Positions 1 to 64,000 of a stretch of DNA of 64,000 bases are shown piece by piece. Within the stretch, counting starts at the first letter, position 1, and every line of letters begins with the position of its first letter. This DNA is from an uncultured Bacteroides sp. Lineage in GTDB: Bacteria; Bacillota; Clostridia; Christensenellales; CAG-917. Position numbers and translations under genes: made by a program. The stretch is taken from NCBI GenBank assembly GCA_964499325.1, contig CAZCKS010000001.1, positions 5,627-69,626 on the forward strand, in the 5' to 3' direction. Under the pieces are notes generated by a model, which searched no databases, was not told the origin of the DNA, and was given only the letters and a program-made list of their open reading frames with translations.

Positions 1-2
1 CC

Positions 3-920
3 CTTACGATAGACGTTGTAGAAGAACTCTGCACGCACACCGTCCTACACGGAAAGATCGGCGATGAAGAGATTGTCGCCTATGGTGCGTCTGGGCTTGA
101 CGTTGTCGGCCAAGAGATAACGCTATATGCCGACATCGACAAGTTGCACCTCTTTGATAAAGAAAGCGAACAATCGATATTACCGCAATATTCGACGCAA
201 TCGACAGTTAACGCAACCAAAAACGGAGATAAACTGCGCGTTTTGGGAGGAACCATAAGTTTATCCGCTCAACAAGCAGAGAGCATGGATGACGGCGACG
301 TAAAGATTGTCATCCCCTCCAGCGCATTTATCGACGGAGACATTCCGCTGGGATGTAAAAAAGTTTTTGATACGGACAACGGAAGCGTCTCGCTTATTCG
401 CGCAGGCGGAAAGGATATGTATATCAACGGCGATTGGTCCGCAAAAACGTCCTTCTCTCTCGACGCAAGCAAGTTGACGATTATCGGTTCAAATACGATA
501 AACGCCATAAGCGAGGTATCTCGCTTTACGTTTGTCTTCTCAAAACGCAAGGAAAAAGAGGACGGCAAGCGCGTCGTCAATCACTACTGCTCTTTCGGCA
601 GAGACGCGGAAGTACAATCCTATTACGAATTCAACAAAAAAATGTATCGTCTGGGCAAAGGCATTTTCCACAAGGTGTACGCAATGTACATTGCAAGAAA
701 CAATGTACGCCTTGCCAAAGAGAACGAATGCTACCCCACAATCGACGCGTATGTTCAAGGCGTTGAAGATTACAAAAACAAACAATATTCTCGATTGCGC
801 ATAGCGGACACGTATATCTACTTGGACGGCGCACTCGAAAAGGGCAAAGTGGTTAAACTTGCCATAGATCTCGACAACGTACACGTCGGAAACGCCGACG
901 AAGACACTATACTCTTTTAA
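3..920 (+). CDS. ABC-transporter ATPase, MalK/MsmX-like C-terminal part (5' end outside window) with a ~245-aa C-terminal extension
   Basis: Frame 3 is open from nt 3. Hand translation of 3..143 gives LTIDVVEELCTHTVLHGKIGDEEIVAYGASGLDVVGQEITLYADIDK with no stop, and it runs into the listed ORF (LHLFDKESEQSI...). This resembles the regulatory C-terminus of sugar-import ATPases, which normally end just after the hFD.E(S/T) motif. Here the ORF continues to 920. Confidence 0.5.
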   Translation, partial: LTIDVVEELCTHTVLHGKIGDEEIVAYGASGLDVVGQEITLYADIDKLHLFDKESEQSILPQYSTQSTVNATKNGDKLRVLGGTISLSAQQAESMDDGDVKIVIPSSAFIDGDIPLGCKKVFDTDNGSVSLIRAGGKDMYINGDWSAKTSFSLDASKLTIIGSNTINAISEVSRFTFVFSKRKEKEDGKRVVNHYCSFGRDAEVQSYYEFNKKMYRLGKGIFHKVYAMYIARNNVRLAKENECYPTIDAYVQGVEDYKNKQYSRLRIADTYIYLDGALEKGKVVKLAIDLDNVHVGNADEDTILF

Positions 921-932
921 CGGAGGAACTTT

Positions 933-2423
933 ATGAAATTCAAAAAGACCGCATTATTGATTTGCGCAATAATCATGGTAATGGTTACCTCGACGCTCTT
1001 CTTTGCTTGCGATAAAACGGACGGCGGAGATTTTGCCGCCCCGACATACGCAGACGTATACGTCACAACCGGCACTATGTCCAAGTTGCTCTCAAGACAA
1101 TCTTCTATTGCCTTTAGCGACTACACCGAAAATGACGAATTGAGAGGCGTAACCGTCAGCGTAAACACAGATAAATCCTATCAAGAATTCTACGGCTACG
1201 GCGCGTCCCTCACCCACTCTTCGGCATACCTTTTGACGCAAGAGGGCGCAGAGGACATTGCAGAAGAAATGCTCCAAGAACTCTTTGGCACCAACGGCGC
1301 AAGATTAAATCTCGTGCGCATTCCCATCGGCGCAAGCGACTATATCGAGGGCGACGAATGGTTTACCTGCTGTGACCTCGATGACGATTACGATAGCGAT
1401 CTTGCACTTGAGCACTTCTCCATCTCTCACGACACCAATCTCATCAAGGTGTTAAAGCGCATAATGGAAATCAACCCCGACGTCAAGGTTTTTGCTTGCC
1501 CGTGGTCCGCTCCTGCTTGGATGAAAAACAATCACAGCCTCATCGGCGGTAAATTGGCAGAAACATACTATGACGTGTATGCGGAATATCTTGTAAAATT
1601 CATCGAAGTATATAAAGAACAAGGCATTGAAATAGACTATTTGTCTCTTATCAACGAGCCTTACGTCACTGCGGTTTATCCATATATGCGCATGGATGCA
1701 GAGACCGCAATCCCCGTCGGTGCGCTTGTGTCACAAAAACTCGGAGCAAAAGGATTGTCCGTAAAACTTCTCGGCTGGGAACACAATGTCACCACTGCAG
1801 CGGAAACATATATCTCTGCTGTAGAAGAAGAAAACATCTTTGACGGAATATCCTTCCACGGCTACACCGATGTCAAACGCGCAACCATCTCCGACGGATG
1901 CGATTTCATGAAAGAAAACTATCCCGATCAAGAGATATTTATGACAGAAATCACAGAGCATAGCGGTAGTATGGACTTTGCAAGCAACCTTTCCTATGCT
2001 TGTCGCTACACAACGGTAGATCCTATCAATCACGGTCTTAACGGCTCTATGTTCTGGAACCTTGTATTGCGCTCTGACGGCTCTCCGACAAACGCAAGCC
2101 ACAACACAGACTGCTACGGCGTCATCGATATGGATTATCAAGACAGTGAGTTTACTTACTCAAAGAATAGCGCGTACTATTCAATGGCTCACATCAGCAA
2201 ATTTGCATACCCCATCAACGGCGTATACCCCAAAGCATTGATGACGGAGTCTTCAAACGCAACGCAAATCTTTGCAAGCGCACTCATGAGGGCGGACGGA
2301 GCGATTGTCATAACCGCACTTAACGCATCCGACAAACTTCCCGAAAACGTCCACTTTGAAATAAACGGTCAAAAAGTTACCGTCAAGGTCCAACCGCAAA
2401 GCGTTGTGACAATCGTATGTTAA
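933..2423 (+). CDS. Glycoside hydrolase family 30 lipoprotein (glucosylceramidase / beta-1,6-glucanase / xylanase-type)
   Basis: Lipoprotein signal ends in LFFAC. GH30-like motifs: FYGYGASLTHSSA, LVRIPIGASDY, CPWSAPAWMK, LSLINEP. RBS ggagga lies upstream of the ATG. Confidence 0.8.
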   Translation: MKFKKTALLICAIIMVMVTSTLFFACDKTDGGDFAAPTYADVYVTTGTMSKLLSRQSSIAFSDYTENDELRGVTVSVNTDKSYQEFYGYGASLTHSSAYLLTQEGAEDIAEEMLQELFGTNGARLNLVRIPIGASDYIEGDEWFTCCDLDDDYDSDLALEHFSISHDTNLIKVLKRIMEINPDVKVFACPWSAPAWMKNNHSLIGGKLAETYYDVYAEYLVKFIEVYKEQGIEIDYLSLINEPYVTAVYPYMRMDAETAIPVGALVSQKLGAKGLSVKLLGWEHNVTTAAETYISAVEEENIFDGISFHGYTDVKRATISDGCDFMKENYPDQEIFMTEITEHSGSMDFASNLSYACRYTTVDPINHGLNGSMFWNLVLRSDGSPTNASHNTDCYGVIDMDYQDSEFTYSKNSAYYSMAHISKFAYPINGVYPKALMTESSNATQIFASALMRADGAIVITALNASDKLPENVHFEINGQKVTVKVQPQSVVTIVC

Positions 2424-2434
2424 GGAGGCAAACT

Positions 2435-3919
2435 ATGAAAAAGAAATATAGTGTATTGTTTATATCTCTGCTTATGGCGATTTTGTGCGTTTGCCTCGTC
2501 GCCTGCAACGACGCAGACGAGAGCCTCTCGCGCGATTATACCTATAACGACGTTTATTCCGCATACGAAATAACAAATGCGGAAATCAGACAAAACACTT
2601 TGTCCTCTTGCGACTATGTTATCACTTGCGATATCGCTCCGAGCGCAAGCGCAAAGGTATATATCTCTCGTTACGACTACGTAAAGGCAACTGATACTGC
2701 AATAGATTACACCGCAAACGATGGCAAATATTGCTTCTCCAACGAGATTAAGTCGGATTATTATTTCATTCATATTGTGGATGGCGAAAAACACGCTGTA
2801 CTCCCCTTGGCTCATCCGCAAATGGCTCCGTCTGCATCAAGCGTTCAAACATCGGACCGCAAGAGCGTGGAAGTCAATTACAATTTCGTACCAAAGACGT
2901 CTTGGAGTTCCTTCTGCGATCCGACGGGCAAATCCGTGTTTAAGAGCGCAACGTCAACCTTTGACGCAAGCACGGCAACCGTACTCAAACAAAACGTCAA
3001 AATCGACGACACATCCCCTGCGGTAGACTATTCTCCGAGTGATGAAGCCCCATACTATTTTGTGGTGCTTTCCTCAAAGAACGGGATTGTGAAATATATC
3101 AGCAAAGCGTTTGTCACGTTGGACAATATGTATAGCAACCTGACTGTCTCAATCGAAGAAGTCAACAATGTCGCTTCTCTCGTGCTTTCTGGAACGTTTA
3201 TCACTGATGGAGAAATCGCTATAGGTTTGCACAGCGACAATTCCGTTTTGGACAGTCCTGTAGACGTCTATGGCGAGCGAGTAAGCGGATTGGCAAATTC
3301 CACGTTTAAAGCAACTCTTGACATCACGCAAATAATAAGCAACAGTGGCGAAGGCGTATGGTTTGACATCAAGATTTCCACGACAAGCGGCGGTGTGTTC
3401 GACGCAACGCCAGACAATGCGGATATGATGCAAGAACTTCTTTCCGGAGACGTTAAGTTCGAGTTCCAAGCATATGGAGACGACCTCAAACTCAACTATG
3501 TCAAAGGCGTTTATTCCGCCGTTAATTCGGTGTCTATCGATACGACAGGCGTACCGACTCTTATTGTAAAGGGCAACACCGCAAGCAATGTAACGGATAT
3601 AAAAATCCACGCAAATACCGACAACAACGGCACGAACGCGGGCGAAAAACTCTGGGATAATCAATCGAGCGAAAGCGGTAAATTTGAATTTAGAATTGCT
3701 CTTTCCGAGTTGCCAACAATAGACGGCGCAACGCCTTGGTCTTGGTTCCATGTCTACACCTATATCGGCTCAGAAAAAACATCTGCAGACCTCAACAGAG
3801 GCAAGACACTGTCCGTTGACGACTATTTCGACTACAACGGCGTACGCTACACAATCAAGGCATGGTCTGACAACGGCAGTTACGGCAAAGGACTTGCTAT
3901 CCAAACGGAAAAAATCTAA
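2435..3919 (+). CDS. Lipoprotein of unknown function with a C-terminal 'PTL(I/V)VKG ... PWSWFHVY' module
   Basis: Start moved to the ATG at 2435 (RBS aaggagg at 2422-2428). Signal ends in CLVAC. The C-terminal ~125 aa align with the four repeats of the 5854..7899 product. Confidence 0.8.
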   Translation: MKKKYSVLFISLLMAILCVCLVACNDADESLSRDYTYNDVYSAYEITNAEIRQNTLSSCDYVITCDIAPSASAKVYISRYDYVKATDTAIDYTANDGKYCFSNEIKSDYYFIHIVDGEKHAVLPLAHPQMAPSASSVQTSDRKSVEVNYNFVPKTSWSSFCDPTGKSVFKSATSTFDASTATVLKQNVKIDDTSPAVDYSPSDEAPYYFVVLSSKNGIVKYISKAFVTLDNMYSNLTVSIEEVNNVASLVLSGTFITDGEIAIGLHSDNSVLDSPVDVYGERVSGLANSTFKATLDITQIISNSGEGVWFDIKISTTSGGVFDATPDNADMMQELLSGDVKFEFQAYGDDLKLNYVKGVYSAVNSVSIDTTGVPTLIVKGNTASNVTDIKIHANTDNNGTNAGEKLWDNQSSESGKFEFRIALSELPTIDGATPWSWFHVYTYIGSEKTSADLNRGKTLSVDDYFDYNGVRYTIKAWSDNGSYGKGLAIQTEKI

Positions 3920-3931
3920 CGGAGTACGTAT

Positions 3932-5254
3932 ATGAAAATAATTCAATCGTCTTACGCAGGCGACAGACTAAATGAAAAATCTGTGGCAAAGCCCTTTGAA
4001 GGCATTGTCAACGACGTCGTTGTGCGCTCCAATATCACCTACCAAACGCACATGGGCTTTGGCGGTGCAATCACAGATGCCACAATAGATAATTATGAGA
4101 AATGCTCCGATGAAGTAAAGGCTCAAATTATCAAAGCATATTACTCAAAAGAGGGTTTAGGCTACAATTTGGCACGTTTAACCGTGCATTCATGCGATTT
4201 CTGCGCTGAAAGTTACGTCTACACGGACGGCGACGACATGTCCACATTTGACTTTTCCAAAGAGGATGCAGGGCGCAATCCGTTTATAAAACTCTGCCAA
4301 AAAGAGGCGGATAATAACATCACGTTCTTTACCGCTCCATGGTCTCCACCGACCTTTGCAAAGACCAACGGCGATATGAATCATGGCGGAAAACTCAAAG
4401 AAGAATACCGCACTTTCTGGGCAGAATATTACGCAACTTACCTTGAAGAACTTGAAAAAAGAGGCATACACGTCTCTTATGCAAGTGTGCAAAATGAGCC
4501 AGAAGCAATCCAACGCTGGGAATCGAGAGAGGTTGACGCCTTTGAGGAGGGATACGAAATAAGAGATTATCTCGCGCCTGCTTTCAAACGTCACAATCTC
4601 AATACAAAGTTCTATCTGTGGGATCACAACCGCGACAGAGTCGTGCGTAGAACGATAGATACTCTTTCTATTGACGGTGTAAAGGAACACGTGTGGGGCG
4701 TAGGCTATCACTGGTATTGTTGCGACAAATACGAGAATCTCTCTGCCCTACACACACTCTATCCCGATATGCACATTTTGCTTACCGAGTGTTGTGTGGA
4801 ACTTGCTCACGATTCCACAACAGGACAACCCGTTGCGTCTGGGCTTTGGCGAAACGGCGAAAGATATTCCGAACAAATTATCGGCGACCTCAACAACTGG
4901 TCGGAAGGCTATATAGATTGGAACTTGCTTCTTGACGAAAACGGCGGTCCCAACCACGCAAACAACTTCTGCGAATCCCCGATTATGCTTGACGGAAAAG
5001 GCGGCCTTACAATCAACCCCAGTTATTGGCATATCGCCCACTTTTCCAAATTCATTATGCCGGGAGCAAAACGAGTGCTGTGCGCAGGCGGTGTAAGCGG
5101 AGTAAGCCAAACAGCGTTTGTCAATCCCGACGGAAGCAAGGTGGTTGTCATTCTTAACACAACCGAGCGCGACTTCGACACAAATCTCGACGTAGACGGC
5201 TCTGTCGTGGGATTGAAACTTGAAAAACGCTCTATCGTCACGGTGCTTGTATGA
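3932..5254 (+). CDS. Glycoside hydrolase family 30, no signal peptide (cytoplasmic)
   Basis: Motifs HMGFGGAITDA, LARLTVHSCDF, APWSPPTFAKTNG, SVQNEPEA. Confidence 0.8.
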   Translation: MKIIQSSYAGDRLNEKSVAKPFEGIVNDVVVRSNITYQTHMGFGGAITDATIDNYEKCSDEVKAQIIKAYYSKEGLGYNLARLTVHSCDFCAESYVYTDGDDMSTFDFSKEDAGRNPFIKLCQKEADNNITFFTAPWSPPTFAKTNGDMNHGGKLKEEYRTFWAEYYATYLEELEKRGIHVSYASVQNEPEAIQRWESREVDAFEEGYEIRDYLAPAFKRHNLNTKFYLWDHNRDRVVRRTIDTLSIDGVKEHVWGVGYHWYCCDKYENLSALHTLYPDMHILLTECCVELAHDSTTGQPVASGLWRNGERYSEQIIGDLNNWSEGYIDWNLLLDENGGPNHANNFCESPIMLDGKGGLTINPSYWHIAHFSKFIMPGAKRVLCAGGVSGVSQTAFVNPDGSKVVVILNTTERDFDTNLDVDGSVVGLKLEKRSIVTVLV

Positions 5255-5838
5255 AAAAGCAATATAAAACATTGCTGATAATCATCGCCGTGCTTGCCGT
5301 CTTGCAAATAGTCGGCGGAATTGTGTACACGTCCATTGTCGGCGCACAAGAAAAGGAATATACATACGTGACGTGCACCGTCGTCAAGGTTGAGACCGAG
5401 CAACAAGAGGACGAAAGTTATCTTGTTACAGGCATAACCGTCACTTATGAAAACGACAAGGGCGAAACGATTACCGCAACCATGCAAGACTTCCCCTCTT
5501 CTTTTGCGGAGGGCAAAAGTTTTGAGGCAAGATACAAGGACAATCCCCTCTCGCTATCGGCGGAAAAAACAGACTGGTTTACCCCCGTATTCCTGCTTTG
5601 TTTGGGCGTATGCTATGCAATCGGCGCAATCGTGATGTATGCAATGCGCAAGAAGATGGGCTTGTATGCTCTTGACAACGAAGAAAAGGACGACACACCT
5701 ATAAACGAGGACGATTGGCATATCTATGACGAGCGTGCCGACGCCGTCAACAAACAAGTAGAGGAAGAAACCGCCTCCGCCACACAAACAAATCTTACGG
5801 AGGAAAACTCCGAAGAATTAGATCAACAAAAAACCTAA
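5251..5838 (+). CDS. Small membrane protein (TM - beta-rich domain - TM - acidic tail; DUF3592-like architecture)
   Basis: ATGA start/stop overlap with the upstream gene. Two hydrophobic segments (LLIIIAVLAVLQIVGGIVY and FTPVFLLCLGVCYAIGAIVMYA) flank a soluble domain. Confidence 0.5.
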   Translation: MKKQYKTLLIIIAVLAVLQIVGGIVYTSIVGAQEKEYTYVTCTVVKVETEQQEDESYLVTGITVTYENDKGETITATMQDFPSSFAEGKSFEARYKDNPLSLSAEKTDWFTPVFLLCLGVCYAIGAIVMYAMRKKMGLYALDNEEKDDTPINEDDWHIYDERADAVNKQVEEETASATQTNLTEENSEELDQQKT

Positions 5839-5853
5839 ATAAAGGAGAAAATT

Positions 5854-7899
5854 ATGAAAAAAGCAAAACGTTTTATCATTGCGTTATTGTGCATTGTGCT
5901 TTGCTTGTGCCTCTTTGTTGCTTGCAACGATGACAATCAAGACGACAAAGGCAACGACGACACTCCGCACACGCACGATTATTCCGCTTGGGGACACAAT
6001 GAAACCACCCACTGGAAAGAATGCCCGACGGACCACGAAAGAGACGCAACGACGATTAGATCACACGTTGATGCCGACAGCAACGGCGTATGCGATGATT
6101 GCGGTTATGAAATGGGCATCCCCTTCTCTTTCGCAATCGCAGGCTCGGACAAGGCTCTCAACGGCTTGACGGTGACAATCACAAGCGGTGAAAACAACTT
6201 CTCTGCAATGATTGACAACGGCAAGTTCACTCTTGCAACGGGCACCACCGTTCCGCAAGGCACATACACTGTAAGCCTTGACGGTTACTATGACGGCACT
6301 CTTACAGTCGCCGAAGACGGCACTGCCAATGCAGTTACCCTCAACCCGATTGTGGACAGCGTAGAAATCACAACGATTGACGGCGTTCCGACATTGGTTG
6401 TAAAAGGCGCACAACCTGCAACGCACAACACCGTAAAACTTCACGCAGAAGGAAACGGCGCACACCTCTACTGGGATAACGTGTCAACTCAAAAGGGCGC
6501 AGTGGAATTCCGCGCACCTCTCAACACACTTCCTCTTCCCGGCACGCCTTGGTACTTCTTCCACATCTACGGCTCTACAGAGGCTAATGCAGAAAACGCA
6601 AACTTGACCAAACTCAAAGACCTCGATAGAGGCGACATCGCAACCACTGCATCTTATGTCTATGACAATGTCAAATACAGTGTAATTGTGAACGGCGACA
6701 GCACTCAACTTGTCCTCCAACCCACATCCCACACTATCGCAATAGGCAACGTGTCAATCAATCAAGCAACGGCAACTCTTACCGTAACGGGTACAGTTCT
6801 TGACGGCGCAACCGTAAACAACGTCAAAATCCACGCAGACCGCAACAACGGTGACGACAAACTCCACGTATACAGCGATGCCGCAAAAGTTACGGACGGT
6901 GCGTTTACAGTCACGCTCAACCTTACAACGCTTGAAAAATCCGGCGACTGGTATTGGTTCCACGTATATGCAACCAAAGACGAAACCGTCACCAACGATA
7001 CCGTTTGGGCATCCACAAACCTTGCAATCGACGCAAGCATGAAGAACACTTACTTCGATTACACCACCGACGGCGCAAGCGGAACTCGTTTCAAAATCGA
7101 AAACCAAGACCAACTCGCACTCGTTGTTAGCGAAACACCGCAAGCAACCGTCACGTCAATCGCATTTGACACCACCGACGGCGCAAAACTCGTTGTCAAA
7201 GGCACATCCCCAACATACGTTCCCTGCATCAAATTGCACGCAAGCAGAGACACTACTCATCTCTATGGCAACAACGTGTCAACTACCGCAGGTCAATTTG
7301 AACTTGTATTCGACGTAACACAACTTACCGATTGGTTCTGGTTCCACGTTTACGTATACGCGGAAGCAAATCCGACAGATTTGCAATCTCCTGCACAATC
7401 AATTAATTTGCAAAGAGGCAACCTCATCGAGGCAGGCACATCTTGCTATACGGCAGACAAACAATATAGAGTTCAACATGAAAGCCAACTTGTTATTGCG
7501 CCTTCAAGCATACCGGCTGTATATGCAACGTCTGTCACGATTGACGAAGCAACAGGCATTATGACGGTAGTAGGCAAAGTTGCAGACGGTATCACGGCTG
7601 TTATAATTCACACAGACAATAGCGGTCAAAATTACCTCGGAAACGTGGCTGTTGTTGAAAACGGCACGTTCACCGCAACGTTCAACCTCACGCAACTTCC
7701 GAAAGAAAACACGCCTTGGTGCTGGTTCCACTTCCTTTACACCAGCGATGAAAACCCTTCGATGGAAAGTTCGACAACCCAAGTCAATTTCGATAGAAAC
7801 GGACTTCTTGCACAAGGTTATCAATTTGAAAAAGACGGTGTCATTTATAAGGTCATACAAAATAATCAAGACCACATCCTCATTATTCAACCCAACTAA
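5854..7899 (+). CDS. Lipoprotein with four tandem ~125-aa 'W-x-W-F-H-V-Y' modules and an N-terminal His/Cys-rich segment
   Basis: Signal ends in LFVAC. Four repeats each contain (V/L)VVKG...(V/I)K(L/I)HA...F(E/T)...L...(T)PW(Y/C/F)(F/W)FH(I/V/F)(Y/L). N-terminal segment reads HTHDYSAWGHNETTHWKECPTDH...CDDCGYEM. Confidence 0.85.
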   Translation: MKKAKRFIIALLCIVLCLCLFVACNDDNQDDKGNDDTPHTHDYSAWGHNETTHWKECPTDHERDATTIRSHVDADSNGVCDDCGYEMGIPFSFAIAGSDKALNGLTVTITSGENNFSAMIDNGKFTLATGTTVPQGTYTVSLDGYYDGTLTVAEDGTANAVTLNPIVDSVEITTIDGVPTLVVKGAQPATHNTVKLHAEGNGAHLYWDNVSTQKGAVEFRAPLNTLPLPGTPWYFFHIYGSTEANAENANLTKLKDLDRGDIATTASYVYDNVKYSVIVNGDSTQLVLQPTSHTIAIGNVSINQATATLTVTGTVLDGATVNNVKIHADRNNGDDKLHVYSDAAKVTDGAFTVTLNLTTLEKSGDWYWFHVYATKDETVTNDTVWASTNLAIDASMKNTYFDYTTDGASGTRFKIENQDQLALVVSETPQATVTSIAFDTTDGAKLVVKGTSPTYVPCIKLHASRDTTHLYGNNVSTTAGQFELVFDVTQLTDWFWFHVYVYAEANPTDLQSPAQSINLQRGNLIEAGTSCYTADKQYRVQHESQLVIAPSSIPAVYATSVTIDEATGIMTVVGKVADGITAVIIHTDNSGQNYLGNVAVVENGTFTATFNLTQLPKENTPWCWFHFLYTSDENPSMESSTTQVNFDRNGLLAQGYQFEKDGVIYKVIQNNQDHILIIQPN

Positions 7900-7912
7900 A
7901 TAGCGGTAACGT

Positions 7913-7946
7913 AAAAGCCCTTTGCCATATCGGCAAAGGGCTTTTT
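7913..7946. terminator. Intrinsic terminator, bidirectional (between convergent genes)
   Basis: aaaagccctttgcc / ggcaaagggctttt stem flanked by an A-run and a T-run. Confidence 0.8.
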
Positions 7947-8000
7947 CATTATATTGTTTTTCGCTACGTTTTACACCGATTTTAAAACGTTGTGTTTACA

Positions 8001-10319
8001 TCAAAACACAACCGAACTTGCGCCGTATATCACGTATTCGCCAACTCTTGTCGGGGATAAGTGGTTGAAGTTTTCCCCTCTAACATTCGGCACGATGTAT
8101 ACGCTCAAACAAAGTTGACCATTTTGCGTGCTGTATTCAAGCAATTCTTGCAATTCCGCCTTGCTCTCGATATACAAGTCAACCGTCTTTGTACCTATGT
8201 TTATAAAGGTATTTTTGTAGGTGTTGTAAGCACTGTATGCAACAGGTTGTTCCATACTGCTCTCGTGCGTGTTGAGTATATCCGCGTCCGTGCGCAAGAA
8301 ATAAGAATATGTCAGATATTCGTCCACCTGCACAGGATTTTCGCTTGTCTTGACAGACGCATCACCCCACGTGGTATCTACAACATACCACTCTTTCACG
8401 CCGTCGCCGTTGGCGTCAAGAAGAACTTTGTTCCAAGCATGCCCTGCCTTTGCCTTTTGCTCTTCGGTGAGCGAGGACAATTCTGCATTGGCATATCCTC
8501 TTATACGCAGTGCCTTTATGCCTTCCATTCCGCAAAGAAGTGCGAACGCCTTGGATTTTCCGTCGCACACCGCCATGCCGTCATTGAATACGCCTTCAAG
8601 ATAAAATGCGTTATATCCGCTACCGCTTGCGCCGACCGAGGATTGTGCCACTTCATAATCATAACTTATCTCATACACAATCCAATCATAGATGACGGCT
8701 ACCTTTTGGAGGTCACTCATATCGTCCGTAATATATTTTGTCAACACATCTCTTGCCTTTTGATATAGCGCAGAGAGTGCCGTGGCATTTTCTCCCTCGA
8801 ATTTGGGCTTATAACCGTTTGAAACAGCACGATAAAGAGCGTTGGAATCTTCCACGACAAGTTCGGTGTAACTATCAACAGGCAATGTCGCCCTTGTACC
8901 GTTTTGCTCTTCATATCGCACATACGCTCTGGCTTGATTTACCTGCACGCTGCTCTCGTGTTTACCGCTCGGAATCCCGAACACTGTATCTTGCATATAC
9001 TTGATTGTGCCCTCAACGCCTTCTATGGTCGCACTATATACAAAAGAGCCGGACTCGTCTATATTGCTCATTGCTGCGGCGCACTTTTCTTTGAACACAT
9101 CAATATTTCTCCAACTGTCCACTGCAAGATACATATCGTAAGCGACGTCAATTTTGTGCTTTGACACCGCATACGAGACATAGGCATTCAAATCTCGTTG
9201 AGAGGATATGAATGCGTCACAATTATTGCCGTCCCATACAAATTTATTGTCTATGCTCGCCTTAATCTCGTCTGTCAATTCGCTATATGCCGTCGGAAAA
9301 ACATAAACGATAATCTGTCTGCTTTCCACATTTTGTATGCTTGCTTTTATGACGTTTTTGCCTTGATTTAGGGGGATTTGTGCGCTTCTGCCGTCGTCAT
9401 CGAGGATATTTTTCGTATCGCCCGAGTAAACCGTCCAAGTGCAATATGCGTCTTGCTTTGCCTTGTCCGGATAAAGGAGAGTGGTAAAAGACACGCTTGC
9501 GTCGTCTGCGTCTGATTGCAAATAATAGTGCCCCTCGCTCAATCTTTGCAGTTTTCCACCATCTTCCGACGGCGTTATCTTTACGCTTTGCGCAACTTCA
9601 TAATGGGACACAAACGACAAAGTTATGCTTGCGCTCTTCGTTACGCTATCATCTTGCGTGGTATATCCGATTTCTACAAGTATCTCTATCGTGCAATCCC
9701 TTGTGATGTCTGACACCACATACACATAAGTTTCCTCTTGAGAAACACTTGTGCCGTTCGCATACCAGTTGACATCTATTTGCAAGTCCTCGTCGATATA
9801 ATCCTTATTCCAACTCACCGTGAGAGAAACATCACTTATTTCTTCGGCTCGATTTTGCTGTATCTGTCCCCCTGTTATGTTGTGTGTACTACTTGAAATT
9901 ACGGGGTCGGAAAGCGGTGCGATTTGAGGCGTTATCTTAATCTCGTCGGTTGTTATGCTGTCATTGACGACGGCATAAAACACATAGGTATGTCCCACAT
10001 CCGAGCGGTTAAACGTATACGAAATCGTTTTAGTGTCCGCAACCGTTTCGTCTTGCTCTTCGCACTTGATGTGCCATGCTATGGCAGGAGAGACAACACG
10101 CTTGTTGTGCCAGTCCACACTCAATGTAAACTCTGTGCCTATGGTAGTGATATAGCCGTCTTCGCCCTCTTCGAGCCCGCTCTCTACGACGATATCCGCC
10201 TTTGTCACTTCTCTTAAAGCCTTGAAAAGTCCGCATGCGGAAAGCATCACACACAATAGTGCAATCATTACCGCAACGAGCGACACGGTTAAAATTTTCT
10301 TCTTGTATGAGTTGTTCAT
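8001..10319 (-). CDS. Membrane-anchored transglutaminase-like (Cys-His-Asp) protein with a long N-terminal beta-rich region
   Basis: N-terminal TM segment. C-terminal half has GMAVCDGKSKAF ... GHAWNKV ... VVDTTWGD, the transglutaminase-like cysteine protease core pattern. Confidence 0.7.
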   Translation of the reverse strand: MNNSYKKKILTVSLVAVMIALLCVMLSACGLFKALREVTKADIVVESGLEEGEDGYITTIGTEFTLSVDWHNKRVVSPAIAWHIKCEEQDETVADTKTISYTFNRSDVGHTYVFYAVVNDSITTDEIKITPQIAPLSDPVISSSTHNITGGQIQQNRAEEISDVSLTVSWNKDYIDEDLQIDVNWYANGTSVSQEETYVYVVSDITRDCTIEILVEIGYTTQDDSVTKSASITLSFVSHYEVAQSVKITPSEDGGKLQRLSEGHYYLQSDADDASVSFTTLLYPDKAKQDAYCTWTVYSGDTKNILDDDGRSAQIPLNQGKNVIKASIQNVESRQIIVYVFPTAYSELTDEIKASIDNKFVWDGNNCDAFISSQRDLNAYVSYAVSKHKIDVAYDMYLAVDSWRNIDVFKEKCAAAMSNIDESGSFVYSATIEGVEGTIKYMQDTVFGIPSGKHESSVQVNQARAYVRYEEQNGTRATLPVDSYTELVVEDSNALYRAVSNGYKPKFEGENATALSALYQKARDVLTKYITDDMSDLQKVAVIYDWIVYEISYDYEVAQSSVGASGSGYNAFYLEGVFNDGMAVCDGKSKAFALLCGMEGIKALRIRGYANAELSSLTEEQKAKAGHAWNKVLLDANGDGVKEWYVVDTTWGDASVKTSENPVQVDEYLTYSYFLRTDADILNTHESSMEQPVAYSAYNTYKNTFINIGTKTVDLYIESKAELQELLEYSTQNGQLCLSVYIVPNVRGENFNHLSPTRVGEYVIYGASSVVF

Positions 10320-10436
10320 ATCTCACCTAATCATTGCGCCAATGGCGACTTGTATTGTAATTATTTTATAATTAGCACATCTTATTGTCAACACCTACTG
10401 TTGCTAAACAAAGAAATGTGTGCTAAAATGCTTTGT

Positions 10437-10856
10437 ATGGACGCAATTTTCAGTATGCAAAATCCAATATCCAAAAGCGACGCTCTCGCCTTACATCCTA
10501 TGGCGCTGGCGTTTGTCGGCGACGCGGTGCAGTCGCTTTATACTCGCACAAGAGTTACCGTCGGTTCGACGCAAAAGACAGGCGCTTTGCATAGAGAAGT
10601 CACAAAAGTAGTCAAAGCAGTGTCGCAATCCGCCGAGGCGGAAAAACTTCTTCCGCTGTTTGACGAAGACGAGCAAGACGTGTTCCGCAGGGCACGCAAC
10701 TGCAAGGTACAAACAAGCGCAAAACACGCAGAGATGAGCGAATACCGCCGTGCAAGCGGATTTGAAGCGGTGCTTGGCTATCTCTACCTCACAGGCAACA
10801 CGGCGCGACTTGAACAATTTCTTTGTGCTTGCTTTGAGGACAACATCAACGATTAA
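10437..10856 (+). CDS. mrnC: Mini-ribonuclease III
   Basis: ALAFVGDAVQSLYTRTRV ... FRRARNCK ... YRRASGFEAVLGYLYL. Followed by rlmB and a SigH-like sigma, as in the Bacillus cysS-mrnC-rlmB-sigH neighbourhood. The ORF track starts at 10350. I prefer the ATG at 10437, just downstream of an extended -10 (tgctaaaat, 10421-10429); the start is uncertain. Confidence 0.7.
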   Translation: MDAIFSMQNPISKSDALALHPMALAFVGDAVQSLYTRTRVTVGSTQKTGALHREVTKVVKAVSQSAEAEKLLPLFDEDEQDVFRRARNCKVQTSAKHAEMSEYRRASGFEAVLGYLYLTGNTARLEQFLCACFEDNIND

Positions 10857-10867
10857 GAGGAATTTTT

Positions 10868-11593
10868 ATGTATATCTACGGCAGAAATCCCGTCAAAGAA
10901 GCATATCGCGCTGGCAAGACGATAGACAAACTCTTTATGCAAAAGGGCGAATTTGATCCTATGCTTTCTCAAGTGCACAAACTCGCCAAAGAGGCACGCA
11001 CAGTGGTAAGTTATGTGGACAAAAACATGCTTGACAAACTCTCTTCGGGAGGTAATCATCAAGGTGTCGTCGCATCTGTAACCGACTTTGAATATTGCGC
11101 GGTAGAAGATATTCTCGCCCTCGCAAAAAGCAAGGAAGAGCCTCTTCTTATTCTGCTGTTGGACGGTATAACCGATCCGCACAATTTGGGTGCGATTATA
11201 CGTAGCGCAGAGTGCTTTGGCGCACACGGCATTGTCATCCCCAAGCACAGAAGCGTCAGCGTAAACGATACCGTCGTCAAGGTGGCATGCGGTGCGACCG
11301 AGCATATTTTGATTGCAAAAGTTACCAACATAAACGACACCATAAGAATGCTCAAAGAGCAAAATGTATGGGTTTATGCGACAGATTTCGACGGTAAAGC
11401 CCCGAAATGTGCAAATCTCAACGGAGATATAGCAATCGTTATCGGCAGCGAGGGCGAGGGTATCCACCGCCTGACAAAAGAACTTTGCGACGACGTCCTC
11501 ACCATTCCGCAATACGGCAAAGTCAATTCTCTCAATGCGTCCGTCGCAACGGGCATAACGCTTTATGAGGCGGTCAGACAAAGAAGAGAATGA
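10868..11593 (+). CDS. rlmB: 23S rRNA 2'-O-methyltransferase, SpoU/TrmH family (RlmB/YacO-like)
   Basis: YGRNPVKEA N-terminus, DGITDPHNLGAIIRSAECFG, IVIGSEGEGI, SLNASVATGITLYE. Confidence 0.8.
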   Translation: MYIYGRNPVKEAYRAGKTIDKLFMQKGEFDPMLSQVHKLAKEARTVVSYVDKNMLDKLSSGGNHQGVVASVTDFEYCAVEDILALAKSKEEPLLILLLDGITDPHNLGAIIRSAECFGAHGIVIPKHRSVSVNDTVVKVACGATEHILIAKVTNINDTIRMLKEQNVWVYATDFDGKAPKCANLNGDIAIVIGSEGEGIHRLTKELCDDVLTIPQYGKVNSLNASVATGITLYEAVRQRRE

Positions 11594-11632
11594 TCATTAT
11601 TATTTATCGGCAACCGCCAATCGGGGGACGAC

Positions 11633-12184
11633 ATGGATAAATCACAAGAAAACGACCTAATATTAAAAGCGCAAAACGGCGACCTTTCTGCAGAAAACGC
11701 CGTCGCTCTCGATTATCTCAATCTTACAAAATCCGTTGCTCGATCCTTTAACGTGGTTGGCGCACTCGATGTCGACGACCTGGCAGGGCACGGAATGCTT
11801 GGACTTATAAGAGCAATCCGCACTTACGACGTCAACGCAGGCGCGTCTTTTAAGACGTATGCGTCTAAATGTATAAGGAACGCTATCGTAGACGCTATGC
11901 GCACGACAAGCAACAATGTGGAAGAAGTTGACCTCTGCGAGGATATTCCCTCCAACGACAATCAAAACCCCGAAAATCTTTTTATAGAACACGAAGCGAC
12001 AAGCCTGCTTTTGGACGCTATTGCCGCCACCCTTACACCGACAGAATTTGCCGTACTCAAACTGCATATCGAAAGCATGAGTTACAAAGATATTGCCGAC
12101 GAATTGGGCATTGCGCAAAAAAAGGTTGACAACACCATATATTCTGCCAAAAAGAAAATCAAAAAATTAATTGGTAAGGATTAA
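11633..12184 (+). CDS. Sigma-70 family sigma factor, SigH-like by sequence and gene context
   Basis: Region 2: GMLGLIRAIRTYD...FKTYASKCIRNAIVDAMR. Region 4 HTH: SYKDIADELGIAQKKVDNTIYSAKKKI. Position after mrnC-rlmB. Confidence 0.7.
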   Translation: MDKSQENDLILKAQNGDLSAENAVALDYLNLTKSVARSFNVVGALDVDDLAGHGMLGLIRAIRTYDVNAGASFKTYASKCIRNAIVDAMRTTSNNVEEVDLCEDIPSNDNQNPENLFIEHEATSLLLDAIAATLTPTEFAVLKLHIESMSYKDIADELGIAQKKVDNTIYSAKKKIKKLIGKD

Positions 12185-12206
12185 TTTAAATCAAAAATTC
12201 ATATAG

Positions 12207-12234
12207 AAAAAGCCTTCGGAATCGAAGGCTTTTT
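12207..12234. terminator. Intrinsic terminator, bidirectional
   Basis: aaaaagccttcg gaat cgaaggcttttt. Confidence 0.8.
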
Positions 12235-12263
12235 CTGTTTTATTTTAGGATAAGGGAGATGAA

Positions 12264-13343
12264 TTATTTGTTTTCTTCCACTTTTTGCACGCTTACGTTT
12301 CCGCTAACACCAACGTTAAGTTGGTCGCCCGTTGCATCGTATTTTGCCATACCTTCAACATTTGCGGTTGCTTGATACTTGCCACATACACTACCAACAA
12401 TGGGAAGTTCCATGCTCGGAACATTGACCGTTGCCGTCACATTGCCTGTGATGTTGAATTCGCCTGCATTCTCTGTGCTGTTTGCATATACATTGACGGT
12501 TGCGTTGAATGATACGCCATAACCAACCACCGTTGCTTCGCCTGCAACTGTCACGACTGCACCGTAACCGCTTTCGTCGATTTTGCCGAGTTCGATTGTT
12601 ACGCTTGCGTTTGCACTTACGCTTTCAAGCACGCTTGCGCCTGCGCCGAGTTCAAGAACGACGGTGCCGTTTTTCTTGGAATAAGCCTTGATGCCTGCAA
12701 ATGCCGTTGCATACTCTTTGTCGTCTGCGCCGAGTGCAAATACCATTGCTTCTTTTTCCTTATCAAATCTTGCTATACCGCTAAATTCATAAGTGAAGGG
12801 CTCCTCGTCTCCATTGGGGACAACTACCATTGCGTTGAAGGTGTAATCTTTTGTGCCTTCAAGTTTCTCTTCGCCGACGATACCGACATACAAAGAGTAA
12901 GAATAGGTCTTCTCTTCGCCCGTCTTCTTGTCAACGTATGTGCCGGAAATCGTAATCTTTTGAGAATAATCGTCTCTGTCGCTTTCGGTTGCAGTCTCAA
13001 CCTTCACGCCGTTTTCGCCGAGAAGTTGATCCACTTTATTGACAACCTTATCGAGAGTGGGTTGGAGCATTTCCGCGATACCGCTAACTTGTGCACCGAT
13101 AACTGCATCAAGTTTGCCGTCGCCAACCGTGAGGTTAACGCCTGCTTGGAAATCGTCTTGTGCGTCATCCGCTGCCGTACCTGCTCCCGTTGCGAGTGAT
13201 TGAGTTGCAAGAGCAACTGCAGTACCCAAAACTTCAGAGTTGGACGCGGTGTTGTCGTCATCATTATTGCATGCTACGAGTGCAACCATAGAGAGTGAAA
13301 GAACAAGCACTATGGAAAGAACCGCTATAACTGTCTTTTTCAT
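12264..13343 (-). CDS. Lipoprotein, unknown function
   Basis: Signal ends in ALVAC. Gly/Ala/Val/Thr-rich beta-type composition. Long ORF with clean boundaries. Confidence 0.75.
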   Translation of the reverse strand: MKKTVIAVLSIVLVLSLSMVALVACNNDDDNTASNSEVLGTAVALATQSLATGAGTAADDAQDDFQAGVNLTVGDGKLDAVIGAQVSGIAEMLQPTLDKVVNKVDQLLGENGVKVETATESDRDDYSQKITISGTYVDKKTGEEKTYSYSLYVGIVGEEKLEGTKDYTFNAMVVVPNGDEEPFTYEFSGIARFDKEKEAMVFALGADDKEYATAFAGIKAYSKKNGTVVLELGAGASVLESVSANASVTIELGKIDESGYGAVVTVAGEATVVGYGVSFNATVNVYANSTENAGEFNITGNVTATVNVPSMELPIVGSVCGKYQATANVEGMAKYDATGDQLNVGVSGNVSVQKVEENK

Positions 13344-13768
13344 GTTTAATTTCTCCTTACAAAAAGATGTGTGTCATATCTTTGACGCTATCATAATACA
13401 ACCGTTCAATAAAGTTGAACTGAACGAAACATAAAGACTTCCTTAAGAATTTGTAAATTTATAAGACAAAAGGGCGATTATGTTTATAGGTGTATTATTA
13501 TGCCTTATATATAAGTATCTTTATATAAACATAAAAATCAAAAATGGATAAATACCTTGTTAGATATATACAATTTTGCAATTTCCTCAATTAGATTTTC
13601 AGAAAACAGGCGGATTGCTCTTCGCAAGTCGCGATTGTAAAAAAATTAACGCTTTTTGAAAATTAGATTGCTTAAATAATTGCCAAACACAATTTATTTG
13701 TGTACAATATTCACGATTTAGACGGAATAGATTGCGGATTGACCGCAAATTATTTAAGGGAGTATACT

Positions 13769-14404
13769 ATGGATAAAATTGCATTGCAAGCAAAATTAGA
13801 CGATCAAAAATGGAATGACAGCATCGCCAATCATCGCGATATGTGCGGAGCATACGACTATTGCGCATTCTGCGACAAGAGCGTCGCTCTTCCCTGCGCA
13901 TCTGCATTTGAAAAAATGAACGAGCCGAAAGTGGCACCCAAACAAGAAGAAGTCAAAGAAGAAACGGATGTAACTTCTCTCCACTCTTCCCTCGGCAAGA
14001 AATTCGATTACGACAAAGTAATGGCAAAGAAAGCGTCACGCAAGAGCCTCACTTTTGCAGAAAAATATGCTCTTTCAGACGATATTATCAAAGAACGTTA
14101 CGCAATACTTAAAGACGCTCTTACCGCAACGCCCAAGGGTGCGCCTAAGATTAAGAGCCGTATCAGCAAGCAATGCGATACATACCGTAGAGACGGCGAC
14201 ATCGTGGCAAAGGTCACAATCATCGGTACGTCTTTGCGTATCAATCTCCCCCTCGATCCCGACGCTCCCGAATTTAACGACGGTCGCACGCCGCACACCT
14301 CAACGGGACATAAGAAAGTATACGAGGATGTTCCCTTCCAATTCAAAGTCAATAGCAAACTTGCTCTCAAACGTGCACTTGTGCTTATCGACCTTGTAAA
14401 ATAA
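13769..14404 (+). CDS. Hypothetical protein (N-terminal Cys cluster, Lys-rich linker)
   Basis: Start set at the ATG at 13769 behind RBS aagggag. Contains CGAYDYCAFCDKSVALPC. No family recognised. Confidence 0.65.
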   Translation: MDKIALQAKLDDQKWNDSIANHRDMCGAYDYCAFCDKSVALPCASAFEKMNEPKVAPKQEEVKEETDVTSLHSSLGKKFDYDKVMAKKASRKSLTFAEKYALSDDIIKERYAILKDALTATPKGAPKIKSRISKQCDTYRRDGDIVAKVTIIGTSLRINLPLDPDAPEFNDGRTPHTSTGHKKVYEDVPFQFKVNSKLALKRALVLIDLVK

Positions 14405-14422
14405 CACCCACATTAATCGCAT

Positions 14423-14455
14423 AAACGCCGTGTTAAGCACGGCGTTTTCTTTTTG
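14423..14455 (+). terminator. Intrinsic terminator
   Basis: aacgccgtg ttaag cacggcgtt followed by ttttcttttt. Confidence 0.8.
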
Positions 14456-14591
14456 TTCAAGAACTATTTTCATTACAAGAGATTTGTGATATTGTATAAA
14501 ATCATTTTTATATTTGCGCTTTCAAAATATTTTGCTTTTCATATATGAAAAAATGCTCTATAATTGTTTTATTAATTCGCAAGGAGCCGTT

Positions 14592-16112
14592 ATGCAAAAA
14601 ATTCTCATCATTGACTTTGGCGGTCAATATAAAGAACTTATAGCAAGGGTTGTGCGCCACATGGGTGTGTATTCCGTCATAAAGCCATGGGATACGGACA
14701 TAAATGCCATAAAAGAAATAGATCCTATCGGCATAATATTTACGGGTGGTCCGCACAGCGTATATCTTGACGGCGCACCTGCGTGCTCAAAAGAGGTGTT
14801 TGACCTCGGCGTGCCGATTTTGGGAATATGCTACGGCATGCAACACATCGCCGATTTCTTCGGAGGAAAGGTAGAAAAGGGCATTGTGCGCGAATACGGC
14901 GCAACAACGGTGCGAATAAGCCAATCCTCTCTTCTATTTGACGGACTTAAAAATGAAGAAATTATGTTGATGAGCCACACGGACTACATTACAAGAGTTC
15001 CCGACGATTTTGTTACCACGGCATACACAAAGGATTGTCCGTGCGTTGCATTTGAAAACACTCAACGACGTGTGTATGGAGTTCAGTTCCACCCCGAAGT
15101 GGAAATCTCACAAAACGGCGAAAAACTGCTTGAAAACTTTGTTGTGGGAATATGCGGAGCAACACGCGATTACTCACTTGACGATTATATAGAGAGACAA
15201 ACCCGTCTCATACAAGAGCAAGTCGGCGACAAAAAAGTCTTGCTAGGATTGTCAGGCGGTGTGGACAGCGCAGTCGTTGCCGCCCTTATAAGCAAGGCTT
15301 TGCCCAATCAACTGCTTTGCGTATATGTCGATCACGGCTTTATGCGTAAAAACGAAACCGAAGAAATAAAGCAAGCGATGAGCGTGCTCCCCTTAAAACT
15401 TGAGGTTGTAGACGCCAAGGAACGTTTCTTTAAAAAGGTGGAAAACATCACCGATCCCGAACAAAAGCGCAAGATTATCGGCGGAGAGTTTGTAAAGGTG
15501 TTTGCAGAGATTGCAAAACAGCATAGCGGATATGATTATCTTGCTCAAGGCACAATTTATCCCGACGTAATAGAATCGGGAGCAAAAAACTCCGCCACTA
15601 TAAAAACGCATCACAACGTCGGCGGACTGCCTGAAAACCTGCCGTTTATAGGACTTGTGGAACCTCTGCGCGACCTATTTAAAGACGAAGTGCGCATCAT
15701 AGGGACAAAACTCGGATTGCCCGACAGCATCGTGTCGAGACAACCCTTCCCCGGTCCAGGACTTTCCATACGTTGTATAGGCGAAATAACCAAAGAAAAA
15801 CTTGCAATTTTGCAAGACGCAGATTACATCTTGCGTGAAGAATTTGCCAAAGCAAATGTGAAAGCAGACCAATTCTTCGCCGTAATCACAGACACGAAAT
15901 CCGTCGGCGTAATAGGCGATTATCGCAACTACGGCTATGTGGTGGTATTGCGTGCGGTTACGACGTCCGACTTCATGACCGCCGAATTCACAAGAGTGCC
16001 TTATGAGGTGCTTGCGATTGTTTCCTCTCGCATAGTAAACGAGGTGCGAGGCGTAAGCAGAGTGTGTTATGACGTCACAAGCAAACCGCCGGCGACAATC
16101 GAATGGGAATAA
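14592..16112 (+). CDS. guaA: GMP synthase (glutamine-hydrolysing)
   Basis: Start at the ATG at 14592 behind aaggag. GATase motifs (IIDFGGQY, ICYGMQ, FHPEV), ATP-PPase SGGVDS, C-terminus KPPATIEWE. Confidence 0.95.
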   Translation: MQKILIIDFGGQYKELIARVVRHMGVYSVIKPWDTDINAIKEIDPIGIIFTGGPHSVYLDGAPACSKEVFDLGVPILGICYGMQHIADFFGGKVEKGIVREYGATTVRISQSSLLFDGLKNEEIMLMSHTDYITRVPDDFVTTAYTKDCPCVAFENTQRRVYGVQFHPEVEISQNGEKLLENFVVGICGATRDYSLDDYIERQTRLIQEQVGDKKVLLGLSGGVDSAVVAALISKALPNQLLCVYVDHGFMRKNETEEIKQAMSVLPLKLEVVDAKERFFKKVENITDPEQKRKIIGGEFVKVFAEIAKQHSGYDYLAQGTIYPDVIESGAKNSATIKTHHNVGGLPENLPFIGLVEPLRDLFKDEVRIIGTKLGLPDSIVSRQPFPGPGLSIRCIGEITKEKLAILQDADYILREEFAKANVKADQFFAVITDTKSVGVIGDYRNYGYVVVLRAVTTSDFMTAEFTRVPYEVLAIVSSRIVNEVRGVSRVCYDVTSKPPATIEWE

Positions 16113-16224
16113 AAAGCGTAAATAATCATATCGTGGAGACAGAATTTGTCGCAAAACGCCTATAAACGACAAGAATAAAAACACTATAAAACAGAAAAAC
16201 AACCGCAATCTCACGGAGTATACA

Positions 16225-16671
16225 ATGCAAAAGATAGACGTAAAAATCAAAAAACTCAATCCCGACGCAATACTGCCAAAGTATGGTACGGAATTTTCCG
16301 CAGGTGCCGACCTTTATGCGTGCGAAGGCAAAGAAATCACGATCGAAGCACATCAAACGGTGTTTGTCCACACAGGCGTGGCGGTGCAAATACCAGAGGG
16401 TACAGTGGGCTTGATTTATGCCAGAAGCGGACTTGCCTCAAAGCGCGCGCTTGCCCCTGCAAATAAGGTTGGCGTTATCGACAGCGATTATAGAGGCGAA
16501 CTTATCGTCGCTCTTCACAACCACTCAAACGAGGCGCAAACAATAGGCGACAAAGAGCGCATTGCGCAACTTGTTATTGTGCCGTATTTGTCTGCGGATT
16601 TTATTGAATGCAAATCTCTCGACGATACATCTCGTGGTGAAAACGGATTCGGAAGCACAGGCAAAAACTAA
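16225..16671 (+). CDS. dut: dUTP diphosphatase
   Basis: AGADLYA, ARSGLASK, VIDSDYRGE, GFGSTG. Confidence 0.9.
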   Translation: MQKIDVKIKKLNPDAILPKYGTEFSAGADLYACEGKEITIEAHQTVFVHTGVAVQIPEGTVGLIYARSGLASKRALAPANKVGVIDSDYRGELIVALHNHSNEAQTIGDKERIAQLVIVPYLSADFIECKSLDDTSRGENGFGSTGKN

Positions 16672-16705
16672 AATCAATGGACAAATAGCCAATTAAGCCA
16701 ACAAT

Positions 16706-16749
16706 AAAAGAGGTTTATGTGTGCCAAATGCGCATATAAACCTCTTTTT
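16706..16749. terminator. Long bidirectional terminator between dut and cysS
   Basis: aaaagaggtttatgtg ... cgcatataaacctctttt. Confidence 0.75.
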
Positions 16750-16774
16750 GTGTGTGTTTTATTATTCTTTGATT

Positions 16775-18175
16775 TTAGATTTTTTCGGCAAACGAGCCTT
16801 GCGGTGTGTCTTTGACGGCATATCCCAAGGCGGCAATTTGCGCTCTCAACGCATCTGCCGTTGACCAGTCTTTATTCTGCTTTGCAAGACGCCTTTGCTC
16901 GACGAGGTTAATAACTTCTTGTGGCACGTCGCTTTCCTTTTGCGCTTGCTTATCCTCATAATACTTGACAAACTCGTCGGGATTTTCCTTGAACAAACCA
17001 AGCAAAGAATAAGTCTTTGCCACTTGATTTGCATCGGCTACGGCGTCGGCGTCCCCTGCTTTAAGTTTTGCCTTTATGCCCTTGAATATACCGAACAAAT
17101 CGGCAAGTGCTTTAGCAGTGTTGAAATCGTCATCCATAGCACGGTTGAATCCGTCATCAATCCACTTGCTTGTCTTATCGCTTGAAAGTCCGCTGTTTTT
17201 GACATCGGCAAGCGTCTTATAAAAGCCGTACATGTGCTTGTCCGCATCGGGGAACAACTCGTCGGTAATATTTATATCGCCTCTGTAATTTGTTTGCAAA
17301 AGCGCATATTTGATAGTGTCGGGCTTATATTTTTCAAGCAAATCGGCAAGCAAAAGACTGTTGCCCAGCGACTTGCTCATTTTTTGTCCGTTGACTTTGA
17401 TAAGACCGTTATGAATCCAGTATTTTGCAAATTGTTTGCCCGTGAGAGCCTCTGTTTGCGCAATTTCGTTTTCGTGATGCGGGAATATCAAATCTCTTCC
17501 GCCGCCGTGCACGTCGATTTGCTCGCCAAAAGCGTTCATGTTCATAGCAGAGCATTCGATATGCCAACCGGGTCTACCCTTACCCCAAGGCGACTCCCAA
17601 TAAATCTCGCCCTCTTTGGCGGATTTCCAAAGCGCAAAATCAAGTGGATTACGCTTGTTGTCCTCATTCTCTATGCGCACACTTTCATAAGCGTCTTCAA
17701 GGCGTCTGCCGCTCAACTTGCCATAGCCGGGGAAACTTTCGACCGCAAAATACACGTCGCCCCTATCCGTTGCATAGGCGTGTCCTTTCTCTATAAGTTT
17801 GGATACAAAAGCGATGATATTATCTATATTTTGAGTTGCTTTAAGCCAAATTGTGGGATCGTCCACCTCAAATTCACGCATGAGTTTGTCTATGCGCTCA
17901 ATCATCATTTGTGCATATTCGAGGGCGGGGATCCCCGTTTCTTGAGATTTTGCGATAATCTTATCGTCAACGTCCGTGTAGTTGCGCGCATAATTTACGT
18001 TGTAACCGATTTTTTCAAAATACTTGCGGATTATATCGTAAATAAGCGCTTGATAAGCGTGTCCGATATGTGCGTCGCCCGATACCGTGATACCGCACGC
18101 ATACATATTTACTTGCCCGTCGTGAAGCGGTGCAAAGTCCTCTTTTTTTCTTGTGAGTGTGTTGTATATTTTCAT
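16775..18175 (-). CDS. cysS: Cysteine--tRNA ligase
   Basis: Class I signatures HIGHAY and KMSKSLGN; 466 aa. Confidence 0.95.
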   Translation of the reverse strand: MKIYNTLTRKKEDFAPLHDGQVNMYACGITVSGDAHIGHAYQALIYDIIRKYFEKIGYNVNYARNYTDVDDKIIAKSQETGIPALEYAQMMIERIDKLMREFEVDDPTIWLKATQNIDNIIAFVSKLIEKGHAYATDRGDVYFAVESFPGYGKLSGRRLEDAYESVRIENEDNKRNPLDFALWKSAKEGEIYWESPWGKGRPGWHIECSAMNMNAFGEQIDVHGGGRDLIFPHHENEIAQTEALTGKQFAKYWIHNGLIKVNGQKMSKSLGNSLLLADLLEKYKPDTIKYALLQTNYRGDINITDELFPDADKHMYGFYKTLADVKNSGLSSDKTSKWIDDGFNRAMDDDFNTAKALADLFGIFKGIKAKLKAGDADAVADANQVAKTYSLLGLFKENPDEFVKYYEDKQAQKESDVPQEVINLVEQRRLAKQNKDWSTADALRAQIAALGYAVKDTPQGSFAEKI

Positions 18176-18184
18176 AGTTTTTTA

Positions 18185-18925
18185 TTACGGATTTTCCGCC
18201 TTTTGAGATTTGTTTTGTTCAAATTGCGACTCGATTTCCTCTACTTCCGACGGCAATATATTATCCTCGTCCAAAGTGATGGAATATCTGCACGCCTTAA
18301 CGTCCATAGCCTTTTCAAGTTGATAAATTCGCTTGTTGAGGCGTTTGAACTCCTCCATAATCGGGTCGGGCAAAAGTATCTGGTCCATATCCGCAACACG
18401 CTTTCCGTCTTGCTTGACCACCCTGCCCGGTACGCCGACGACGGTCGAATACGGCGGAACGTCTTTTAGCACCACGCTTCCTGCGCCTATTTTGCTATGT
18501 GCGCCAACCCTCACGGGACCGAGAACCTTTGCGCCTGCCGAAATCATAACGCCTTCCTCGATTGTGGGGTGACGCTTGCCAATATCCTTGCCTGTACCGC
18601 CGAGGGTAACGCCCTGATAAAGCACGCAATCGTCGCCTATCTCCGTTGTCTCACCAATCACAAGCCCTACGCCATGGTCTATGAATATACCTGCGCCGAT
18701 TGTCGCTCCGGGATGAATATCAATCCCCGTGCGCACCTTTGCCCTGTATGACATATATAGGGCAAGCGCCTTGAGATTGTGTTGCCAACACCAATGAGCG
18801 CGACGATATGCGCAAAGCGCCTTATATCCCGTGTACGTGCGCCTAACTTCCCTTGCGTTTGTCGCTGCAGGATCGTTTTGCAATATCTTTTGCAAATCGC
18901 GCTTTTTGGCTTGACTTATTTTCAT
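18185..18925 (-). CDS. cysE: Serine O-acetyltransferase
   Basis: Hexapeptide-repeat core IHPGATIGAGIFIDHGVGLVIGETTEIGDDCVLYQGVTLGG. Directly upstream of cysS. Confidence 0.9.
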   Translation of the reverse strand: MKISQAKKRDLQKILQNDPAATNAREVRRTYTGYKALCAYRRAHWCWQHNLKALALYMSYRAKVRTGIDIHPGATIGAGIFIDHGVGLVIGETTEIGDDCVLYQGVTLGGTGKDIGKRHPTIEEGVMISAGAKVLGPVRVGAHSKIGAGSVVLKDVPPYSTVVGVPGRVVKQDGKRVADMDQILLPDPIMEEFKRLNKRIYQLEKAMDVKACRYSITLDEDNILPSEVEEIESQFEQNKSQKAENP

Positions 18926-18934
18926 ATATCCTCG

Positions 18935-20827
18935 TTATTGAATATTGTTGTCGGAGAGAGTGGATTCTCCTCTGTTGATTTTCGATGAGAAGAGACTGTT
19001 CTCGTTGCCGTTTTCCTCTCCGAAAAGCGCGTCGATTTCGTCTTCGTAAATGGTCTCTTTTTCATACAAAGCCTTGACCATTGCGTCCATAATCGGACGG
19101 TTTTCTTTGAGGATGTTGAGTGCGACTTGATATTGATCGTCGATGATTGTCTTTACCTCTTCGTCAATCTTTGCAGCAACTTCCTCGCTATAATTGAGGT
19201 GTGCTTGATAGTCTCTGCCAAGGAAAACTTCTTCGCTGGAGCCAAGATACATATTGCCGATTGATTCGGACATACCCCACTCGGTAACCATCTTTCTTGC
19301 AAGTTGAGACGCGCGTTGGATGTCGTTGGACGCACCTGTGGAAATGTCTTTGATGACAATCTCTTCCGCCGCTCTACCACCAAGCATCATTGCGATCGTA
19401 TCAAGCAACTTGCCTTTTGTCATGTGGTTGTCGTCGTTTTCGGGAAGAGTAATGGTATATCCCGCCGCCATACCGCGAGGAATAATGCTGACCTCATGCA
19501 CGTTGTCACAATGCTTCATAAGTTTTGCAACGATTGCGTGTCCGCTCTCATGATATGCGGTGATACGCTTATCCGTCTCGGTTACAAGACGAGATTTCTT
19601 TGCAGGACCTGCCATAACCTTGTTGATAGCCTCGCTTATATCCTTCATCGTGATAAGTTTTCTATCGTCACGAGCGGCAAGAATTGCAGACTCATTGAGG
19701 ATGTTTTCAATATCCGCACCGGTAAAGCCAGACGTAAGTCTTGCAAGGCTCTTGAAGTTGACTTCTTGCGCAAGCGGTTTGTTGCGAGCGTGTACCTTGA
19801 AGATTTCTTCTCTGCCTTTGACATCGGGAACATTGACGTAAATTTGTCTGTCAAATCTACCCGGACGCATAAGCGCAGGGTCGAGAATATCTGCGCGGTT
19901 GGTTGCCGCCATAACTATAATGGAACTGTTTGCCTCAAAACCGTCCATTTGCACGAGCAGTTGGTTGAGCGTTTGCTCTCTCTCGTCGTTTCCACCGCCA
20001 AGACCTGCGCCTCTTTGACGTCCGACTGCGTCGATTTCGTCAATGAAAATAATGCAAGGCATATTCTTTTGCGCTTGGTCAAACAAGTCTCTAACGCGAG
20101 ACGCCCCAACGCCAACAAACATTTCCACAAAGTCAGAACCGCTTATCGAGAAGAACGGCACGTTTGCCTCGCCTGCAACCGCTTTTGCAAACAACGTTTT
20201 ACCCGTTCCCGGAGGGCCTACAAGAAGAACGCCCTTGGGAATACGTGCGCCGATGTCCGTATATTTCTTGGGATGTTTGAGGAAGTCGACAATCTCTTGA
20301 AGTTCTTGTTTCTCTTCCTCTGCGCCTGCAACGTCGTTAAATCTAACTTTGATGTCGCGCACTTGGTTTGCTTTAGTCTTACCGAAGTTCATTGCCTGCG
20401 AATTTGCGCCCGCACTCTTGCGAAGCACAATCATAAACACAGCAAACAACGCTCCGTAAAGAATGAGCGGAACAACTATGCTGGAAATGAGAGAACCGCT
20501 TGACGGATCGTCAAATCTGACGGTAACACCGTTGAGAAGACCTTGTGCCCTCAAATCGTCAATATCTTCTTTAAACGCTGTTCTGTTGCTGATATTCACA
20601 AAATAAGAATATCCCTTGTCACCAACTCTTTTGATCTGTGCGCTGTATGATCCTTCTATATAAATCGCCTCAACCTGCCCGTCTTTGAGCATTTGTTCAA
20701 GGCTGTTTTCCGCACCATAGAAATAAATTTCCGTCGGTTTTGTCAATTCATAAGCAATGACAAATGCGACGATAATAAGAATTATCACGCCGACGATGAT
20801 AAGAGTGCGCTTGGTTGACGTTTTCAT
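18935..20827 (-). CDS. ftsH: ATP-dependent zinc metalloprotease FtsH
   Basis: Start moved to MKTSTKR behind RBS aggagga. Walker [15 protein letters not shown] region, HEXXH (HESGH). Confidence 0.95.
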
Positions 20828-21137
20828 CTTTCCTCCTGAATGCGCCATACATATAACCGAATTTTTGTTGTTTTATTATATATATGTTCTACACATTATA
20901 AAAATTAAATACAAAAAAGTCAACGCAACAGGAACAATTAGATTGCCGTTGCGCCCTCTTTGTATCTTATTATGAGAAAATATTAAAGAAAAATTATTAA
21001 AAGCATATTAAACAAGACTTAATTTATTTGCTCATTCCCCCATCTATAACAAAGAATGTATCGACTTGCGTAAAATAAGATAAGCACCTCATTAGAGATG
21101 CTTAACCTATAAAAATTGTGCGATTATAATGATTTTG

Positions 21138-21374
21138 TCAGTACGTTTGGTTAAGTTTGTGCATTTTGGCAAAATAATTAATTTCGCCAACAACAAACGC
21201 TACTCCCGATACCACAAACATCGTAATACCTATGCCGTAGCCCACTGCACCCGGCACGAGGAAGAAAAACGCAAGTCCTATCGAGAGTGCCAAAAACGCC
21301 ACCAATACGAAGAGAATCATCACGTTCATATTGCCTATTTGCGCAACTTTTTTCACAAGATTATTGTCGTCCAT
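21138..21374 (-). CDS. Small membrane protein (2 TM)
   Basis: RBS aaaggagg upstream and two hydrophobic helices. A hairpin plus T-run lies downstream at about 21085-21115. Confidence 0.6.
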   Translation of the reverse strand: MDDNNLVKKVAQIGNMNVMILFVLVAFLALSIGLAFFFLVPGAVGYGIGITMFVVSGVAFVVGEINYFAKMHKLNQTY

Positions 21375-21526
21375 AGTTACCTCCTTTGGTTATACGCATA
21401 GTGTGTTTAAAACAGGGCAAAATATACACCATCTTAAAAATCCGCTCGTCACAACGCAAAAATTTTGCATAAACACCTATCGCACACGCTCGTATAACTA
21501 TTGCTAAAAAAGGCAATAATGTTGCC

Positions 21527-22081
21527 ATGCAGACAAAAAAACAACCTACTAAAAACGACGTTTTATCTAAAAAACAATGCGACAATTCCCTCGATTTTGC
21601 CTCTGTAAACAACCTTCTTTCCGAGGCAAAAAACAGCCGTGACGCAAGACAAATAGTCATAGTGTGCTTTGGCACCAACGCAATATCGGGCGACTCTTTA
21701 GGCCCTATGGTGGGCACTCTGCTTACGCAAAAATACAATATTTCGGCGTTTGTATACGGCACGGAAGATAGCAATGTCAACGGCAAAAATATGGCGCAAT
21801 GGCTGGATTTTATAAAGGCTGTTCACAATGGCGCACTCTTTGTTGCGGTTGACGCGTCGGTAGGCTCAAAGAACAAAATCGGACAAATTATCGTGCGCGA
21901 AGATGGCGTGTGCCCATCTGGCGTAACGGGCAAATCAAAGCGTTTCGGCGACATAGGAATACTGGGAATAGTCGCACAAAGCGGAGGTGACGCGCTTATG
22001 CAATTAATGTGCGTATCGCCACTTGATGTGTCAAAAATGGCAGATAAAATATCGATTATGTTAAATGAAACATTCGGATAA
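21527..22081 (+). CDS. yyaC: Putative sporulation protease YyaC (GPR/hydrogenase-maturation protease-like)
   Basis: IVIVCFGTNAISGDSLGPMVGTLL matches my memory of the YyaC signature (CIGTDR.tGD.LGPLvG). Confidence 0.65.
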   Translation: MQTKKQPTKNDVLSKKQCDNSLDFASVNNLLSEAKNSRDARQIVIVCFGTNAISGDSLGPMVGTLLTQKYNISAFVYGTEDSNVNGKNMAQWLDFIKAVHNGALFVAVDASVGSKNKIGQIIVREDGVCPSGVTGKSKRFGDIGILGIVAQSGGDALMQLMCVSPLDVSKMADKISIMLNETFG

Positions 22082-22285
22082 TTATTTTTATCCGCTGTGA
22101 TTGCATTAGAAAAATGCCGTAAAGACACAATGATTTACCTTGCGTTTTGACGGCATTTTTGTCAATGGTAATATTGATTTTATACTTTTTTATTTTACAA
22201 CGCAGCAAAATGTATTGCATATAAATTTATATTAGGTTATAATATTCTAAAGTAATGCGCATACGCGCTCACACAAGGAGACAAC

Positions 22286-23074
22286 ATGTTTGCTCAAATA
22301 GTATCGGCAAGCGTGCCTTATGCGGATATTGCATTTTTTGCAATCATCTTAATAGGCTTGATATTGGGTGTTATAAGAGGCTTTTCCAAATCTTTCAAAG
22401 GGCTCTTTCTTACCATTGCCATTTTGCTTGCTTCGCTAATGTTGCTCTCCCCGACTTTTGCAAGCGTGAGAGAACTGGATATGTTCCAGCAGATGGAATC
22501 TTCCATTACTGACAGCGTCGAAGACAAGACGGACCTCTTCTCCAAGCCCATTTACATGGTGACCGACGCAGAAAGCGGAGATGTTGTATATTATGTTGAT
22601 GTTCAACTTGACGACGGCTCAACTCAAAGAGTCTCGCTTGACGACGGCATAGATATGGGCAATATCGATTCGCTCAAAGCAAAACTTGCTCTGTGGCTTG
22701 CAGAGAGATTTATCACGGAAGACGGTCAAACATTGGGCGCGGTCGCAGGCACGTTTATATCCGATTGTATTGTCGCAGTGATAATGTTTATAGTTTATTG
22801 TCTTGCGCTGTGGCTAATATGCTGGGTATTGCGCAAAATCTTTGCAGGAATGCGCAAGTCGGAGAGCAGAACGCTCAAGGCAATCGACAGAATAGCAGGA
22901 ACAATCGTGTCCGGCGCATTTGCGTGCATTTTTGCGCTTTTAGTGCTGGCAATATTGTATGCGTTGAGGGATAATATAGGCTCGCTTAACGACACTTTGG
23001 CAAATTCGGCAATTTGCGGACCGTTGTATGAAAACAACCCCATATCCATTCTCTTCAAACAAATCTTTGGATAA
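22286..23074 (+). CDS. CvpA-family membrane protein with an inserted soluble segment
   Basis: N-terminus DIAFFAIILIGLILGVIRGFSKSFKGLF... and four or more TM segments. Confidence 0.5.
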   Translation: MFAQIVSASVPYADIAFFAIILIGLILGVIRGFSKSFKGLFLTIAILLASLMLLSPTFASVRELDMFQQMESSITDSVEDKTDLFSKPIYMVTDAESGDVVYYVDVQLDDGSTQRVSLDDGIDMGNIDSLKAKLALWLAERFITEDGQTLGAVAGTFISDCIVAVIMFIVYCLALWLICWVLRKIFAGMRKSESRTLKAIDRIAGTIVSGAFACIFALLVLAILYALRDNIGSLNDTLANSAICGPLYENNPISILFKQIFG

Positions 23075-23130
23075 AAACACATCTCGCGCCCTTATCAGGC
23101 GCGAATTTTATATTAAATAGGAAGTGAAAT

Positions 23131-26100
23131 ATGAGAGTACTTCGCGGAACATTAACTTTCATTCTGGGTATGATTATCGGTATCATACTTTTTGTTATCG
23201 CCATCGGTGGCGCCGTATACATAGTCGGCACGCAAGTTTCGGTGGGAGAATTGCAAGGGAAATTTACCGAAGACGAAATAATATCCTCCGATAGCCAACT
23301 TTACAATAAAAGTATATGGGAGACAATATTGCAAGTGGTGGGCGACGTCAAAAATCTCGACGCTCTGACTATGCAAGGGCTTTATGACACTTATGGCATA
23401 AGCATTTTTAAGGGGTTCGGCGATATAGATTTCACATCGAAAGAATTTTACGATATGCCGATAAAAGAAGTGTTTGACGACATGTCGGTTGTCATCGATT
23501 CCTTCACGCTTCAGGAAATCGGCTCCTTTGCCAACTTGGAATTCCCCGATCTTCCCATCATTCAAGACAATCTCGAAGTCGGCATGAAGACGGCAATCGA
23601 AAACATAATGAATTCGATTGACGGCAATATGACCGTGCGTGACATAAGCACTAAATTCGGCATCGATATAGGCGTTGAGGCAAACAAGATAATCGAGGCA
23701 TTGCAAGACGCCTCCCTCTCCTCATTCGGCGACGTAGTCAACGCAATGCGCCTTGACAAACTTATGGAAACGGATACGGACACTTTTGTGCTTAACGGCG
23801 TAAACGACGTATATGTAAAACTCGATACAAACGTGTATGAAAAAGTGAGCGACACCGACCTTGCCAATGCGGAATATGTACCTAACAAAGGAGTTGAAAC
23901 ATTCATTTACAGCGCAAGCGATAGCGATGGAAACGGCACTTGCGATACGCTTATCGAAAAAGAATTGCGTTATGTCAAAAAGACCGTAACAGACAGCGAA
24001 ACGGGTGTAGAAAGCACAAAATACGTTGTGGATAATTCTTGCTATAGCGAAGATTTTACTGTTGAAAACAACGAGAAAGAATATTATCGCCACGTGCTTT
24101 ATGCAAAAAACAACGGCACTTATACCGTACTTGATCCGCAATATTTCGTGCTTTCGTATGCAAATCGCATTGCAAGCATAGACGGCACATCATATACCTT
24201 GGTGGAAAAGGGATTCTTCCCTCTCAACAACATCTACACTTCTACAACTTCCGTCGGCGCTACGATAAATGCAGGCGTTGCATCCTTTAATATGAGCGAT
24301 TATACCACGTTGTATATTGCAAATAAAGACGGAAGCGCAAGCGAAAATCTCGCAACCCACTACCAAATCACTGATACAACCATAACCAAAGACAGCCGTC
24401 TTGAAGAAAGTAAATCGAGCAACGGAGATTATATAAGAGTATATAAAGGCGAATCGTCAGAAATACTGCAACTTGTCGCATACATGACAGTTGCCCAACT
24501 CCAAGAGGCGGACGATTTACTCGATTCAATCAAGATAGGCGATGTTGTGGACACCGATGCCGAGGATTGCGCAAAAATCCTCAAAACGCTCAAGGACAGC
24601 AAATTAAGCGACGTCGGAAACAAAGTAAACAATCTTACAATCTCTCAAATGATTGACATCAAGCATGACCGTTATACTCAAAACGACAACGGAAAATACG
24701 TGCTTACTTGGGAAAAGGATGCAGATAACCATACGATTTACGTTGACTTTGATGGCGACAACGTAAACAACCAATACTTTACGCGCTATTCTTATGACGG
24801 CAACAACTACACAACCGATAACACGGGCGACTATATGCCTGCATACTACTTCACTCTTTACAATCCCGCATTGCACGAAGGATTGACAAGGTTTGACTTG
24901 GATACGAAAAATGTAGTAGAAAACGCATCGTCAAAGGTGCTCCAACGTCTTGCGTACTTTAAACTGGACAGTTTCTCCGACTCCTTCAATTCGCTCACCT
25001 TGGGCGAGGTTATGGATATAGACATTGACATCCTCTCCCCCGCTACAGGTAGCGAAACGGGCGCAACATACTACTATGATATGGTAAAATCGCTTTATAT
25101 GCGCATAACGGACGCAAATAAAGACAGCCACAACAATGACATCAAATATTATGTATCGGTTGAAGGCAAGGACGCATCCGTGCTTAAACGCCTTGCTTAC
25201 GTCAAAGTCAACGATATGTCGGACGCAATGGACGCAATAATGAAAGATATGCTTCTTGGCGAACTTGTGGACATATATGATGACTATGCCGTTGAAGAAA
25301 ATACATCTTTCACCCTTTCAGACTACAATGCAACAACCGATAGGTTCTTTATAGAAGACACCGATGGCGACGGATATGTATTTGCATACAACTCTGAAGG
25401 CAAATACACAAGTGGTAATTGGTACATGCAAGCATATACGCAAGAGGAACTTGACGCCCTCAAAAACACCACAAGCAGTTACTCTTATGTCGCAGTTGAC
25501 AGCAGTAACGAAACAACCGCGTTTGCAGGCTACAACGTGTACTACAAAGGCACCAAAAACGGTGCAACCGTGTACGAGAACAATATTCCGCTTTGCATTT
25601 ATCAACTCACAAGCGGTGCAACGCTTGAAAATCTCGGCAAAAACTACAACAATTTGTACACTCGCACCGACTCGACGAACGGAGAAAACGTAACGGCATA
25701 TAACACTTATACCTCAAACAATATGTACGTGCTTATAAACGGTGCTTACATTGCATACAATCCCTCAAACCTCGCACACGCAAACCAAACGTACTATAAA
25801 AAGATTGACGGCGATTGTATCATCCCCATCTCGCACGCAAGTCTTCTTACGAACGAAAGCACATACGAATCTCCGTTTACAGGCGAAACCGTACTTTATT
25901 CCAAGCACACTTGCGAGGACGTGTATTTCAAGACAACAGATAAGGGAGCGAGCGATTTATACGTGTATATCAACGGTCAATACGTAAGTTACGATAAAAC
26001 CGTGCATACAGACAGCGAATTGTTTGTCAAAAAGAACGGATACGTTGCGACAATCAACGAAACTTATCTCACAACTGGCTCAAGTGAAAATCCTCAATAC

Positions 26101-26514
26101 TCGTCCACGTCGGTCATTACTGCAAGCGGACAAAACGTCATCAATGTAACGCTCATCCGTGAAAAGAGTCATGCCGTATTGCGCATGCTCAATAAAAAAC
26201 AAGTAACCATAGACGGTATTAACGGCGCAATACAATCCGCAACGATTGCAGACATAATGGATTTGGATGAATCTTCCCTTTTCTACCGTTTTAAAGACGC
26301 TACGCTTGACAACCTCAACGACACGGTAGAGCAAGAACTTAAAGATATGAGTATAGGCGAATTGCTTGAATTTACCAATATTACCGAAGTAAACCCGACA
26401 GTCAAAGAAGCGCTTAAAGACGTGCTTATGACCAACTTCTTTAAGAGCCTCGAATATAGCATGACAAAGGGCATTTATGTCAATATGTCCAAAGCCTGCG
26501 GATTTGAAGACTGA
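23131..26514 (+). CDS. Large (1127 aa) N-terminally membrane-anchored protein, unknown function, with recurring ~30-aa motif
   Basis: Single N-terminal TM segment. Repeated L(K/Q)RLAY(V/F)K(V/L)...(L/I)(T/L)LGE(L/V)(M/V)DI-like strings at several positions. Confidence 0.8.
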   Translation: MRVLRGTLTFILGMIIGIILFVIAIGGAVYIVGTQVSVGELQGKFTEDEIISSDSQLYNKSIWETILQVVGDVKNLDALTMQGLYDTYGISIFKGFGDIDFTSKEFYDMPIKEVFDDMSVVIDSFTLQEIGSFANLEFPDLPIIQDNLEVGMKTAIENIMNSIDGNMTVRDISTKFGIDIGVEANKIIEALQDASLSSFGDVVNAMRLDKLMETDTDTFVLNGVNDVYVKLDTNVYEKVSDTDLANAEYVPNKGVETFIYSASDSDGNGTCDTLIEKELRYVKKTVTDSETGVESTKYVVDNSCYSEDFTVENNEKEYYRHVLYAKNNGTYTVLDPQYFVLSYANRIASIDGTSYTLVEKGFFPLNNIYTSTTSVGATINAGVASFNMSDYTTLYIANKDGSASENLATHYQITDTTITKDSRLEESKSSNGDYIRVYKGESSEILQLVAYMTVAQLQEADDLLDSIKIGDVVDTDAEDCAKILKTLKDSKLSDVGNKVNNLTISQMIDIKHDRYTQNDNGKYVLTWEKDADNHTIYVDFDGDNVNNQYFTRYSYDGNNYTTDNTGDYMPAYYFTLYNPALHEGLTRFDLDTKNVVENASSKVLQRLAYFKLDSFSDSFNSLTLGEVMDIDIDILSPATGSETGATYYYDMVKSLYMRITDANKDSHNNDIKYYVSVEGKDASVLKRLAYVKVNDMSDAMDAIMKDMLLGELVDIYDDYAVEENTSFTLSDYNATTDRFFIEDTDGDGYVFAYNSEGKYTSGNWYMQAYTQEELDALKNTTSSYSYVAVDSSNETTAFAGYNVYYKGTKNGATVYENNIPLCIYQLTSGATLENLGKNYNNLYTRTDSTNGENVTAYNTYTSNNMYVLINGAYIAYNPSNLAHANQTYYKKIDGDCIIPISHASLLTNESTYESPFTGETVLYSKHTCEDVYFKTTDKGASDLYVYINGQYVSYDKTVHTDSELFVKKNGYVATINETYLTTGSSENPQYSSTSVITASGQNVINVTLIREKSHAVLRMLNKKQVTIDGINGAIQSATIADIMDLDESSLFYRFKDATLDNLNDTVEQELKDMSIGELLEFTNITEVNPTVKEALKDVLMTNFFKSLEYSMTKGIYVNMSKACGFED

Positions 26515-26530
26515 TAGTATTTAATACAAA

Positions 26531-26566
26531 CAAAAATCCACCGATTCATTCGGTGGATTTTTATTT
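26531..26566. terminator. Bidirectional intrinsic terminator
   Basis: aaaaatccaccga ttcatt cggtggattttt. Confidence 0.8.
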
Positions 26567-26619
26567 TATTTGTTACAAAACACAGTTTGTTTTGCGGTTT
26601 TTATTGCATAAACCGTTGT

Positions 26620-28512
26620 TTATGCGTTTTCGGATAATTCAAGCCATTCTTCTTCAAGGGGTGCCAGTTTGTCATTTAGTGCACTTATTTCTTCCTCGAT
26701 TTGTGCGATTTTGGCATAATCGCTATACACGCTACTATCGTTGTGCATTGTGTTTTCAAGAGAGGAAATCTGCTCTTCGAGCACACTCATCTTCTCTTCG
26801 AGAAAACTCATTCTGTGCGCTCTGCGTGCTTGTTCTTTGCTTTGAGATATAGGCCTTTCTTTCTTCTTGGAAGCGGTGCTTACACTCGACGTATCGAGAA
26901 TATCTTCACCCTCTTTTTCATTTTCGTAATCGCTATATTTGCCCTCGTACAATCTTACTTTTCCGCCCTCAAAAATAATGAGCCTATCACACACTCTGTT
27001 GATAAAATATCTGTCGTGCGAGACGGTTACAAGAGTGCCCGTGTAGTCGCAAAGCAATTTTTCAAGCGTCTCTTTGCCAACGATATCCATGTGATTTGTA
27101 GGCTCGTCAAGGATAAGCATGTTTGGCTTTTTTCGCAATATTTTGCATAGCGCAAGGCGCACTTTCTCACCGCCCGACAAGTCGCATATACGCTTGAAAA
27201 CGTCATCGCCGTGAAATTGGAATGCCCCCAGTGCACCTCTTGCCTCAGTATTATCAAGCATCGGAAACTCGTTTTGAAAATCCTCTAGCACACTACACTC
27301 CGCAAAACTTTGCGTAAGCGTTTGGTCAAAATATCCCACTTGCGAATGCAAGCCGAAAATCGCGTGCCCGTCAATAGGTTTGAGAATGTGCATAATCGTT
27401 TTAAGTAGCGTTGACTTGCCTGTGCCGTTGTTGCCGACTACGCCCACCTTTTGCCCACGTTTTATAACGGCGTCTATCTCTCCAAGCGGTTTGTCATAAC
27501 CAAAGGACAATTTTTCAAGCACGATTGCCTTTTCAACCGTCTCTCTTTCGGGTTGAAAACTTCCTCTAAACGTAGCCGTATTAAAGGGGTTGGGGGCGCT
27601 TGGATCTCCCATTCTTTCTATTTGTTTTATTTTGGATTGCGCCATTGCTGCTTTGTTTGCCTTATAGCGGAATCTTTCTACAAGCGCAGACAACCTTTCA
27701 ATCTCCTTTTTACGCATCATAGAATCTTTGAGCGCCTTGTCATACGCTTGCTGTTTTTGCGCCATAAAAGAGGTGTAATTACCATAGTATCGCTTTGTCT
27801 CGCCATATTCTATCTCGTATACGACACCAACGATTTTGTCCAAAAACATACGATCGTGCGATACGATTACGCAAGATTTTTTGTAGGAACAAAGATATTT
27901 TTCAAGCCATTCGATAGCGTCCAAATCGAGGTGATTTGTCGGCTCGTCAAGCAATAATACGTCGGGCTTGGACAATAAAAGTTTGAGAAGCGCAATCTTG
28001 GTACGCTGTCCTCCCGAAAAGGTGTTGAGTGTCTTTTTGAGGTCGTCCTCGTTAAAGCCGAATTTATGCACGGCAGTGAGATATTCCTTTTTATAAGTAT
28101 ATCCGCCCTCTCTTTCAAATTTTTCGCAAAGCGACGAATATCTGCGCACGTTTTGCTCGCTTGCATCATTTTGCAAGTTTTCAAGCGCAATTTCCATATC
28201 CTTTTCGATACCCAAAAGATATGAGTATGCGTCCTCTATCTCTTCAAGCATTGTCTTGCCCAAAGCGTCATTGCTTGTCTGCTTCAAAAATCCAACTTGC
28301 GGATTTCCGCTTGTAAAAACACCGTATGGCTCGTTGCCGTTGCCCTTTGTAGGCTCTATTTCGCCCGTCAACACTTTAAGCAGAGTGGTTTTGCCCGAAC
28401 CGTTGCGCCCTACAAGCGCAATTTTTTCCTTGTCGTGCACGACAAAATTCGCCTCTGTAAGCACAGGCGTTCCGTCAAATTCTACCGCTACGTTGACAAG
28501 ATTGATTTGCAT
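26620..28512 (-). CDS. ABC-F family ATPase (tandem ABC domains, coiled-coil tail, no TM)
   Basis: Two Walker A motifs (GRNGSGKTT, GNNGTGKST) and two signature motifs (FSGGQRTK, LSGGEKVR). Confidence 0.9.
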   Translation of the reverse strand: MQINLVNVAVEFDGTPVLTEANFVVHDKEKIALVGRNGSGKTTLLKVLTGEIEPTKGNGNEPYGVFTSGNPQVGFLKQTSNDALGKTMLEEIEDAYSYLLGIEKDMEIALENLQNDASEQNVRRYSSLCEKFEREGGYTYKKEYLTAVHKFGFNEDDLKKTLNTFSGGQRTKIALLKLLLSKPDVLLLDEPTNHLDLDAIEWLEKYLCSYKKSCVIVSHDRMFLDKIVGVVYEIEYGETKRYYGNYTSFMAQKQQAYDKALKDSMMRKKEIERLSALVERFRYKANKAAMAQSKIKQIERMGDPSAPNPFNTATFRGSFQPERETVEKAIVLEKLSFGYDKPLGEIDAVIKRGQKVGVVGNNGTGKSTLLKTIMHILKPIDGHAIFGLHSQVGYFDQTLTQSFAECSVLEDFQNEFPMLDNTEARGALGAFQFHGDDVFKRICDLSGGEKVRLALCKILRKKPNMLILDEPTNHMDIVGKETLEKLLCDYTGTLVTVSHDRYFINRVCDRLIIFEGGKVRLYEGKYSDYENEKEGEDILDTSSVSTASKKKERPISQSKEQARRAHRMSFLEEKMSVLEEQISSLENTMHNDSSVYSDYAKIAQIEEEISALNDKLAPLEEEWLELSENA

Positions 28513-28654
28513 ACCTCGATTTTAGCCTATTTTAAAGGATAAGTCCACAAAATAACCAAAGCAAAACAATATAGATGTAAATTGACAATATGTCTATCTA
28601 TGCTATAATTATCTTAATTTGGGGGATGTATTGCCCATACATTAGGAGGTCTAT

Positions 28655-28939
28655 ATGACAGATATAGAAAAACAAGAGATAGCAAAATTGCCGGAAAAAT
28701 ATCGCCCACTAACAGCATGGGGATATTTCGGATATAACATACTTTTTTCAATACCGCTTGTCGGCTTTATTTGCATGATAGTGTTTGCGTGCAGTTCAAG
28801 CAATATTCCTCGCAGAAGTTTTGCGCGCTCGTTCTTCTGTGTGTATATTGTTATCGCAATCGTTATTGTAATCGCAATATTCGCTTTCGGCGGTATATCT
28901 TCAATCCTCGCACTCATTTCGGATTTAATGCAAAGATAA
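28655..28939 (+). CDS. Small membrane protein
   Basis: RBS aggagg upstream, two TM helices, and a terminator (aataatgcg...cgcattatt plus T-run) downstream. Confidence 0.6.
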   Translation: MTDIEKQEIAKLPEKYRPLTAWGYFGYNILFSIPLVGFICMIVFACSSSNIPRRSFARSFFCVYIVIAIVIVIAIFAFGGISSILALISDLMQR

Positions 28940-29132
28940 ACTATAACGATCAATAAGAAATATCAAAAAATAATGCGTAAACCCCGCATTATTTTTTATT
29001 GTGTGAAAAACACATCCGCATAATAGCGAAGGATTGAAAATTTATTTTCTGTATCCAAGCGTCCACTTCAAAAGAAGTGTCGTGGCACGCAGTGCCGACG
29101 GGCGAAACTTCGCGCGTCTGGGGTCTGTCCCC

Positions 29133-29246
29133 TCGGCGCAAATTAAAAACGGATACACAAGTATCCGTTTTTGGCGCCTTGCATTTCGGGACGCCTCATC
29201 GGCGCAAATTTAAAAACGGATACACAAGTATCCGTTTTTGGCGCCT
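29133..29246. repeat. Tandem direct repeat (47 and 48 bp, one indel) of the tRNA-Asn 3' end plus its terminator hairpin
   Basis: 29133..29179 and 29199..29246 both read tcggcgcaaatt(t)aaaaacggatacacaagtatccgtttttggcgcct. The second copy overlaps the last 8 nt of tRNA-Asn. Confidence 0.85.
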
Positions 29247-29314
29247 GTTGAGGGACTCGGACCCCCGACACTTCGGTTAACAGCCGAATGCTCTACCGAC
29301 TGAGCTAAACAGGC
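29239..29314 (-). tRNA. tRNA-Asn (anticodon GUU), CCA encoded
   Basis: Hand-folded cloverleaf: acceptor GCCTGTT/AACAGGC, anticodon loop CTGTTAA. Caveat: the T-loop reads TCCGAGT, so C sits where the near-invariant U55 is expected. Confidence 0.8.
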
Positions 29315-29565
29315 ATTTGTTTCTTAATGCTTGTTTATAATAATCTTATTCGTGAAGTTTGTCAAGAATTTTTAGCAATATGCGAGTGAAAAAATAATTT
29401 GTTTGTTTTAAAGGCGCATTTAGATATCCAAATATAGTTTATCGTTGTTTTTGAACAGACATTGATGTAATTCTATATATCGATGCATATATAAGTTTCA
29501 TTTAATCGCCATAGATGTTTGCAAAAGCATTGAATTTTATAAAATGAGTGGTATAATATTAACCT

Positions 29566-30573
29566 ATGAGCGACGTTATTCTTGACGCATTGGTGGATAG
29601 CGCAAAGATACTTGCAGTGGTAGTTGTATTTCAATTTCTCATCGCTTTTATCGAGCCTAAACTATCCGAAAAAATAAAACTAAAAGGTTCACTCGCACCG
29701 CTTATAGGCGTGAGCGTTTCGCTATTGCCTCAATGCGGGTTTAGTATTGTTGCCACCGATTTATATCAAAAAAAACACCTAACTCTCGGCACTTTGATAG
29801 GTGTATACCTTGCAACAAGTGACGAGGCATTGCCTATATTTCTTGCAAATCCCGATAAAGCGTTGCATGTATTGCCGTTGATTGGTTTGAAATTTGTATT
29901 AGGTCTCGTTTTTGGCTATCTAATCGACTTAATTCTTACAAAAAGCAGAAAAAAAGTTGAACATCACATCGAGCATTGCGATGAACAATACAAGATTCGT
30001 CTAACTGATTGCGACGGCGCAGAGCAAGTTCCCGTCTCTGAAGAAGAACATGTTGAACATTGCGATTGCGACGATTGTAAAGAAAACGAACATCATGACG
30101 AAAACACCAAAAAATCGCAAGATACCAATGATAAAAAGGTAAAAACACCAAAAGAAGAGAAACTTGACAAATATCTCTTCCATCCTCTCAAACACTCACT
30201 TGAGATTTTTGGATATGTATTTGTGGTAAATGTGATTTTGGGTGTGATTATGTACCGCATTGGCGAAGAAACTTTGGTTGAATTTCTTTCAACAAACAAA
30301 TATCTTGCGCCACTCTTTGCGGTTATTGTAGGTGCGATTCCCAACTGTGTATCTTCTGTCGTATTGAGCGAATTGTACATTATGGGCGGTCTGGGTTTTG
30401 GCGCCACGCTCGGTGGATTATGTATGAATGCAGGGCTTGGATTTATATATCTTTTCAAGGACGTAAAGCATACAAAGCGCAATCTTGCGATATTCGCGCT
30501 TATGTTTGTGATAAGCATTGCGATAGCGTATCTGTTTTCTTGGATATTCTCCTTTGATGTACTGCCCTTTTAA
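29566..30573 (+). CDS. Putative metal-ion permease of the ArsP_2 / 'putative manganese transporter' type, with a His/Cys/acid-rich central loop
   Basis: Duplicated halves carry PQCGFS and IPNCVSSV. Loop reads EHHIEHCDEQ...EEEHVEHCDCDDCKENEHHDEN. Confidence 0.55.
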   Translation: MSDVILDALVDSAKILAVVVVFQFLIAFIEPKLSEKIKLKGSLAPLIGVSVSLLPQCGFSIVATDLYQKKHLTLGTLIGVYLATSDEALPIFLANPDKALHVLPLIGLKFVLGLVFGYLIDLILTKSRKKVEHHIEHCDEQYKIRLTDCDGAEQVPVSEEEHVEHCDCDDCKENEHHDENTKKSQDTNDKKVKTPKEEKLDKYLFHPLKHSLEIFGYVFVVNVILGVIMYRIGEETLVEFLSTNKYLAPLFAVIVGAIPNCVSSVVLSELYIMGGLGFGATLGGLCMNAGLGFIYLFKDVKHTKRNLAIFALMFVISIAIAYLFSWIFSFDVLPF

Positions 30574-30719
30574 TTGCGTTTGACTAAATCAAAAGCATAT
30601 TCGATACCTTGATGTTTTACATAATAATCAAAATTCTTGCATGATGAATATGTATTAGAAAACATACGTATATCCAAAAAAAACGTGATAATCGACATAC
30701 TAAATACGCTTTTAGATGC

Positions 30720-30880
30720 AGTTGTTGACAACCTACCGTAATTGTTGATAACAAGTTGATTGTTTTGCACTTTTTGTCAACAATTATACACATAGATTTT
30801 TGCAAGATATTGCGGTTTTCAAATCACAATATAAGCATACTTTGTGGTTTAGATTTTATTTTCCACTTGTCAACATTGCT
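30720..30880. promoter_or_regulatory. Cluster of DnaA-box-like 9-mers followed by an A+T-rich tract upstream of dnaN (candidate oriC half / dnaN regulatory region)
   Basis: Compared with TTATCCACA. One mismatch: 30743-30751 (tgttgataa, complement) and 30784-30792 (ttatacaca). Two mismatches: 30723-30731, 30774-30782, 30843-30851, 30859-30867, 30867-30875. The tract 30876-30936 is almost pure A/T. Confidence 0.45.
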
Positions 30881-30936
30881 TATTTATGTTATCATTATTA
30901 AAGAATAAATTAAATAAAAAAATATACAGGCGGTTT

Positions 30937-32037
30937 ATGAAACTTATTTGTCAAGGAAACGAATTGAGCGACGCTCTCGCAAAAGTTGTAAAAGCACTTC
31001 CGGTAAAGCGCAATAATCCCATTTTAGACGGTGTAAAACTTACTGCACTTGGCGATACTCTTACGATTTTTGCAACTGATCTTGAACTTGCAATAGAAAA
31101 GAAAATCAATGCACAAGTGCTTATTGAGGGCGAAATCGTCGTCCCCGGCAAACTTTTTGCGGATTACGCAAAGAAAATCGAGGAAGAGCAAATCGAACTC
31201 GACGGCACAGATCCTGCAAAACTCATTATCAAATATCTTGATAGCGAATTGCAAATCAAGTGCATGAGCGCCGATGAATACCCCATTTTCAAAGAAGTTG
31301 ACACGCAAAACTCCTTTATTATTCTCAAAAAAGAATTTAAGGACATCATATCCAAGGTTATCTTCAACGTTGCTGTGGATGAAGCAAGACCGTCTTTGCG
31401 CGGTGTGTGCCTCAATATAAAAGACGAAGAAGTGGAAGCGGTTGCATCTGACGGATATCGCCTTGCTCTTGCGCGCGCACAAATCAAGAATAACGGTATT
31501 GTGGATAAAATTGTCGTGCCCTCAAAGAGCATGAATGAACTTGCCCGTCTTATCGACGAGGGTGAGGAAACTATCACCGTTTACGTTGAGAAGAACTATA
31601 TAATGGTTGACCTCTTCCATACCAAGATTGTCACAAGACTTATCGGCGAGGAATATATCAATTATGAGAAAATCATCCCTAGCGTGTTTACAACCGAAGT
31701 CACGATTGACAAAAAACTCTTTGAAAACGCAATCGACCGTGTATCTCTTATCAACCGCGCCGAGAAAAAATCCTATGTGAAAATGGAAATCAAAGAGGAT
31801 ACAATCTCTCTCAACGCTCACAGCGACGACGGCGAAATCAATGAAAAAGTCACAATCGGTCTCAAAGGCAAAGACCTTACAATCGGTTTCAACTCAAAAT
31901 ATATCATTGACAGCATGCACGCAATAGACGAGCCGTTTGTAACACTCAACTTCACCACGTCCACCGCTCCCGGAATTATAAAGGGGGAAAGTGATAGGTG
32001 GTTGTATTTGATTCTCCCCTTGCGCGTAATAGGATAA
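30937..32037 (+). CDS. dnaN: DNA polymerase III beta sliding clamp
   Basis: Start at MKLICQGNELSDAL.... Typical DnaN N-terminus, ~366 aa with three-domain length. Confidence 0.9.
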   Translation: MKLICQGNELSDALAKVVKALPVKRNNPILDGVKLTALGDTLTIFATDLELAIEKKINAQVLIEGEIVVPGKLFADYAKKIEEEQIELDGTDPAKLIIKYLDSELQIKCMSADEYPIFKEVDTQNSFIILKKEFKDIISKVIFNVAVDEARPSLRGVCLNIKDEEVEAVASDGYRLALARAQIKNNGIVDKIVVPSKSMNELARLIDEGEETITVYVEKNYIMVDLFHTKIVTRLIGEEYINYEKIIPSVFTTEVTIDKKLFENAIDRVSLINRAEKKSYVKMEIKEDTISLNAHSDDGEINEKVTIGLKGKDLTIGFNSKYIIDSMHAIDEPFVTLNFTTSTAPGIIKGESDRWLYLILPLRVIG

Positions 32038-32163
32038 TGAGAGCGTGAAATAGCGACTAACTTTGTCAGTGCCTTGCGTTTGACAACTCATGTACAAAAA
32101 GTACATTAGGGTTGCCAACAGCAAGGCACTTTCTCGTTATTCATCTATTTCACACTCTCATTA
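32035..32163 (+). repeat. H1: 129-nt imperfect palindrome / rod-like hairpin starting at the dnaN stop codon (family with H2, H3)
   Basis: Outer stem 32035-32053 / 32145-32163 (18 of 19 bp). Middle stem agtgccttgc / gcaaggcact. Apex atgtac aaaaa gtacat. Conserved loop strings ctaactttgtc and ttctcgttattc. Confidence 0.8.
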
Positions 32164-32289
32164 GATAATAAAAAACATATATTCCCAGACAATTACTGTG
32201 TATGATAATTCAAAAAACTCATTTAGATTGTTATTTATCTCAAAAAAATACCGATTTTAATGTTTTTGCTTTACAAATAAATTTATTTT

Positions 32290-32367
32290 ATATATTATTA
32301 TTAAGCATCCAAGCGGTGCAAATTCCTTTCCCGATAGGGACACAAGACCAAAAGGAGGTAAAAAAGT
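32290..32367 (+). promoter_or_regulatory. rpsF 5' leader with a hairpin that can sequester the RBS (possible S6:S18 autoregulatory leader)
   Basis: cctttcccgatagggacacaagaccaaaaggagg: ccttt can pair with aaagg of the SD region, and an inner hairpin tccc gata ggga is present. Confidence 0.3.
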
Positions 32368-32649
32368 ATGGATAAGTATGAAGTTCTCTACATCGTTCGT
32401 GGTGACGTTGATGACGACAAAAAGGCTCAAACTGTTGAAAAGTTTGAAAACTTGGTTGCTACTCTCGGCGGTACGGTTGACGGTTTGGACAAGTGGGGTA
32501 TGAGAAAGTTTGCTTACGAAATCAATAAGCAAAACGAAGGCTACTACGTTCTTATGAACATCACTTGCACAAAAGACGCACAAGCAGAACTTGACAGAAT
32601 CATGCGCAACGACGAAAATGTCGTAAGACAAATGATCATCAAGAAGTAA
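32368..32649 (+). CDS. rpsF: 30S ribosomal protein S6
   Basis: MDKYEVLYIVRGDVDDD... N-terminus, 93 aa, followed by ssb and rpsR. Confidence 0.9.
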   Translation: MDKYEVLYIVRGDVDDDKKAQTVEKFENLVATLGGTVDGLDKWGMRKFAYEINKQNEGYYVLMNITCTKDAQAELDRIMRNDENVVRQMIIKK

Positions 32650-32668
32650 TAAGATAAGGAGAAAATTT

Positions 32669-33052
32669 ATGAACAAAGTATTTTTGATCGGCAATTTGAC
32701 AAAAGATCCTGAATTGGCATCTACAAACAGCGGTATCAAATTTTGCAGATTTACACTTGCAGTGTCTCGCAGTTACGCAAAAGACGGCAAGAGAGAGACA
32801 GATTTTCTCCCTGTCGTAGTTTGGAGAGCACAAGCAGATAACTGCGCTCGTTACCTCAAAAAAGGTAGCAAAGCGGCTATTAGCGGAAGTATTCAAACAA
32901 GAAGTTATGACACGCAAGACGGTTCTCGTCGTTATGTGACAGAAATTGCAGCAGACGAAGTGCAATTCCTCTCTACAAGAAATGATGAAAACGGTGCAGA
33001 TGACGTCGATTTCGACGATCTCAAACCCATCGACGAAGACCTTCCATTCTAA
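32669..33052 (+). CDS. ssb: Single-stranded DNA-binding protein
   Basis: MNKVFLIGNLTKDPEL OB-fold N-terminus and acidic tip DEDLPF. Confidence 0.95.
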   Translation: MNKVFLIGNLTKDPELASTNSGIKFCRFTLAVSRSYAKDGKRETDFLPVVVWRAQADNCARYLKKGSKAAISGSIQTRSYDTQDGSRRYVTEIAADEVQFLSTRNDENGADDVDFDDLKPIDEDLPF

Positions 33053-33070
33053 TTTATAAGGAGTTAAAAA

Positions 33071-33319
33071 ATGGCTGAAGAAATCAAAGCACCACGCGCA
33101 CCCAAAAGAGTGCCCAAAAAGAAAGTGTGCATGTTCTGCGTAGACCATGTTGAAGATATCGACTACAAGGACGTTGCAAAACTCAAAAGATTCACAACCG
33201 AGAAGGGCAAAATCCTTCCCCGTCGTATGAGCGGTGTGTGCGCAAAGCACCAAAGAACGCTCGCAGTTGCTATTAAGAGAGCAAGAGTTATGGCTCTTCT
33301 CCCCTACAAAGCCGACTAA
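33071..33319 (+). CDS. rpsR: 30S ribosomal protein S18
   Basis: [43 protein letters not shown]. Confidence 0.95.
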
Positions 33320-33430
33320 ATCGCGAAATAATTGTGTCAGCACCCCGTTGCTTAAAAGTCGTGTACGCAAGTACACTTGGCTTTTATTCAACGGGGTGCT
33401 TTCTTATTCTTTGCGATTTAGTCGGCTTTG
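33307..33430 (+). repeat. H2: 124-nt rod-like hairpin overlapping the last codons and stop of rpsR
   Basis: Outer stem 33307-33324 / 33413-33430 (18 of 18 bp). Middle stem agcaccccgttg / caacggggtgct. Apex gtgtac GCAA gtacac. Loop strings aaataattgtgtc and ttcttattc. Confidence 0.8.
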
Positions 33431-33543
33431 TATAAGATAATATAATATATATTTTTCTGCGCAAAGGAATGACCAACGTTCAAAATTAGTATATAGCAAT
33501 TAAAAAGCCACTCAAACGAGTGACTTTTGTTAGTGATTGTGTT

Positions 33544-34773
33544 TTACACCGCTTGTCCATAAACATATCCGATGTAATTGGTTTCTTTATTCCAGTCTAA
33601 TTCTGTTTCAAATCTTAAGTTGCCGTCTTTGTCAATAACAAGAATGATATTTCCGTTATTGTCAGTTCGATATACCGCAATATTTCTTTCTTTAAAGCGG
33701 TCAAGCGTATCTTGGCGCGGATGATAGTAGGATTTGTGCAAATTACTGCTTATCATTGCATACTCAAATGTGTATGTATCAAGAAAATTTTCAGTTGAAG
33801 AAGAATCGCTACCGTGATGTCCTACTTTCAATACATCGCAATCTATCTTGCCGGTGCGTTTTGTTATAATCTTTTCATTTTTTGAATTACTGTCCCCCGT
33901 AAAGACGATTTTGCGATTGTTGTAAGTTAAAATACCAACAGGAGATACGGCATTTATAAGTTCCGAAGTGTTTAAACTTGTGCTATCGTAATACTCTTTT
34001 GTGGGACAATAGAACTTGAATTCGTATGTGTTATCGTCATCTGTAAGCACTATAGTATTTGAATTTTCATCTTCATCGACGTTTAACACGATATTACAAT
34101 TTGGCTCGTTCAATGCCGCGGCAAAAAATTCGGCATATTGGAGTGTTGATATTGTGTCTTTATCCTTAAAAAGTGCTATTTTGTCGCTTGGTATTGCCTC
34201 AAATTCACTACGGACTTCTGAACTTAAAGAATCCAAATTCGGCTCTGCCTTTATATAAGGCATAAATATATTATTAACTTGGAAAGCATCCACGACATCG
34301 TCGAGATATACTACATGATCTTCATCTGTATGCGTGAGCATAAGATATTCGATTGTTTTGTCTGTGATGTATGAGGAAAGATATTTAACAACGTCAGTCT
34401 CATCAAATTCACTATTATTATTCGGTTTTTTAGTGCTTCCACTATCTATAACCATATCTTTTCCGTCGGGAAGTTTGATATAAATGCAATCGCCCTGCCC
34501 TACATTTATCATGTGAACAACAAGATCATCTTCTCCGAAATTGAGATTTGGACCATTGTCGGCGTCTCTATTAAATATGCTGATTATCGCTTGATATGTA
34601 TCAGGAAATGCAAAATATATAACTGCAAATGTAATTGCAATTATAAGTACGATAGAAACAACGGCAATGATAAAAGCCTTTGGGTTTGCTTTATATGCCT
34701 TTTTTGCGATATCTTCTGCTGTTTTTTGTGATTTTTTAGCCATATTTATATTATATAAAAATACTATAGCCAT
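33544..34773 (-). CDS. Membrane-anchored metallo-beta-lactamase-fold protein, ComEC C-terminal-domain type
   Basis: HMINVGQGDC, LMLTHTDEDH, LKVGHHGSDSS, N-terminal TM segment. The start may be the MAKKSQ codon 10 residues in. Confidence 0.75.
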   Translation of the reverse strand: MAIVFLYNINMAKKSQKTAEDIAKKAYKANPKAFIIAVVSIVLIIAITFAVIYFAFPDTYQAIISIFNRDADNGPNLNFGEDDLVVHMINVGQGDCIYIKLPDGKDMVIDSGSTKKPNNNSEFDETDVVKYLSSYITDKTIEYLMLTHTDEDHVVYLDDVVDAFQVNNIFMPYIKAEPNLDSLSSEVRSEFEAIPSDKIALFKDKDTISTLQYAEFFAAALNEPNCNIVLNVDEDENSNTIVLTDDDNTYEFKFYCPTKEYYDSTSLNTSELINAVSPVGILTYNNRKIVFTGDSNSKNEKIITKRTGKIDCDVLKVGHHGSDSSSTENFLDTYTFEYAMISSNLHKSYYHPRQDTLDRFKERNIAVYRTDNNGNIILVIDKDGNLRFETELDWNKETNYIGYVYGQAV

Positions 34774-34913
34774 TGCAAATAAATATTTGTTAAGAATTGA
34801 ATATAAGACGCATAAAAGATGAGAAACAAGAAAGAGCCGCTTGAATGGACAGCCTAACGTATATGTAATACGTGACTGGATGATTTGATTATGTGGAAAA
34901 AATATATATAGTA

Positions 34914-35037
34914 TAAAATAGATATATCAGATAAAGAACAAGAAAACACCCATCCGAAACAAAACCAAACGTACTGACGTACGTGATTTTGGAGCGGATG
35001 GGTGTTGACACAGTTATTTGCTGATATATCTATTTTA
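34914..35037 (-). repeat. H3: 124-nt rod-like hairpin (minus orientation) starting at the proS stop codon
   Basis: Outer stem 34914-34930 / 35021-35037 (17 of 17 bp). Middle stem 34945-34956 / 34995-35006. Apex acgtac tgac gtacgt. Minus-strand loop strings caaataactgtgtc and ttcttgttctttat. Confidence 0.8.
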
Positions 35038-36474
35038 ATAGGCTTTGGCGAAATAGATGACGTGTGAAGCAGGCTTCCCGCACACCGGGCAAACATCGCC
35101 TACAGGTGTTTGGTCAAACGGCATACAACGTGACGTTGCTTGCATTGTTGCCTTGATATGCTCTTCGCAAGCACGGTCTCCGCACCACATTGTCTTGATG
35201 AATTTGTGGTTATTGAGAGCCTCTTGCATCTCATCGAGAGTATGGCAAGTGACAATGTTGGAATGCAAGAATTCGTGCGATTGATTGAACATATTCTTTT
35301 GAATATCGTCAAGCAGTTGCGGAATTTGCTCTGTCAAGTCGTCGATTTTGACTGCAAACTTGTCATGAGTGTCACGGCGAGCAATCATAACTTGACCGTT
35401 TTCTATATCGCGCGGACCGATTTCAAGACGTACTGGAACGCCTTTCATTTCCCACTCATTGAATTTCCAACCTGGAGATTGCTCTCTGTCATCAAGTTCT
35501 ACTCTTACGCCGATATTGCGGAGAGTTGATGCAACTTCGCTTGCCTTTTCCGTCACGCCTTCTTTGTGAGCGGCAACTGGAACGACTACCACTTGGATAG
35601 GTGCAACCATCGGAGGGAGTTTGAGACCGCGTTGGTCGCCATGTGCCATAATAAGAGCACCTATAAGACGGGTTGATACACCCCAACTTGTTTGATAAGG
35701 ATTTTTAAGTTGACCGTCTTTGTCAAGATATTTGATTTCAAAAGCAGAAGAGAAATTCTTGCCCAGATAGTGTGATGTACCCGATTGAAGCGCTTTTCCG
35801 TCGAGCATCATTGCTTCCATTGTGTAAGTGTCTACCGCACCTGCAAACTTCTCTTTTTCCGTCTTTCTGCCAACAAGAACGTCTATTGCAAGCACGTTTT
35901 GCATAAACTCACGATACACTTCGAGCATTTTGAGTGTTTCTTCTTCCGCCTCTTCCTTTGTTGCATGCAAAGTATGTCCTTCTTGCCAAAGGAATTCGCT
36001 TGTGCGGAGGAAAGGTCTTGTAGTCTTTTCCCAACGCACGACGTTTGCCCATTGATTGATAAGTACGGGTAAATCACGATAACTCTTAACCCACTTGGAA
36101 TACATAGAGCAAATGATAGTCTCGCTTGTGGGGCGTACAACAAGTTGTTCCTCAAGCGGAGTGTTGCCGATGTGTGTAACAAGCGCAACTTCCGGAGCAA
36201 AACCCTCGACGTGGTCTGCCTCTTTCACAAGGAAACTATATGGGATAAAGAGAGGAAAGTATGCGTTTTTGTGCCCTGTTTGTTTAAAACGCTTGTCCAA
36301 CTCGTGTTGGATATTTTCCCAAATTTCGTAGCCGTAAGGACGGATAACCATAGTGCCTTTTACGGGGCCGTAATCGACAAGTTGCGTCTTAAGCACAACG
36401 TCGGTGTACCATTGAGCGAAATCCTCGTTCATATCCGTGATTTCTTTTACAAATTGTTCTTTTTCCTTTGCCAT
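35035..36474 (-). CDS. proS: Proline--tRNA ligase (short, archaeal/eukaryote-like type with C-terminal Zn-binding domain)
   Basis: 479 aa. N-terminus FAQWYTDVVLKTQLVDYGPVKGTMVIRPYGYEIWE, class II core, C-terminal CGDRACEEHIK...CPVCG. Confidence 0.9.
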   Translation of the reverse strand: MAKEKEQFVKEITDMNEDFAQWYTDVVLKTQLVDYGPVKGTMVIRPYGYEIWENIQHELDKRFKQTGHKNAYFPLFIPYSFLVKEADHVEGFAPEVALVTHIGNTPLEEQLVVRPTSETIICSMYSKWVKSYRDLPVLINQWANVVRWEKTTRPFLRTSEFLWQEGHTLHATKEEAEEETLKMLEVYREFMQNVLAIDVLVGRKTEKEKFAGAVDTYTMEAMMLDGKALQSGTSHYLGKNFSSAFEIKYLDKDGQLKNPYQTSWGVSTRLIGALIMAHGDQRGLKLPPMVAPIQVVVVPVAAHKEGVTEKASEVASTLRNIGVRVELDDREQSPGWKFNEWEMKGVPVRLEIGPRDIENGQVMIARRDTHDKFAVKIDDLTEQIPQLLDDIQKNMFNQSHEFLHSNIVTCHTLDEMQEALNNHKFIKTMWCGDRACEEHIKATMQATSRCMPFDQTPVGDVCPVCGKPASHVIYFAKAY

Positions 36475-36676
36475 AATCTGCCTCTATATATTGTATATAT
36501 ATAATTATATACTGCTTTGATATTATATACTGTAATTCACACCTTGTAAAACGAAAAATGCATTTTTTATTCTTACGCGTTTTTAAGAGGTGTGATTGTT
36601 GTGCAAAATTTCTTTGAAAGTTGCAATAATGTAAAAGTCCGCCCATTGTCGGAGCGGACTCTTATGTTATAAACAA

Positions 36677-37147
36677 TTATTTATCAAGGTCGAAATCGTC
36701 GTCCTCTTCTTCCTCGTCGTCATCGTCATAATCGTTGATGTCGCCAATGTCGGTATCGTCAAAGTCGTCTTGATATGCGTTTTCTTCTTCGTCTTCTTCA
36801 AATTCCTCTTCTTCATCCTCTTGAAGTTGATTGAGAGACACTTCTTCCTCGTCATCATCGGTAACTACGTCATCGTCTACATAGTCTTCCCAATCGTCCT
36901 CATCGAGTTTGTCGGTATTAGAAGAAGATTGCTCCATTCTGCATGCAGGACACATATCCTCATCGGGTTCGAGATAATTGACCTTGCAAATCGGGCAAAT
37001 TCTCTCTTCGTCTTCTATTTCGTCATCGTCTTCGAGCAGACATATTTTGCTTGCCTTGCCAAGTTCCGCCTTGCAGACTTCGCAAAGTTCCTCTTCGGTT
37101 GCAATCCAATTAATTTCGCAACGAGGGCATTTTTTATATTTTCCCAT
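36677..37147 (-). CDS. Zinc-ribbon protein with an extremely acidic (D/E) C-terminal half
   Basis: Start set at MGKYKKCPRCE behind gagagg. Three CxxC pairs (CPRC, CEVC, CPIC...CPAC), then about 80 residues that are mostly D/E. Confidence 0.7.
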   Translation of the reverse strand: MGKYKKCPRCEINWIATEEELCEVCKAELGKASKICLLEDDDEIEDEERICPICKVNYLEPDEDMCPACRMEQSSSNTDKLDEDDWEDYVDDDVVTDDDEEEVSLNQLQEDEEEEFEEDEEENAYQDDFDDTDIGDINDYDDDDEEEEDDDFDLDK

Positions 37148-37499
37148 TTTCAACCTCTCTATAAGGGTTTTAACTTTCATATATTATATTGATAAGATGT
37201 GATTATGTAAACTATATTTTCATTTTTTCTGCAAATTTTTTCTTAAAACTTTATATTGTGTGTTTTCACCAATTTTTACCAACATATAGTGTTTGATTAA
37301 AAATGGTGAAAATAATTATTGAAAAGTTTACTTTATTTTGTTAAAATCCCTATTGTAAGTGGAAAAATTACAATATTTCGTCTTAATTGTCTCAAATAAA
37401 CAAAAAGTAACTTTGCTCGACAAAAAATGTTGAAAAGTGCAGTTTTTTGCTTGAAAACGGAATTTATAATATGGTTATACATATCTTTTGGAGGAATTT

Positions 37500-38237
37500 A
37501 TGAACAAGACTATAGTTATAGCAGACGACAATGCGTCTTTGTGCGCAAGTATACGCGATTTTATTGACGCAAAGGATAATTTGCAAGTAGTAGGCATTGC
37601 GCCAAACGGAGTGAAAGCACTCCAACTTGTCAACGAATATCAGCCAGATATTCTGCTTCTTGATATAGTTATGCCCGAGTTGGACGGCTTTGGAGTATTG
37701 AGTGCGCTCGAAGGCAAAAAACCGATAGTAATAATGATGTCCCAACTGGCAACAGACGGATTTGTGCAAAAAGCAATGCAATACGGAGCAAGTTATTTTC
37801 TTGCAAAACCCTTTGATTACAATGCTATGTTGAAAGTTATAGACGACTTGACAATGCCTCGTCAACGCATTGTGCAATCGCCAAAGAATCCCCATCTCGA
37901 CGAGAGAATAACTAATTTGTTTATATCTGTAGGTATTCCTGCGCATATCAAGGGCTATCAGTTCTTGCGCGAGGCAATAAAGATGACGATAGATACGCCG
38001 GATATTATCAATTCTATCACTAAAAGATTATATCCAGGCATAGCAATGAGATACAACACGTCGGCGTCAAAAGTTGAGCGCGCGATAAGGCATGCAATCG
38101 AAGTGGCATGGAACAGAGGCAAGATTGAAAATATCAATAACGTATTTGGTATAAAGATATACTCTCCCAACGAAAAACCCACCAACGGAGAGTTTATAGC
38201 GCTTGTGGCAGACAAACTGTTGCTTGAGTGCGCTTAA
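37500..38237 (+). CDS. spo0A: Sporulation master regulator Spo0A
   Basis: Receiver domain plus the Spo0A-specific C-terminus: [66 protein letters not shown]. Confidence 0.9.
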
Positions 38238-38315
38238 GATAGTAGCCCGTATATCGCTCTTTCAGGCAAAATGAAAGAGTGTATATATATATCATTTTCC
38301 CTCTTCCCCAACGTG

Positions 38316-38343
38316 AAAAAAGCGACGATTTGGTCGCTTTTTT
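38316..38343 (+). terminator. Intrinsic terminator after spo0A
   Basis: aaaaaagcgac gatttg gtcgctttttt. Confidence 0.8.
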
Positions 38344-38466
38344 CATATTTACAGCATTAAAATTATTAAAATGTCAAAATAGTTTCATTTAATCGCCATT
38401 ATCGTTGACTTATTATTTTGATTTATCTATAATACGGTACGAAATCGTACTTAACAAGAGGTTGTT

Positions 38467-38913
38467 ATGGATTATGTAAAAGAGTACAAGGCATTATTTT
38501 GGGAGTCGGACGGGCTATATAATTCCTTTATGGAATACTTTGGATTGTCTGCAAGCGAATCGATGACAATATTTTGTCTTGCCGATGGAATAGATAACCA
38601 ATCCGCAATATGCAAAAAACTGTATATGCCTAAACAAACAATACATTCCGTGATAAAAAAACTGGAACAAGCAGGCGCAGTAGTTGTTTCCAACGAAAAG
38701 GCTAAAGATAAGACCAAAAGCGTTGTGCTCACGGATGTCGGTCATAGGATTTATGCGGAAAAGGTTAGACCGCTTGATGAGGTAGAAAACGTGGCTTTTA
38801 GCATGCTCGATGCAGAAGAACAAAAGGAGTTTGTGCGTATATCAGCAAAATATAACGGGCTGTTGAGACAAACAATGTCCGATTATATAGCCAATGCGCA
38901 AAGAAAGAGTTGA
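38467..38913 (+). CDS. MarR-family transcriptional regulator
   Basis: 148 aa with a winged-HTH pattern (ICKKLYMPKQTIHSVIKKLEQAGAV). Precedes a MATE pump. Confidence 0.75.
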   Translation: MDYVKEYKALFWESDGLYNSFMEYFGLSASESMTIFCLADGIDNQSAICKKLYMPKQTIHSVIKKLEQAGAVVVSNEKAKDKTKSVVLTDVGHRIYAEKVRPLDEVENVAFSMLDAEEQKEFVRISAKYNGLLRQTMSDYIANAQRKS

Positions 38914-38919
38914 TGTGTT

Positions 38920-40263
38920 ATGGCAGTACATCTTGATGAACATTTTACATACAAAAAGATACTAAAGGCGGTGATAGCCCCCGTCTTTATGATGGTGTTC
39001 ACCTCAATTTACAGTATTGTTGACGGCATATTCGTGTCCAATTTCGTGGAAAACGGCAAGACGGCTTTTGCGGCGTTGAACCTCATCTCGCCCGTGATTA
39101 TGATTATCGGCGCGCTTGGTTTTATGATGGGTTCTGGCGGTTCCGCGCTTGTTGGTAAAACGCTTGGCGAGGGCGACAAGGAAAAAGCGAACAAGATTTT
39201 TTCGGGCATTGTATATTCCACCGTCGTGCTGGGCGTTGTGGTTACGCTGTGCGTGATTTTCTTTATCGAGCCGATTTCAAAACTTCTCGGCGCAACGGGT
39301 GAAAACGAGGCTTTGCTCCCTTATTGCGTGACTTATGGCACCATCATTATCGCTGCCGAGGTTGCGTTTATGTTGCAAAACCTCTTTCAAACATTCTTTA
39401 TTGTTGCGGAAAAACCCGGCATCGGATTTTTGGTGACGGCAATCGCAGGCGTGACAAATATGATTTTCGACGCAGTGTTTATTGTTGGGTGCAATATGGG
39501 ACTAGCGGGTGCGGCGTATGCAACCGTAATGGGACAAGTTGTCGGCGCTGTGATACCTATCATATATTTTGCGCGTCGTAACTCTGGCATTTTGCATCTC
39601 GGCAAGGCAACCTTCTCACCCAAAATGTTGTTTAAGACAGTCACTAACGGTTCGAGCGAACTTTTGAGTAACGTGGCGTCGTCTGTTGTCGGAATGGTGT
39701 ACAATGCACAACTTTTGAAATTTGCTGGAGAAAACGGAGTGTCGGCATACGGTGTAATAATGTATGTAAGTTTCATTTTTGCGGCAATATTCCTTGGATA
39801 TGCTGTGGGCACATCGCCAATAATCAGTTATAACTACGGTGCACAAAATCATGAAGAAATGAAGAATATGCGCAAGAAAAGCGTGCTTATAAACGTCATT
39901 GTAGGTGTGGTTATGACAGTGCTTGCTGTTGCGCTTGCGAGACCGCTGTCAAGCATATTTGTTGGCAAAGACGCAGAACTTTTGGATATGACAACGCACG
40001 CAATGCGCATATACTCAATATCATTCTTGTTTATGGGCTTCAATATATTTACATCCTCTTTCTTCACTGCCCTCAATAACGGATTGATTTCTGCAATCGT
40101 ATCATTTGCAAGAACGCTTATCTTCCAAATCGGCGCAGTGCTGTTGTTACCTCTTGCGGTAGGTATAGAGGGGATATGGTCTGCAATTATAGTGGCAGAA
40201 GGGCTTGCCGCGGTTATGGATGTTATATTTCTTATTGTATATCGTAAAAAATACAATTATTGA
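38920..40263 (+). CDS. MATE-family efflux transporter
   Basis: 447 aa, about 12 TM segments, with typical N-terminal IAPVFMMVFTSIYSIVDGIFVS. Confidence 0.85.
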   Translation: MAVHLDEHFTYKKILKAVIAPVFMMVFTSIYSIVDGIFVSNFVENGKTAFAALNLISPVIMIIGALGFMMGSGGSALVGKTLGEGDKEKANKIFSGIVYSTVVLGVVVTLCVIFFIEPISKLLGATGENEALLPYCVTYGTIIIAAEVAFMLQNLFQTFFIVAEKPGIGFLVTAIAGVTNMIFDAVFIVGCNMGLAGAAYATVMGQVVGAVIPIIYFARRNSGILHLGKATFSPKMLFKTVTNGSSELLSNVASSVVGMVYNAQLLKFAGENGVSAYGVIMYVSFIFAAIFLGYAVGTSPIISYNYGAQNHEEMKNMRKKSVLINVIVGVVMTVLAVALARPLSSIFVGKDAELLDMTTHAMRIYSISFLFMGFNIFTSSFFTALNNGLISAIVSFARTLIFQIGAVLLLPLAVGIEGIWSAIIVAEGLAAVMDVIFLIVYRKKYNY

Positions 40264-40323
40264 TAACACAACGGGAGTGCTAAATGTAGTGCTTAAGTAA
40301 AGTTAAAATAGCGATATAATAAC

Positions 40324-40351
40324 AAAAAGCGACGTTTATGCGTCGCTTTTT
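40324..40351. terminator. Bidirectional intrinsic terminator
   Basis: aaaaagcgacg tttatg cgtcgcttttt. Confidence 0.8.
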
Positions 40352-40401
40352 GCATGTTTAACATTGTTTTATTAATTGTTAGATGGTTGACTAATTGCTG
40401 A

Positions 40402-42282
40402 TTACCATTTTCCTCCGCCGCCAAAGCCACCGCCGGGACCGCCACCCGGTCTACCCATCGAGGCTGAAGAGCCTACCGAAGTTATAATGCTCGATATTGT
40501 AAATGTCTCAAGTGCGGTGCCGTTGCCATAGATGGTATACTCTTTGCCCTTTTCAAAAGACGCAAGGCTTATGATTGTCGATTGGCAAACCTTTTGCGTT
40601 GTTACACTGAACAATTCGTTGCCGTTTTCATCCTTTATTTGGATTGTACTACCGCTTGCAACCTTTGTACTTTGAGCATAGGATAGGACATATTGCGTTG
40701 AGTTGGTAGATGGCGTTTCCACCATTCCTAAAGTGGATGAGGAAAACACCGTTCCGCCTTGGATGATGATACCTGAGTCGGCATCGAGTGCGGCGTCGTG
40801 TCCGCTTGTGGGACCATGTACGATAACGGTACCGCCTGTGATGAGAATGCTTCCGTTGGAATCCAATCCGTCGCCGTCTGCGTTGACGGTGATGTTTCCG
40901 CCACTTATCGAGATATATTCTTTAATTGTTCTATCGTCGCTTGCGGCATTAACGCCGTCGTCGGACGCAACAACGTTTATCGTACCACCGCTTATTGTGA
41001 CATAAGCGCCTTCGATACCCTCATAACTTGATTGAATATCTATTGTGCCCCCGTTTATTTGAGTGATGTTATCGCTTGTGATACCGTCATCGAGGGTGTT
41101 GATCGTAACATTGCCATCAAATATCGCAACGTCTCCGCTGTTGGTGTGAATTGCGTCGTCTGTTGAGGTTATAGTTATTGTGCAGTTACCGTTGATTGAG
41201 ATAAGATAATCGCCGTCTGTCACGGTTATTTCGTTTTCGTTATCGTCGGTATAATCAATCTCACCCGCCTTAATGCCTTTGCAACTTTGACGCAGTGCAT
41301 AGCGAGAAGAGAGCGACGAGCGGTCGTCACTTGCGATTTTCTTGTATGTGCTACCCGATTTGATGTATCTGAAATCGTCAGAGACAAGGTCGTATGTGGC
41401 GAGATTGGAAGCGGAATATGATATAAACTCACCTTGCGTGGTTATGTTGATATTGCCACCCTTAATATACACCAAGGTATCTGCTTGTATGCCGTCGCCT
41501 TGCACGGTGCAAGTATAGGACGTGTTGTAAAGAGCGACAAATCCCTCGCTGTAATTTTTAGGGAACGTTGTCGTATCGTCGTCACACTCTGCATTGATAC
41601 CGTCCTTTGTGGCAGAAGTGACGTTGATTGTTGCATTTTGTGCTTCAACAGATTGTGCGCTTATGCCGTGATTGGCACTGCTTATTTGCAAGTTTACGTC
41701 AACAATAGAAAGTGCCTTTGTTACTTTTATACCACTTTTGCTTGTGCTTGCGATATTTATAGTGCCCTTACCGTTTATGTTAAGCGTGCCTTTGATGTGG
41801 ATTGCGTTGCCGTCCGTTGAGTTGCTTATGGTGTTTTGAGTGCCGTCAATTGCCGTTATCGTGACGATTGCGTTCTTATTTGTGGCAACGGCTACACCCT
41901 CTGCGTTGGATATTGCAGCGTTGTTTAAGAAGATGTGAACTTCGCTCTTTGAGGCAGTAATTTGTATGCCTTTTGTGTATGTTCCGCTCAACACATAGTC
42001 TCCGCCATTGGAAATTTCCAAAAGAGTATCGCTACCAGTATAAGAGGTTGCGCCTTGCGAAGAGGTGTCGTTTTTCAAGTCGCCCAAGTCTGAAAATGAG
42101 AAAGAGTCGTCGTCGACGGGCGGTATCTCGTCGGGTAGTGTGCCCACTCCGCCTCCACCGAGATTGTCGCCTGGATTTTTAAAAGGGTTATCTTCTTGCT
42201 CAGTCGGATTGCATGCAACCAAAACGGTGCATGTTATCACCAAGAGAACTGCAACGATTATTGTAAGCGCATTTCGTTTCAT
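40402..42282 (-). CDS. Lipoprotein with parallel beta-helix-type repeats and a Gly-rich C-terminus (Cthe_2159-like carbohydrate-binding family by recollection)
   Basis: Signal ends in LVAC. Many I.I.GG.(I/V).(I/V)...DG(I/L) turns. C-terminus GRPGGGPGGGFGGGGKW. Confidence 0.55.
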   Translation of the reverse strand: MKRNALTIIVAVLLVITCTVLVACNPTEQEDNPFKNPGDNLGGGGVGTLPDEIPPVDDDSFSFSDLGDLKNDTSSQGATSYTGSDTLLEISNGGDYVLSGTYTKGIQITASKSEVHIFLNNAAISNAEGVAVATNKNAIVTITAIDGTQNTISNSTDGNAIHIKGTLNINGKGTINIASTSKSGIKVTKALSIVDVNLQISSANHGISAQSVEAQNATINVTSATKDGINAECDDDTTTFPKNYSEGFVALYNTSYTCTVQGDGIQADTLVYIKGGNINITTQGEFISYSASNLATYDLVSDDFRYIKSGSTYKKIASDDRSSLSSRYALRQSCKGIKAGEIDYTDDNENEITVTDGDYLISINGNCTITITSTDDAIHTNSGDVAIFDGNVTINTLDDGITSDNITQINGGTIDIQSSYEGIEGAYVTISGGTINVVASDDGVNAASDDRTIKEYISISGGNITVNADGDGLDSNGSILITGGTVIVHGPTSGHDAALDADSGIIIQGGTVFSSSTLGMVETPSTNSTQYVLSYAQSTKVASGSTIQIKDENGNELFSVTTQKVCQSTIISLASFEKGKEYTIYGNGTALETFTISSIITSVGSSASMGRPGGGPGGGFGGGGKW

Positions 42283-42671
42283 AATAATGGCTCTCCATAT
42301 TTAGATTATATATATTATATAGTTAAACCATAAAAGAAACATTAAAATCTGTCAAAATGTATAATAAATTTTATTGCTATTTTTTAGTATAATACTGTGA
42401 AAAACCCCGTATATAATAAAAAACTCCCTATAAATGGGGGGGGAACGGAGCATCGCACAAAGGCAATACCCCGTTCTTTAGGAGAAGCAATAAAGATATA
42501 AGGTTATCTTGTGCCTTTACTATAGTGCTCATTTGTTAAACCAAAATGAAAAAACTACAAATATTTGCAAATATTTTATAAAAATATCGACAGGTTTAAA
42601 AGCCTGCCGATATTCAAAAACGGTGTTTTATCTTATTGGTTTGCGTCTTAAAACGTTGCGTTGTGATATTT

Positions 42672-43814
42672 TTATAAAAGAAGCGTTTTATCTTCGCCCA
42701 TTCCCATCATTCCGTCAAGCACATATTTATTGCCATCTTCGTCTCTCAAATATCCCTCAAGTTCGCCAAAAGCAACATAATAATCTATGTTTACGACTAC
42801 CGCATGAGTTATCATCGGGTTCATGTTGTATACCTTAAATTTGAGATTGACCATGTCGTGCTCGTCCTTAATAATCCACTCGGAATAATCGCAGAAATCT
42901 TTGCTTTCAGGAGATCTCGTAAAGGTTATCGGCGGAAGGATGCTTGTTTTTCCTTCAAACCACAAAATGTTTTCATTGTATTTGTCTTGGTCTATGGATT
43001 GATTTCTCGTAAGGTTGAAGGCAAGCCATTTTTCTTCGCCGTTGACATTGCATTTTCCCATTGTCGTCACCCAGTCATAGTGAGCGCGACGTGGATAATA
43101 TCCGCGGTGGTCGTCAACGATTGCTGTGCTGTCTTCATCTGTGAGCATCTCTTCGCCGTTGATAACAAGCCTACCCTCTGCCTTGAAGAAATCCTTTTGG
43201 CTGTAAAGAGGACGATTTTTGCCAAACGGTATGCTTGCCACGCACGGCAAGGAAAGACGTGTCAGTTTGAAATCATATTCTATTGTTGCCTCTCCATAGT
43301 TTTCTTTTATAGATTTGACAATAGTTTTGTCTTTGCGCCTTACGGTAATGAGGCATTTGCCCTCGTGTTTACCGCTCAAATCGCAACGTCCGTCTTGGAA
43401 ATTATTGACATATTTGACGTGCGAAACGGCAGTCTCGCCCTCTGCAACTGCTCCGTTAATAAGGTTGGGAGCAATGATTGTGTCTTTTGACTTAAGGTTG
43501 GTATCCCAGCAATAAACTTTTTTAGTGCGTTTGTCATAGAAAATGTTTAGCGTCTTGCCGAAAATGCCCATATCGCAAACAACGGCAAGCAATACGCCGT
43601 TTTTCAAATGCACTTCCGTTGCCTCCCAAAGCGTGAGTTTGAGACGATTCATACATTGAGGAGCCTTGGTTGGCTTTTTTAGAGAAACGAGATCCATTTC
43701 CTCAAATTCCTTGTCGAATGTGCCGAATCTGCACATCCCGTTTTCATCCACAATACTCTTTGGCGTAGGCACCGCTCTTCTTGTCTTATCGATATACTTG
43801 CTGTATTCCCCCAT
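42672..43814 (-). CDS. Hypothetical cytoplasmic protein (possibly DUF2804-like)
   Basis: 380-aa clean ORF with a terminator hairpin (atatcggcaggc/cctgtcgatat) downstream. The family guess rests on weak pattern memory only. Confidence 0.35.
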   Translation of the reverse strand: MGEYSKYIDKTRRAVPTPKSIVDENGMCRFGTFDKEFEEMDLVSLKKPTKAPQCMNRLKLTLWEATEVHLKNGVLLAVVCDMGIFGKTLNIFYDKRTKKVYCWDTNLKSKDTIIAPNLINGAVAEGETAVSHVKYVNNFQDGRCDLSGKHEGKCLITVRRKDKTIVKSIKENYGEATIEYDFKLTRLSLPCVASIPFGKNRPLYSQKDFFKAEGRLVINGEEMLTDEDSTAIVDDHRGYYPRRAHYDWVTTMGKCNVNGEEKWLAFNLTRNQSIDQDKYNENILWFEGKTSILPPITFTRSPESKDFCDYSEWIIKDEHDMVNLKFKVYNMNPMITHAVVVNIDYYVAFGELEGYLRDEDGNKYVLDGMMGMGEDKTLLL

Positions 43815-44010
43815 ACTTTGCTCCTTTGTATTTATTATATTTCCGATTGATGAAAATATCTAAAAATATGGTAACTTGATTTTTGTCACTTGTCAATATC
43901 AAATGTTCAAACTGCGTTGAAGAGACGGCATTATATATACTATACAAAACCTCGCATGAAAAAAGTCGCTATTGCGACCTTTTTCCATTGTTAGTATAAC
44001 AAAATTTGTT

Positions 44011-44229
44011 TTACGTTTCCACTAAATCATAAAACTTGTACTGTGGATGATTGCGCATCTTTCGCTGTGCCCAATCTATAGCAGTAGCCTTGCGCTCCAC
44101 ACTCAAACCATATTCCCTTTCAAGAATATCAATTATATTTTGTTGTGTGAGTATATGATTTTCATCCGAATATTCAAATAATACCTGATATAGTCTAAAC
44201 AACAATGTTTGCTTGTTTTCAAACCCCAT
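44011..44229 (-). CDS. 72-aa stand-alone winged-HTH protein resembling the N-terminal DNA-binding domain of WYL-type regulators (WYL domain absent)
   Basis: LFRLYQVLFEYSDENHILTQQNIIDILEREYGLSVERKA fits the L..L.e.sDe.HpLt..eI...Le.yGi.veRK pattern. RBS ggggga upstream and a terminator downstream. Confidence 0.5.
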   Translation of the reverse strand: MGFENKQTLLFRLYQVLFEYSDENHILTQQNIIDILEREYGLSVERKATAIDWAQRKMRNHPQYKFYDLVET

Positions 44230-44280
44230 AATTATTCCCCCGTTTTGTGCAATTCTGTTTTATGGCAGGGATAAAACATG

Positions 44281-44859
44281 TTATCTTTTCCTTATTTTTG
44301 AAATTGTCTCCCATTCTCTGCCATCACTAAACATGTCGGCGGAGTATACCCTATGAATTACATTTTCTTGTTCGGCATCAAATAAATATTCGTGATATGA
44401 TTTTATAGGCTTTCCCGATTGCAACGGTTGAACAATATCATACGATTCAACAAATTTAGACAATCTGCCCGCATTGTAATCAATAAATCCTGTAATACAT
44501 ACTTCTTTTCTGTTTACATCGTACCACACTATTTCTATATGATGTTCATAATAGTAATAGAAAATCAAATTGAGCAATTTCTCCTGATCGCCATATCTTT
44601 CCGTAAGGCGCAAGCGGCCCTTTTCATCAAAATAGTATGAAAAATGTTTTCTTTTTTCATTTGTGGTAAGTTTTCCCTTATAATCGAAATATTTGCTTAT
44701 TTCCATGTCTGGCAAAAAACATCCATACAAATCAATCCCTTTACTCATAACTTTTTGAGGGCATGATGAAACAATTTCTTCATATTCGTCCACACAATTT
44801 CGATGATTTTGTGCGATTGCAAGCAATCTTGAACAAGTTTCTTCATCATATCTTGTCAT
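44281..44859 (-). CDS. Hypothetical protein, 192 aa, no recognisable family
   Basis: RBS aggagag upstream. Cytoplasmic, Tyr/Glu-rich. Forms an operon with the 72-aa HTH gene. Confidence 0.7.
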   Translation of the reverse strand: MTRYDEETCSRLLAIAQNHRNCVDEYEEIVSSCPQKVMSKGIDLYGCFLPDMEISKYFDYKGKLTTNEKRKHFSYYFDEKGRLRLTERYGDQEKLLNLIFYYYYEHHIEIVWYDVNRKEVCITGFIDYNAGRLSKFVESYDIVQPLQSGKPIKSYHEYLFDAEQENVIHRVYSADMFSDGREWETISKIRKR

Positions 44860-44920
44860 ATTAATCTCTCCTAATAATTACATTACAACGATGATGTGTC
44901 CATCCCCCCATATTTTTAGA

Positions 44921-46336
44921 TTATTCATTTATCCATTTTGCATACAGGTCGATATCGCCATGGATTCCCGCCTCGCGCATCGTTATCGGATCGCCCGTGA
45001 AATCAGGATTATCATACCAACCGTCAAACGCAGATTCATCTTTTATCGGTGACGCATACTCATAAGCTTCGCTCTCCACCGTATATTCGGCATGTTTTTC
45101 GTTGGTATAATCGTTTATCCCTCCGTTCAAATGATATGTAACCGTATAAACTATCGGGATCCAACACGCATATACCGTCACATCACCAATCTCGCCAACG
45201 GCTATATTCTCTTCCACTGGCGAATCAAACACCGCATCGGTATACCAGCCACCAAACTCATAATAATCTCTGCTCGGCTCTTTAAACGCATATCCGTCTT
45301 GCATCGTATACTGCTCGCATTCAATCTCGTCACCGCCATTTACCTCATACGTAACGGTATATTTTGTCAAGGTGTACACTGCGGTTATGCTCATATCATC
45401 CGTAATGCAAGTAAGGTCTTCCTCGCTCCACTTTCCGTCATATCCGCGCTTGGGTGTAACGGCAGGAATATCTTTAGCGTCTTTGCCATGCGCTACCTTT
45501 ATCTCGGTACTAATAGTCCCGTCATTGAAAACAAGAGTATACAACTTTTCCTTTATCGTTAACACTGCGCTAATGGAAGAAATTTGTTCGTAATTATTGC
45601 CCGTATCAAATGTTGCCGTAACCGTATGTTTTCCAGCATCTATCTGATTATTTCCATCATACGATACTGTCACGCCATTCGGCAACGGAGTGCTTATGTA
45701 TATGCTATGTTCTTTTCCGTCCCAATCAACGGAACAGTCTTCAAACACTATATTCCCGACACTTGCTTTTTGTATGGTTAATGTGGCGGTTAATTCAAGA
45801 GATTTATACCCGTCTTTGCAAATCATTGCGCTCACGACATATTCTCCGGCAGCCACTTTGTCTCCACCTTCATAACTAACCGTGGCCCCGCTTGGTATAC
45901 CACTTGCCTCTATGGTGTGTGCGTTTCCGTCATAAGTCACTGTCTTGTCTGCAAATATAACGCCTTCAATCTCGGCAAGTTCTGCCCATTTGGCATACAA
46001 CACCAAACTCTCCGACGGCATACTATCAAAAGTAAATTCGCTTTTAATCTCACATTCGATATCTTCGCACCAATACAAGAACACATGACCGTCTTTTGTC
46101 GGCGCAGGAACCTCTTGTCCAACGCTCCACTTTACGTTTTCTTCTCCATTATTTAGCACCAACAGCACGTCCGATGTCGGTTGCATAGGATCATTTTCAT
46201 CACAAGCGGAAAGCATAAGCGCAATAAACATAATCATAAGAACTAAAAACAACACCTTATGCATAAGAGTTTTGTGCATGTTTTTACGCACATTATTGCC
46301 GTTACACACATCTTTTGTATACATATATTCACTCAT
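44921..46336 (-). CDS. Surface lipoprotein with Listeria-Bacteroides repeats (Flg_new) and MBG-type domains
   Basis: Signal ends in LSAC. Repeats end in LYAKW, VYACW and LYAKW with a G(W)Y.D motif. TVTYDGNAHTI...GEYVV-type MBG units are present. Confidence 0.7.
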   Translation of the reverse strand: MSEYMYTKDVCNGNNVRKNMHKTLMHKVLFLVLMIMFIALMLSACDENDPMQPTSDVLLVLNNGEENVKWSVGQEVPAPTKDGHVFLYWCEDIECEIKSEFTFDSMPSESLVLYAKWAELAEIEGVIFADKTVTYDGNAHTIEASGIPSGATVSYEGGDKVAAGEYVVSAMICKDGYKSLELTATLTIQKASVGNIVFEDCSVDWDGKEHSIYISTPLPNGVTVSYDGNNQIDAGKHTVTATFDTGNNYEQISSISAVLTIKEKLYTLVFNDGTISTEIKVAHGKDAKDIPAVTPKRGYDGKWSEEDLTCITDDMSITAVYTLTKYTVTYEVNGGDEIECEQYTMQDGYAFKEPSRDYYEFGGWYTDAVFDSPVEENIAVGEIGDVTVYACWIPIVYTVTYHLNGGINDYTNEKHAEYTVESEAYEYASPIKDESAFDGWYDNPDFTGDPITMREAGIHGDIDLYAKWINE

Positions 46337-47500
46337 AATTTTCCTTTGTAATTAACAAATCGATTATACTATGTGCGCCCAAAGGCGTCAAGATATTTGT
46401 AAAGAGCACAAACGGGGAGAAGATGTTTTTACTATTTATACAGAAAAAGTTGCATTTTATTTCAACTGTTTGAAAATATTGTTCCTAAAGCCAACAAAAC
46501 CGTTAAAGAGTGGAATAAAACACCCTTCCGCCCGACAGTGCATTTGCCCCGGCTGTTAAGTATTACACATACGGGCCACGATGCGACCCTTATATTGGTT
46601 ATTTATGTAGTCAATGAATAAACGGGTATCTCAAAGCCAATTCATCGGCAATACGGATTGTCAATTATGCCGTCCTTATACGTCTTGTGGATGAGGACAA
46701 TCATTAAATGAAGAATTTACATTGAGCAAAACTATTATAAATAGAATAAAAAGAGGTTGTAACGTGCGGAAGTCATTAACTCCACCTACTAACCTCTTGC
46801 AACAACGTTGCGTGTTAATATTATTATTTTTGTCTTGATATGTCAATCAAAAATGTGCGAAACAGAATTATGCGTTTTGGGAAGAAGATTCCCCCAATAT
46901 CACAATTTTCAAATATAAATCGCAAAAAAAATAAGTAAGCATATCTTTGGCACAAAGCCAAAACCGTCACTTACTTATCGTTGGATTTCTCCAACGATTG
47001 CAGTATACGCGCAAGTTGGGTTTGCTGTCAAGCAAAAACACAATACAGTGGAATATGTATAAATCTGCGATGAAAATTTATCCATAAGGATAAAAATCGA
47101 ATAAAAAAGGAATGAGTTTCGCAAGAGGAATCCATCCAATTAAGGAATTATCTCATTTCTATGGTTATTATAAGCACAAAACAGAGGCTTTTAAGTCAAA
47201 CAATTTATTAAAAGAGAGATGAAGTGATAATAAATAAGAAAAAGGTAACGACGTGCCAATTACTCAAATTTCATCAGCCCGATTTCAAACGAAATCGTCG
47301 TTACTATTAGATATTGTATGTAAAACAAAGCGTAAAGTCAATAAAAATTTGACAGATAAAACTCTTGATACTCTTTTTTCCTGTTGGTTAATGTGCGATG
47401 TCCTCATTATTCTCTATATAGTATAACATATTAATGCTATTTTCGCAATGGCAAACAAAAAACCTAAACCAAACTTTATGGGTTCGATTTAGGTTTTGAA

Positions 47501-47592
47501 TGGCGGAGAAGCAGGGATTTGAACCCTGGCTACGATTCACTCGTACTACTCCCTTAGCAGGGGAGCCCCTTCGGCCTCTTGGGTACTTCTCC
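47501..47592 (-). tRNA. tRNA-Ser (anticodon GCU), CCA encoded
   Basis: Acceptor GGAGAAG/CTTCTCC, anticodon loop CTGCTAA, long variable arm, T-arm CAGGGTTCAAATCCCTG. A terminator hairpin lies downstream at 47461-47497. Confidence 0.9.
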
Positions 47593-47721
47593 AAAAATGC
47601 GAACTGTGTTGAGACATTGTGTTCTTCTATCAGCCTGCATATAATATCACAACATTAATTGAGTTGTCAATAATTTTAATTTGATTGCGTTGGCAAACTT
47701 AAATTGGGATGGGTTTATTAC

Positions 47722-49143
47722 TCAACCATACCATTTAAGATAACACCATACTCAAACAAGTATTATGATTACAAGTATTACGTTTGCGTTTGACTACCAT
47801 TTAAGATAACACCATACTCAAACAGTTGCCTTGTCGATTTTTCCTTGACTATCGTTTGACTACCATTTAAGATAACACCATACTCAAACAGAGTATTCAA
47901 CCAAAAAAAGCAAGGCAAAGTTTGACTACCATTTAAGATAACACCATACTCAAACGATGATATGTTGTCTTGACGATAAAGTTGGTTTGACTACCATTTA
48001 AGATAACACCATACTCAAACTAGTTATCGTTGTTCGATCCGCCGATTATTGTTTGACTACCATTTAAGATAACACCATACTCAAACTTAAAATTAACTGT
48101 TTTAGGCACGATCGGAGTTTGACTACCATTTAAGATAACACCATACTCAAACGCTACATATAGCGCACAGTACAAGTCATAAGTTTGACTACCATTTAAG
48201 ATAACACCATACTCAAACATAAGGAAAGCATCATTCCAAGATGATTGGGTTTGACTACCATTTAAGATAACACCATACTCAAACTTTCTTATTGATTTTT
48301 GCCGTTGCGTTTGTGTTTGACTACCATTTAAGATAACACCATACTCAAACTAGTTATCGTTGTTCGATCCGCCGATTATTGTTTGACTACCATTTAAGAT
48401 AACACCATACTCAAACATAAGGAAAGCATCATTCCAAGATGATTGGGTTTGACTACCATTTAAGATAACACCATACTCAAACTTTCTTATTGATTTTTGC
48501 CGTTGCGTTTGTGTTTGACTACCATTTAAGATAACACCATACTCAAACGCCGTCCGTATTTCTTCGAGTAGATAATCGGTTTGACTACCATTTAAGATAA
48601 CACCATACTCAAACATTTCTTCTATAATGTCAAACGGCGCAACGGTTTGACTACCATTTAAGATAACACCATACTCAAACGTTGCAAGCGCGGTTTCGCC
48701 GTTCAAGTCAGTTTGACTACCATTTAAGATAACACCATACTCAAACTCAAGTATTGTTAAAATTTCCGTTTTGCCTGTTTGACTACCATTTAAGATAACA
48801 CCATACTCAAACCCGACATAAGCCGACGTGCCTATATAAAATGTTTGACTACCATTTAAGATAACACCATACTCAAACTTGCGCATACGCTACAAAAACG
48901 GCTATTGCGTTTGACTACCATTTAAGATAACACCATACTCAAACTACCCGCCAATGTCTTTTGGCACGAAATCTAGTTTGACTACCATTTAAGATAACAC
49001 CATACTCAAACATGAAGAAAAAGCGACGAAACACGGCAAGGGTTTGACTACCATTTAAGATAACACCATACTCAAACGCAACGGGGTATTATTATGTAAT
49101 AATAGGCGTTTGACTACCATTTAAGATAACACCATACTCAAAC
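47722..49143 (-). CRISPR. Type II-A CRISPR array: 22 x 36-bp repeats, 21 spacers (29-31 bp, 18 unique)
   Basis: Plus-strand repeat is gtttgactaccatttaagataacaccatactcaaac, so the crRNA sense is GTTTGAGTATGGTGTTATCTTAAATGGTAGTCAAAC. Every unit was located by hand. The repeat at 47722-47757 is degenerate in its outer 7 nt, making it the trailer end. The leader side abuts csn2. Confidence 0.97.
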
Positions 49144-49211
49144 CTCAAATTTGGGCATTTTTGCGCACCACACGCAGAAATCTAAATGGTAGAAATGTTA
49201 TCAATATAAGT
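49144..49211 (-). promoter_or_regulatory. CRISPR leader (68 bp between csn2 stop and first repeat)
   Basis: The minus strand ends ...AAATTTGAG directly before repeat 1. ATTTGAG is, as I recall, the leader-anchoring motif of S. pyogenes-like II-A systems. Confidence 0.6.
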
Positions 49212-49898
49212 TTAACACACATTTTCGCCGTCGACAAGAATTTCGCACAAATCATTATCGATAACGATAACTTTTTCGTTTTTTACACGCGAAAACTGCG
49301 TTCTTTCCAAAAACAACACACCGTATTGAGCATATCCGATATGCGTCAAGAGCGAACAAAACTCTTCATCACAAAGAAACGTTCTTGCATTTACAAGTAC
49401 AAAAAACTTGGTTCCAAGGAATTTCGCAGAGGCGTCAAGATAATCGACAAGAGTGTCAACAAACGATATATTTTCTTCCTTTGGCGACACTTTTAATGCC
49501 TTCAGAATATCTGAAAAGTCAAAATCGGCATTATAGTCAACTGCCATTGGCGAGTCAACCGCCAGTTCATCAACAAAGGAAATTATGCGCGAAACCAAAT
49601 CCACATACTCTTGTTGCAAGGAGTCCTCCTTTATTTGCGCAAGCCCCTCGTAAAGCCCGGCAACAATCTTTTTGTCAGACAAAGACAAATTGACAAGGTC
49701 GAACAATATTTTGCCACTCTTTTTGAACGAAAGCGATGTTCTATTGTCCTCAATTATAAAATCTCCGTCTTCGCCCTGCTGTTGAGATAGAAAATCATTG
49801 CAATATCCCAAAAATTTTTGCGGATTTTCACAGACCAACACTGCGGCGTTTTCGTATAGTTCCAAAGGTGCGGAAAAATCAAAATGACATATTTTCAT
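49212..49898 (-). CDS. csn2: Csn2 (type II-A marker)
   Basis: 228 aa, last gene of the cas operon next to the leader. The N-terminus ...[18 protein letters not shown] resembles Csn2. Confidence 0.8.
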
Positions 49899-50215
49899 AG
49901 TATCACCAAACGATTGTCGTTATCTACGACGTTGCTTTTTATGTCGCCGACAACCAATTCCATCCTTTCAAACTGCCGTTCCGTGACGGTGAGCATTTGG
50001 ACAATTCCTCTTTTTGCACAATGTTTGCGTACGTTTTCTTTCACCGCTTCTCCGACGGTGTTGTTAAGCACGATTTTGCTATACACGGACTCTTGCATCA
50101 TCACAAATCCGCTCTTGATAAGAAACTTCCGAAACGCACGATACTCCGCCCTATCCTTGGACGTTTCAACAGGCAAATCAAAAAACACAACGATACGCAT
50201 AAATCTATAACTCAT
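49895..50215 (-). CDS. cas2: Cas2
   Basis: [45 protein letters not shown]. 4-nt overlap with csn2. Confidence 0.9.
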
Positions 50216-51071
50216 AAAAACATATTTGCGACAAATCCTTTGTGTTTAACGCATTGAATACACTCTTGCAATATATTGATATCGCATCGAGAACGGTATG
50301 TTCCCTCCCCGCGATACGCACCTTTTGATTGGTTACGTTTTGCAACACTCTTTTTGCATCGGTGTCAAACTTTTCACCGTCCATTGCACAAACCGTCCTA
50401 TCCACTAAAATCCTAAAAGGTTCCATTAGATCGCAAGAAAAGTTGAACGGATTGAACTCACTGCGATGATATAAGCCTATTTGCGTATTGTATCCGTTTG
50501 CAACAACGGCGCGATTAAAGGCGGACAAAATTATGGCATATCCGTAATCTAACGCACTGTTGATAAAGCACTGTTTACCCCTTGAAAAAGACAAGCCGAA
50601 AAGCGCATTGAAATACACTTTGGCAGAATGTCCTTCGCGGTTGGAAACATCACCTCGTTGCAATTCCTCGATATAAGAAAATAGCAATGCCGATTGCTCG
50701 CTACCGACATCCTTGAGATGTTTCGCTTGCTGAAAAATCTTGTTGGCAACAATCTCCGTCCAAACGTCGGTGCGAATATCCTCATCCCACTCCATTTGTG
50801 CCTTCAACTTCTTGCTTGCGTCAAAACTTCCGTTGATGGGCAATAACTGTGAGTGTGGATTGTGTTGCTCATCGCAAAACACAACGCTTATCTTGTTTTT
50901 GATAAGTTCACACACAAGCGCCGAGGTAAACGAAACGGCAGTGGACTCGACAATCAGCGTGGATATTTCCGAGAGATGAATCTTTTGTATTTGCTCGTTT
51001 CTACACACAAGATAACCCATCTTGTATTCAAGTTTACTGTGTGTAGAAACGACAACCGTGCGCCAACTCAT
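50205..51071 (-). CDS. cas1: Cas1 (type II)
   Basis: 288 aa. [22 protein letters not shown]... and the C-terminal half are Cas1-like. Overlaps the cas9 stop. Confidence 0.9.
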
Positions 51072-54000
51072 TGTCTATAATATACCGTTAGATCTATGGT
51101 TTCTCTATAATATCCAGTCGGCGATTGGGTTATGAGAAGAGCCTCTTCATTCTCGTCGATTTTCTTTGAACGCTTCTGTTCTCCAACACCCGATTTCCCA
51201 CCGATTAATGTTAAATCAGACTTGTCGCCGTTACACTGCATAAAATGCAATACTGCCATTATCAAATCAACTTGACTTTTTTCGTCCATTTGAACAAATG
51301 TTTCTCTTTTCTCTTCAAGAAGTGCACATTGTTTCTTCATCGTAATCAAATTTATGTATGGCTCATGTGAAAGTTTCTGGCACAATGTGTCGTATAGGGC
51401 AACATTTTGTGCTTTAGATATTTTATCAAACTCAAATGAAGGCTCAATGTTCTTCTGTTTGGTTTTTTTGTCTTTAAAAGCGCAAACCTTTTTTAGATAA
51501 GCAGTGCTTTCGCCATCTAACACAAGTTGGTTGGCATTACAAAGTATAATTCTATCTTCGGTCTTTCCCTTGAGCCAATAATATGCTCCATTGAATTTCA
51601 CAAGAGAGTTTTTCTTGATTTTATCAATCAAAATTCTTGGCTGTTTTAATTTCACATTTTCTTTGAGGAAATTCGTGATCGCACACTTCCCAAGCAATGT
51701 AACATAAATAGGGATTGGTTCAAGAGAAATAAGTCTTTTACCTTTCTTATCCAAACTTTCAACAAGGGCAAAATGAGACGTTGCTGCAGCATCATAACCA
51801 CCGTATTTGTCGATTTTCTCCAAAATTCCGTTGTGTTTAAGAGGAACAAGGTTGCTGTTTGTTCCTTTCCTCTTTATCGTTGCTTCCCACAGTTGACCAT
51901 GTCCAGAAGAGGTGAAACGCACTACTTTGGGCGTGTTTCTATTGGCAATTTGACACACCTTGCGCATCATTGCAGGATTCCACGCACCGTATATGTTCTC
52001 ATAAAAGAGTTTTCTCAAATCATAGCCGTTCTTTTTCTCCTCGTCGGTTTTGAGAGTGTTCTCTTTGGTTGTCGTTTGGTAAAAACGATTGAATTTTGTA
52101 TAATAAACGTTGCCGACAACAATGTTGAGATACGCATCTTTTGCGTGGTGCAAATCGTTGAGATCTCTAACCTTTATTATGTCCTCAACATGCTTGTTGC
52201 TGTTGACGGTGTTTTTGAATTCAACCACATTGCCCGCTTTAGAATACACAATTTGGGCATCGGGATACATTTGTTTAAGGATATTGGCAACCTCTTTTGT
52301 GCTTTGACGCGTAGACACAATTTGGCGCGCAATAAAGGCATCCAACTCTTCGCTTGACAATGGCGTATTTCTCGTAAGGCGCTTGAATTTCTCATCGGAA
52401 ATAAGTTTTCTATTGTGCCACATTGTCCATATTGGCATCATCTTATGGCGTACATCTTGCGACAAGGGGTATACGTCTTGTTTTGCGCTGTTTTCCGTCT
52501 TGAAACAAAGCACTTTGTTGTTTATAACGCTATCGTCTTTTATCTTCGATTGCGGATAAATATGGTCTATATCGCAAATATTGGTATCAAGCGCCTCTTC
52601 TATCCTTATCGGCTTGCCCGAATATGCACTGCGCCCCATTTGCATATAGTACAAATACAACTTGTCACTCAAGAAGCGTCTGTCTTCCGTCGCCTCGATT
52701 TCCTTGTGCCACGCTCTTTCCTCATCCTTAATGGACTTGTACAAATCGAGCATTTGCTCTTTTCTTGATTTTGTGGGCTTTTTGTCTTTATCTTCGCCCC
52801 TTGCCATTTCGATAAATATACGAGATGGCGGACAGCCTTGCACTTTTTCTATTTCTCTTGCAAGGCACACTGTGCGCCAAATGGCACGCTTGACAGACGG
52901 AGAGCAGTACAAATCCTCAATCGTTTCATACGTCACCTTGCCGTCGTTGCGATATTGCGCATTGTACTTTTCAATGTTTGCAGAAAAATCGTATTTATTG
53001 GAAAGCAACTCCATAAGATTGCATCCCGTTTCGCGCATTGCTTGAATAATCGTCAGCATTTCGCCACTTTCTTTGGACACGGTGTAAATTGCCTCTCCGT
53101 CAAGGAACTCTTTTGACAATCTTCCCCAACCCGAACAACTCCAACCTTTAAGTTGTTTTACAACTTCGTCGTCAAGATTGTATTGTCTCTTTATACGCTC
53201 GGTCGCACGCATGCTGCCCTTGTCCCCCATAATAGTGAAACACCTTATAATATCCTCGCACATATCGACATCAAAATCGTCACCTAACACACACTTAAGG
53301 AATATATATGAAGAGAAATTGCTTTTGATTTCTTTGTCTATTCCGGCAAAGTTCTCCTCTTTGCCCTCGCCCTTTTCTATCAAGCCGTTATTTTCAAGGA
53401 TTTTGCCTATTTGCTTGCGAGTAATCTTTTGCCTGTTCGCTTTTGCGTGATTGAGTATCGCCTCTCTTGCACTCTTATCAAGCCTGTTCCCCTTGTATGT
53501 CACGTTGTTGAGTTCGTTTAAGAAAGCAAATTCACTGTACAACAACGATTGTTTTGGCAACACGTCCTCGCCGATAAGGTAAGAACACTTGTTGGTCATT
53601 CTCTCGATAAATGCGTCCTCACACGCTTGCTCGTCGACAACTTGCTTGAAGTTCCAAGGCGTAATTTTCACGTTTTGGGTACCGGCATGTTTTTTTACCC
53701 ACGCAAAGCCGTTCTTGCCGTCAGAATGCGCATCGTTGAGCGGTCCGACGTAATACGGAATTCTAAACGTCATAAGCGCGATAATCTTGTCCTTCACGCT
53801 ATATCCGTCTTGCATCTCGTTGAGGAACGGGAAGTTTTGACTTGCGTTTTGCAGAATTAGTTCCAATTCAGTCAAATGTAACTGGTAAGGTATCACGCCA
53901 TTGGCATTTGTGCGCTGTTTTTCAAGGAACGTGCCGTCTTCTATTCTTTGCATTATTTCGGCATTGTCTTTAACAATAGATTTCAAATACGCATAAAAAT

Positions 54001-55129
54001 CTTCTTTTTTACACGGTTTTACATTGACATCTCTATCTTTTCCAACGTATGCAGCATAGTTTGCCACGCCTGCGCGATATGAGAACATCTCATTGTATTT
54101 CTCTTTCCCGAAATTGGCGCGGATATATTCTTTGAGCCACTGTTTATCCTCTTTGTGTCTGTCAAATTTTGCGCACATTGCCTCAGATATGTATTTGTGC
54201 TCGCCAAGAATTTGCGATAATACCGCCCAATCGTATACGGTCTTTGCCTCGCATATCAATGCATATTCGTCTTCGGAAAGGCTGTCTTTGAGTTGCTCAA
54301 TTACAAAGCCGTCGTCGTTAAAAGAAAAATCTTTAACGTCCGTCTCGCTTTCTTTGAAAAGTTTCTTTACGGAAACTTTTCCGCCGACCATTGCTTTTAC
54401 GAGCATTTCGCGAGTGCCATCGCCTTTTGTACCCAAAAGGTTTTTTAACTTGCGCTCCTTATCGGACTTTGTCGTGTTTTTATCCGAAACGACGTCCAAT
54501 GCTTCGCTCAACTTGTCGAGGGACAACTCTAGAGCACCATCAAACATGGATTCCAAAATTTTGCGGATTTTGTCAAAAGCCCCCTTGACAATCTCCTTGT
54601 CGCCCGCCTTTATTTCTTTCCCCTCAAACAAGAAATGCCCACGGTGTTTGATTATGTGCGCAACGGCAAGATACAAAATTCTTATGTCCTTAATCTCTCT
54701 TGCCTTGTCTTTGTCTAACAAGTCGCGCCTTAGATGGTATACTGTCGGATATTTTGTGTGAAAATCTTTGTCGGTAAAGTTTGCATCATGGAAAAGATTG
54801 TCGTCGTATCTGATGCCGTCACTTTTATCTTCAAGCGCATATTTGCTGTTGTTCAAACGCTCGAAAAAGCAGAAATCTGCCTTTGCAATCTCTTCGGCAA
54901 ACAATTCTTGCAAAAGTTTTATGCGCCCTCTTTTGCGCGCCAAACGTCTGCGTGCCGTTCTGCTCATACGTCTTGACTCAGCCGTTTGCGCCTCATCAAA
55001 CAAATACGTGCCCCAAAAGTCTTGTCCGCGCGCTTTGAGCAAATTGTACTCTTCGTCGGTTGTCGCCCAACCAATGGAACTTGTACCAATATCGAAACCT
55101 AAATAATAATTCTTCATTTGTATTGACAT
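51068..55129 (-). CDS. cas9: Cas9, 1353 aa
   Basis: RuvC-I YYLGFDIGTSSIGWA and HNH DIDHIYPQSKIKDDSVINNKVL. Arg-rich bridge helix SRRMSRTARRRLARKRGR. Catalytic Asp and His are present. Confidence 0.95.
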   Translation of the reverse strand: MSIQMKNYYLGFDIGTSSIGWATTDEEYNLLKARGQDFWGTYLFDEAQTAESRRMSRTARRRLARKRGRIKLLQELFAEEIAKADFCFFERLNNSKYALEDKSDGIRYDDNLFHDANFTDKDFHTKYPTVYHLRRDLLDKDKAREIKDIRILYLAVAHIIKHRGHFLFEGKEIKAGDKEIVKGAFDKIRKILESMFDGALELSLDKLSEALDVVSDKNTTKSDKERKLKNLLGTKGDGTREMLVKAMVGGKVSVKKLFKESETDVKDFSFNDDGFVIEQLKDSLSEDEYALICEAKTVYDWAVLSQILGEHKYISEAMCAKFDRHKEDKQWLKEYIRANFGKEKYNEMFSYRAGVANYAAYVGKDRDVNVKPCKKEDFYAYLKSIVKDNAEIMQRIEDGTFLEKQRTNANGVIPYQLHLTELELILQNASQNFPFLNEMQDGYSVKDKIIALMTFRIPYYVGPLNDAHSDGKNGFAWVKKHAGTQNVKITPWNFKQVVDEQACEDAFIERMTNKCSYLIGEDVLPKQSLLYSEFAFLNELNNVTYKGNRLDKSAREAILNHAKANRQKITRKQIGKILENNGLIEKGEGKEENFAGIDKEIKSNFSSYIFLKCVLGDDFDVDMCEDIIRCFTIMGDKGSMRATERIKRQYNLDDEVVKQLKGWSCSGWGRLSKEFLDGEAIYTVSKESGEMLTIIQAMRETGCNLMELLSNKYDFSANIEKYNAQYRNDGKVTYETIEDLYCSPSVKRAIWRTVCLAREIEKVQGCPPSRIFIEMARGEDKDKKPTKSRKEQMLDLYKSIKDEERAWHKEIEATEDRRFLSDKLYLYYMQMGRSAYSGKPIRIEEALDTNICDIDHIYPQSKIKDDSVINNKVLCFKTENSAKQDVYPLSQDVRHKMMPIWTMWHNRKLISDEKFKRLTRNTPLSSEELDAFIARQIVSTRQSTKEVANILKQMYPDAQIVYSKAGNVVEFKNTVNSNKHVEDIIKVRDLNDLHHAKDAYLNIVVGNVYYTKFNRFYQTTTKENTLKTDEEKKNGYDLRKLFYENIYGAWNPAMMRKVCQIANRNTPKVVRFTSSGHGQLWEATIKRKGTNSNLVPLKHNGILEKIDKYGGYDAAATSHFALVESLDKKGKRLISLEPIPIYVTLLGKCAITNFLKENVKLKQPRILIDKIKKNSLVKFNGAYYWLKGKTEDRIILCNANQLVLDGESTAYLKKVCAFKDKKTKQKNIEPSFEFDKISKAQNVALYDTLCQKLSHEPYINLITMKKQCALLEEKRETFVQMDEKSQVDLIMAVLHFMQCNGDKSDLTLIGGKSGVGEQKRSKKIDENEEALLITQSPTGYYRETIDLTVYYRQ

Positions 55130-55159
55130 CTCCGTTTTTTATGTTATAATATGCTTACT

Positions 55160-55276
55160 TAAATGATTGACTACCATTTAAGGTAACACCATGTAGTTCA
55201 AATAAAATTTTTTCACATCGCCGGATATCCGGTTCGCACGTTGTGCGGTCTCAAAACTCGCTTTGCGAGTTTTTTG
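55160..55276 (+). ncRNA. Predicted tracrRNA, divergent from cas9
   Basis: The anti-repeat from 55167 (ttgactaccatttaaggtaacaccatgtagttcaaa) pairs with the crRNA repeat: 26 contiguous pairs including one G-U, then a 2-3-nt bulge, then about 5 more pairs. It is followed by hairpins ccggatatccgg and cgcacgttgtgcg and a terminator aaaactcgc ttt gcgagtttttt. A TATAAT box lies at 55145-55150. The exact 5' end is not determinable. Confidence 0.8.
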
Positions 55277-55612
55277 TTTGCAGCCAAATCGTTTTTAACG
55301 CCATTTTATTTGTTCATATTGCGTTTTAGCGCAACATTTCAACGATTTCTTGTATTGAATACTGTCGCGTAATAGATTAGTTTGATTGATAAGTGGTTGT
55401 TTTTTGAGTGCAATTTTCCGTCTTTTGCCCATTGCGCATTTTGCGCAATATCCTATCGCATATAAAATATCATATCTTGTGGGACATTTTTGTCCCGTTA
55501 GCACAATTTTTAAATAATTCGGACTTTTGTCAATATTTAGCAATCGCTTTGCGCAAATTATTATATTGATAATCACTCCCGTATGACTATATAATAAATA
55601 ACATCTTGCACG

Positions 55613-57415
55613 TTGTCAATATTGACTATGTCGATTTTGCCGCGGATTTCGCAAAACATTATTAATTTTTCCCACATTCAATGCCGTAAAGTTGCTGTGT
55701 TTATTAAATCTATTTATCAACACGTTTTGCCAATATTGCTTTTTTTTAACCGCTATGCTATACTTACTAAAAATGCAATATTTGGTATTATCGTGAACGA
55801 CGTTGTGCAACTAAAAATTTTTGATTTAAACAATCAAAACAATAACTCAGGTCAAAAAAAACAATCAGATTTATCGGATTGTGGTTTAGTTGCATGCCCT
55901 GTTTCTAACAGGTTTTTGTATTACGAGAAAAAAGACTATATAAATGATGTTGCTCGTTTGGGACTTAAACAAACTTGGGATGAAATTATTTATTACACTC
56001 TCAACAACACAAACCTAAATCCAAATCTTAGCATTGACAAATTTTCTGAATTATATGAAGCGGGGCTAGCTGTTCAAGACAAAAACTCAAAAAAAAGACA
56101 GGGACAATACTATACCCCGAACGATGTTGCAAATTTAATGGCAAGGTGGCTTTTTCAAAACAAAGGCTCTGCCGTGTGTGATGTTGCATGTGGAACCGGA
56201 CAACTAATTCTTGCCTATTTGGAAATTTTAAGCGATGAGGCAGTAAAATTATTGCAAAGCGGTAATGTTTATTTGTACGATAATGACCCTATTGCATTAA
56301 ACATCTGCAAAACTATTTTGATTGTAAAGTATGGGTACGAATCCGTATCGCATGTTCATTTTGTGTGCGCCGATTTTTTATCCAAAGATATATGCCTGCC
56401 AGATAATTGTAAGGTAATTTGCAATCCTCCCTATTCACAAGCATCTAAAATAGAAGAGTGTTGGGACAAAACAAACACCGCCGTTTCAACAAAATCGCTT
56501 TATGCTATGTTTATGGAAAAGATTATTAAGCAAAGCGCAAGCAGTGTAATAATCACTCCATATAGTTTTGTTGGAGCAGAAAAATTCTATTCATTAAGAT
56601 TGGTTTTAAACAACTACAACGGATATATCATATCATTTGATAATGTGCCGGGGAATGTTTTTAATGGTAAAAAGCAGGGGGTTTTTAATTCTAATACGAC
56701 AAATTCGGTTCGCGCAGCAATAACAGTGGTGCAAAACAAAGAAAATGTCCGCGGATTTCGCATATCTCCAGTTATTCGTTTTAAGAATACGGAAAGAGAA
56801 AGATTGTTAGAACCAACGGTATTAGAATCGTTTTTGAATGAAGAAGGTCAAATTGTATCGGGCTCAAACATGCGCTTCTATAAATGCCATAAAGAACTAT
56901 ATCCAATATGGCAAAAGTGGATCTCTACTTGTAACGAAACACTGGGAGATTATGTTGTTAAAGATGGTCCATATGTTTTATCGATACCCACAACCTGTCG
57001 ATATTTTACAGTTGCGGCAAACGGCACAATGAATCGTTCTGGTAAAATAGAATTGCGTTTCGAAAACGAACACGCGTTTCATTATGCCTTCTGTTTGATA
57101 AACTCATCGTTTGCGTATTGGTATTGGAGAGTATATGACGGCGGAATAACCTTTTCTAAAAATCTATTGCTCTCAATCCCGTTTTTCTTCAATTTATTAA
57201 CAGATGAACAAATTGGTTTTTTTGACAATATGGCGTTAGATATGATATCGACAGCAAATCAATATATAGTAACAAAAAACAATAAGGGAACCCAAGAGAA
57301 TATAAAGTATCCTTTAAGGTATAAAGAAATGATTAATCGAAAACTGCTCGATGTGTTAGGCATAAACACATCGGAACGGGTATTTGATTGTATTCATGCC
57401 AACACGGCGTTTTAA
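55613..57415 (+). CDS. N6-adenine DNA methyltransferase (gamma-class, Eco57I/TaqI-like motif order) with C-terminal target-recognition region
   Basis: GQYYTPNDVANLMARW, motif I VCDVACGTGQL, motif IV ICNPPYS. The true start is uncertain: the ORF opens with TTG at 55613 and has no early ATG. Confidence 0.8.
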   Translation: MSILTMSILPRISQNIINFSHIQCRKVAVFIKSIYQHVLPILLFFNRYAILTKNAIFGIIVNDVVQLKIFDLNNQNNNSGQKKQSDLSDCGLVACPVSNRFLYYEKKDYINDVARLGLKQTWDEIIYYTLNNTNLNPNLSIDKFSELYEAGLAVQDKNSKKRQGQYYTPNDVANLMARWLFQNKGSAVCDVACGTGQLILAYLEILSDEAVKLLQSGNVYLYDNDPIALNICKTILIVKYGYESVSHVHFVCADFLSKDICLPDNCKVICNPPYSQASKIEECWDKTNTAVSTKSLYAMFMEKIIKQSASSVIITPYSFVGAEKFYSLRLVLNNYNGYIISFDNVPGNVFNGKKQGVFNSNTTNSVRAAITVVQNKENVRGFRISPVIRFKNTERERLLEPTVLESFLNEEGQIVSGSNMRFYKCHKELYPIWQKWISTCNETLGDYVVKDGPYVLSIPTTCRYFTVAANGTMNRSGKIELRFENEHAFHYAFCLINSSFAYWYWRVYDGGITFSKNLLLSIPFFFNLLTDEQIGFFDNMALDMISTANQYIVTKNNKGTQENIKYPLRYKEMINRKLLDVLGINTSERVFDCIHANTAF

Positions 57416-57470
57416 AACCGTGTGGCTAAATCGGATGGTGCTTAAATAAGCGCACAAGGGGTGGAAAAAT

Positions 57471-58601
57471 ATGTTTTGTGAACTAAATGACAATAATGCG
57501 TTGACAAAACCACAAAAAGAAATAATGTCAGAGTTTTATTCTATGCCGCCGGCAAGGGTAATTCTGAATAAATCTCGGCGAAATACGCTGTGGAATAAAA
57601 CAAAAACAAAGTCTTCTGATATAGAATTCGATTTAATAGAGAACATTTGTCCTGCACTTGCGCACCAAATTAGACGCAGTTATGAATCCGAAAACAATAT
57701 ACAGTCTGCGGTTTTTAGCGAATGTGTTTATGCTCAAACGATAGCAAATATGTTTAACCTTAATACGTTTGTTAATTGTTATTCTAACCCGACGTTTATT
57801 CCAGAATCTATAAAAAATCTCTTATATACACACCGTCTCTTCCCTCGTTATGCTTATTCGTCCGAAAACAAAGATAGAATGCTGATTCAGGCGGGAGGGT
57901 GTAACGGTATAGACAGTGCGCTGGTTTCAGTTAGTAATCTTGTCATCTATACAATAGAATTTAAAGAACCCGGTGCAAAAACTAGCGAGCATGATCTTCC
58001 AAAATATAACGAAAATGGCATAATGCAAATAACTGAATTGTGGAAGAATAATAATTCACAATTTTTAAAGATGCTTTCTGAAAAACCAGAATTAAATTTC
58101 TTTGAACACATGGGGCACAACATCAACGACTTTTCCAATGAAAGTGTTATGTTTGCTGTATCCAATAATTATACCAATCAAATGCTGGATGTTATTTGTA
58201 CGGAAGACAAAAACGGCTATTTGGTCATGATGCCAGCAAATCAAGTGCACTTGTGGGCGAAAATTGAAGGCGAAATCCGCCCTTCTGGAAGAAACAATTA
58301 CCCTGTTTGGACGCCAGATGCACTTATGAAATTTATATTGGATAAAGGTGCTGTTATAAATGAAAATCTTGCAACAATACCAAAGAATCAATTAATTGCC
58401 AGAAAAGCACGAGGGAGTGGCAAAATTTCAGGATATAAAATCAATCCGCTGTTTTTTGTATATAAGCACGACTACTGTGATAATAATGACACAATAACTT
58501 TTGAATTAGGCAAGGTTAGACAATTAAATCCAACAATTAGCGCAAAAGTTTTTTTCAAGACATTGCAATATTCTCAAGTTAAATCATATTATGGGGTATA
58601 A
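57471..58601 (+). CDS. Probable cognate restriction endonuclease (candidate PD-(D/E)XK site)
   Basis: Lies immediately downstream of the methyltransferase in the same A+T-rich block. GIDSALVSVSNLVIYTIEFKEPG fits D...(E)xK. No other family recognised. Confidence 0.5.
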   Translation: MFCELNDNNALTKPQKEIMSEFYSMPPARVILNKSRRNTLWNKTKTKSSDIEFDLIENICPALAHQIRRSYESENNIQSAVFSECVYAQTIANMFNLNTFVNCYSNPTFIPESIKNLLYTHRLFPRYAYSSENKDRMLIQAGGCNGIDSALVSVSNLVIYTIEFKEPGAKTSEHDLPKYNENGIMQITELWKNNNSQFLKMLSEKPELNFFEHMGHNINDFSNESVMFAVSNNYTNQMLDVICTEDKNGYLVMMPANQVHLWAKIEGEIRPSGRNNYPVWTPDALMKFILDKGAVINENLATIPKNQLIARKARGSGKISGYKINPLFFVYKHDYCDNNDTITFELGKVRQLNPTISAKVFFKTLQYSQVKSYYGV

Positions 58602-58701
58602 TTTTCTGTTTGATATCAGAGTATAATTTTTTGTGGCGGAAAAATCTAAAAATCATTTGACAAACCAATTATCAAATGATATTATCTTATAGCATTCACG
58701 T

Positions 58702-58777
58702 GGGGATATAGCTCAGTTGGTAGAGCGCCTGATTTGCATTCAGGAGGTCCTCGGTTCGAATCCGTGTATCTCCACCA
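58702..58777 (+). tRNA. tRNA-Ala (anticodon UGC), CCA encoded
   Basis: GGGGATA/TATCTCC acceptor with the G3:U70 identity pair. Anticodon loop TTTGCAT. T-arm GGTTCGAATCC. Confidence 0.9.
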
Positions 58778-58780
58778 CGA

Positions 58781-58857
58781 TGGATTGTAGCTCAGTAGGT
58801 TAGAGCACCACCCTGATAAGGTGGGGGTCGGTGGTTCGAGTCCACTCAATCCAACCA
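58781..58857 (+). tRNA. tRNA-Ile (anticodon GAU), CCA encoded
   Basis: Anticodon loop CTGATAA and T-arm GGTGGTTCGAGTCCACT. The acceptor TGGATTG/CAATCCA gives a U1:A72 first pair. Lies 3 nt after tRNA-Ala. Confidence 0.85.
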
Positions 58858-58882
58858 AAGCACTCAACAGAGTGCTTTTTTT
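58858..58882 (+). terminator. Intrinsic terminator after the tRNA pair
   Basis: aagcactc aaca gagtgctt plus T-run. Confidence 0.85.
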
Positions 58883-58964
58883 GTATAAAGAAAACCACCA
58901 GATAGTCTGGTGGTTCTTTTATGGGCTTTTGCTGATATGGTTATGCTTTGTGATTTGTAAAAGA

Positions 58965-61769
58965 TTACTCCACACGCAGGGCGTCGACGACGTTCTTGCG
59001 CGATGCGTTGATTGCCGGGATAATGCCCGATATTACTGTTAGGACAAGAGATATTGCGACAAGCGCAAGTGCGTGCAACGGGTGGAGGTGCAACAGCGAG
59101 CCTATGCCTGTAATAGCCTTTATTATGAGTGATATTATCGGGCAAAGGATGTAGGTGATTGCAATGCCGACAAGTCCACTCCACAGGCCGATGAGTGCAG
59201 TCTCGGCAATGAAAACGTGGCGAATATCTCTCTTGCGCGCGCCGATTGCTCTCAATATACCGATTTCGCGGATACGCTCTATGACGGAGTTGGATGTTAT
59301 AACGCCAATCATGACCGTTGATACCACAAGTGATATTGACGCTACAGCCACAAGCAATACCGACACCAAATCGACAATGGCAGACATATTTGTGAGGAAC
59401 ATTTCGGACACGTCGAAGTAACCGATATTGTCTTTTTCCCAATCTCCGATATATTCGATTATAGCCTCTTTTTGCTCAAAGGTTTCCGGGAAAATCGTGA
59501 AGTAACTTGCCGATTTATCCGCACCGATTGCGCGATTGAAGTAATCGAGTTTAAGCACTGTTCCATTGATGATGTTTACAATGTTGGAATTGTAGTCGTC
59601 GTCCGTAAATCCGGCGTTGTTCAAGCCTGGGCAATAGCCGAATATTGTTTCTTCCTCTCCGTTAAGAGAGCGTTGATATTTTGCGACGTTGCTGTTGTAT
59701 GCTTGCTCCACCGCCCATTCTGCAAGTTCGGGAGTGTAACAAAGCGCAGAATTTACAAAGGAATATCCTTTTTCTTTTTGACGGATTACGCCGACGATTT
59801 CAAGTTCTGTAGCGGAGTTTTCATACATGTTCTCAAGGCGTGATTGTTCACTGCTATCCCAGCCCCAGGTCAGGCTTGAGGAGGACAAGCCCATATCCGT
59901 ATATTGTTCGCCGTCCCACTCATAGTAATCGTCGTTGAGAATGAGTTTGAATTTTTGCCCGATGAAATATTCGTATGACACGTTTGTCAAATCCATTTTT
60001 ACAGGCTTTCCGCTATCGTCCAAAACGAGAGAGCCGTCCTCATTTTTCTGATATGTGTCGATGCCGAATTTATTCAACAAATCCGCAGAGATTTTGTTGT
60101 CTATGCCCACGCAAAGTACGATTTCGTTTTTATTTTGCGGATACCGACTGTTTTCTCCGATCAAGTCGTACGATTCAAGCATGGTGTCCTTATCCCCTGC
60201 CAGTTGTTGCCAATGTTTGGATTGCAATCCGTTTTCGCCAAGAACAGTAGAGGCAATGCCCAATGCGGTTATAGGTTGAGGGGATTGCGATACGTCCATA
60301 TATGTGCGATTGCCGTTTTTATCATAAGTTTCACGTACAAGATTGTATCTCAAGCCATAACTTACGCCCAATGACTTATAGTTTTCTTCGGGCATATCTT
60401 TCATATATTCCGTAAACTCTTCGGTGATTTCGTTTTTAGTTATTCCGTCTATGAAAGAGGAGACAAACTTTGAGACATAACTTGTCATGGTTGCGACGGA
60501 ACTATCCCCTGTTGCCGCCGTGACGCCGATTGTATCGCTGTCGGGATAAGCGTCGTCGGTAGTTTGGTTGGACAAGTTCATCATCATATCCATTATGGCG
60601 GAGTCTTTTACGTTGTATTGATATACGCCGAGAGGTACACTGGAAAACATTTCTTTTTCGAGTTTTTGGATATAAACATCAAACCCGTTGGAAATTGCAA
60701 GCACAAGTCCAAGTCCTATTATGCCAATGCTACCTGCAAAAGTCGTAAAGAAGGTGCGGCGTTTTTTCGAGAAGAGGTTTTTGACCGAAAGCCCGAATGC
60801 CATACCCGCACTCATAGAAGTTGGCTTAAAGGACTTGTCTTTTTTCTTTTTGGAAAGACTGTTGATTCCCAACTTATCCAACGTCTTTGTGTGTTCTTCG
60901 CCGAGCGAAGCCATAGCCTTTTTGCGCTTGCGGTTGGAGATTCTTTTGTCGGGATTATTATCGATGTTTTGCGCGATTTCGGCATTTACGCTCACATTTT
61001 CATCAGATAAAGTGTCTGTTGTGATAATGCTTTCTATATTTTCAATATTATCGCTTGTCGTGTCCGTTGACGTTTTAGACGTCTCGTCGGGGACGTATGG
61101 ATTGGTGTCTTCTATAAGTTGACCGTCCTTGAATCGGCAAATGCGAGTTGCATATTGTTGTGCAAGTTCTGCATTGTGCGTGACCATAATAACAAGCCTT
61201 GTCTTGGATATTTCTTGCAAAATATCCATAACTTGCACGCTGAGTTCGCTGTCAAGCGCACCCGTCGGTTCGTCGGCGAGAATGATTTTAGGATCGTTTA
61301 CTATTGCTCTTGCAATAGCAACACGTTGCATTTGACCGCCACTTAATTGGTTGGGACGTTTGTTGATTTCGTCGTGCATATTTACCTTGTGCAAGGCAGT
61401 AATCGCCTTTGCTCTGCGCGTCTTTTTGTTTTCTCCGACAAGGCTTAAGGCAAGTTCAACGTTTTCAAGAACGGTTAAGTGCGGAATGAGATTGTAACTT
61501 TGGAATACAAATCCTATCGTTGCGTTGCGGTAAGCGTCCCAGTGTTCGTCGTCGAATTCTTTTGTGGAAACGCCACCTATAACAAGGTCCCCTTCCGTAT
61601 ATCTGTCAAGACCGCCGATTATGTTCAACATGGTTGTTTTTCCGCAACCGCTCGGACCGAGAATGGCTACAAATTCGCTTTCTCTGAAATTGAGCGAAAC
61701 CTTGCGAAGCGCATGCACCGTTGTTGTCGCGGTGGGATAATCTTTGATGATGTCTTTTAGTTGAAGCAT
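58965..61769 (-). CDS. Fused ABC transporter: N-terminal ATPase plus C-terminal MacB/FtsX-type permease with a large extracytoplasmic domain
   Basis: GPSGCGKTT, LSGGQMQR, ILADEPTGALD. C-terminal FtsX-like helices (...IGILRAIGARKRDI...). Confidence 0.85.
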   Translation of the reverse strand: MLQLKDIIKDYPTATTTVHALRKVSLNFRESEFVAILGPSGCGKTTMLNIIGGLDRYTEGDLVIGGVSTKEFDDEHWDAYRNATIGFVFQSYNLIPHLTVLENVELALSLVGENKKTRRAKAITALHKVNMHDEINKRPNQLSGGQMQRVAIARAIVNDPKIILADEPTGALDSELSVQVMDILQEISKTRLVIMVTHNAELAQQYATRICRFKDGQLIEDTNPYVPDETSKTSTDTTSDNIENIESIITTDTLSDENVSVNAEIAQNIDNNPDKRISNRKRKKAMASLGEEHTKTLDKLGINSLSKKKKDKSFKPTSMSAGMAFGLSVKNLFSKKRRTFFTTFAGSIGIIGLGLVLAISNGFDVYIQKLEKEMFSSVPLGVYQYNVKDSAIMDMMMNLSNQTTDDAYPDSDTIGVTAATGDSSVATMTSYVSKFVSSFIDGITKNEITEEFTEYMKDMPEENYKSLGVSYGLRYNLVRETYDKNGNRTYMDVSQSPQPITALGIASTVLGENGLQSKHWQQLAGDKDTMLESYDLIGENSRYPQNKNEIVLCVGIDNKISADLLNKFGIDTYQKNEDGSLVLDDSGKPVKMDLTNVSYEYFIGQKFKLILNDDYYEWDGEQYTDMGLSSSSLTWGWDSSEQSRLENMYENSATELEIVGVIRQKEKGYSFVNSALCYTPELAEWAVEQAYNSNVAKYQRSLNGEEETIFGYCPGLNNAGFTDDDYNSNIVNIINGTVLKLDYFNRAIGADKSASYFTIFPETFEQKEAIIEYIGDWEKDNIGYFDVSEMFLTNMSAIVDLVSVLLVAVASISLVVSTVMIGVITSNSVIERIREIGILRAIGARKRDIRHVFIAETALIGLWSGLVGIAITYILCPIISLIIKAITGIGSLLHLHPLHALALVAISLVLTVISGIIPAINASRKNVVDALRVE

Positions 61770-61887
61770 ATTACACCTCTATATTTAACTAACACTGTTA
61801 TATATCTCGATTATTAAAATAACCTTTAATTGTCTAAAAATGACGAGAGAATGACTTTCGCCATTCTCTCGGTGTTTTGCTTTTGCA

Positions 61888-62484
61888 TTAAATAGTAGTT
61901 TTGGTCAGCGGAACAAGGTCGATACCTTTTCTTACTGCTTCGGATATGTTCTTGCAGAGTTCCTCAAGAGTGATGCTGCTCTTGTGATTGAACCAGATCT
62001 TGAAGCACTCCATTATGCCCGCTGCCGCAAATGCGATGAAGTATCTTACCTTTCCCATATCAAGGGACTTGGTGGACACTTCTTCGAGCCTATGGATGTA
62101 GGCGTCTACTATGCGCGCGTTGATTTTGTCAAGCAGTTGACCGGAGTTGCTACTTGAGAGGATGTATCTGTTGCCGTCGTCTTGTTTGACAATCTCATCG
62201 GCAACAGTTCTTAAAAGATTGTATGGAGAGGCGATTGCTTCTGCTAAATCCGCCTCGCTCATAATTTTGTCAATGCGAGCGATAATGCCGTTCTCTATAT
62301 CCGCACGCACGTCGCCTACAGTGTTGTAGTACATATAAAACGTGCTTCTCGTGATATTTGCACGCGCCGTAAGTTCGCTAATGGTAATATCCGACATATC
62401 CTTTTCTTGCACAAGTGCTTTGAATGCGTCGAAAATTGCGTTTTTTGTTTTGATAATGCGTTTATCAACTCCGCCGTTTTTCAT
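61888..62484 (-). CDS. TetR-family transcriptional regulator
   Basis: Start moved to MKNGGVDKR behind gaaggtga. HTH ITISELTARANITRSTFYMYY. Confidence 0.8.
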   Translation of the reverse strand: MKNGGVDKRIIKTKNAIFDAFKALVQEKDMSDITISELTARANITRSTFYMYYNTVGDVRADIENGIIARIDKIMSEADLAEAIASPYNLLRTVADEIVKQDDGNRYILSSSNSGQLLDKINARIVDAYIHRLEEVSTKSLDMGKVRYFIAFAAAGIMECFKIWFNHKSSITLEELCKNISEAVRKGIDLVPLTKTTI

Positions 62485-62621
62485 AGTTTCACCTTCTTTA
62501 AATTGCAGTTTGTATTTTATCATATATTTGTAGGTTTTTCCACAGATTTTGAAAATCTTTAGAAAATTAATAAAGATTTAAGATTTGCACAAACTATGTA
62601 AAAAAACAAGGAGAAAATACA

Positions 62622-62801
62622 ATGAAAATAAGAAGAACACGCAAATATGCACCACCACTATCGCACAGCAATCTGTCCGAGCAAGAAAATCTTGCGTCGC
62701 ACTATGATCCTAACGGAAGTTGGACAGGTATTCCCGAAAACGGCGATTTGCCTATTATCCCCGACGGTGACGTTCCCGTTCAAGACGTAGACGACTTGTA
62801 A
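62622..62801 (+). CDS. Unlisted small ORF, 59 aa (below the ORF-track cutoff)
   Basis: RBS aaggaga lies 8 nt upstream of the ATG. Hand translation: MKIRRTRKYAPPLSHSNLSEQENLASHYDPNGSWTGIPENGDLPIIPDGDVPVQDVDDL. A terminator aagcgcac tgc gtgcgctt follows directly. Confidence 0.55.
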   Translation: MKIRRTRKYAPPLSHSNLSEQENLASHYDPNGSWTGIPENGDLPIIPDGDVPVQDVDDL

Positions 62802-62944
62802 AACACGCAAGCGCACTGCGTGCGCTTTGCTATGATAATTGGTTTGTGTGCCAGGACTGTATGAAGAATAACCAATCTTGACATTTTTAAAAGACGAGGG
62901 TAAAATTTGTTTATCAACAATATGTTGTTTTAGGAGGAAAAACA

Positions 62945-63526
62945 ATGAAAAAGAAATTGCTTGTGTTGATAACAATAATCATCGTTGCTTCTGTGCTGTG
63001 CGTTTCGCTTGTTGCGTGTGACGATAGCAATTATCATTACGGTCCCACTCCTATTGTATTTGACGAGGCAATGAGCGTTGAAGATTTGGATAATGCAATA
63101 TGTGTAGCACAGAATTTCACGCTTGAACTTGAAGTTATTGCTATATCGCAAGGTAACGGCACATATTATTTAGGAAATACATATAGTTGTTTCATTAGCG
63201 ATAATATGATGAGTTGGGAGTTTATCGAGGATGGACGCTATTATAGTATATCGGAAAAATCTGACGGAACGCAAAGCGAAATATCTATTAAAGAATATAA
63301 CGATGACGAGCATGAAAACAGCACATTGAGTTCTATGACAGATATGAAAAGGACTATAAGGGAAATGCTTTTGAAAGATGATGCCGTGCACACAATAGAA
63401 GACGGTGCGCTTAAAATATCAGATGGGCGATGTTCGATAGTGGTTAAAGATTGTAATTCAACAAAAATGCCGAGTGTTCCCGAAAAATATAAGGATTACA
63501 AAAATATGGCGATTACCGCCGAATAA
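62945..63526 (+). CDS. Lipoprotein, unknown function
   Basis: Signal ends in SLVAC. RBS aggagg upstream. Confidence 0.75.
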   Translation: MKKKLLVLITIIIVASVLCVSLVACDDSNYHYGPTPIVFDEAMSVEDLDNAICVAQNFTLELEVIAISQGNGTYYLGNTYSCFISDNMMSWEFIEDGRYYSISEKSDGTQSEISIKEYNDDEHENSTLSSMTDMKRTIREMLLKDDAVHTIEDGALKISDGRCSIVVKDCNSTKMPSVPEKYKDYKNMAITAE

Positions 63527-63545
63527 TAAGCGTTGTTTTAACAAG

Positions 63546-63579
63546 AAAAATCCACCGATCAATAAATCGGTGGATTTTT
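63546..63579. terminator. Bidirectional intrinsic terminator
   Basis: aaaaatccaccgat caataa atcggtggattttt. Confidence 0.8.
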
Positions 63580-63580
63580 G

Positions 63581-64000
63581 TTATCTATTCAATATCATGT
63601 TTTTAATATCCGCCACGGTTATTTTTATGCGAGGATTTGTCTTGATTTCATCGCTGATTTTATCTCTTGCGTGGATGACTGTCGTATGGTCTCTGCCGCC
63701 AAACATCTCTCCTATTTGCACAAGGGGCATGGGCAGAAGTTCGGTAATAAGATAGATTGCAATCATACGGGGTTCGACGATGTTTTTAGTCTTTTTCTTT
63801 GAAATAATATCTGCTGTCGAGATTTGGAAATATTTGCAGACAGCATCGATTATTCCGCTTGCGTCGGTAGTCTCGCCCTGCTTTTCTTTAAGGAAGCCGT
63901 CAAAAGCCTCTTTGGCAACCTCTTTTGTTTGAATTGGGCTGTTTGTGAGCGAACTCAAGAATACGATGCGATTTAACAGTCCTTCCATTTCGCGGATGTT
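63581..64000 (-). CDS. dnaA: Chromosomal replication initiator DnaA, C-terminal part (5' end beyond window)
   Basis: Domain IV: IISKKKTKNIVEPRMIAIYLITELLPMPLVQIGEMFGGRDHTTVIHARDKI. The frame stays open to the window edge (...NIREMEGLLNRI). Confidence 0.9.
   Translation of the reverse strand, partial: NIREMEGLLNRIVFLSSLTNSPIQTKEVAKEAFDGFLKEKQGETTDASGIIDAVCKYFQISTADIISKKKTKNIVEPRMIAIYLITELLPMPLVQIGEMFGGRDHTTVIHARDKISDEIKTNPRIKITVADIKNMILNR

Follow-up and report, generated by a model that had tools for sequence, protein, structure and literature searches.

Firmicute chromosomal origins are usually described as part of a conserved rnpA-rpmH-dnaA-dnaN unit with an oriC in two parts. Small inversions that span the origin, a 'flip-flop' around oriC, are said to have been described by Eisen in 2000 and by Mackiewicz in 2001. 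The bipartite organization of the canonical Firmicute origin has been described for Bacillus and Clostridioides (PMC7561715). In B. subtilis the origin requires rightward-facing DnaA boxes (PMC6669920), and the basal unwinding system (BUS), which was defined in that species and is widespread, consists of a box with ≤2 mismatches that, at a distance of 0-16 bp, faces three or more NAN triplets on the strand read 3'->5' away from it (PMC8287927). Outside the Firmicutes, oriC lies upstream of dnaN, with dnaA elsewhere in the genome, in Cyanobacteria and in Sorangium cellulosum (PMC3531139, PMC2650636); hence, the principle of a dnaN-linked origin with a distant dnaA is not new. A full-text literature search combining origin terms with Christensenellaceae recovered no paper mentioning this family.

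The 64-kb stretch of DNA analysed here (hereinafter the window) carries a complete dnaN gene for the DNA polymerase III beta clamp on the plus strand (30937-32037; three of three Pfam beta-clamp domains) and, on the minus strand, the C-terminal 139 codons of dnaA (63581-64000; domain IV with the DnaA helix-turn-helix; Bac_DnaA_C E = 8e-28). The dnaA ORF is truncated by the window edge, such that the region 5' of it lies outside the window; in relatives the full-length protein has about 455 aa. The two genes are convergent, with 32.6 kb between the dnaN start and the dnaA stop and 31.5 kb (hereinafter the gap) from stop to stop, and the Pfam matches and coordinates bear out the original prediction that dnaN lies 32.6 kb from dnaA on the opposite strand. 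Immediately 3' of dnaA we found a hairpin with a T-run followed by a convergent ORF (62945-63526), and no dnaN. The window DnaN is 99% identical at the protein level, and ~84% at the DNA level, to those of gut Clostridia MAGs ('Christensenella sp.' UBA767, UBA7571, and similar assemblies); exact-protein look-ups with DnaN and with the 62945-63526 ORF returned no match in the collections, and a metagenome scan with the latter likewise returned none, such that the species itself is absent from the collections searched.

Between a gene for an ArsP-type permease and dnaN lies an intergenic region of 363 bp (30574-30936, plus strand; hereinafter the spacer), which is homologous to the Firmicute dnaA-dnaN region (oriC2/incC). 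We consider it probable that this spacer is the monopartite chromosomal oriC of an uncultured human-gut Clostridia bacterium, descended from that intergenic region. Like B. subtilis incC and C. difficile oriC2 (PMC6669920, PMC8287927, PMC7561715), it has several boxes, a tandem pair of which faces triplets across a short variable spacer, and an A/T-rich tract directly before dnaN, with positional homology supplied by canonical outgroups. Unlike these two origins, it no longer lies between dnaA and dnaN, its relatives lack an incAB/oriC1 partner upstream of dnaA, and the rnpA-rpmH context is missing, with recF being divergent from dnaA instead; further, its trios are A/T-rich (AAT) rather than GAT, its boxes are all mismatched (of the TTGTCAACA type), and its core doubles as a strong predicted promoter. 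The TTTTCCACA-type box of the cyanobacterial and Sorangium origins (PMC3531139, PMC2650636) also occurs in the spacer, as TTTTCCACT; however, those organisms belong to other phyla, whereas here the separation of the two genes can be traced within one clade, from adjacent through convergent to 31.5 kb apart, and dnaA is still in the same neighborhood.

The DnaA-box cluster and the block before dnaN

Compared with TTATCCACA, the spacer contains nine DnaA-box-like 9-mers with ≤2 mismatches, two of which have a single mismatch (30743, minus strand; 30784, plus strand) and seven of which have two (30670, 30689, 30723, 30774, 30843, 30859, and 30867). This count is the maximum over all 363-bp windows of the 64 kb (mean 1.78), and dinucleotide-preserving shuffles of the spacer itself gave 1.95 ± 1.3 matches, with nine or more in 0 of 2000. 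The original prediction had the two 1-mismatch sites right but listed five 2-mismatch sites (a total of seven rather than nine); similarly, its estimate of about one match by chance is correct for equal base frequencies (352/4^9 x 355 positions x 2 strands = 0.95) but rises to about two once composition is corrected for, and the enrichment it proposed holds under that stricter model. The A/T stretch that it placed at 30876-30936 is present too, although it is less pure than claimed (82% A+T, with a core at 30880-30925 of ~91%).

None of the boxes in this species' spacer is perfect; the recurring local variant is TTGTCAACA, which occurs five times as an exact match in the 64 kb, three of them within the spacer. 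Four distal boxes occupy positions that are conserved in the alignment, namely TTGTCAACA (30723-30731, minus strand), TTATCAACA (30743-30751, minus strand), TTGTCAACA (30774-30782, plus strand), and TTATACACA (30784-30792, plus strand), and those at 30743 and 30774 form an 18-nt inverted repeat. In relatives, these alignment columns show TGTGGATAA or TTATCCACA, i.e., perfect boxes. Across 26 aligned spacers, including those of canonical outgroups, the box positions are conserved in both orientations, with the boxes alternating between species from TGTGGATAA/TTATCCACA to TGTTGACAA/TTGTCAACA. Every relative tested has 4-9 box-like sites in the 400 bp upstream of dnaN, and with a relaxed box motif this upstream window ranked first, alone or in a tie, in 21 of 28 sequences and first or second in every one of the 28. 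A second box cluster of comparable density was found neither in the 64-kb window nor in the 10-kb flanks of the relatives.

The near-invariant 3' end of the spacer is built in the order TTTTCCAC-TTGTCAACA, four variable nucleotides, TTATTTATGTTATCATTATTAAAGA, an A/T-rich tract, AGGCGG, and ATG. It begins with a tandem pair of rightward-facing boxes, TTTTCCACT and TTGTCAACA, which overlap by 1 nt (30859-30875, plus strand) and are equivalent to B. subtilis boxes #6/#7. The 4-nt variable spacer (TTGC, 30876-30879) separates these from a run of DnaA-trio-like triplets on the minus strand (30880-30900; 3'-AAT AAA TAC AAT AGT AAT AAT-5', read away from the boxes), which have A as the middle base in six of seven cases and are near-invariant within the clade. 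Beyond them lie the A/T-rich tract, a putative DNA unwinding element (DUE; 30901-30925), which is kept in all aligned relatives while its sequence varies, and the ribosome-binding site AGGCGG (30928-30933), followed by the dnaN ATG. Across 24 clade members, TCCACTTGTCAACA shows little or no variation. The 46-nt block comprising the box pair, spacer, and trios shows a mean identity of 88% across 24 species even with its variable internal 4 nt, whereas the four-fold sites of dnaN in the same 24 species are saturated (42% identity), which points to strong purifying selection on this non-coding DNA. In two distant loci (L129/L132), the homologous site upstream of dnaN reads CTACTACTACTACTA, i.e., five copies of 3'-GAT-5', the canonical trios/CTA repeats.

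The spacer combines a box cluster above chance expectation, a box facing at least three NAN triplets, and an A/T-rich tract beyond the trios, and the predicted layout of its 3' block matches that of the Bacillus-type unwinding module. This module is found upstream of dnaN in all four gene arrangements recovered below (canonical, convergent, tandem, and divergent), except in a handful of distant canonical loci (L118, L121), where 3.5 kb separate dnaN from dnaA. The claim that the box cluster and the A/T element travel with dnaN is therefore borne out by both synteny and the spacer alignment.

A predicted dnaN promoter and strand skew

The same block also contains a predicted sigma-70-type promoter for dnaN (30867-30895, plus strand) with a -35 element TTGTCA, a 17-nt spacer, and an extended -10 element TG-T-TATCAT (10/12 with the TG). 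Its -35 coincides with the proximal DnaA box and its -10 falls within the trios; in one subclade TATAAT or TATTAT occupies the -10 position. A promoter of its own fits the need of an inverted, monocistronic dnaN, and, since the block that varies least also scores well as a promoter, its conservation alone is no proof of origin function. Accordingly, the leading alternative is that the spacer is solely a DnaA-regulated promoter of the monocistronic dnaN and that replication starts outside the window. DnaA is a transcription factor for the dnaA-dnaN operon, whose transcription it is known to regulate, and the invariant block does score as TTGTCA-17-TATCAT with an upstream TG; yet, going by the pattern of conservation, we do not think that the promoter match is the whole story of this block. 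A promoter has no need of a conserved interval between -35 and -10, but TTAT(T/A)TATG in that interval is near-invariant; neither does it need an extra box fused upstream of the -35, nor the four to five further upstream boxes that are conserved in position and present in both orientations.

Gene orientation and strand composition bear on the same alternative. Coding sequence points toward the spacer for 66% of its length on the left and 74% in the gap. Coding sequence that mostly faces the origin is atypical of Firmicute origins, and this orientation, opposite to the usual one, speaks for a promoter without an origin. In favor of an origin, the rpsF-ssb-rpsR genes and tRNA-Ala/Ile (rightward) and ftsH-cysE-cysS and tRNA-Asn (leftward) are each directed outward from the spacer. 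The raw cumulative GC skew falls over 1-30 kb, flattens, and falls again via the cas block to its lowest point near 55 kb, such that the raw minimum of the window, too, lies elsewhere. We accordingly used third-codon positions, analysed block-wise with a gene bootstrap, to separate the coding-strand effect from the replication effect. The orientation-corrected GC3 skew is -0.118 to the left of the spacer (1-30.6 kb), +0.106 at 32.3-43.8 kb, -0.045 in the cas block (44.2-55.2 kb, minus-strand genes only), and +0.170 at 55.6-63.5 kb. The left-versus-gap difference in GC3 skew is 0.18-0.26, with gene-bootstrap CIs that exclude zero, in a single window whose raw minimum is elsewhere. By virtue of this sign change, the gap behaves as if replicated rightward from its left end, and the corrected skew, for one window with an ambiguous raw profile, favors the dnaN spacer over a site beyond dnaA as the start.

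Several other compositional signals are neutral or speak against the spacer as the origin. When skew was regressed on gene orientation and position with a single switch, the fit put that switch at 55.4 kb, driven by the aberrant cas block (44-55 kb). In relatives, the DNA beyond dnaA is almost without polarity (+0.014), and skew pooled over these loci is weak evidence, as a small set of orthologues recurs in it. The GC3 skew of dnaN itself (-0.36) is lagging-strand-like; this was dropped as a test since canonical outgroups range from +0.03 to -0.33. Nor was it taken as a clue to the origin that dnaN lies in the middle of the record of the complete genome CP091723.1 (at about 830.1 kb), as record start points are arbitrary. 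An origin-proximal domain is marked in relatives by parA-parB-rsmG and by exact parS sites, located a few kb past dnaA; no parS site was found in the 64-kb window.

Against the reading of the spacer as a promoter without an origin, then, stand the skew that flips at the spacer after correction, the missing counterpart to the box cluster in the 64 kb and in the relatives' 10-kb flanks, and the direct homology of the spacer to the dnaA-dnaN spacer of the canonical outgroups, with distant relatives having GAT trios. We therefore regard that reading as unlikely and favor the spacer as an origin that also carries the predicted promoter.

Gene order in relatives and the variable gap

We mapped gene order by tblastn in 133 loci, of which 53 were dnaN-centred (from genomes) and 80 dnaA-centred (from metagenomes). 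The arrangement of the window, dnaN> <dnaA, recurs in 61 loci from independent assemblies, with gaps of 80 bp-8.4 kb (median 757 bp); the canonical order dnaA> dnaN> is seen in 14 loci, all with DnaN ≤66% identical, the tandem order dnaN> dnaA> in 8, and the divergent order <dnaA dnaN> in 5. The closest relatives (L002, L020, and L054; DnaN 98-99% identical) are convergent with gaps of ~400-600 bp. The usual frame in the clade comprises yyaC, two large genes, an ABC-F gene, ArsP, the spacer, dnaN, the gap, dnaA, a divergent recF, and parB-parA-rsmG. Three outgroups (L049, L050, and L114) have the canonical dnaA-spacer-dnaN order, with ftsH-cysE-cysS-yyaC and a large gene beyond dnaN and recF and parA-parB beyond dnaA; on either side their gene order is collinear with that of the clade, the sole difference being which way the spacer plus dnaN faces. 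Thus, the flipped outgroup reads <ftsH <yyaC .. o12155> o11435> <dnaN (spacer) <dnaA recF> .. <parB <parA, and the clade reads .. g23131> o11435> ArsP> (spacer) dnaN> <dnaA recF> <parB <parA, confirming a reversed segment with both flanks collinear.

As nothing but this cassette is reversed between outgroups and clade, the simplest history suggested by the gene orders is that the ancestor of the clade inverted just the ~1.5-kb cassette of spacer and dnaN in place, with breakpoints at the dnaA 3' end and immediately downstream of dnaN. No convincing inverted repeats that might have mediated the flip were found flanking the cassette. As in the oriC flip-flop, the inverted segment contains the origin and dnaN is co-oriented with the fork leaving the unwinding site; however, the unit here is a single-gene cassette rather than a large symmetric segment, and the region occurs in at least four alternative arrangements among relatives.

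The original prediction had instead read the locus as an origin-proximal inversion of ~33 kb (30574-63580) whose inverted block includes the CRISPR-Cas/R-M island and which would split a bipartite oriC; such an event would be single, recent, and specific to this genome. Geometrically, re-inverting 30574-63580 does restore dnaA-spacer-dnaN, and canonical Firmicute origins are bipartite (PMC7561715); what stands of the proposal is an origin-proximal inversion of spacer and dnaN with one breakpoint at the dnaA 3' end. Its recency, its length, and its restriction to this genome do not stand, since close relatives share the convergent arrangement, and the 61 convergent assemblies with their gaps of at most 8.4 kb, some with 98-99% identical DnaN, all lack the island, while the outgroups differ by the cassette only. 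The gap, moreover, is not simply the island, as the following survey of its genes shows, and neither relatives nor outgroups have a box cluster upstream of dnaA. We accordingly hold the 33-kb inversion to be very improbable.

In the window, the variable region between the two genes (32164-63580) is, at 31.5 kb, the largest gap seen. It contains rpsF-ssb-rpsR (32368-33319, plus strand) followed by an MBL-fold gene, proS (35035-36474, minus strand), a CRISPR array of ~20 repeats (47729-49077), a type II-A CRISPR-Cas locus csn2-cas2-cas1-cas9 (49212-55129, minus strand), an N6-methylase gene (55613-57415, plus strand), and three tRNA genes, tRNA-Ser and tRNA-Ala/Ile (47501, 58702, and 58781), with the further contents being MarR/MatE and surface-protein genes, an ABC/FtsX transporter, and a TetR gene. 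Two mechanically called minus-strand ORFs (32257-33391 and 48350-48886) were rejected as spurious, as they cover the plus-strand rpsF-ssb-rpsR and the CRISPR array, respectively. No integrase or transposase domain was detected in the gap genes in Pfam scans. In relatives the gap has different cargo (a Sel1/TPR protein, a PfkB kinase with an Indigoidine_A-family gene, an M4 peptidase, and surface proteins); rpsF-ssb-rpsR is within 10 kb of dnaN in none of them, and none has cas9-cas1-cas2-csn2, the CRISPR array, or the N6 methylase at this site, all of which are confined to the window. Only one locus (L005) shares gap genes with the window, namely proS and the genes at 36677, 37464, and 40402, in the same order and orientation. 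Since the relatives' gaps hold unrelated cargo, the island was not carried by the inversion; rather, the CRISPR-Cas and methylase genes, rpsF-ssb-rpsR, and proS appear from these comparisons to have arrived after the cassette had inverted, as later material between the gene ends.

The exact left edge of the gap is formed by a 129-nt hairpin (32035-32163, plus strand), which begins at the dnaN stop codon and consists of nested inverted repeats (dG -60 kcal/mol, z = -10). Kept in many relatives, it shows compensatory changes at 34 of 46 pairs across 12 species. Rfam searches yielded no match for the hairpin, returning only tRNAs and one sub-threshold match. As a conserved structured 3' element, it is probably a long terminator.

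Might the origin still be bipartite, with a second DnaA-box region beside dnaA, beyond the window edge, that loops to the dnaN spacer? B. subtilis distal boxes act at up to 462 bp (PMC6669920), and the C. difficile origin depends in vitro on oriC1 as well as oriC2 (PMC7561715); likewise, the tandem dnaN> dnaA> subclade has a small box cluster upstream of dnaA, and the window has four 1-mismatch boxes at 62536-63093. Nevertheless, in the 22 convergent relatives of the genome collection, where dnaA and recF are ~110-150 bp apart, the 400 bp upstream of dnaA hold only 0-5 weak matches, i.e., background, and the canonical outgroups L049 and L050 likewise lack a cluster there (the interval between dnaA and the divergent recF is about 107-150 bp overall; 107 in L002 and 147 in L049). 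The distance between the two regions, ranging from 1.5 to 34 kb among species, is also hard to square with a fixed loop. The rnpA-rpmH-dnaA-dnaN context is not seen, dnaN and dnaA being convergent, and rpmH is absent within 10 kb of dnaN or dnaA throughout the clade, appearing only in distant loci (e.g., L116-L132). Thus, the idea that an inversion split a bipartite oriC is not supported, a conclusion that for this genome is drawn from its relatives, and a long-range bipartite origin is in our view scarcely probable.

An assembly error that placed the 31.5-kb block between the two genes is the least credible reading of all: the right-hand junction of the window (62945-63526 ORF/dnaA) has no counterpart in any collection searched, with that ORF in no other assembly, and the cas block is aberrant in composition, but dozens of assemblies have the same left junction (ArsP-spacer-dnaN-3' hairpin), a convergent dnaA downstream of dnaN is the clade norm, and L005 independently has its four shared genes in the same order and orientation. 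For the convergent arrangement as such, recurrence across assemblies excludes misassembly.

Implications of a probable dnaN-linked origin

With the spacer as a monopartite origin, we infer the following course of events. DnaA produced from a gene 32 kb away would act in trans, binding several distal boxes and the tandem rightward-facing pair at 30859-30875; from this pair it would oligomerise onto the trio-like triplets (30880-30900) and open the A/T tract just before the dnaN start codon, where replication would fire. The core would double as the dnaN promoter, such that DnaA occupancy probably also controls clamp expression. Historically, the comparison of loci shows that an ancestral in-place flip of the spacer and dnaN rendered dnaN and dnaA convergent and that the gap between their 3' ends then became a variable region, which in this genome reached 31.5 kb with housekeeping genes, a type II-A CRISPR-Cas system, and a DNA methylase. 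The box enrichment, the conservation, this history of gene order, and the local skew change are thus observed, whereas firing at this site, binding by DnaA, and use of the promoter belong to the proposed mechanism.

More speculatively, as the unwinding core and the dnaN promoter occupy the same DNA, firing and clamp transcription could be mechanically coupled or mutually exclusive, in a Firmicute origin that is fully monopartite and independent of linkage to dnaA; we advance this only as a tentative possibility. If true, such a fusion of core and promoter would explain why the module stayed bound to dnaN through at least four rearrangements while dnaA drifted up to 32 kb away.

More generally, the clade offers a natural series of rearrangements, namely canonical, convergent, tandem-reversed, divergent, and 31.5 kb apart, throughout which only the box-pair/trio/AT module and dnaN have been inseparable. 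The series points to a minimal cis-acting origin for which linkage to dnaA is not needed, and suggests a testable coupling of initiation with clamp expression. For origin calls in these abundant gut MAGs, it indicates that genome rotation, peak-to-trough growth estimates, and replichore analyses should be anchored on the dnaN spacer and not on dnaA.

Plasticity of the origin neighborhood

Comparison of the window with 133 related loci (53 dnaN-centered from genomes and 80 dnaA-centered from metagenomes) showed the origin neighborhood to be unusually plastic across one group of them (L021, L028, L033-L051, L093-L109, and L129-L133). In these, dnaA, recF, the permease gene ArsP, parAB-rsmG, and yyaC each switch side or orientation independently, and the only unit kept intact is dnaN (30937-32037, + strand) together with the spacer preceding it, the candidate oriC (30574-30936). 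L129-L133 have the two genes diverging (<dnaN dnaA>) and carry classic GAT trios. Gene orientation flanking the spacer runs counter to what origins usually show: of the coding bases, 66% to its left (1-30573) and 74% in the variable gap between dnaN and the convergent dnaA (32164-63580) point toward it, and in relatives parA-parB-rsmG is likewise directed toward dnaA. Exact parS consensus sites (TGTTNCACGTGAAACA) were recovered in relatives 6-10 kb from dnaA (at 20233 in L002, 783 in L054, about 1600-2800 in L059-L067, and about 3100-3900 in L129-L132), being located in convergent loci on the recF/parB side of dnaA; the window, which terminates inside dnaA, contains no exact parS.

Conserved elements flanking dnaN

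Where conservation in the origin core is highest, the sequence coincides with a predicted near-consensus extended -10 promoter for dnaN (30867-30895, + strand; TTGTCA-17-TG-T-TATCAT), in which the proximal DnaA box serves as the -35 element and the -10 element lies inside the DnaA-trio-like triplets (30880-30900). At the other end of the gene, a 129-nt hairpin (32035-32163, + strand; dG -60 kcal/mol, z = -10) starts at the dnaN stop codon and has counterparts just 3′ of dnaN in L002-L005, L007, L010-L012, L014, L018-L020, L028, L046, and L048. It is conserved between species; 34 of its 46 pairs show compensatory changes and its internal loops are retained. No Rfam family matches it. U-G pairs favor a + strand RNA; the inner part is in reverse-complement sense in L020 and L048. 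Between the convergent genes it may serve as a terminator of unusual length, possibly working in both directions; alternatively, it may be a 3′-UTR element not described before. On its left, the gap prone to rearrangement is bounded by this hairpin.

Contents of the dnaN-dnaA gap

A block encoding two surface proteins and csn2-cas2-cas1-cas9 (44281-55129) is markedly aberrant in strand composition (GC skew on the + strand -0.11 to -0.26; GC3 skew near 0). Because of it, the raw cumulative skew of the window is lowest at about 55 kb; recent acquisition from a foreign source would fit this composition. Within the block, a CRISPR array (47729-49077; period 66, about 20 units) adjoins a tRNA-Ser(GCT) gene (47501-47592, - strand); a mechanically called ORF (48350-48886) was rejected as an artefact of the repeats. 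A tRNA-Ala(TGC)/tRNA-Ile(GAT) pair (58702-58857, + strand), whose usual home is the spacer of rRNA operons, stands alone, with no rRNA genes in the window. Immediately past the 3′ end of dnaA (63581), 62536-63093 holds four 1-mismatch DnaA-box-like 9-mers in 560 bp (starts 62536, 62911, 62964, and 63085) versus about 0.3 expected, and two TTATCAACA copies in opposite orientations flank the start of the ORF at 62945; this cluster could reflect DnaA-regulated expression or chance. Directly downstream of dnaN, longer spurious minus-strand ORFs (32257-32739 and 32639-33391) mask rpsF-ssb-rpsR (32368-33319, + strand). As rpsF-ssb-rpsR is absent from the 10 kb around either gene, dnaN or dnaA, in all 133 related loci, this housekeeping operon was relocated into the gap in the lineage of the window.

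Follow-up and report, generated by a model that had tools for sequence, protein, structure and literature searches.

The stop codons of dnaN, rpsR and proS in the window (the whole stretch of 64,000 nucleotides that we analysed) each coincide with a hairpin of about 125 nt, which raises the question of what kind of element occupies this position behind three unrelated housekeeping genes. The original prediction proposed a candidate new structured-RNA or palindromic-element family, and its coordinates and stop codons for the three hairpins agree with the gene ends (dnaN 30886-32037, TAA 32035-37; rpsR 33071-33319, TAA 33317-19; proS 35035-36474 on the minus strand, TAA at 35037-35). The relevant features are these:

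32035..32163, plus strand: H1, full family copy, foot beginning on the dnaN TAA (32035-32037); covariance model 130.8 and 127.2 bits, nhmmer 93.5 bits
32068..32130, plus strand: H1 inner hairpin (middle stem and GTAC apex); -33.0 kcal/mol, z -7.3
32131-32145, plus strand: H1 U-rich tract, CUUUCUCGUUAUUCAUC, right after the inner hairpin
33305..33432, plus strand: H2, full family copy, with the rpsR stop (33317-33319) and last four codons within its 23-bp outer stem; covariance model 119.9 and 112.1 bits
33339..33400, plus strand: H2 inner hairpin; -40.6 kcal/mol, z -10.2
33401-33415, plus strand: H2 U-rich tract, CUUUCUUAUUCUUUGCG, right after the inner hairpin
34912..35037, minus strand: H3, full family copy, foot beginning on the proS stop (35037-35035); covariance model 126.5 and 124.7 bits
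34945..35006, minus strand: H3 inner hairpin; -34.8 kcal/mol, z -8.7
34944-34932, minus strand: H3 U-rich tract, UUUUCUUGUUCUUUA, right after the inner hairpin
34806..34881, minus strand: half copy following H3 in tandem and covering the apex and 3' half (profile positions 51-126); nhmmer 37.1 bits
16663..16783, plus strand: H4, nested hairpin of like architecture with another core (inverted repeats I3 and I11)

H1, H2 and H3 were folded as single rods by RNAfold (-60.2, -76.8 and -55.3 kcal/mol), with z-scores of -10.0, -14.5 and -11.2 against 200 dinucleotide shuffles, none of which was as stable. They have one common architecture, and the alignment and consensus fold bear out the elements described for it: an outer stem, an AAYAAC/GTTNTTC helix, an asymmetric loop, a GC-rich middle stem and a GTAC-N4-5-GTAC apex. 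The distal arm of H2 had been described as a perfect inverted copy of the last rpsR codons; these codons do lie inside arms (33305-33327/33410-33432) that are 96% complementary, and the two pseudo-peptides noted earlier are present in the ORFs. Strong copies in the window, as judged by the covariance models (112-131 bits), are H1, H2 and H3 only. The half copy behind H3 has lost the rod (fold z -1.3; covariance model 22.2 bits for 34844-34883). The foot of H4 contains the dUTPase stop codon (16669-16671), with a convergent CysS downstream, and its 3' strand, TTATTCTTTGATTTTAG, is similar to H2. H4 folds stably (-44.5 kcal/mol, z -6.1) but scores only 21.9 and 16.8 bits with the covariance models (match at 16664-16788), and is at best a distant relative of the family.

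Beyond the window, a pattern scan matched at least 117 genomic stretches, two of them by chance, and a profile search found 228 copies, of which 144 are full-length; they come from 29 assemblies representing uncultured Clostridia of the gut. The host MAGs are labelled "Christensenella sp. UBA...", "uncultured Clostridiales UMGS...", CAG:238 and CAG:475; as far as sampled, the family is restricted to one clade of these organisms. H1-H3 have no match in Rfam 15, neither at the gathering score nor at E<=1, viral contigs, plasmids and phages yielded zero family matches, and the conserved family strings are absent from the searchable literature. The repeat family is real and apparently previously undescribed. 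Its unit is a chromosomal, non-coding, interspersed palindrome of about 128 nt, with the consensus 5' AAAA-nn-GCGCT-AWWYAG-CGAATAAC-TGCGKCA-[12-bp stem]-TCAY-GTAC-n4-6-GTAC-RTTRGG-[stem]-CTTTCTTGTTCTTCAT-CTRWWT-AKCGC-nn-TTTT 3'.

Covariation with conserved loops, on which the original prediction relied, is strong: 94.1% of the cells are paired, compared with 73% for shuffles and 34-45% for slid controls. Double changes occur at 32 of the 44 pairs. The unpaired strings AGCGAATAAC, TGCGKCA and CATC are near-invariant, and a U.G pair is fixed in 107 of 108 copies. The accompanying statement that stem sequences are unrelated between copies fails for the wider family, in which the core of H3 is almost identical to cores at L017, L081 and L088 and the outer arm of H1 fits the consensus GCGyNAWWYAG.

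The position on stop codons is a property of the family as a whole. In 103 of the 110 copies that come first in an array, an ORF of 100 aa or more on the same strand ends at model positions 3-29, which places its stop in the hairpin foot; in 82 of these 103 it ends at positions 6-10. The mirror arrangement was seen in 5 of 126 copies, with short ORFs in every case, and follower copies lie within arrays (30/30). Ordinary perfect-stem terminators at the same loci begin 0-85 nt past the stop, and none of 52 overlaps it. Downstream, the neighbouring gene is convergent 60 times and co-directional 43 times; 39 of these 43 are at a distance of at least 105 nt. Most copies sit at the ends of transcription units. 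In 30 copies the palindrome extends 2-6 nt into the coding sequence, in H2 and at L038, L040, L098 and L116 at least 10 nt, and the 3' flank frequently repeats the final bases of the gene in inverted form.

It had been argued that no U-tract follows directly and that the hairpins are therefore not ordinary terminators. This overlooked a conserved U-rich tract on the sense strand, directly 3' of the GC-rich middle stem (CUUUCUCGUUAUUC, CUUUCUUAUUCUUU, UUUUCUUGUUCUUU), as well as the context of transcription-unit ends. The inner hairpins of H1-H3 (-33 to -41 kcal/mol) are followed by 5-6 U within 8 nt, and conservation of the U-rich strand is 60-99% even among the 50 copies outside the search-pattern selection. 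Only the sense strand has such a tract 3' of its hairpin, whereas overall folding energy is strand-neutral (whole rod, antisense -61.0 versus sense -59.2 kcal/mol). At the rpsR locus, relatives have a plain terminator in the same frame as H2 in the window, flanked by an arm that is similar to the outer arm of H2. Judging from sequence and genomic context, the element most likely terminates the transcripts of the upstream genes.

Not all of the element fits this role. The stem, of about 30-60 bp with bulges, is much longer than that of a usual terminator, the U-tract of the family is interrupted (UUUCUUGUUCUU), and H1, H2 and H3 have no good terminal T-run. Sense transcripts that terminate at the inner U-tract would stop short of the outer 3' arm, whose upkeep must then have some other cause. 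The near-invariant unpaired strings and the fixed U.G pair are superfluous for a terminator and are probably read by something sequence-specific, either a protein or copying machinery.

Mismatches hint at what maintains the arms. In the middle stem G.U exceeds A.C (31 versus 10). The outer stem shows no RNA-strand bias (G.U 36 versus A.C 45). Given this lack of bias and an antisense fold that is equally good, complementarity of the arms is at least partly maintained at the DNA level. The A-run and T-run are of equal length in 88 of 144 copies, versus 28.5 in permutations, and mirrored multi-base changes distinguish L044 from L084 and likewise tell apart the rpsR strains L125, L129 and L002.

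The family also behaves as repeated DNA. Identical outer stems elsewhere had been named as a sign of a plain mobile palindrome, and this was borne out in part. Non-orthologous copies have near-identical outer arms, such as AAAACCTCGCTATTGAG, which is common to copies behind five different genes, and identity reaches 90% or more in 71 non-orthologous pairs (98% at the top), outer arms included. The earlier preference for a selected RNA over a mobile palindrome is not supported. Orthologous flanks at 95% identity may bear elements at just 66-76% identity, with swapping of cores at orthologous sites; in the opposite case, flank identity is 0.77-0.80 and that of the orthologous element 0.95-0.97, often above the adjacent coding sequence. 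Arrays comprise one, two or three copies (n=61, 33 and 15), half copies are common, L110 contains chimeric copies and L001 has an additional one. L121 and L122 differ by a half copy with a 9-nt direct repeat on its flanks. Copies do, then, move or convert between loci.

We lean towards an interspersed palindrome of the REP/ERIC kind that serves for intrinsic termination or as a hairpin at the 3' end, and whose arms stay complementary through processes acting on the DNA. The inner hairpin and conserved U-rich tract would form a Rho-independent terminator and, in the mRNA, a protective 3'-end hairpin, a role that would also fix the orientation. The entire A-run, rod and T-run may additionally halt convergent transcription at the stop codon. 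Two processes would chiefly account for the complementarity of the arms and its growth into coding sequence: DNA synthesis templated by the hairpin (template switching of the quasipalindrome type) and gene conversion between copies. Per-base-pair selection on RNA is probably not the main cause. Template switching is suggested by the patterns of change, and selection for structure on both strands would yield like symmetry. The exact anchoring on stop codons is not accounted for by these steps.

An unlikely alternative is a selfish, non-autonomous mobile element of MITE or REPIN type, mobilised in trans by a single-copy enzyme, e.g. a Y1/HUH RAYT-type transposase, that recognises the single strand in its folded form by way of the conserved unpaired strings. 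Conserved loops and covarying stems are what such structure-plus-sequence recognition should produce, and both strands fold equally well; near-identical non-orthologous copies within and between genomes, subfamilies, arrays, partial copies and the L121/L122 difference are likewise consistent with mobility. Termination would be incidental; where the copies lie and which way they point would follow from the choice of targets and from the loss of insertions that do harm. Yet target choice alone does not account for co-orientation with stop overlap in 94%, as intergenic sites farther downstream would be harmless, and the sense-only U-rich tract is left unexplained. Full copies showed no direct target-site duplication, their flanks being inverted rather than direct repeats, and no multi-copy protein gene was found near family copies in about 0.9 Mb.

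We consider it improbable that the element is a structured RNA acting in cis from the 3' UTR, with its own partner such as an RNA-binding protein or RNase III, and controlling mRNA decay or linking the end of translation to what becomes of the RNA. With the stop codon inside a very stable stem, terminating ribosomes would be slowed or stalled, as has been reported for REP sequences near stop codons in E. coli. The stop codon inside the foot, strict orientation, conserved unpaired strings and U.G pair, the middle stem's tolerance of G.U over A.C, and orthologous copies that are often more conserved than adjacent coding sequence all suit such an RNA. Against it, outer-stem mismatches lack RNA-strand bias, the outer 3' arm would never be transcribed if the inner U-tract terminates, near-identical copies behind dnaN, rpsR, proS and dut speak against gene-specific regulation, and no partner was identified. 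Identity with attC-like single-strand recombination sites (integron-type cassette ends or orphan attC) is largely refuted and very improbable: the size (about 125 nt, as in Vibrio VCRs), the co-oriented position just past or over the stop codon, and variable stems with conserved unpaired features and an AAC...GTT box pair are attC-like, but the boxes (GAATAAC/GTTCTTC or GACTAAC/GTTATTC) do not fit RYYYAAC/GTTRRRY and are internal, with 20-25 bp more stem on their flanks, the upstream genes are dispersed housekeeping genes rather than cassette arrays, and tandem arrays of elements contain no ORFs.

The preferred reading places the family beside several known systems. In Proteobacteria, REP/BIME elements and REPINs are interspersed extragenic palindromes at gene 3' ends that form mosaic multi-module arrays. 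They have roles in mRNA 3'-end stability and termination, and some REPs, no more than 15 nt from a stop codon, influence translation. The family resembles them in its location and its arrays of modules. However, REP units measure 20-40 nt, occur in both orientations and at varying distance from the stop, and a REPIN consists of two REPs whose stems are conserved; these elements are tied to RAYT genes. The unit of our family is instead a 128-nt rod, variable in its stems and conserved in its loops, that lies strictly in sense orientation and overlaps the stop, and no RAYT gene was found in the parts of genomes that were searched.

ERIC/IRU of enterobacteria and Correia/NEMIS of Neisseria, imperfect palindromes of 127-150 bp in transcribed intergenic DNA, are close in size and also form rod-like RNA. 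They can terminate or destabilise transcripts, spread like MITEs and insert in either orientation at TA, which is duplicated. Our family is unrelated in sequence (the ERIC2 primer string does not occur in the window) and in host clade, and differs in its fixed orientation and in flanks that are inverted gene-end copies without direct duplication.

Rho-independent terminators share the GC-rich hairpin, U-rich tract and transcription-unit end, and bidirectional ones the A-run 5' and T-run 3' of the whole rod. Ordinary terminators here are unique 6-12-bp hairpins located 0-85 nt past the stop, in contrast to a repeated, stop-anchored four-helix rod of about 60 bp with conserved unpaired strings. 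Integron attC/VCR sites are also gene-co-oriented imperfect palindromes at or over the stop with structure conserved beyond sequence; the family misses the R'' and R' consensus and has neither terminal boxes, cassettes nor integrase context. Finally, in quasipalindrome template-switch mutagenesis (e.g. PMC7202029), one arm copied from the other perfects or extends an imperfect inverted repeat. This process would give the mirrored multi-base changes, equal run lengths and inverted coding-end copies of the family. It is known as a single-locus mutational hotspot, whereas here it would operate permanently across an entire repeat family.

The three rods of about 125 nt at the stop codons of dnaN (H1), rpsR (H2) and proS (H3, minus strand) are full-length members of an interspersed palindromic repeat family of about 128 nt. 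As originally predicted, each starts on or includes the TAA of its upstream gene, in that gene's orientation. The proposed architecture was reproduced by alignment and by the consensus fold, with an outer stem, a short A-rich/U-rich helix, an asymmetric loop, a middle stem rich in GC and an apex of GTAC-loop-GTAC form. As single strands, H1, H2 and H3 form unbranched rods of −60.2, −76.8 and −55.3 kcal/mol, with z-scores of −10.0, −14.5 and −11.2 relative to dinucleotide shuffles. The shuffles and the size of the family rule out chance hairpins. A covariance model built from the three copies recovers only H1, H2 and H3 above 110 bits when run on the 64-kb window, and so does a model built from 108 copies. 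The genes upstream of the rods and two minor relatives are as follows.

30886-32037, plus strand: dnaN, upstream of H1
33071-33319, plus strand: rpsR, upstream of H2
35035-36474, minus strand: proS, upstream of H3
34806-34881, minus strand: half copy (apex and 3′ half), tandem, directly behind H3
16663-16783, plus strand: nested hairpin H4, between the convergent dUTPase and CysS genes

The half copy, found by a profile search, lies upstream of a metallo-beta-lactamase-fold gene. Its 5′ half is lost and the rod fold is gone (z-score −1.3). The outer stem of H4, AAAAACTAAAATCAA/TTGATTTTAGATTTT, contains the dut stop codon. Its inner stem is a perfect 19-bp helix with a sequence unlike the family core, and its 3′ strand resembles H2. 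H4 could be a member of another, similarly laid-out family. An exact look-up of the ProS protein found no record. The window also has a tandem duplication with a period of roughly 67 nt at 29135-29245, adjoining a tRNA gene (29242-29314, minus strand); the duplicated unit is a hairpin, GGCGCAAATT-AAAAACGGATAC-ACAA-GTATCCGTTTTT-GGCGCC.

We searched contigs of one genome per species with a pattern covering the apex and 3′ strand, GTAC N3-6 GTAC NNTNGG N12-16 GG NNN TTTC NNN TT N TT, which matches at least 117 stretches. Two matches, in the compared loci L018 and L021, are due to chance, judging by inspection. The remaining matches listed come from 29 assemblies of uncultured gut Clostridia, among them a complete 1.65-Mb chromosome (CP091723.1) in which copies are scattered from 248 kb to 1160 kb. 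A profile made from 108 aligned copies gave 228 non-overlapping matches in the sampled loci (144 full-length, 84 partial), and the extra copies found in the sampled blocks suggest a density of roughly one per 15-25 kb. Fifty full copies outside the search pattern still carry the conserved strings, so the pattern did not create this conservation. Variants among these fifty are TTAC/GTAA at the apex and GACTGAC/GTCATTC or GAATAGC/GCTCTTC in the short helix, with both sides changing together. An origin from plasmids or phages is rejected, given that neither yielded a blastn match to the family and that viral contigs had 0 pattern matches.

The family also occurs in bins labelled Butyrivibrio crossotus, Phascolarctobacterium succinatutens and Anaeroplasmataceae (L038, L043, L049, L050 and L055 from CAVANK; L068, L097, L114 and L119 from CAVBBF; L007, L052, L057 and others from CAVKUX). 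Some of these loci align with loci of “Christensenella sp.” MAGs (L049 to L029 at 96%), and L114 is 84% identical to the dnaN region of the window in an alignment. The bins appear to be mislabelled as to organism. The palindromes are also an assembly hazard. The Logan contig L001 breaks off at its position 3313, the apex of an H2 copy, and other copies touch the ends of contigs or of stored 8-kb blocks. Short-read assemblies probably break at the palindromes, and MAGs are therefore likely to show too few copies.

The covariation and conserved loops had been interpreted as evidence for a selected RNA or hairpin structure, and the covariation itself is well supported. In the 108 copies, standard pairs occupy 94.1% of cells, as compared with 73.0% when partners are shuffled and 34-45% when columns are slid by 1-3, both sides change in 32 of 44 pairs, and the covariation score is 0.529 versus 0.156 (shuffled) and 0.06-0.13 (slid); with related copies in an anchored alignment, the figures demonstrate that complementarity is maintained, not what maintains it. 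Selection of the outer stem purely at the RNA level is rejected. The mismatches of this stem have no RNA-type bias (36 G·U versus 45 A·C), and the antisense strand is on average as stable when folded (−61.0 kcal/mol) as the sense strand (−59.2), so the sense strand gains nothing. The middle stem exhibits a modest RNA-type bias (31 G·U versus 10 A·C).

The two arms also mirror each other in detail. The 5′ A-run is as long as the 3′ T-run in 88 of 144 copies (28.5 in permutations), and mirrored multi-base changes separate related copies, such as those in L044 and L084 or in the rpsR strains L125, L129 and L002. This symmetry is the outcome that templated copying between the arms would give, although selection for folding in both strands would look similar.

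The foot of the rod is placed on stop codons with high regularity. There are 110 full copies lacking a preceding copy. For 103 of them, an ORF of 100 aa or more on the same strand has a stop codon ending at model positions 3-29, and in 82 of these the stop ends at positions 6-10. Mirror-image placement occurs in 5 of 126 copies, all with short, doubtful ORFs, and the other 30 copies occupy later places in tandem arrays. In 36% of genes with a family copy, an 8-mer that includes the stop codon recurs downstream as its reverse complement, versus 0.4% of other ORFs, a comparison set diluted by spurious ORFs. Ordinary perfect-stem terminators in the same loci begin 0-85 nt past the stop, and none of the 52 overlaps it. 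The anchoring is therefore specific to this kind of element and not a feature of terminators in this clade generally.

The gene after the element is convergent in 60 cases and co-directional in 43, and in 39 of the latter it is at least 105 nt away. This arrangement is the context of transcription-unit ends. The proteins encoded upstream are neither truncated nor extended: the C-terminal Pfam domain matches of ProRS and DnaN reach the last residue or come within four residues of it, and strains lacking the family core have the same RpsR as strains that carry it. We therefore reject the idea that the element supplied a stop codon after truncating the gene.

When its extent is measured outward from the conserved box, the palindrome most often starts either at base 1 or 2 of the stop codon (28 copies) or 1-4 nt before the stop (42 copies). 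It reaches 2-6 nt into the coding sequence in 30 copies, versus about 6 expected by chance, and at least 10 nt in L038, L040, L098, L116 and H2 (15 nt). The C-terminus encoded by rpsR is the same in strains with another hairpin, so the coding side is ancestral and the 3′ arm must be the copy.

The rpsR site itself varies between strains. Where the window and L001 have H2, relatives (eleven metagenome contigs, L002 and L116) have a plain terminator, AAAGACACGC...GCGTGTCTTT with a U-tract. In relatives, an 18-bp outer stem, GACTAAAATTTATCGCAA/TTGCGATAAATTTTAGTC, which includes the stop codon, encloses the plain terminator and has compensated changes between strains. Stop-anchored outer stems are thus not limited to the family. 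The arms of H2, TAAATCGCGAA/TTTGCGATTTA, resemble this stem minus 4 nt in both arms, and it seems that the family core replaced the inner terminator within an older stop-anchored frame. As a general rule, insertion of the core into the loop of an ordinary terminator is rejected, given that such terminators do not overlap the stop (0/52) and that outer arms are common to unrelated genes.

In one respect the original prediction was mistaken. It held that no U-tract follows directly, but the inner hairpins (the GC-rich middle stem and GTAC apex, −33 to −41 kcal/mol) directly precede CUUUCUCGUUAUUC, CUUUCUUAUUCUUU or UUUUCUUGUUCUUU. Their energies are −33.0, −40.6 and −34.8 kcal/mol, with 5-6 U among the next 8 nt. 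The U-rich strand, CTTTCTTGTTCTTCATC, is among the best-conserved parts of the family, also in copies outside the search pattern. On the antisense strand, the inner hairpin is followed by UGACGCAG..., which is not U-rich. The U-rich tract is the element's only clear difference between strands, and it agrees with the strict orientation. Two features of Rho-independent terminators are present: a stable GC-rich hairpin with an immediate U-rich tract on the transcribed strand, and a place after a stop codon where a transcription unit ends. A simple terminator scanner detects the apex stems only, since it requires contiguous stems and loops of at most 8 nt.

The family consensus opens with an A-run and closes with a T-run, such that the whole rod is shaped like a two-way terminator. 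The complement of the stop codon and A-run has the form of the U-tract that such a terminator would use in the antisense direction. The terminal T-runs are weak in the window's own copies. Two loci separated by 37 kb (26528-26566 and 63543-63582) have the same plain terminator core, AAAAATCCACCGAT...ATCGGTGGATTTTT, so ordinary-looking terminators are duplicated in this genome too; around the copy at 26.5 kb there may be a weak outer pairing that involves the end of the coding sequence upstream.

The elements behave as repeated DNA that is exchanged between loci. At least 90% identity over about 118 nt, outer arms included, is found in 71 pairs of non-orthologous copies (14 inside one assembly and 57 across assemblies; best 98%), and the arm AAAACCTCGCTATTGAG is found behind five different genes. 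Conversely, orthologous genes may differ in the core: flanks can be 95% identical where the elements are 66-76% identical, and in L072 and L029 one outer arm encloses cores that differ. The window and relatives with 77-84% gene identity both have elements at the dnaN and proS sites, but the subfamilies there differ. Elements that were not swapped are often more conserved than the adjacent coding sequence (for example, 0.95-0.97 versus 0.77-0.80).

Elements stand singly in 61 cases, in arrays of two in 33 and in arrays of three in 15. Copies 2 and 3 of L110 are chimeric, joining the 5′ half of one subfamily to the 3′ half of another. In L001 (1905-2095), from a strain with the same RpsR, a second family copy and then a degenerate 3′ part follow H1, and this insert is bracketed by a 33-nt direct repeat consisting of the H1 3′ arm and 14 nt of flank. 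A similar 25-nt bracket surrounds a half copy in the comparison of L086 with L015, and L121 and L122 differ by half a family copy flanked by a 9-nt direct repeat. An apparent orthologous “empty” site at window positions 58880-58965 was discarded, as divergence is too great for defining junctions. No paralogous protein genes were found near elements in the roughly 0.9 Mb sampled, which speaks against a transposase encoded close to them there.

Other repeat modules accompany the family 100-330 nt past the rpsR stop in L120-L130, and also in L029 (7296-7515), L017, L026, L081 and L116. They include a unit of about 90 nt, ctaccgcac...caatcttttgctatcagtcttgcaagg...gtttggtg, another in which cgggtgtgggtgtcccaccc...tcgtcattccgagcg occurs, and a small hairpin, GCGATTGAC...GTAGCAATCGC, that is inserted within the U-rich strand of some copies or takes the place of the 5′ half in others. 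Identity between the window and L001 is 83% in the dnaN region (30217-32175) and 95% from rpsF to rpsR (32130-33383). This step at about H1 suggests a recombination breakpoint at or near the element.

Our best reading is that the element is a REP/ERIC-like interspersed palindrome that, in the sense orientation, would serve as an intrinsic terminator and 3′-end hairpin. It builds on the observed family, placement, exchange between loci and arm symmetry. Sense transcripts would end at the inner hairpin and U-rich tract, while the element spreads, converts and rearranges as repeated DNA, and hairpin-templated synthesis may keep and lengthen the arms. Landing on stop codons could result from a template switch at the microhomology of TAA and A-run, from deletion between such direct repeats, or from better survival of palindromes whose loss would cost a stop codon.

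Two rivals to this reading are live. The family has near-invariant unpaired strings (AGCGAATAAC, TGCGKCA and CATC) and a fixed U·G pair. A plain terminator has no need of these, and they call for a reader, which could be a transposase acting in trans or an RNA-binding partner.

A bolder proposal, which we regard as rather improbable, is that of a terminator cassette which installs itself without a transposase, new copies being written onto stop codons when replication switches template. The switch would occur between an existing copy and a gene end, with TAA and the A-run as microhomology, and the new hairpin would then fold back, such that the gene's last bases are copied in inverted form. 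If true, this would be a repeat that spreads leaving inverted rather than direct target duplications, and that stops transcription both ways exactly at the end of the reading frame. Outer stems of this kind also enclose unrelated plain terminators in the clade, as at rpsR in relatives and perhaps in H4, so a general process, not bound to the family, may be at work.

If the REP/ERIC-like palindromes are indeed terminators, a considerable fraction of the transcription units of a poorly known, uncultured gut lineage ends at them, and they may be terminators able to spread as repeated DNA without a transposase. The family provides hundreds of natural replicates for studying how hairpins arise and stay complementary, with selection on RNA and templated DNA synthesis as the two candidate causes of complementarity. 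The covariance model is ready for annotating further copies.

The original prediction that the family was unrecognized agrees with our searches. At gathering score, Rfam 15 finds only 4 tRNAs in the window. In seven loci with strong copies, E ≤ 1 yields only SRP RNA, L10 leader and tRNA apart from the one match overlapping an element, Atu_C9, which is sub-threshold (32.2 bits versus 40). A known RNA family is therefore rejected. Searches of the accessible literature by topic and by conserved strings gave no relevant paper describing the family. We could not find the combination of a foot on the stop codon, strict orientation and an inverted copy of the gene end described for bacterial palindromic repeats.

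Integron attC sites are rejected on both their boxes and their context. Their boxes are terminal, R″ RYYYAAC and R′ GTTRRRY, whereas those of the family (GAATAAC/GTTCTTC, GACTAAC/GTTATTC or GACTGAC/GTCATTC) are internal to a further stem of 20-25 bp. Unlike cassette arrays or sites near intI, the family follows DnaN, S18, ProRS and dUTPase genes, with dispersed copies (CP091723.1). Like MITEs, the family has terminal inverted repeats, as the whole unit is palindromic and arms are common to non-orthologous copies. It lacks the fixed-length direct target-site duplication of MITEs: the flanks of full copies are inverted repeats of 0-15 nt, and long direct repeats, of 33, 25 and 9 nt, are confined to the surroundings of extra or partial copies. 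A duplicated TA target, as in IS630/mariner elements, is rejected: the TAAAA...TTTTA copies agree with it, the CCTGAGCGC...GCGCTCAGG type does not, and TA flanks are absent from TGA/GCGC-type copies.

Genomes with REP/REPIN systems encode a RAYT (Y1 transposase), usually with repeats on either side of its gene. The palindromes of these systems are short (20-40 nt), in inverted pairs and with conserved stems, whereas the family is a single 128-nt rod with conserved loops and stems that vary and covary. The ERIC2 primer string has no match within 3 mismatches in the window, and ERIC/IRU elements belong to a different host clade. In size, form and position, the family is nonetheless like ERIC, Correia elements and REP/BIME, and in its function, predicted from the sequence, it resembles intrinsic terminators.
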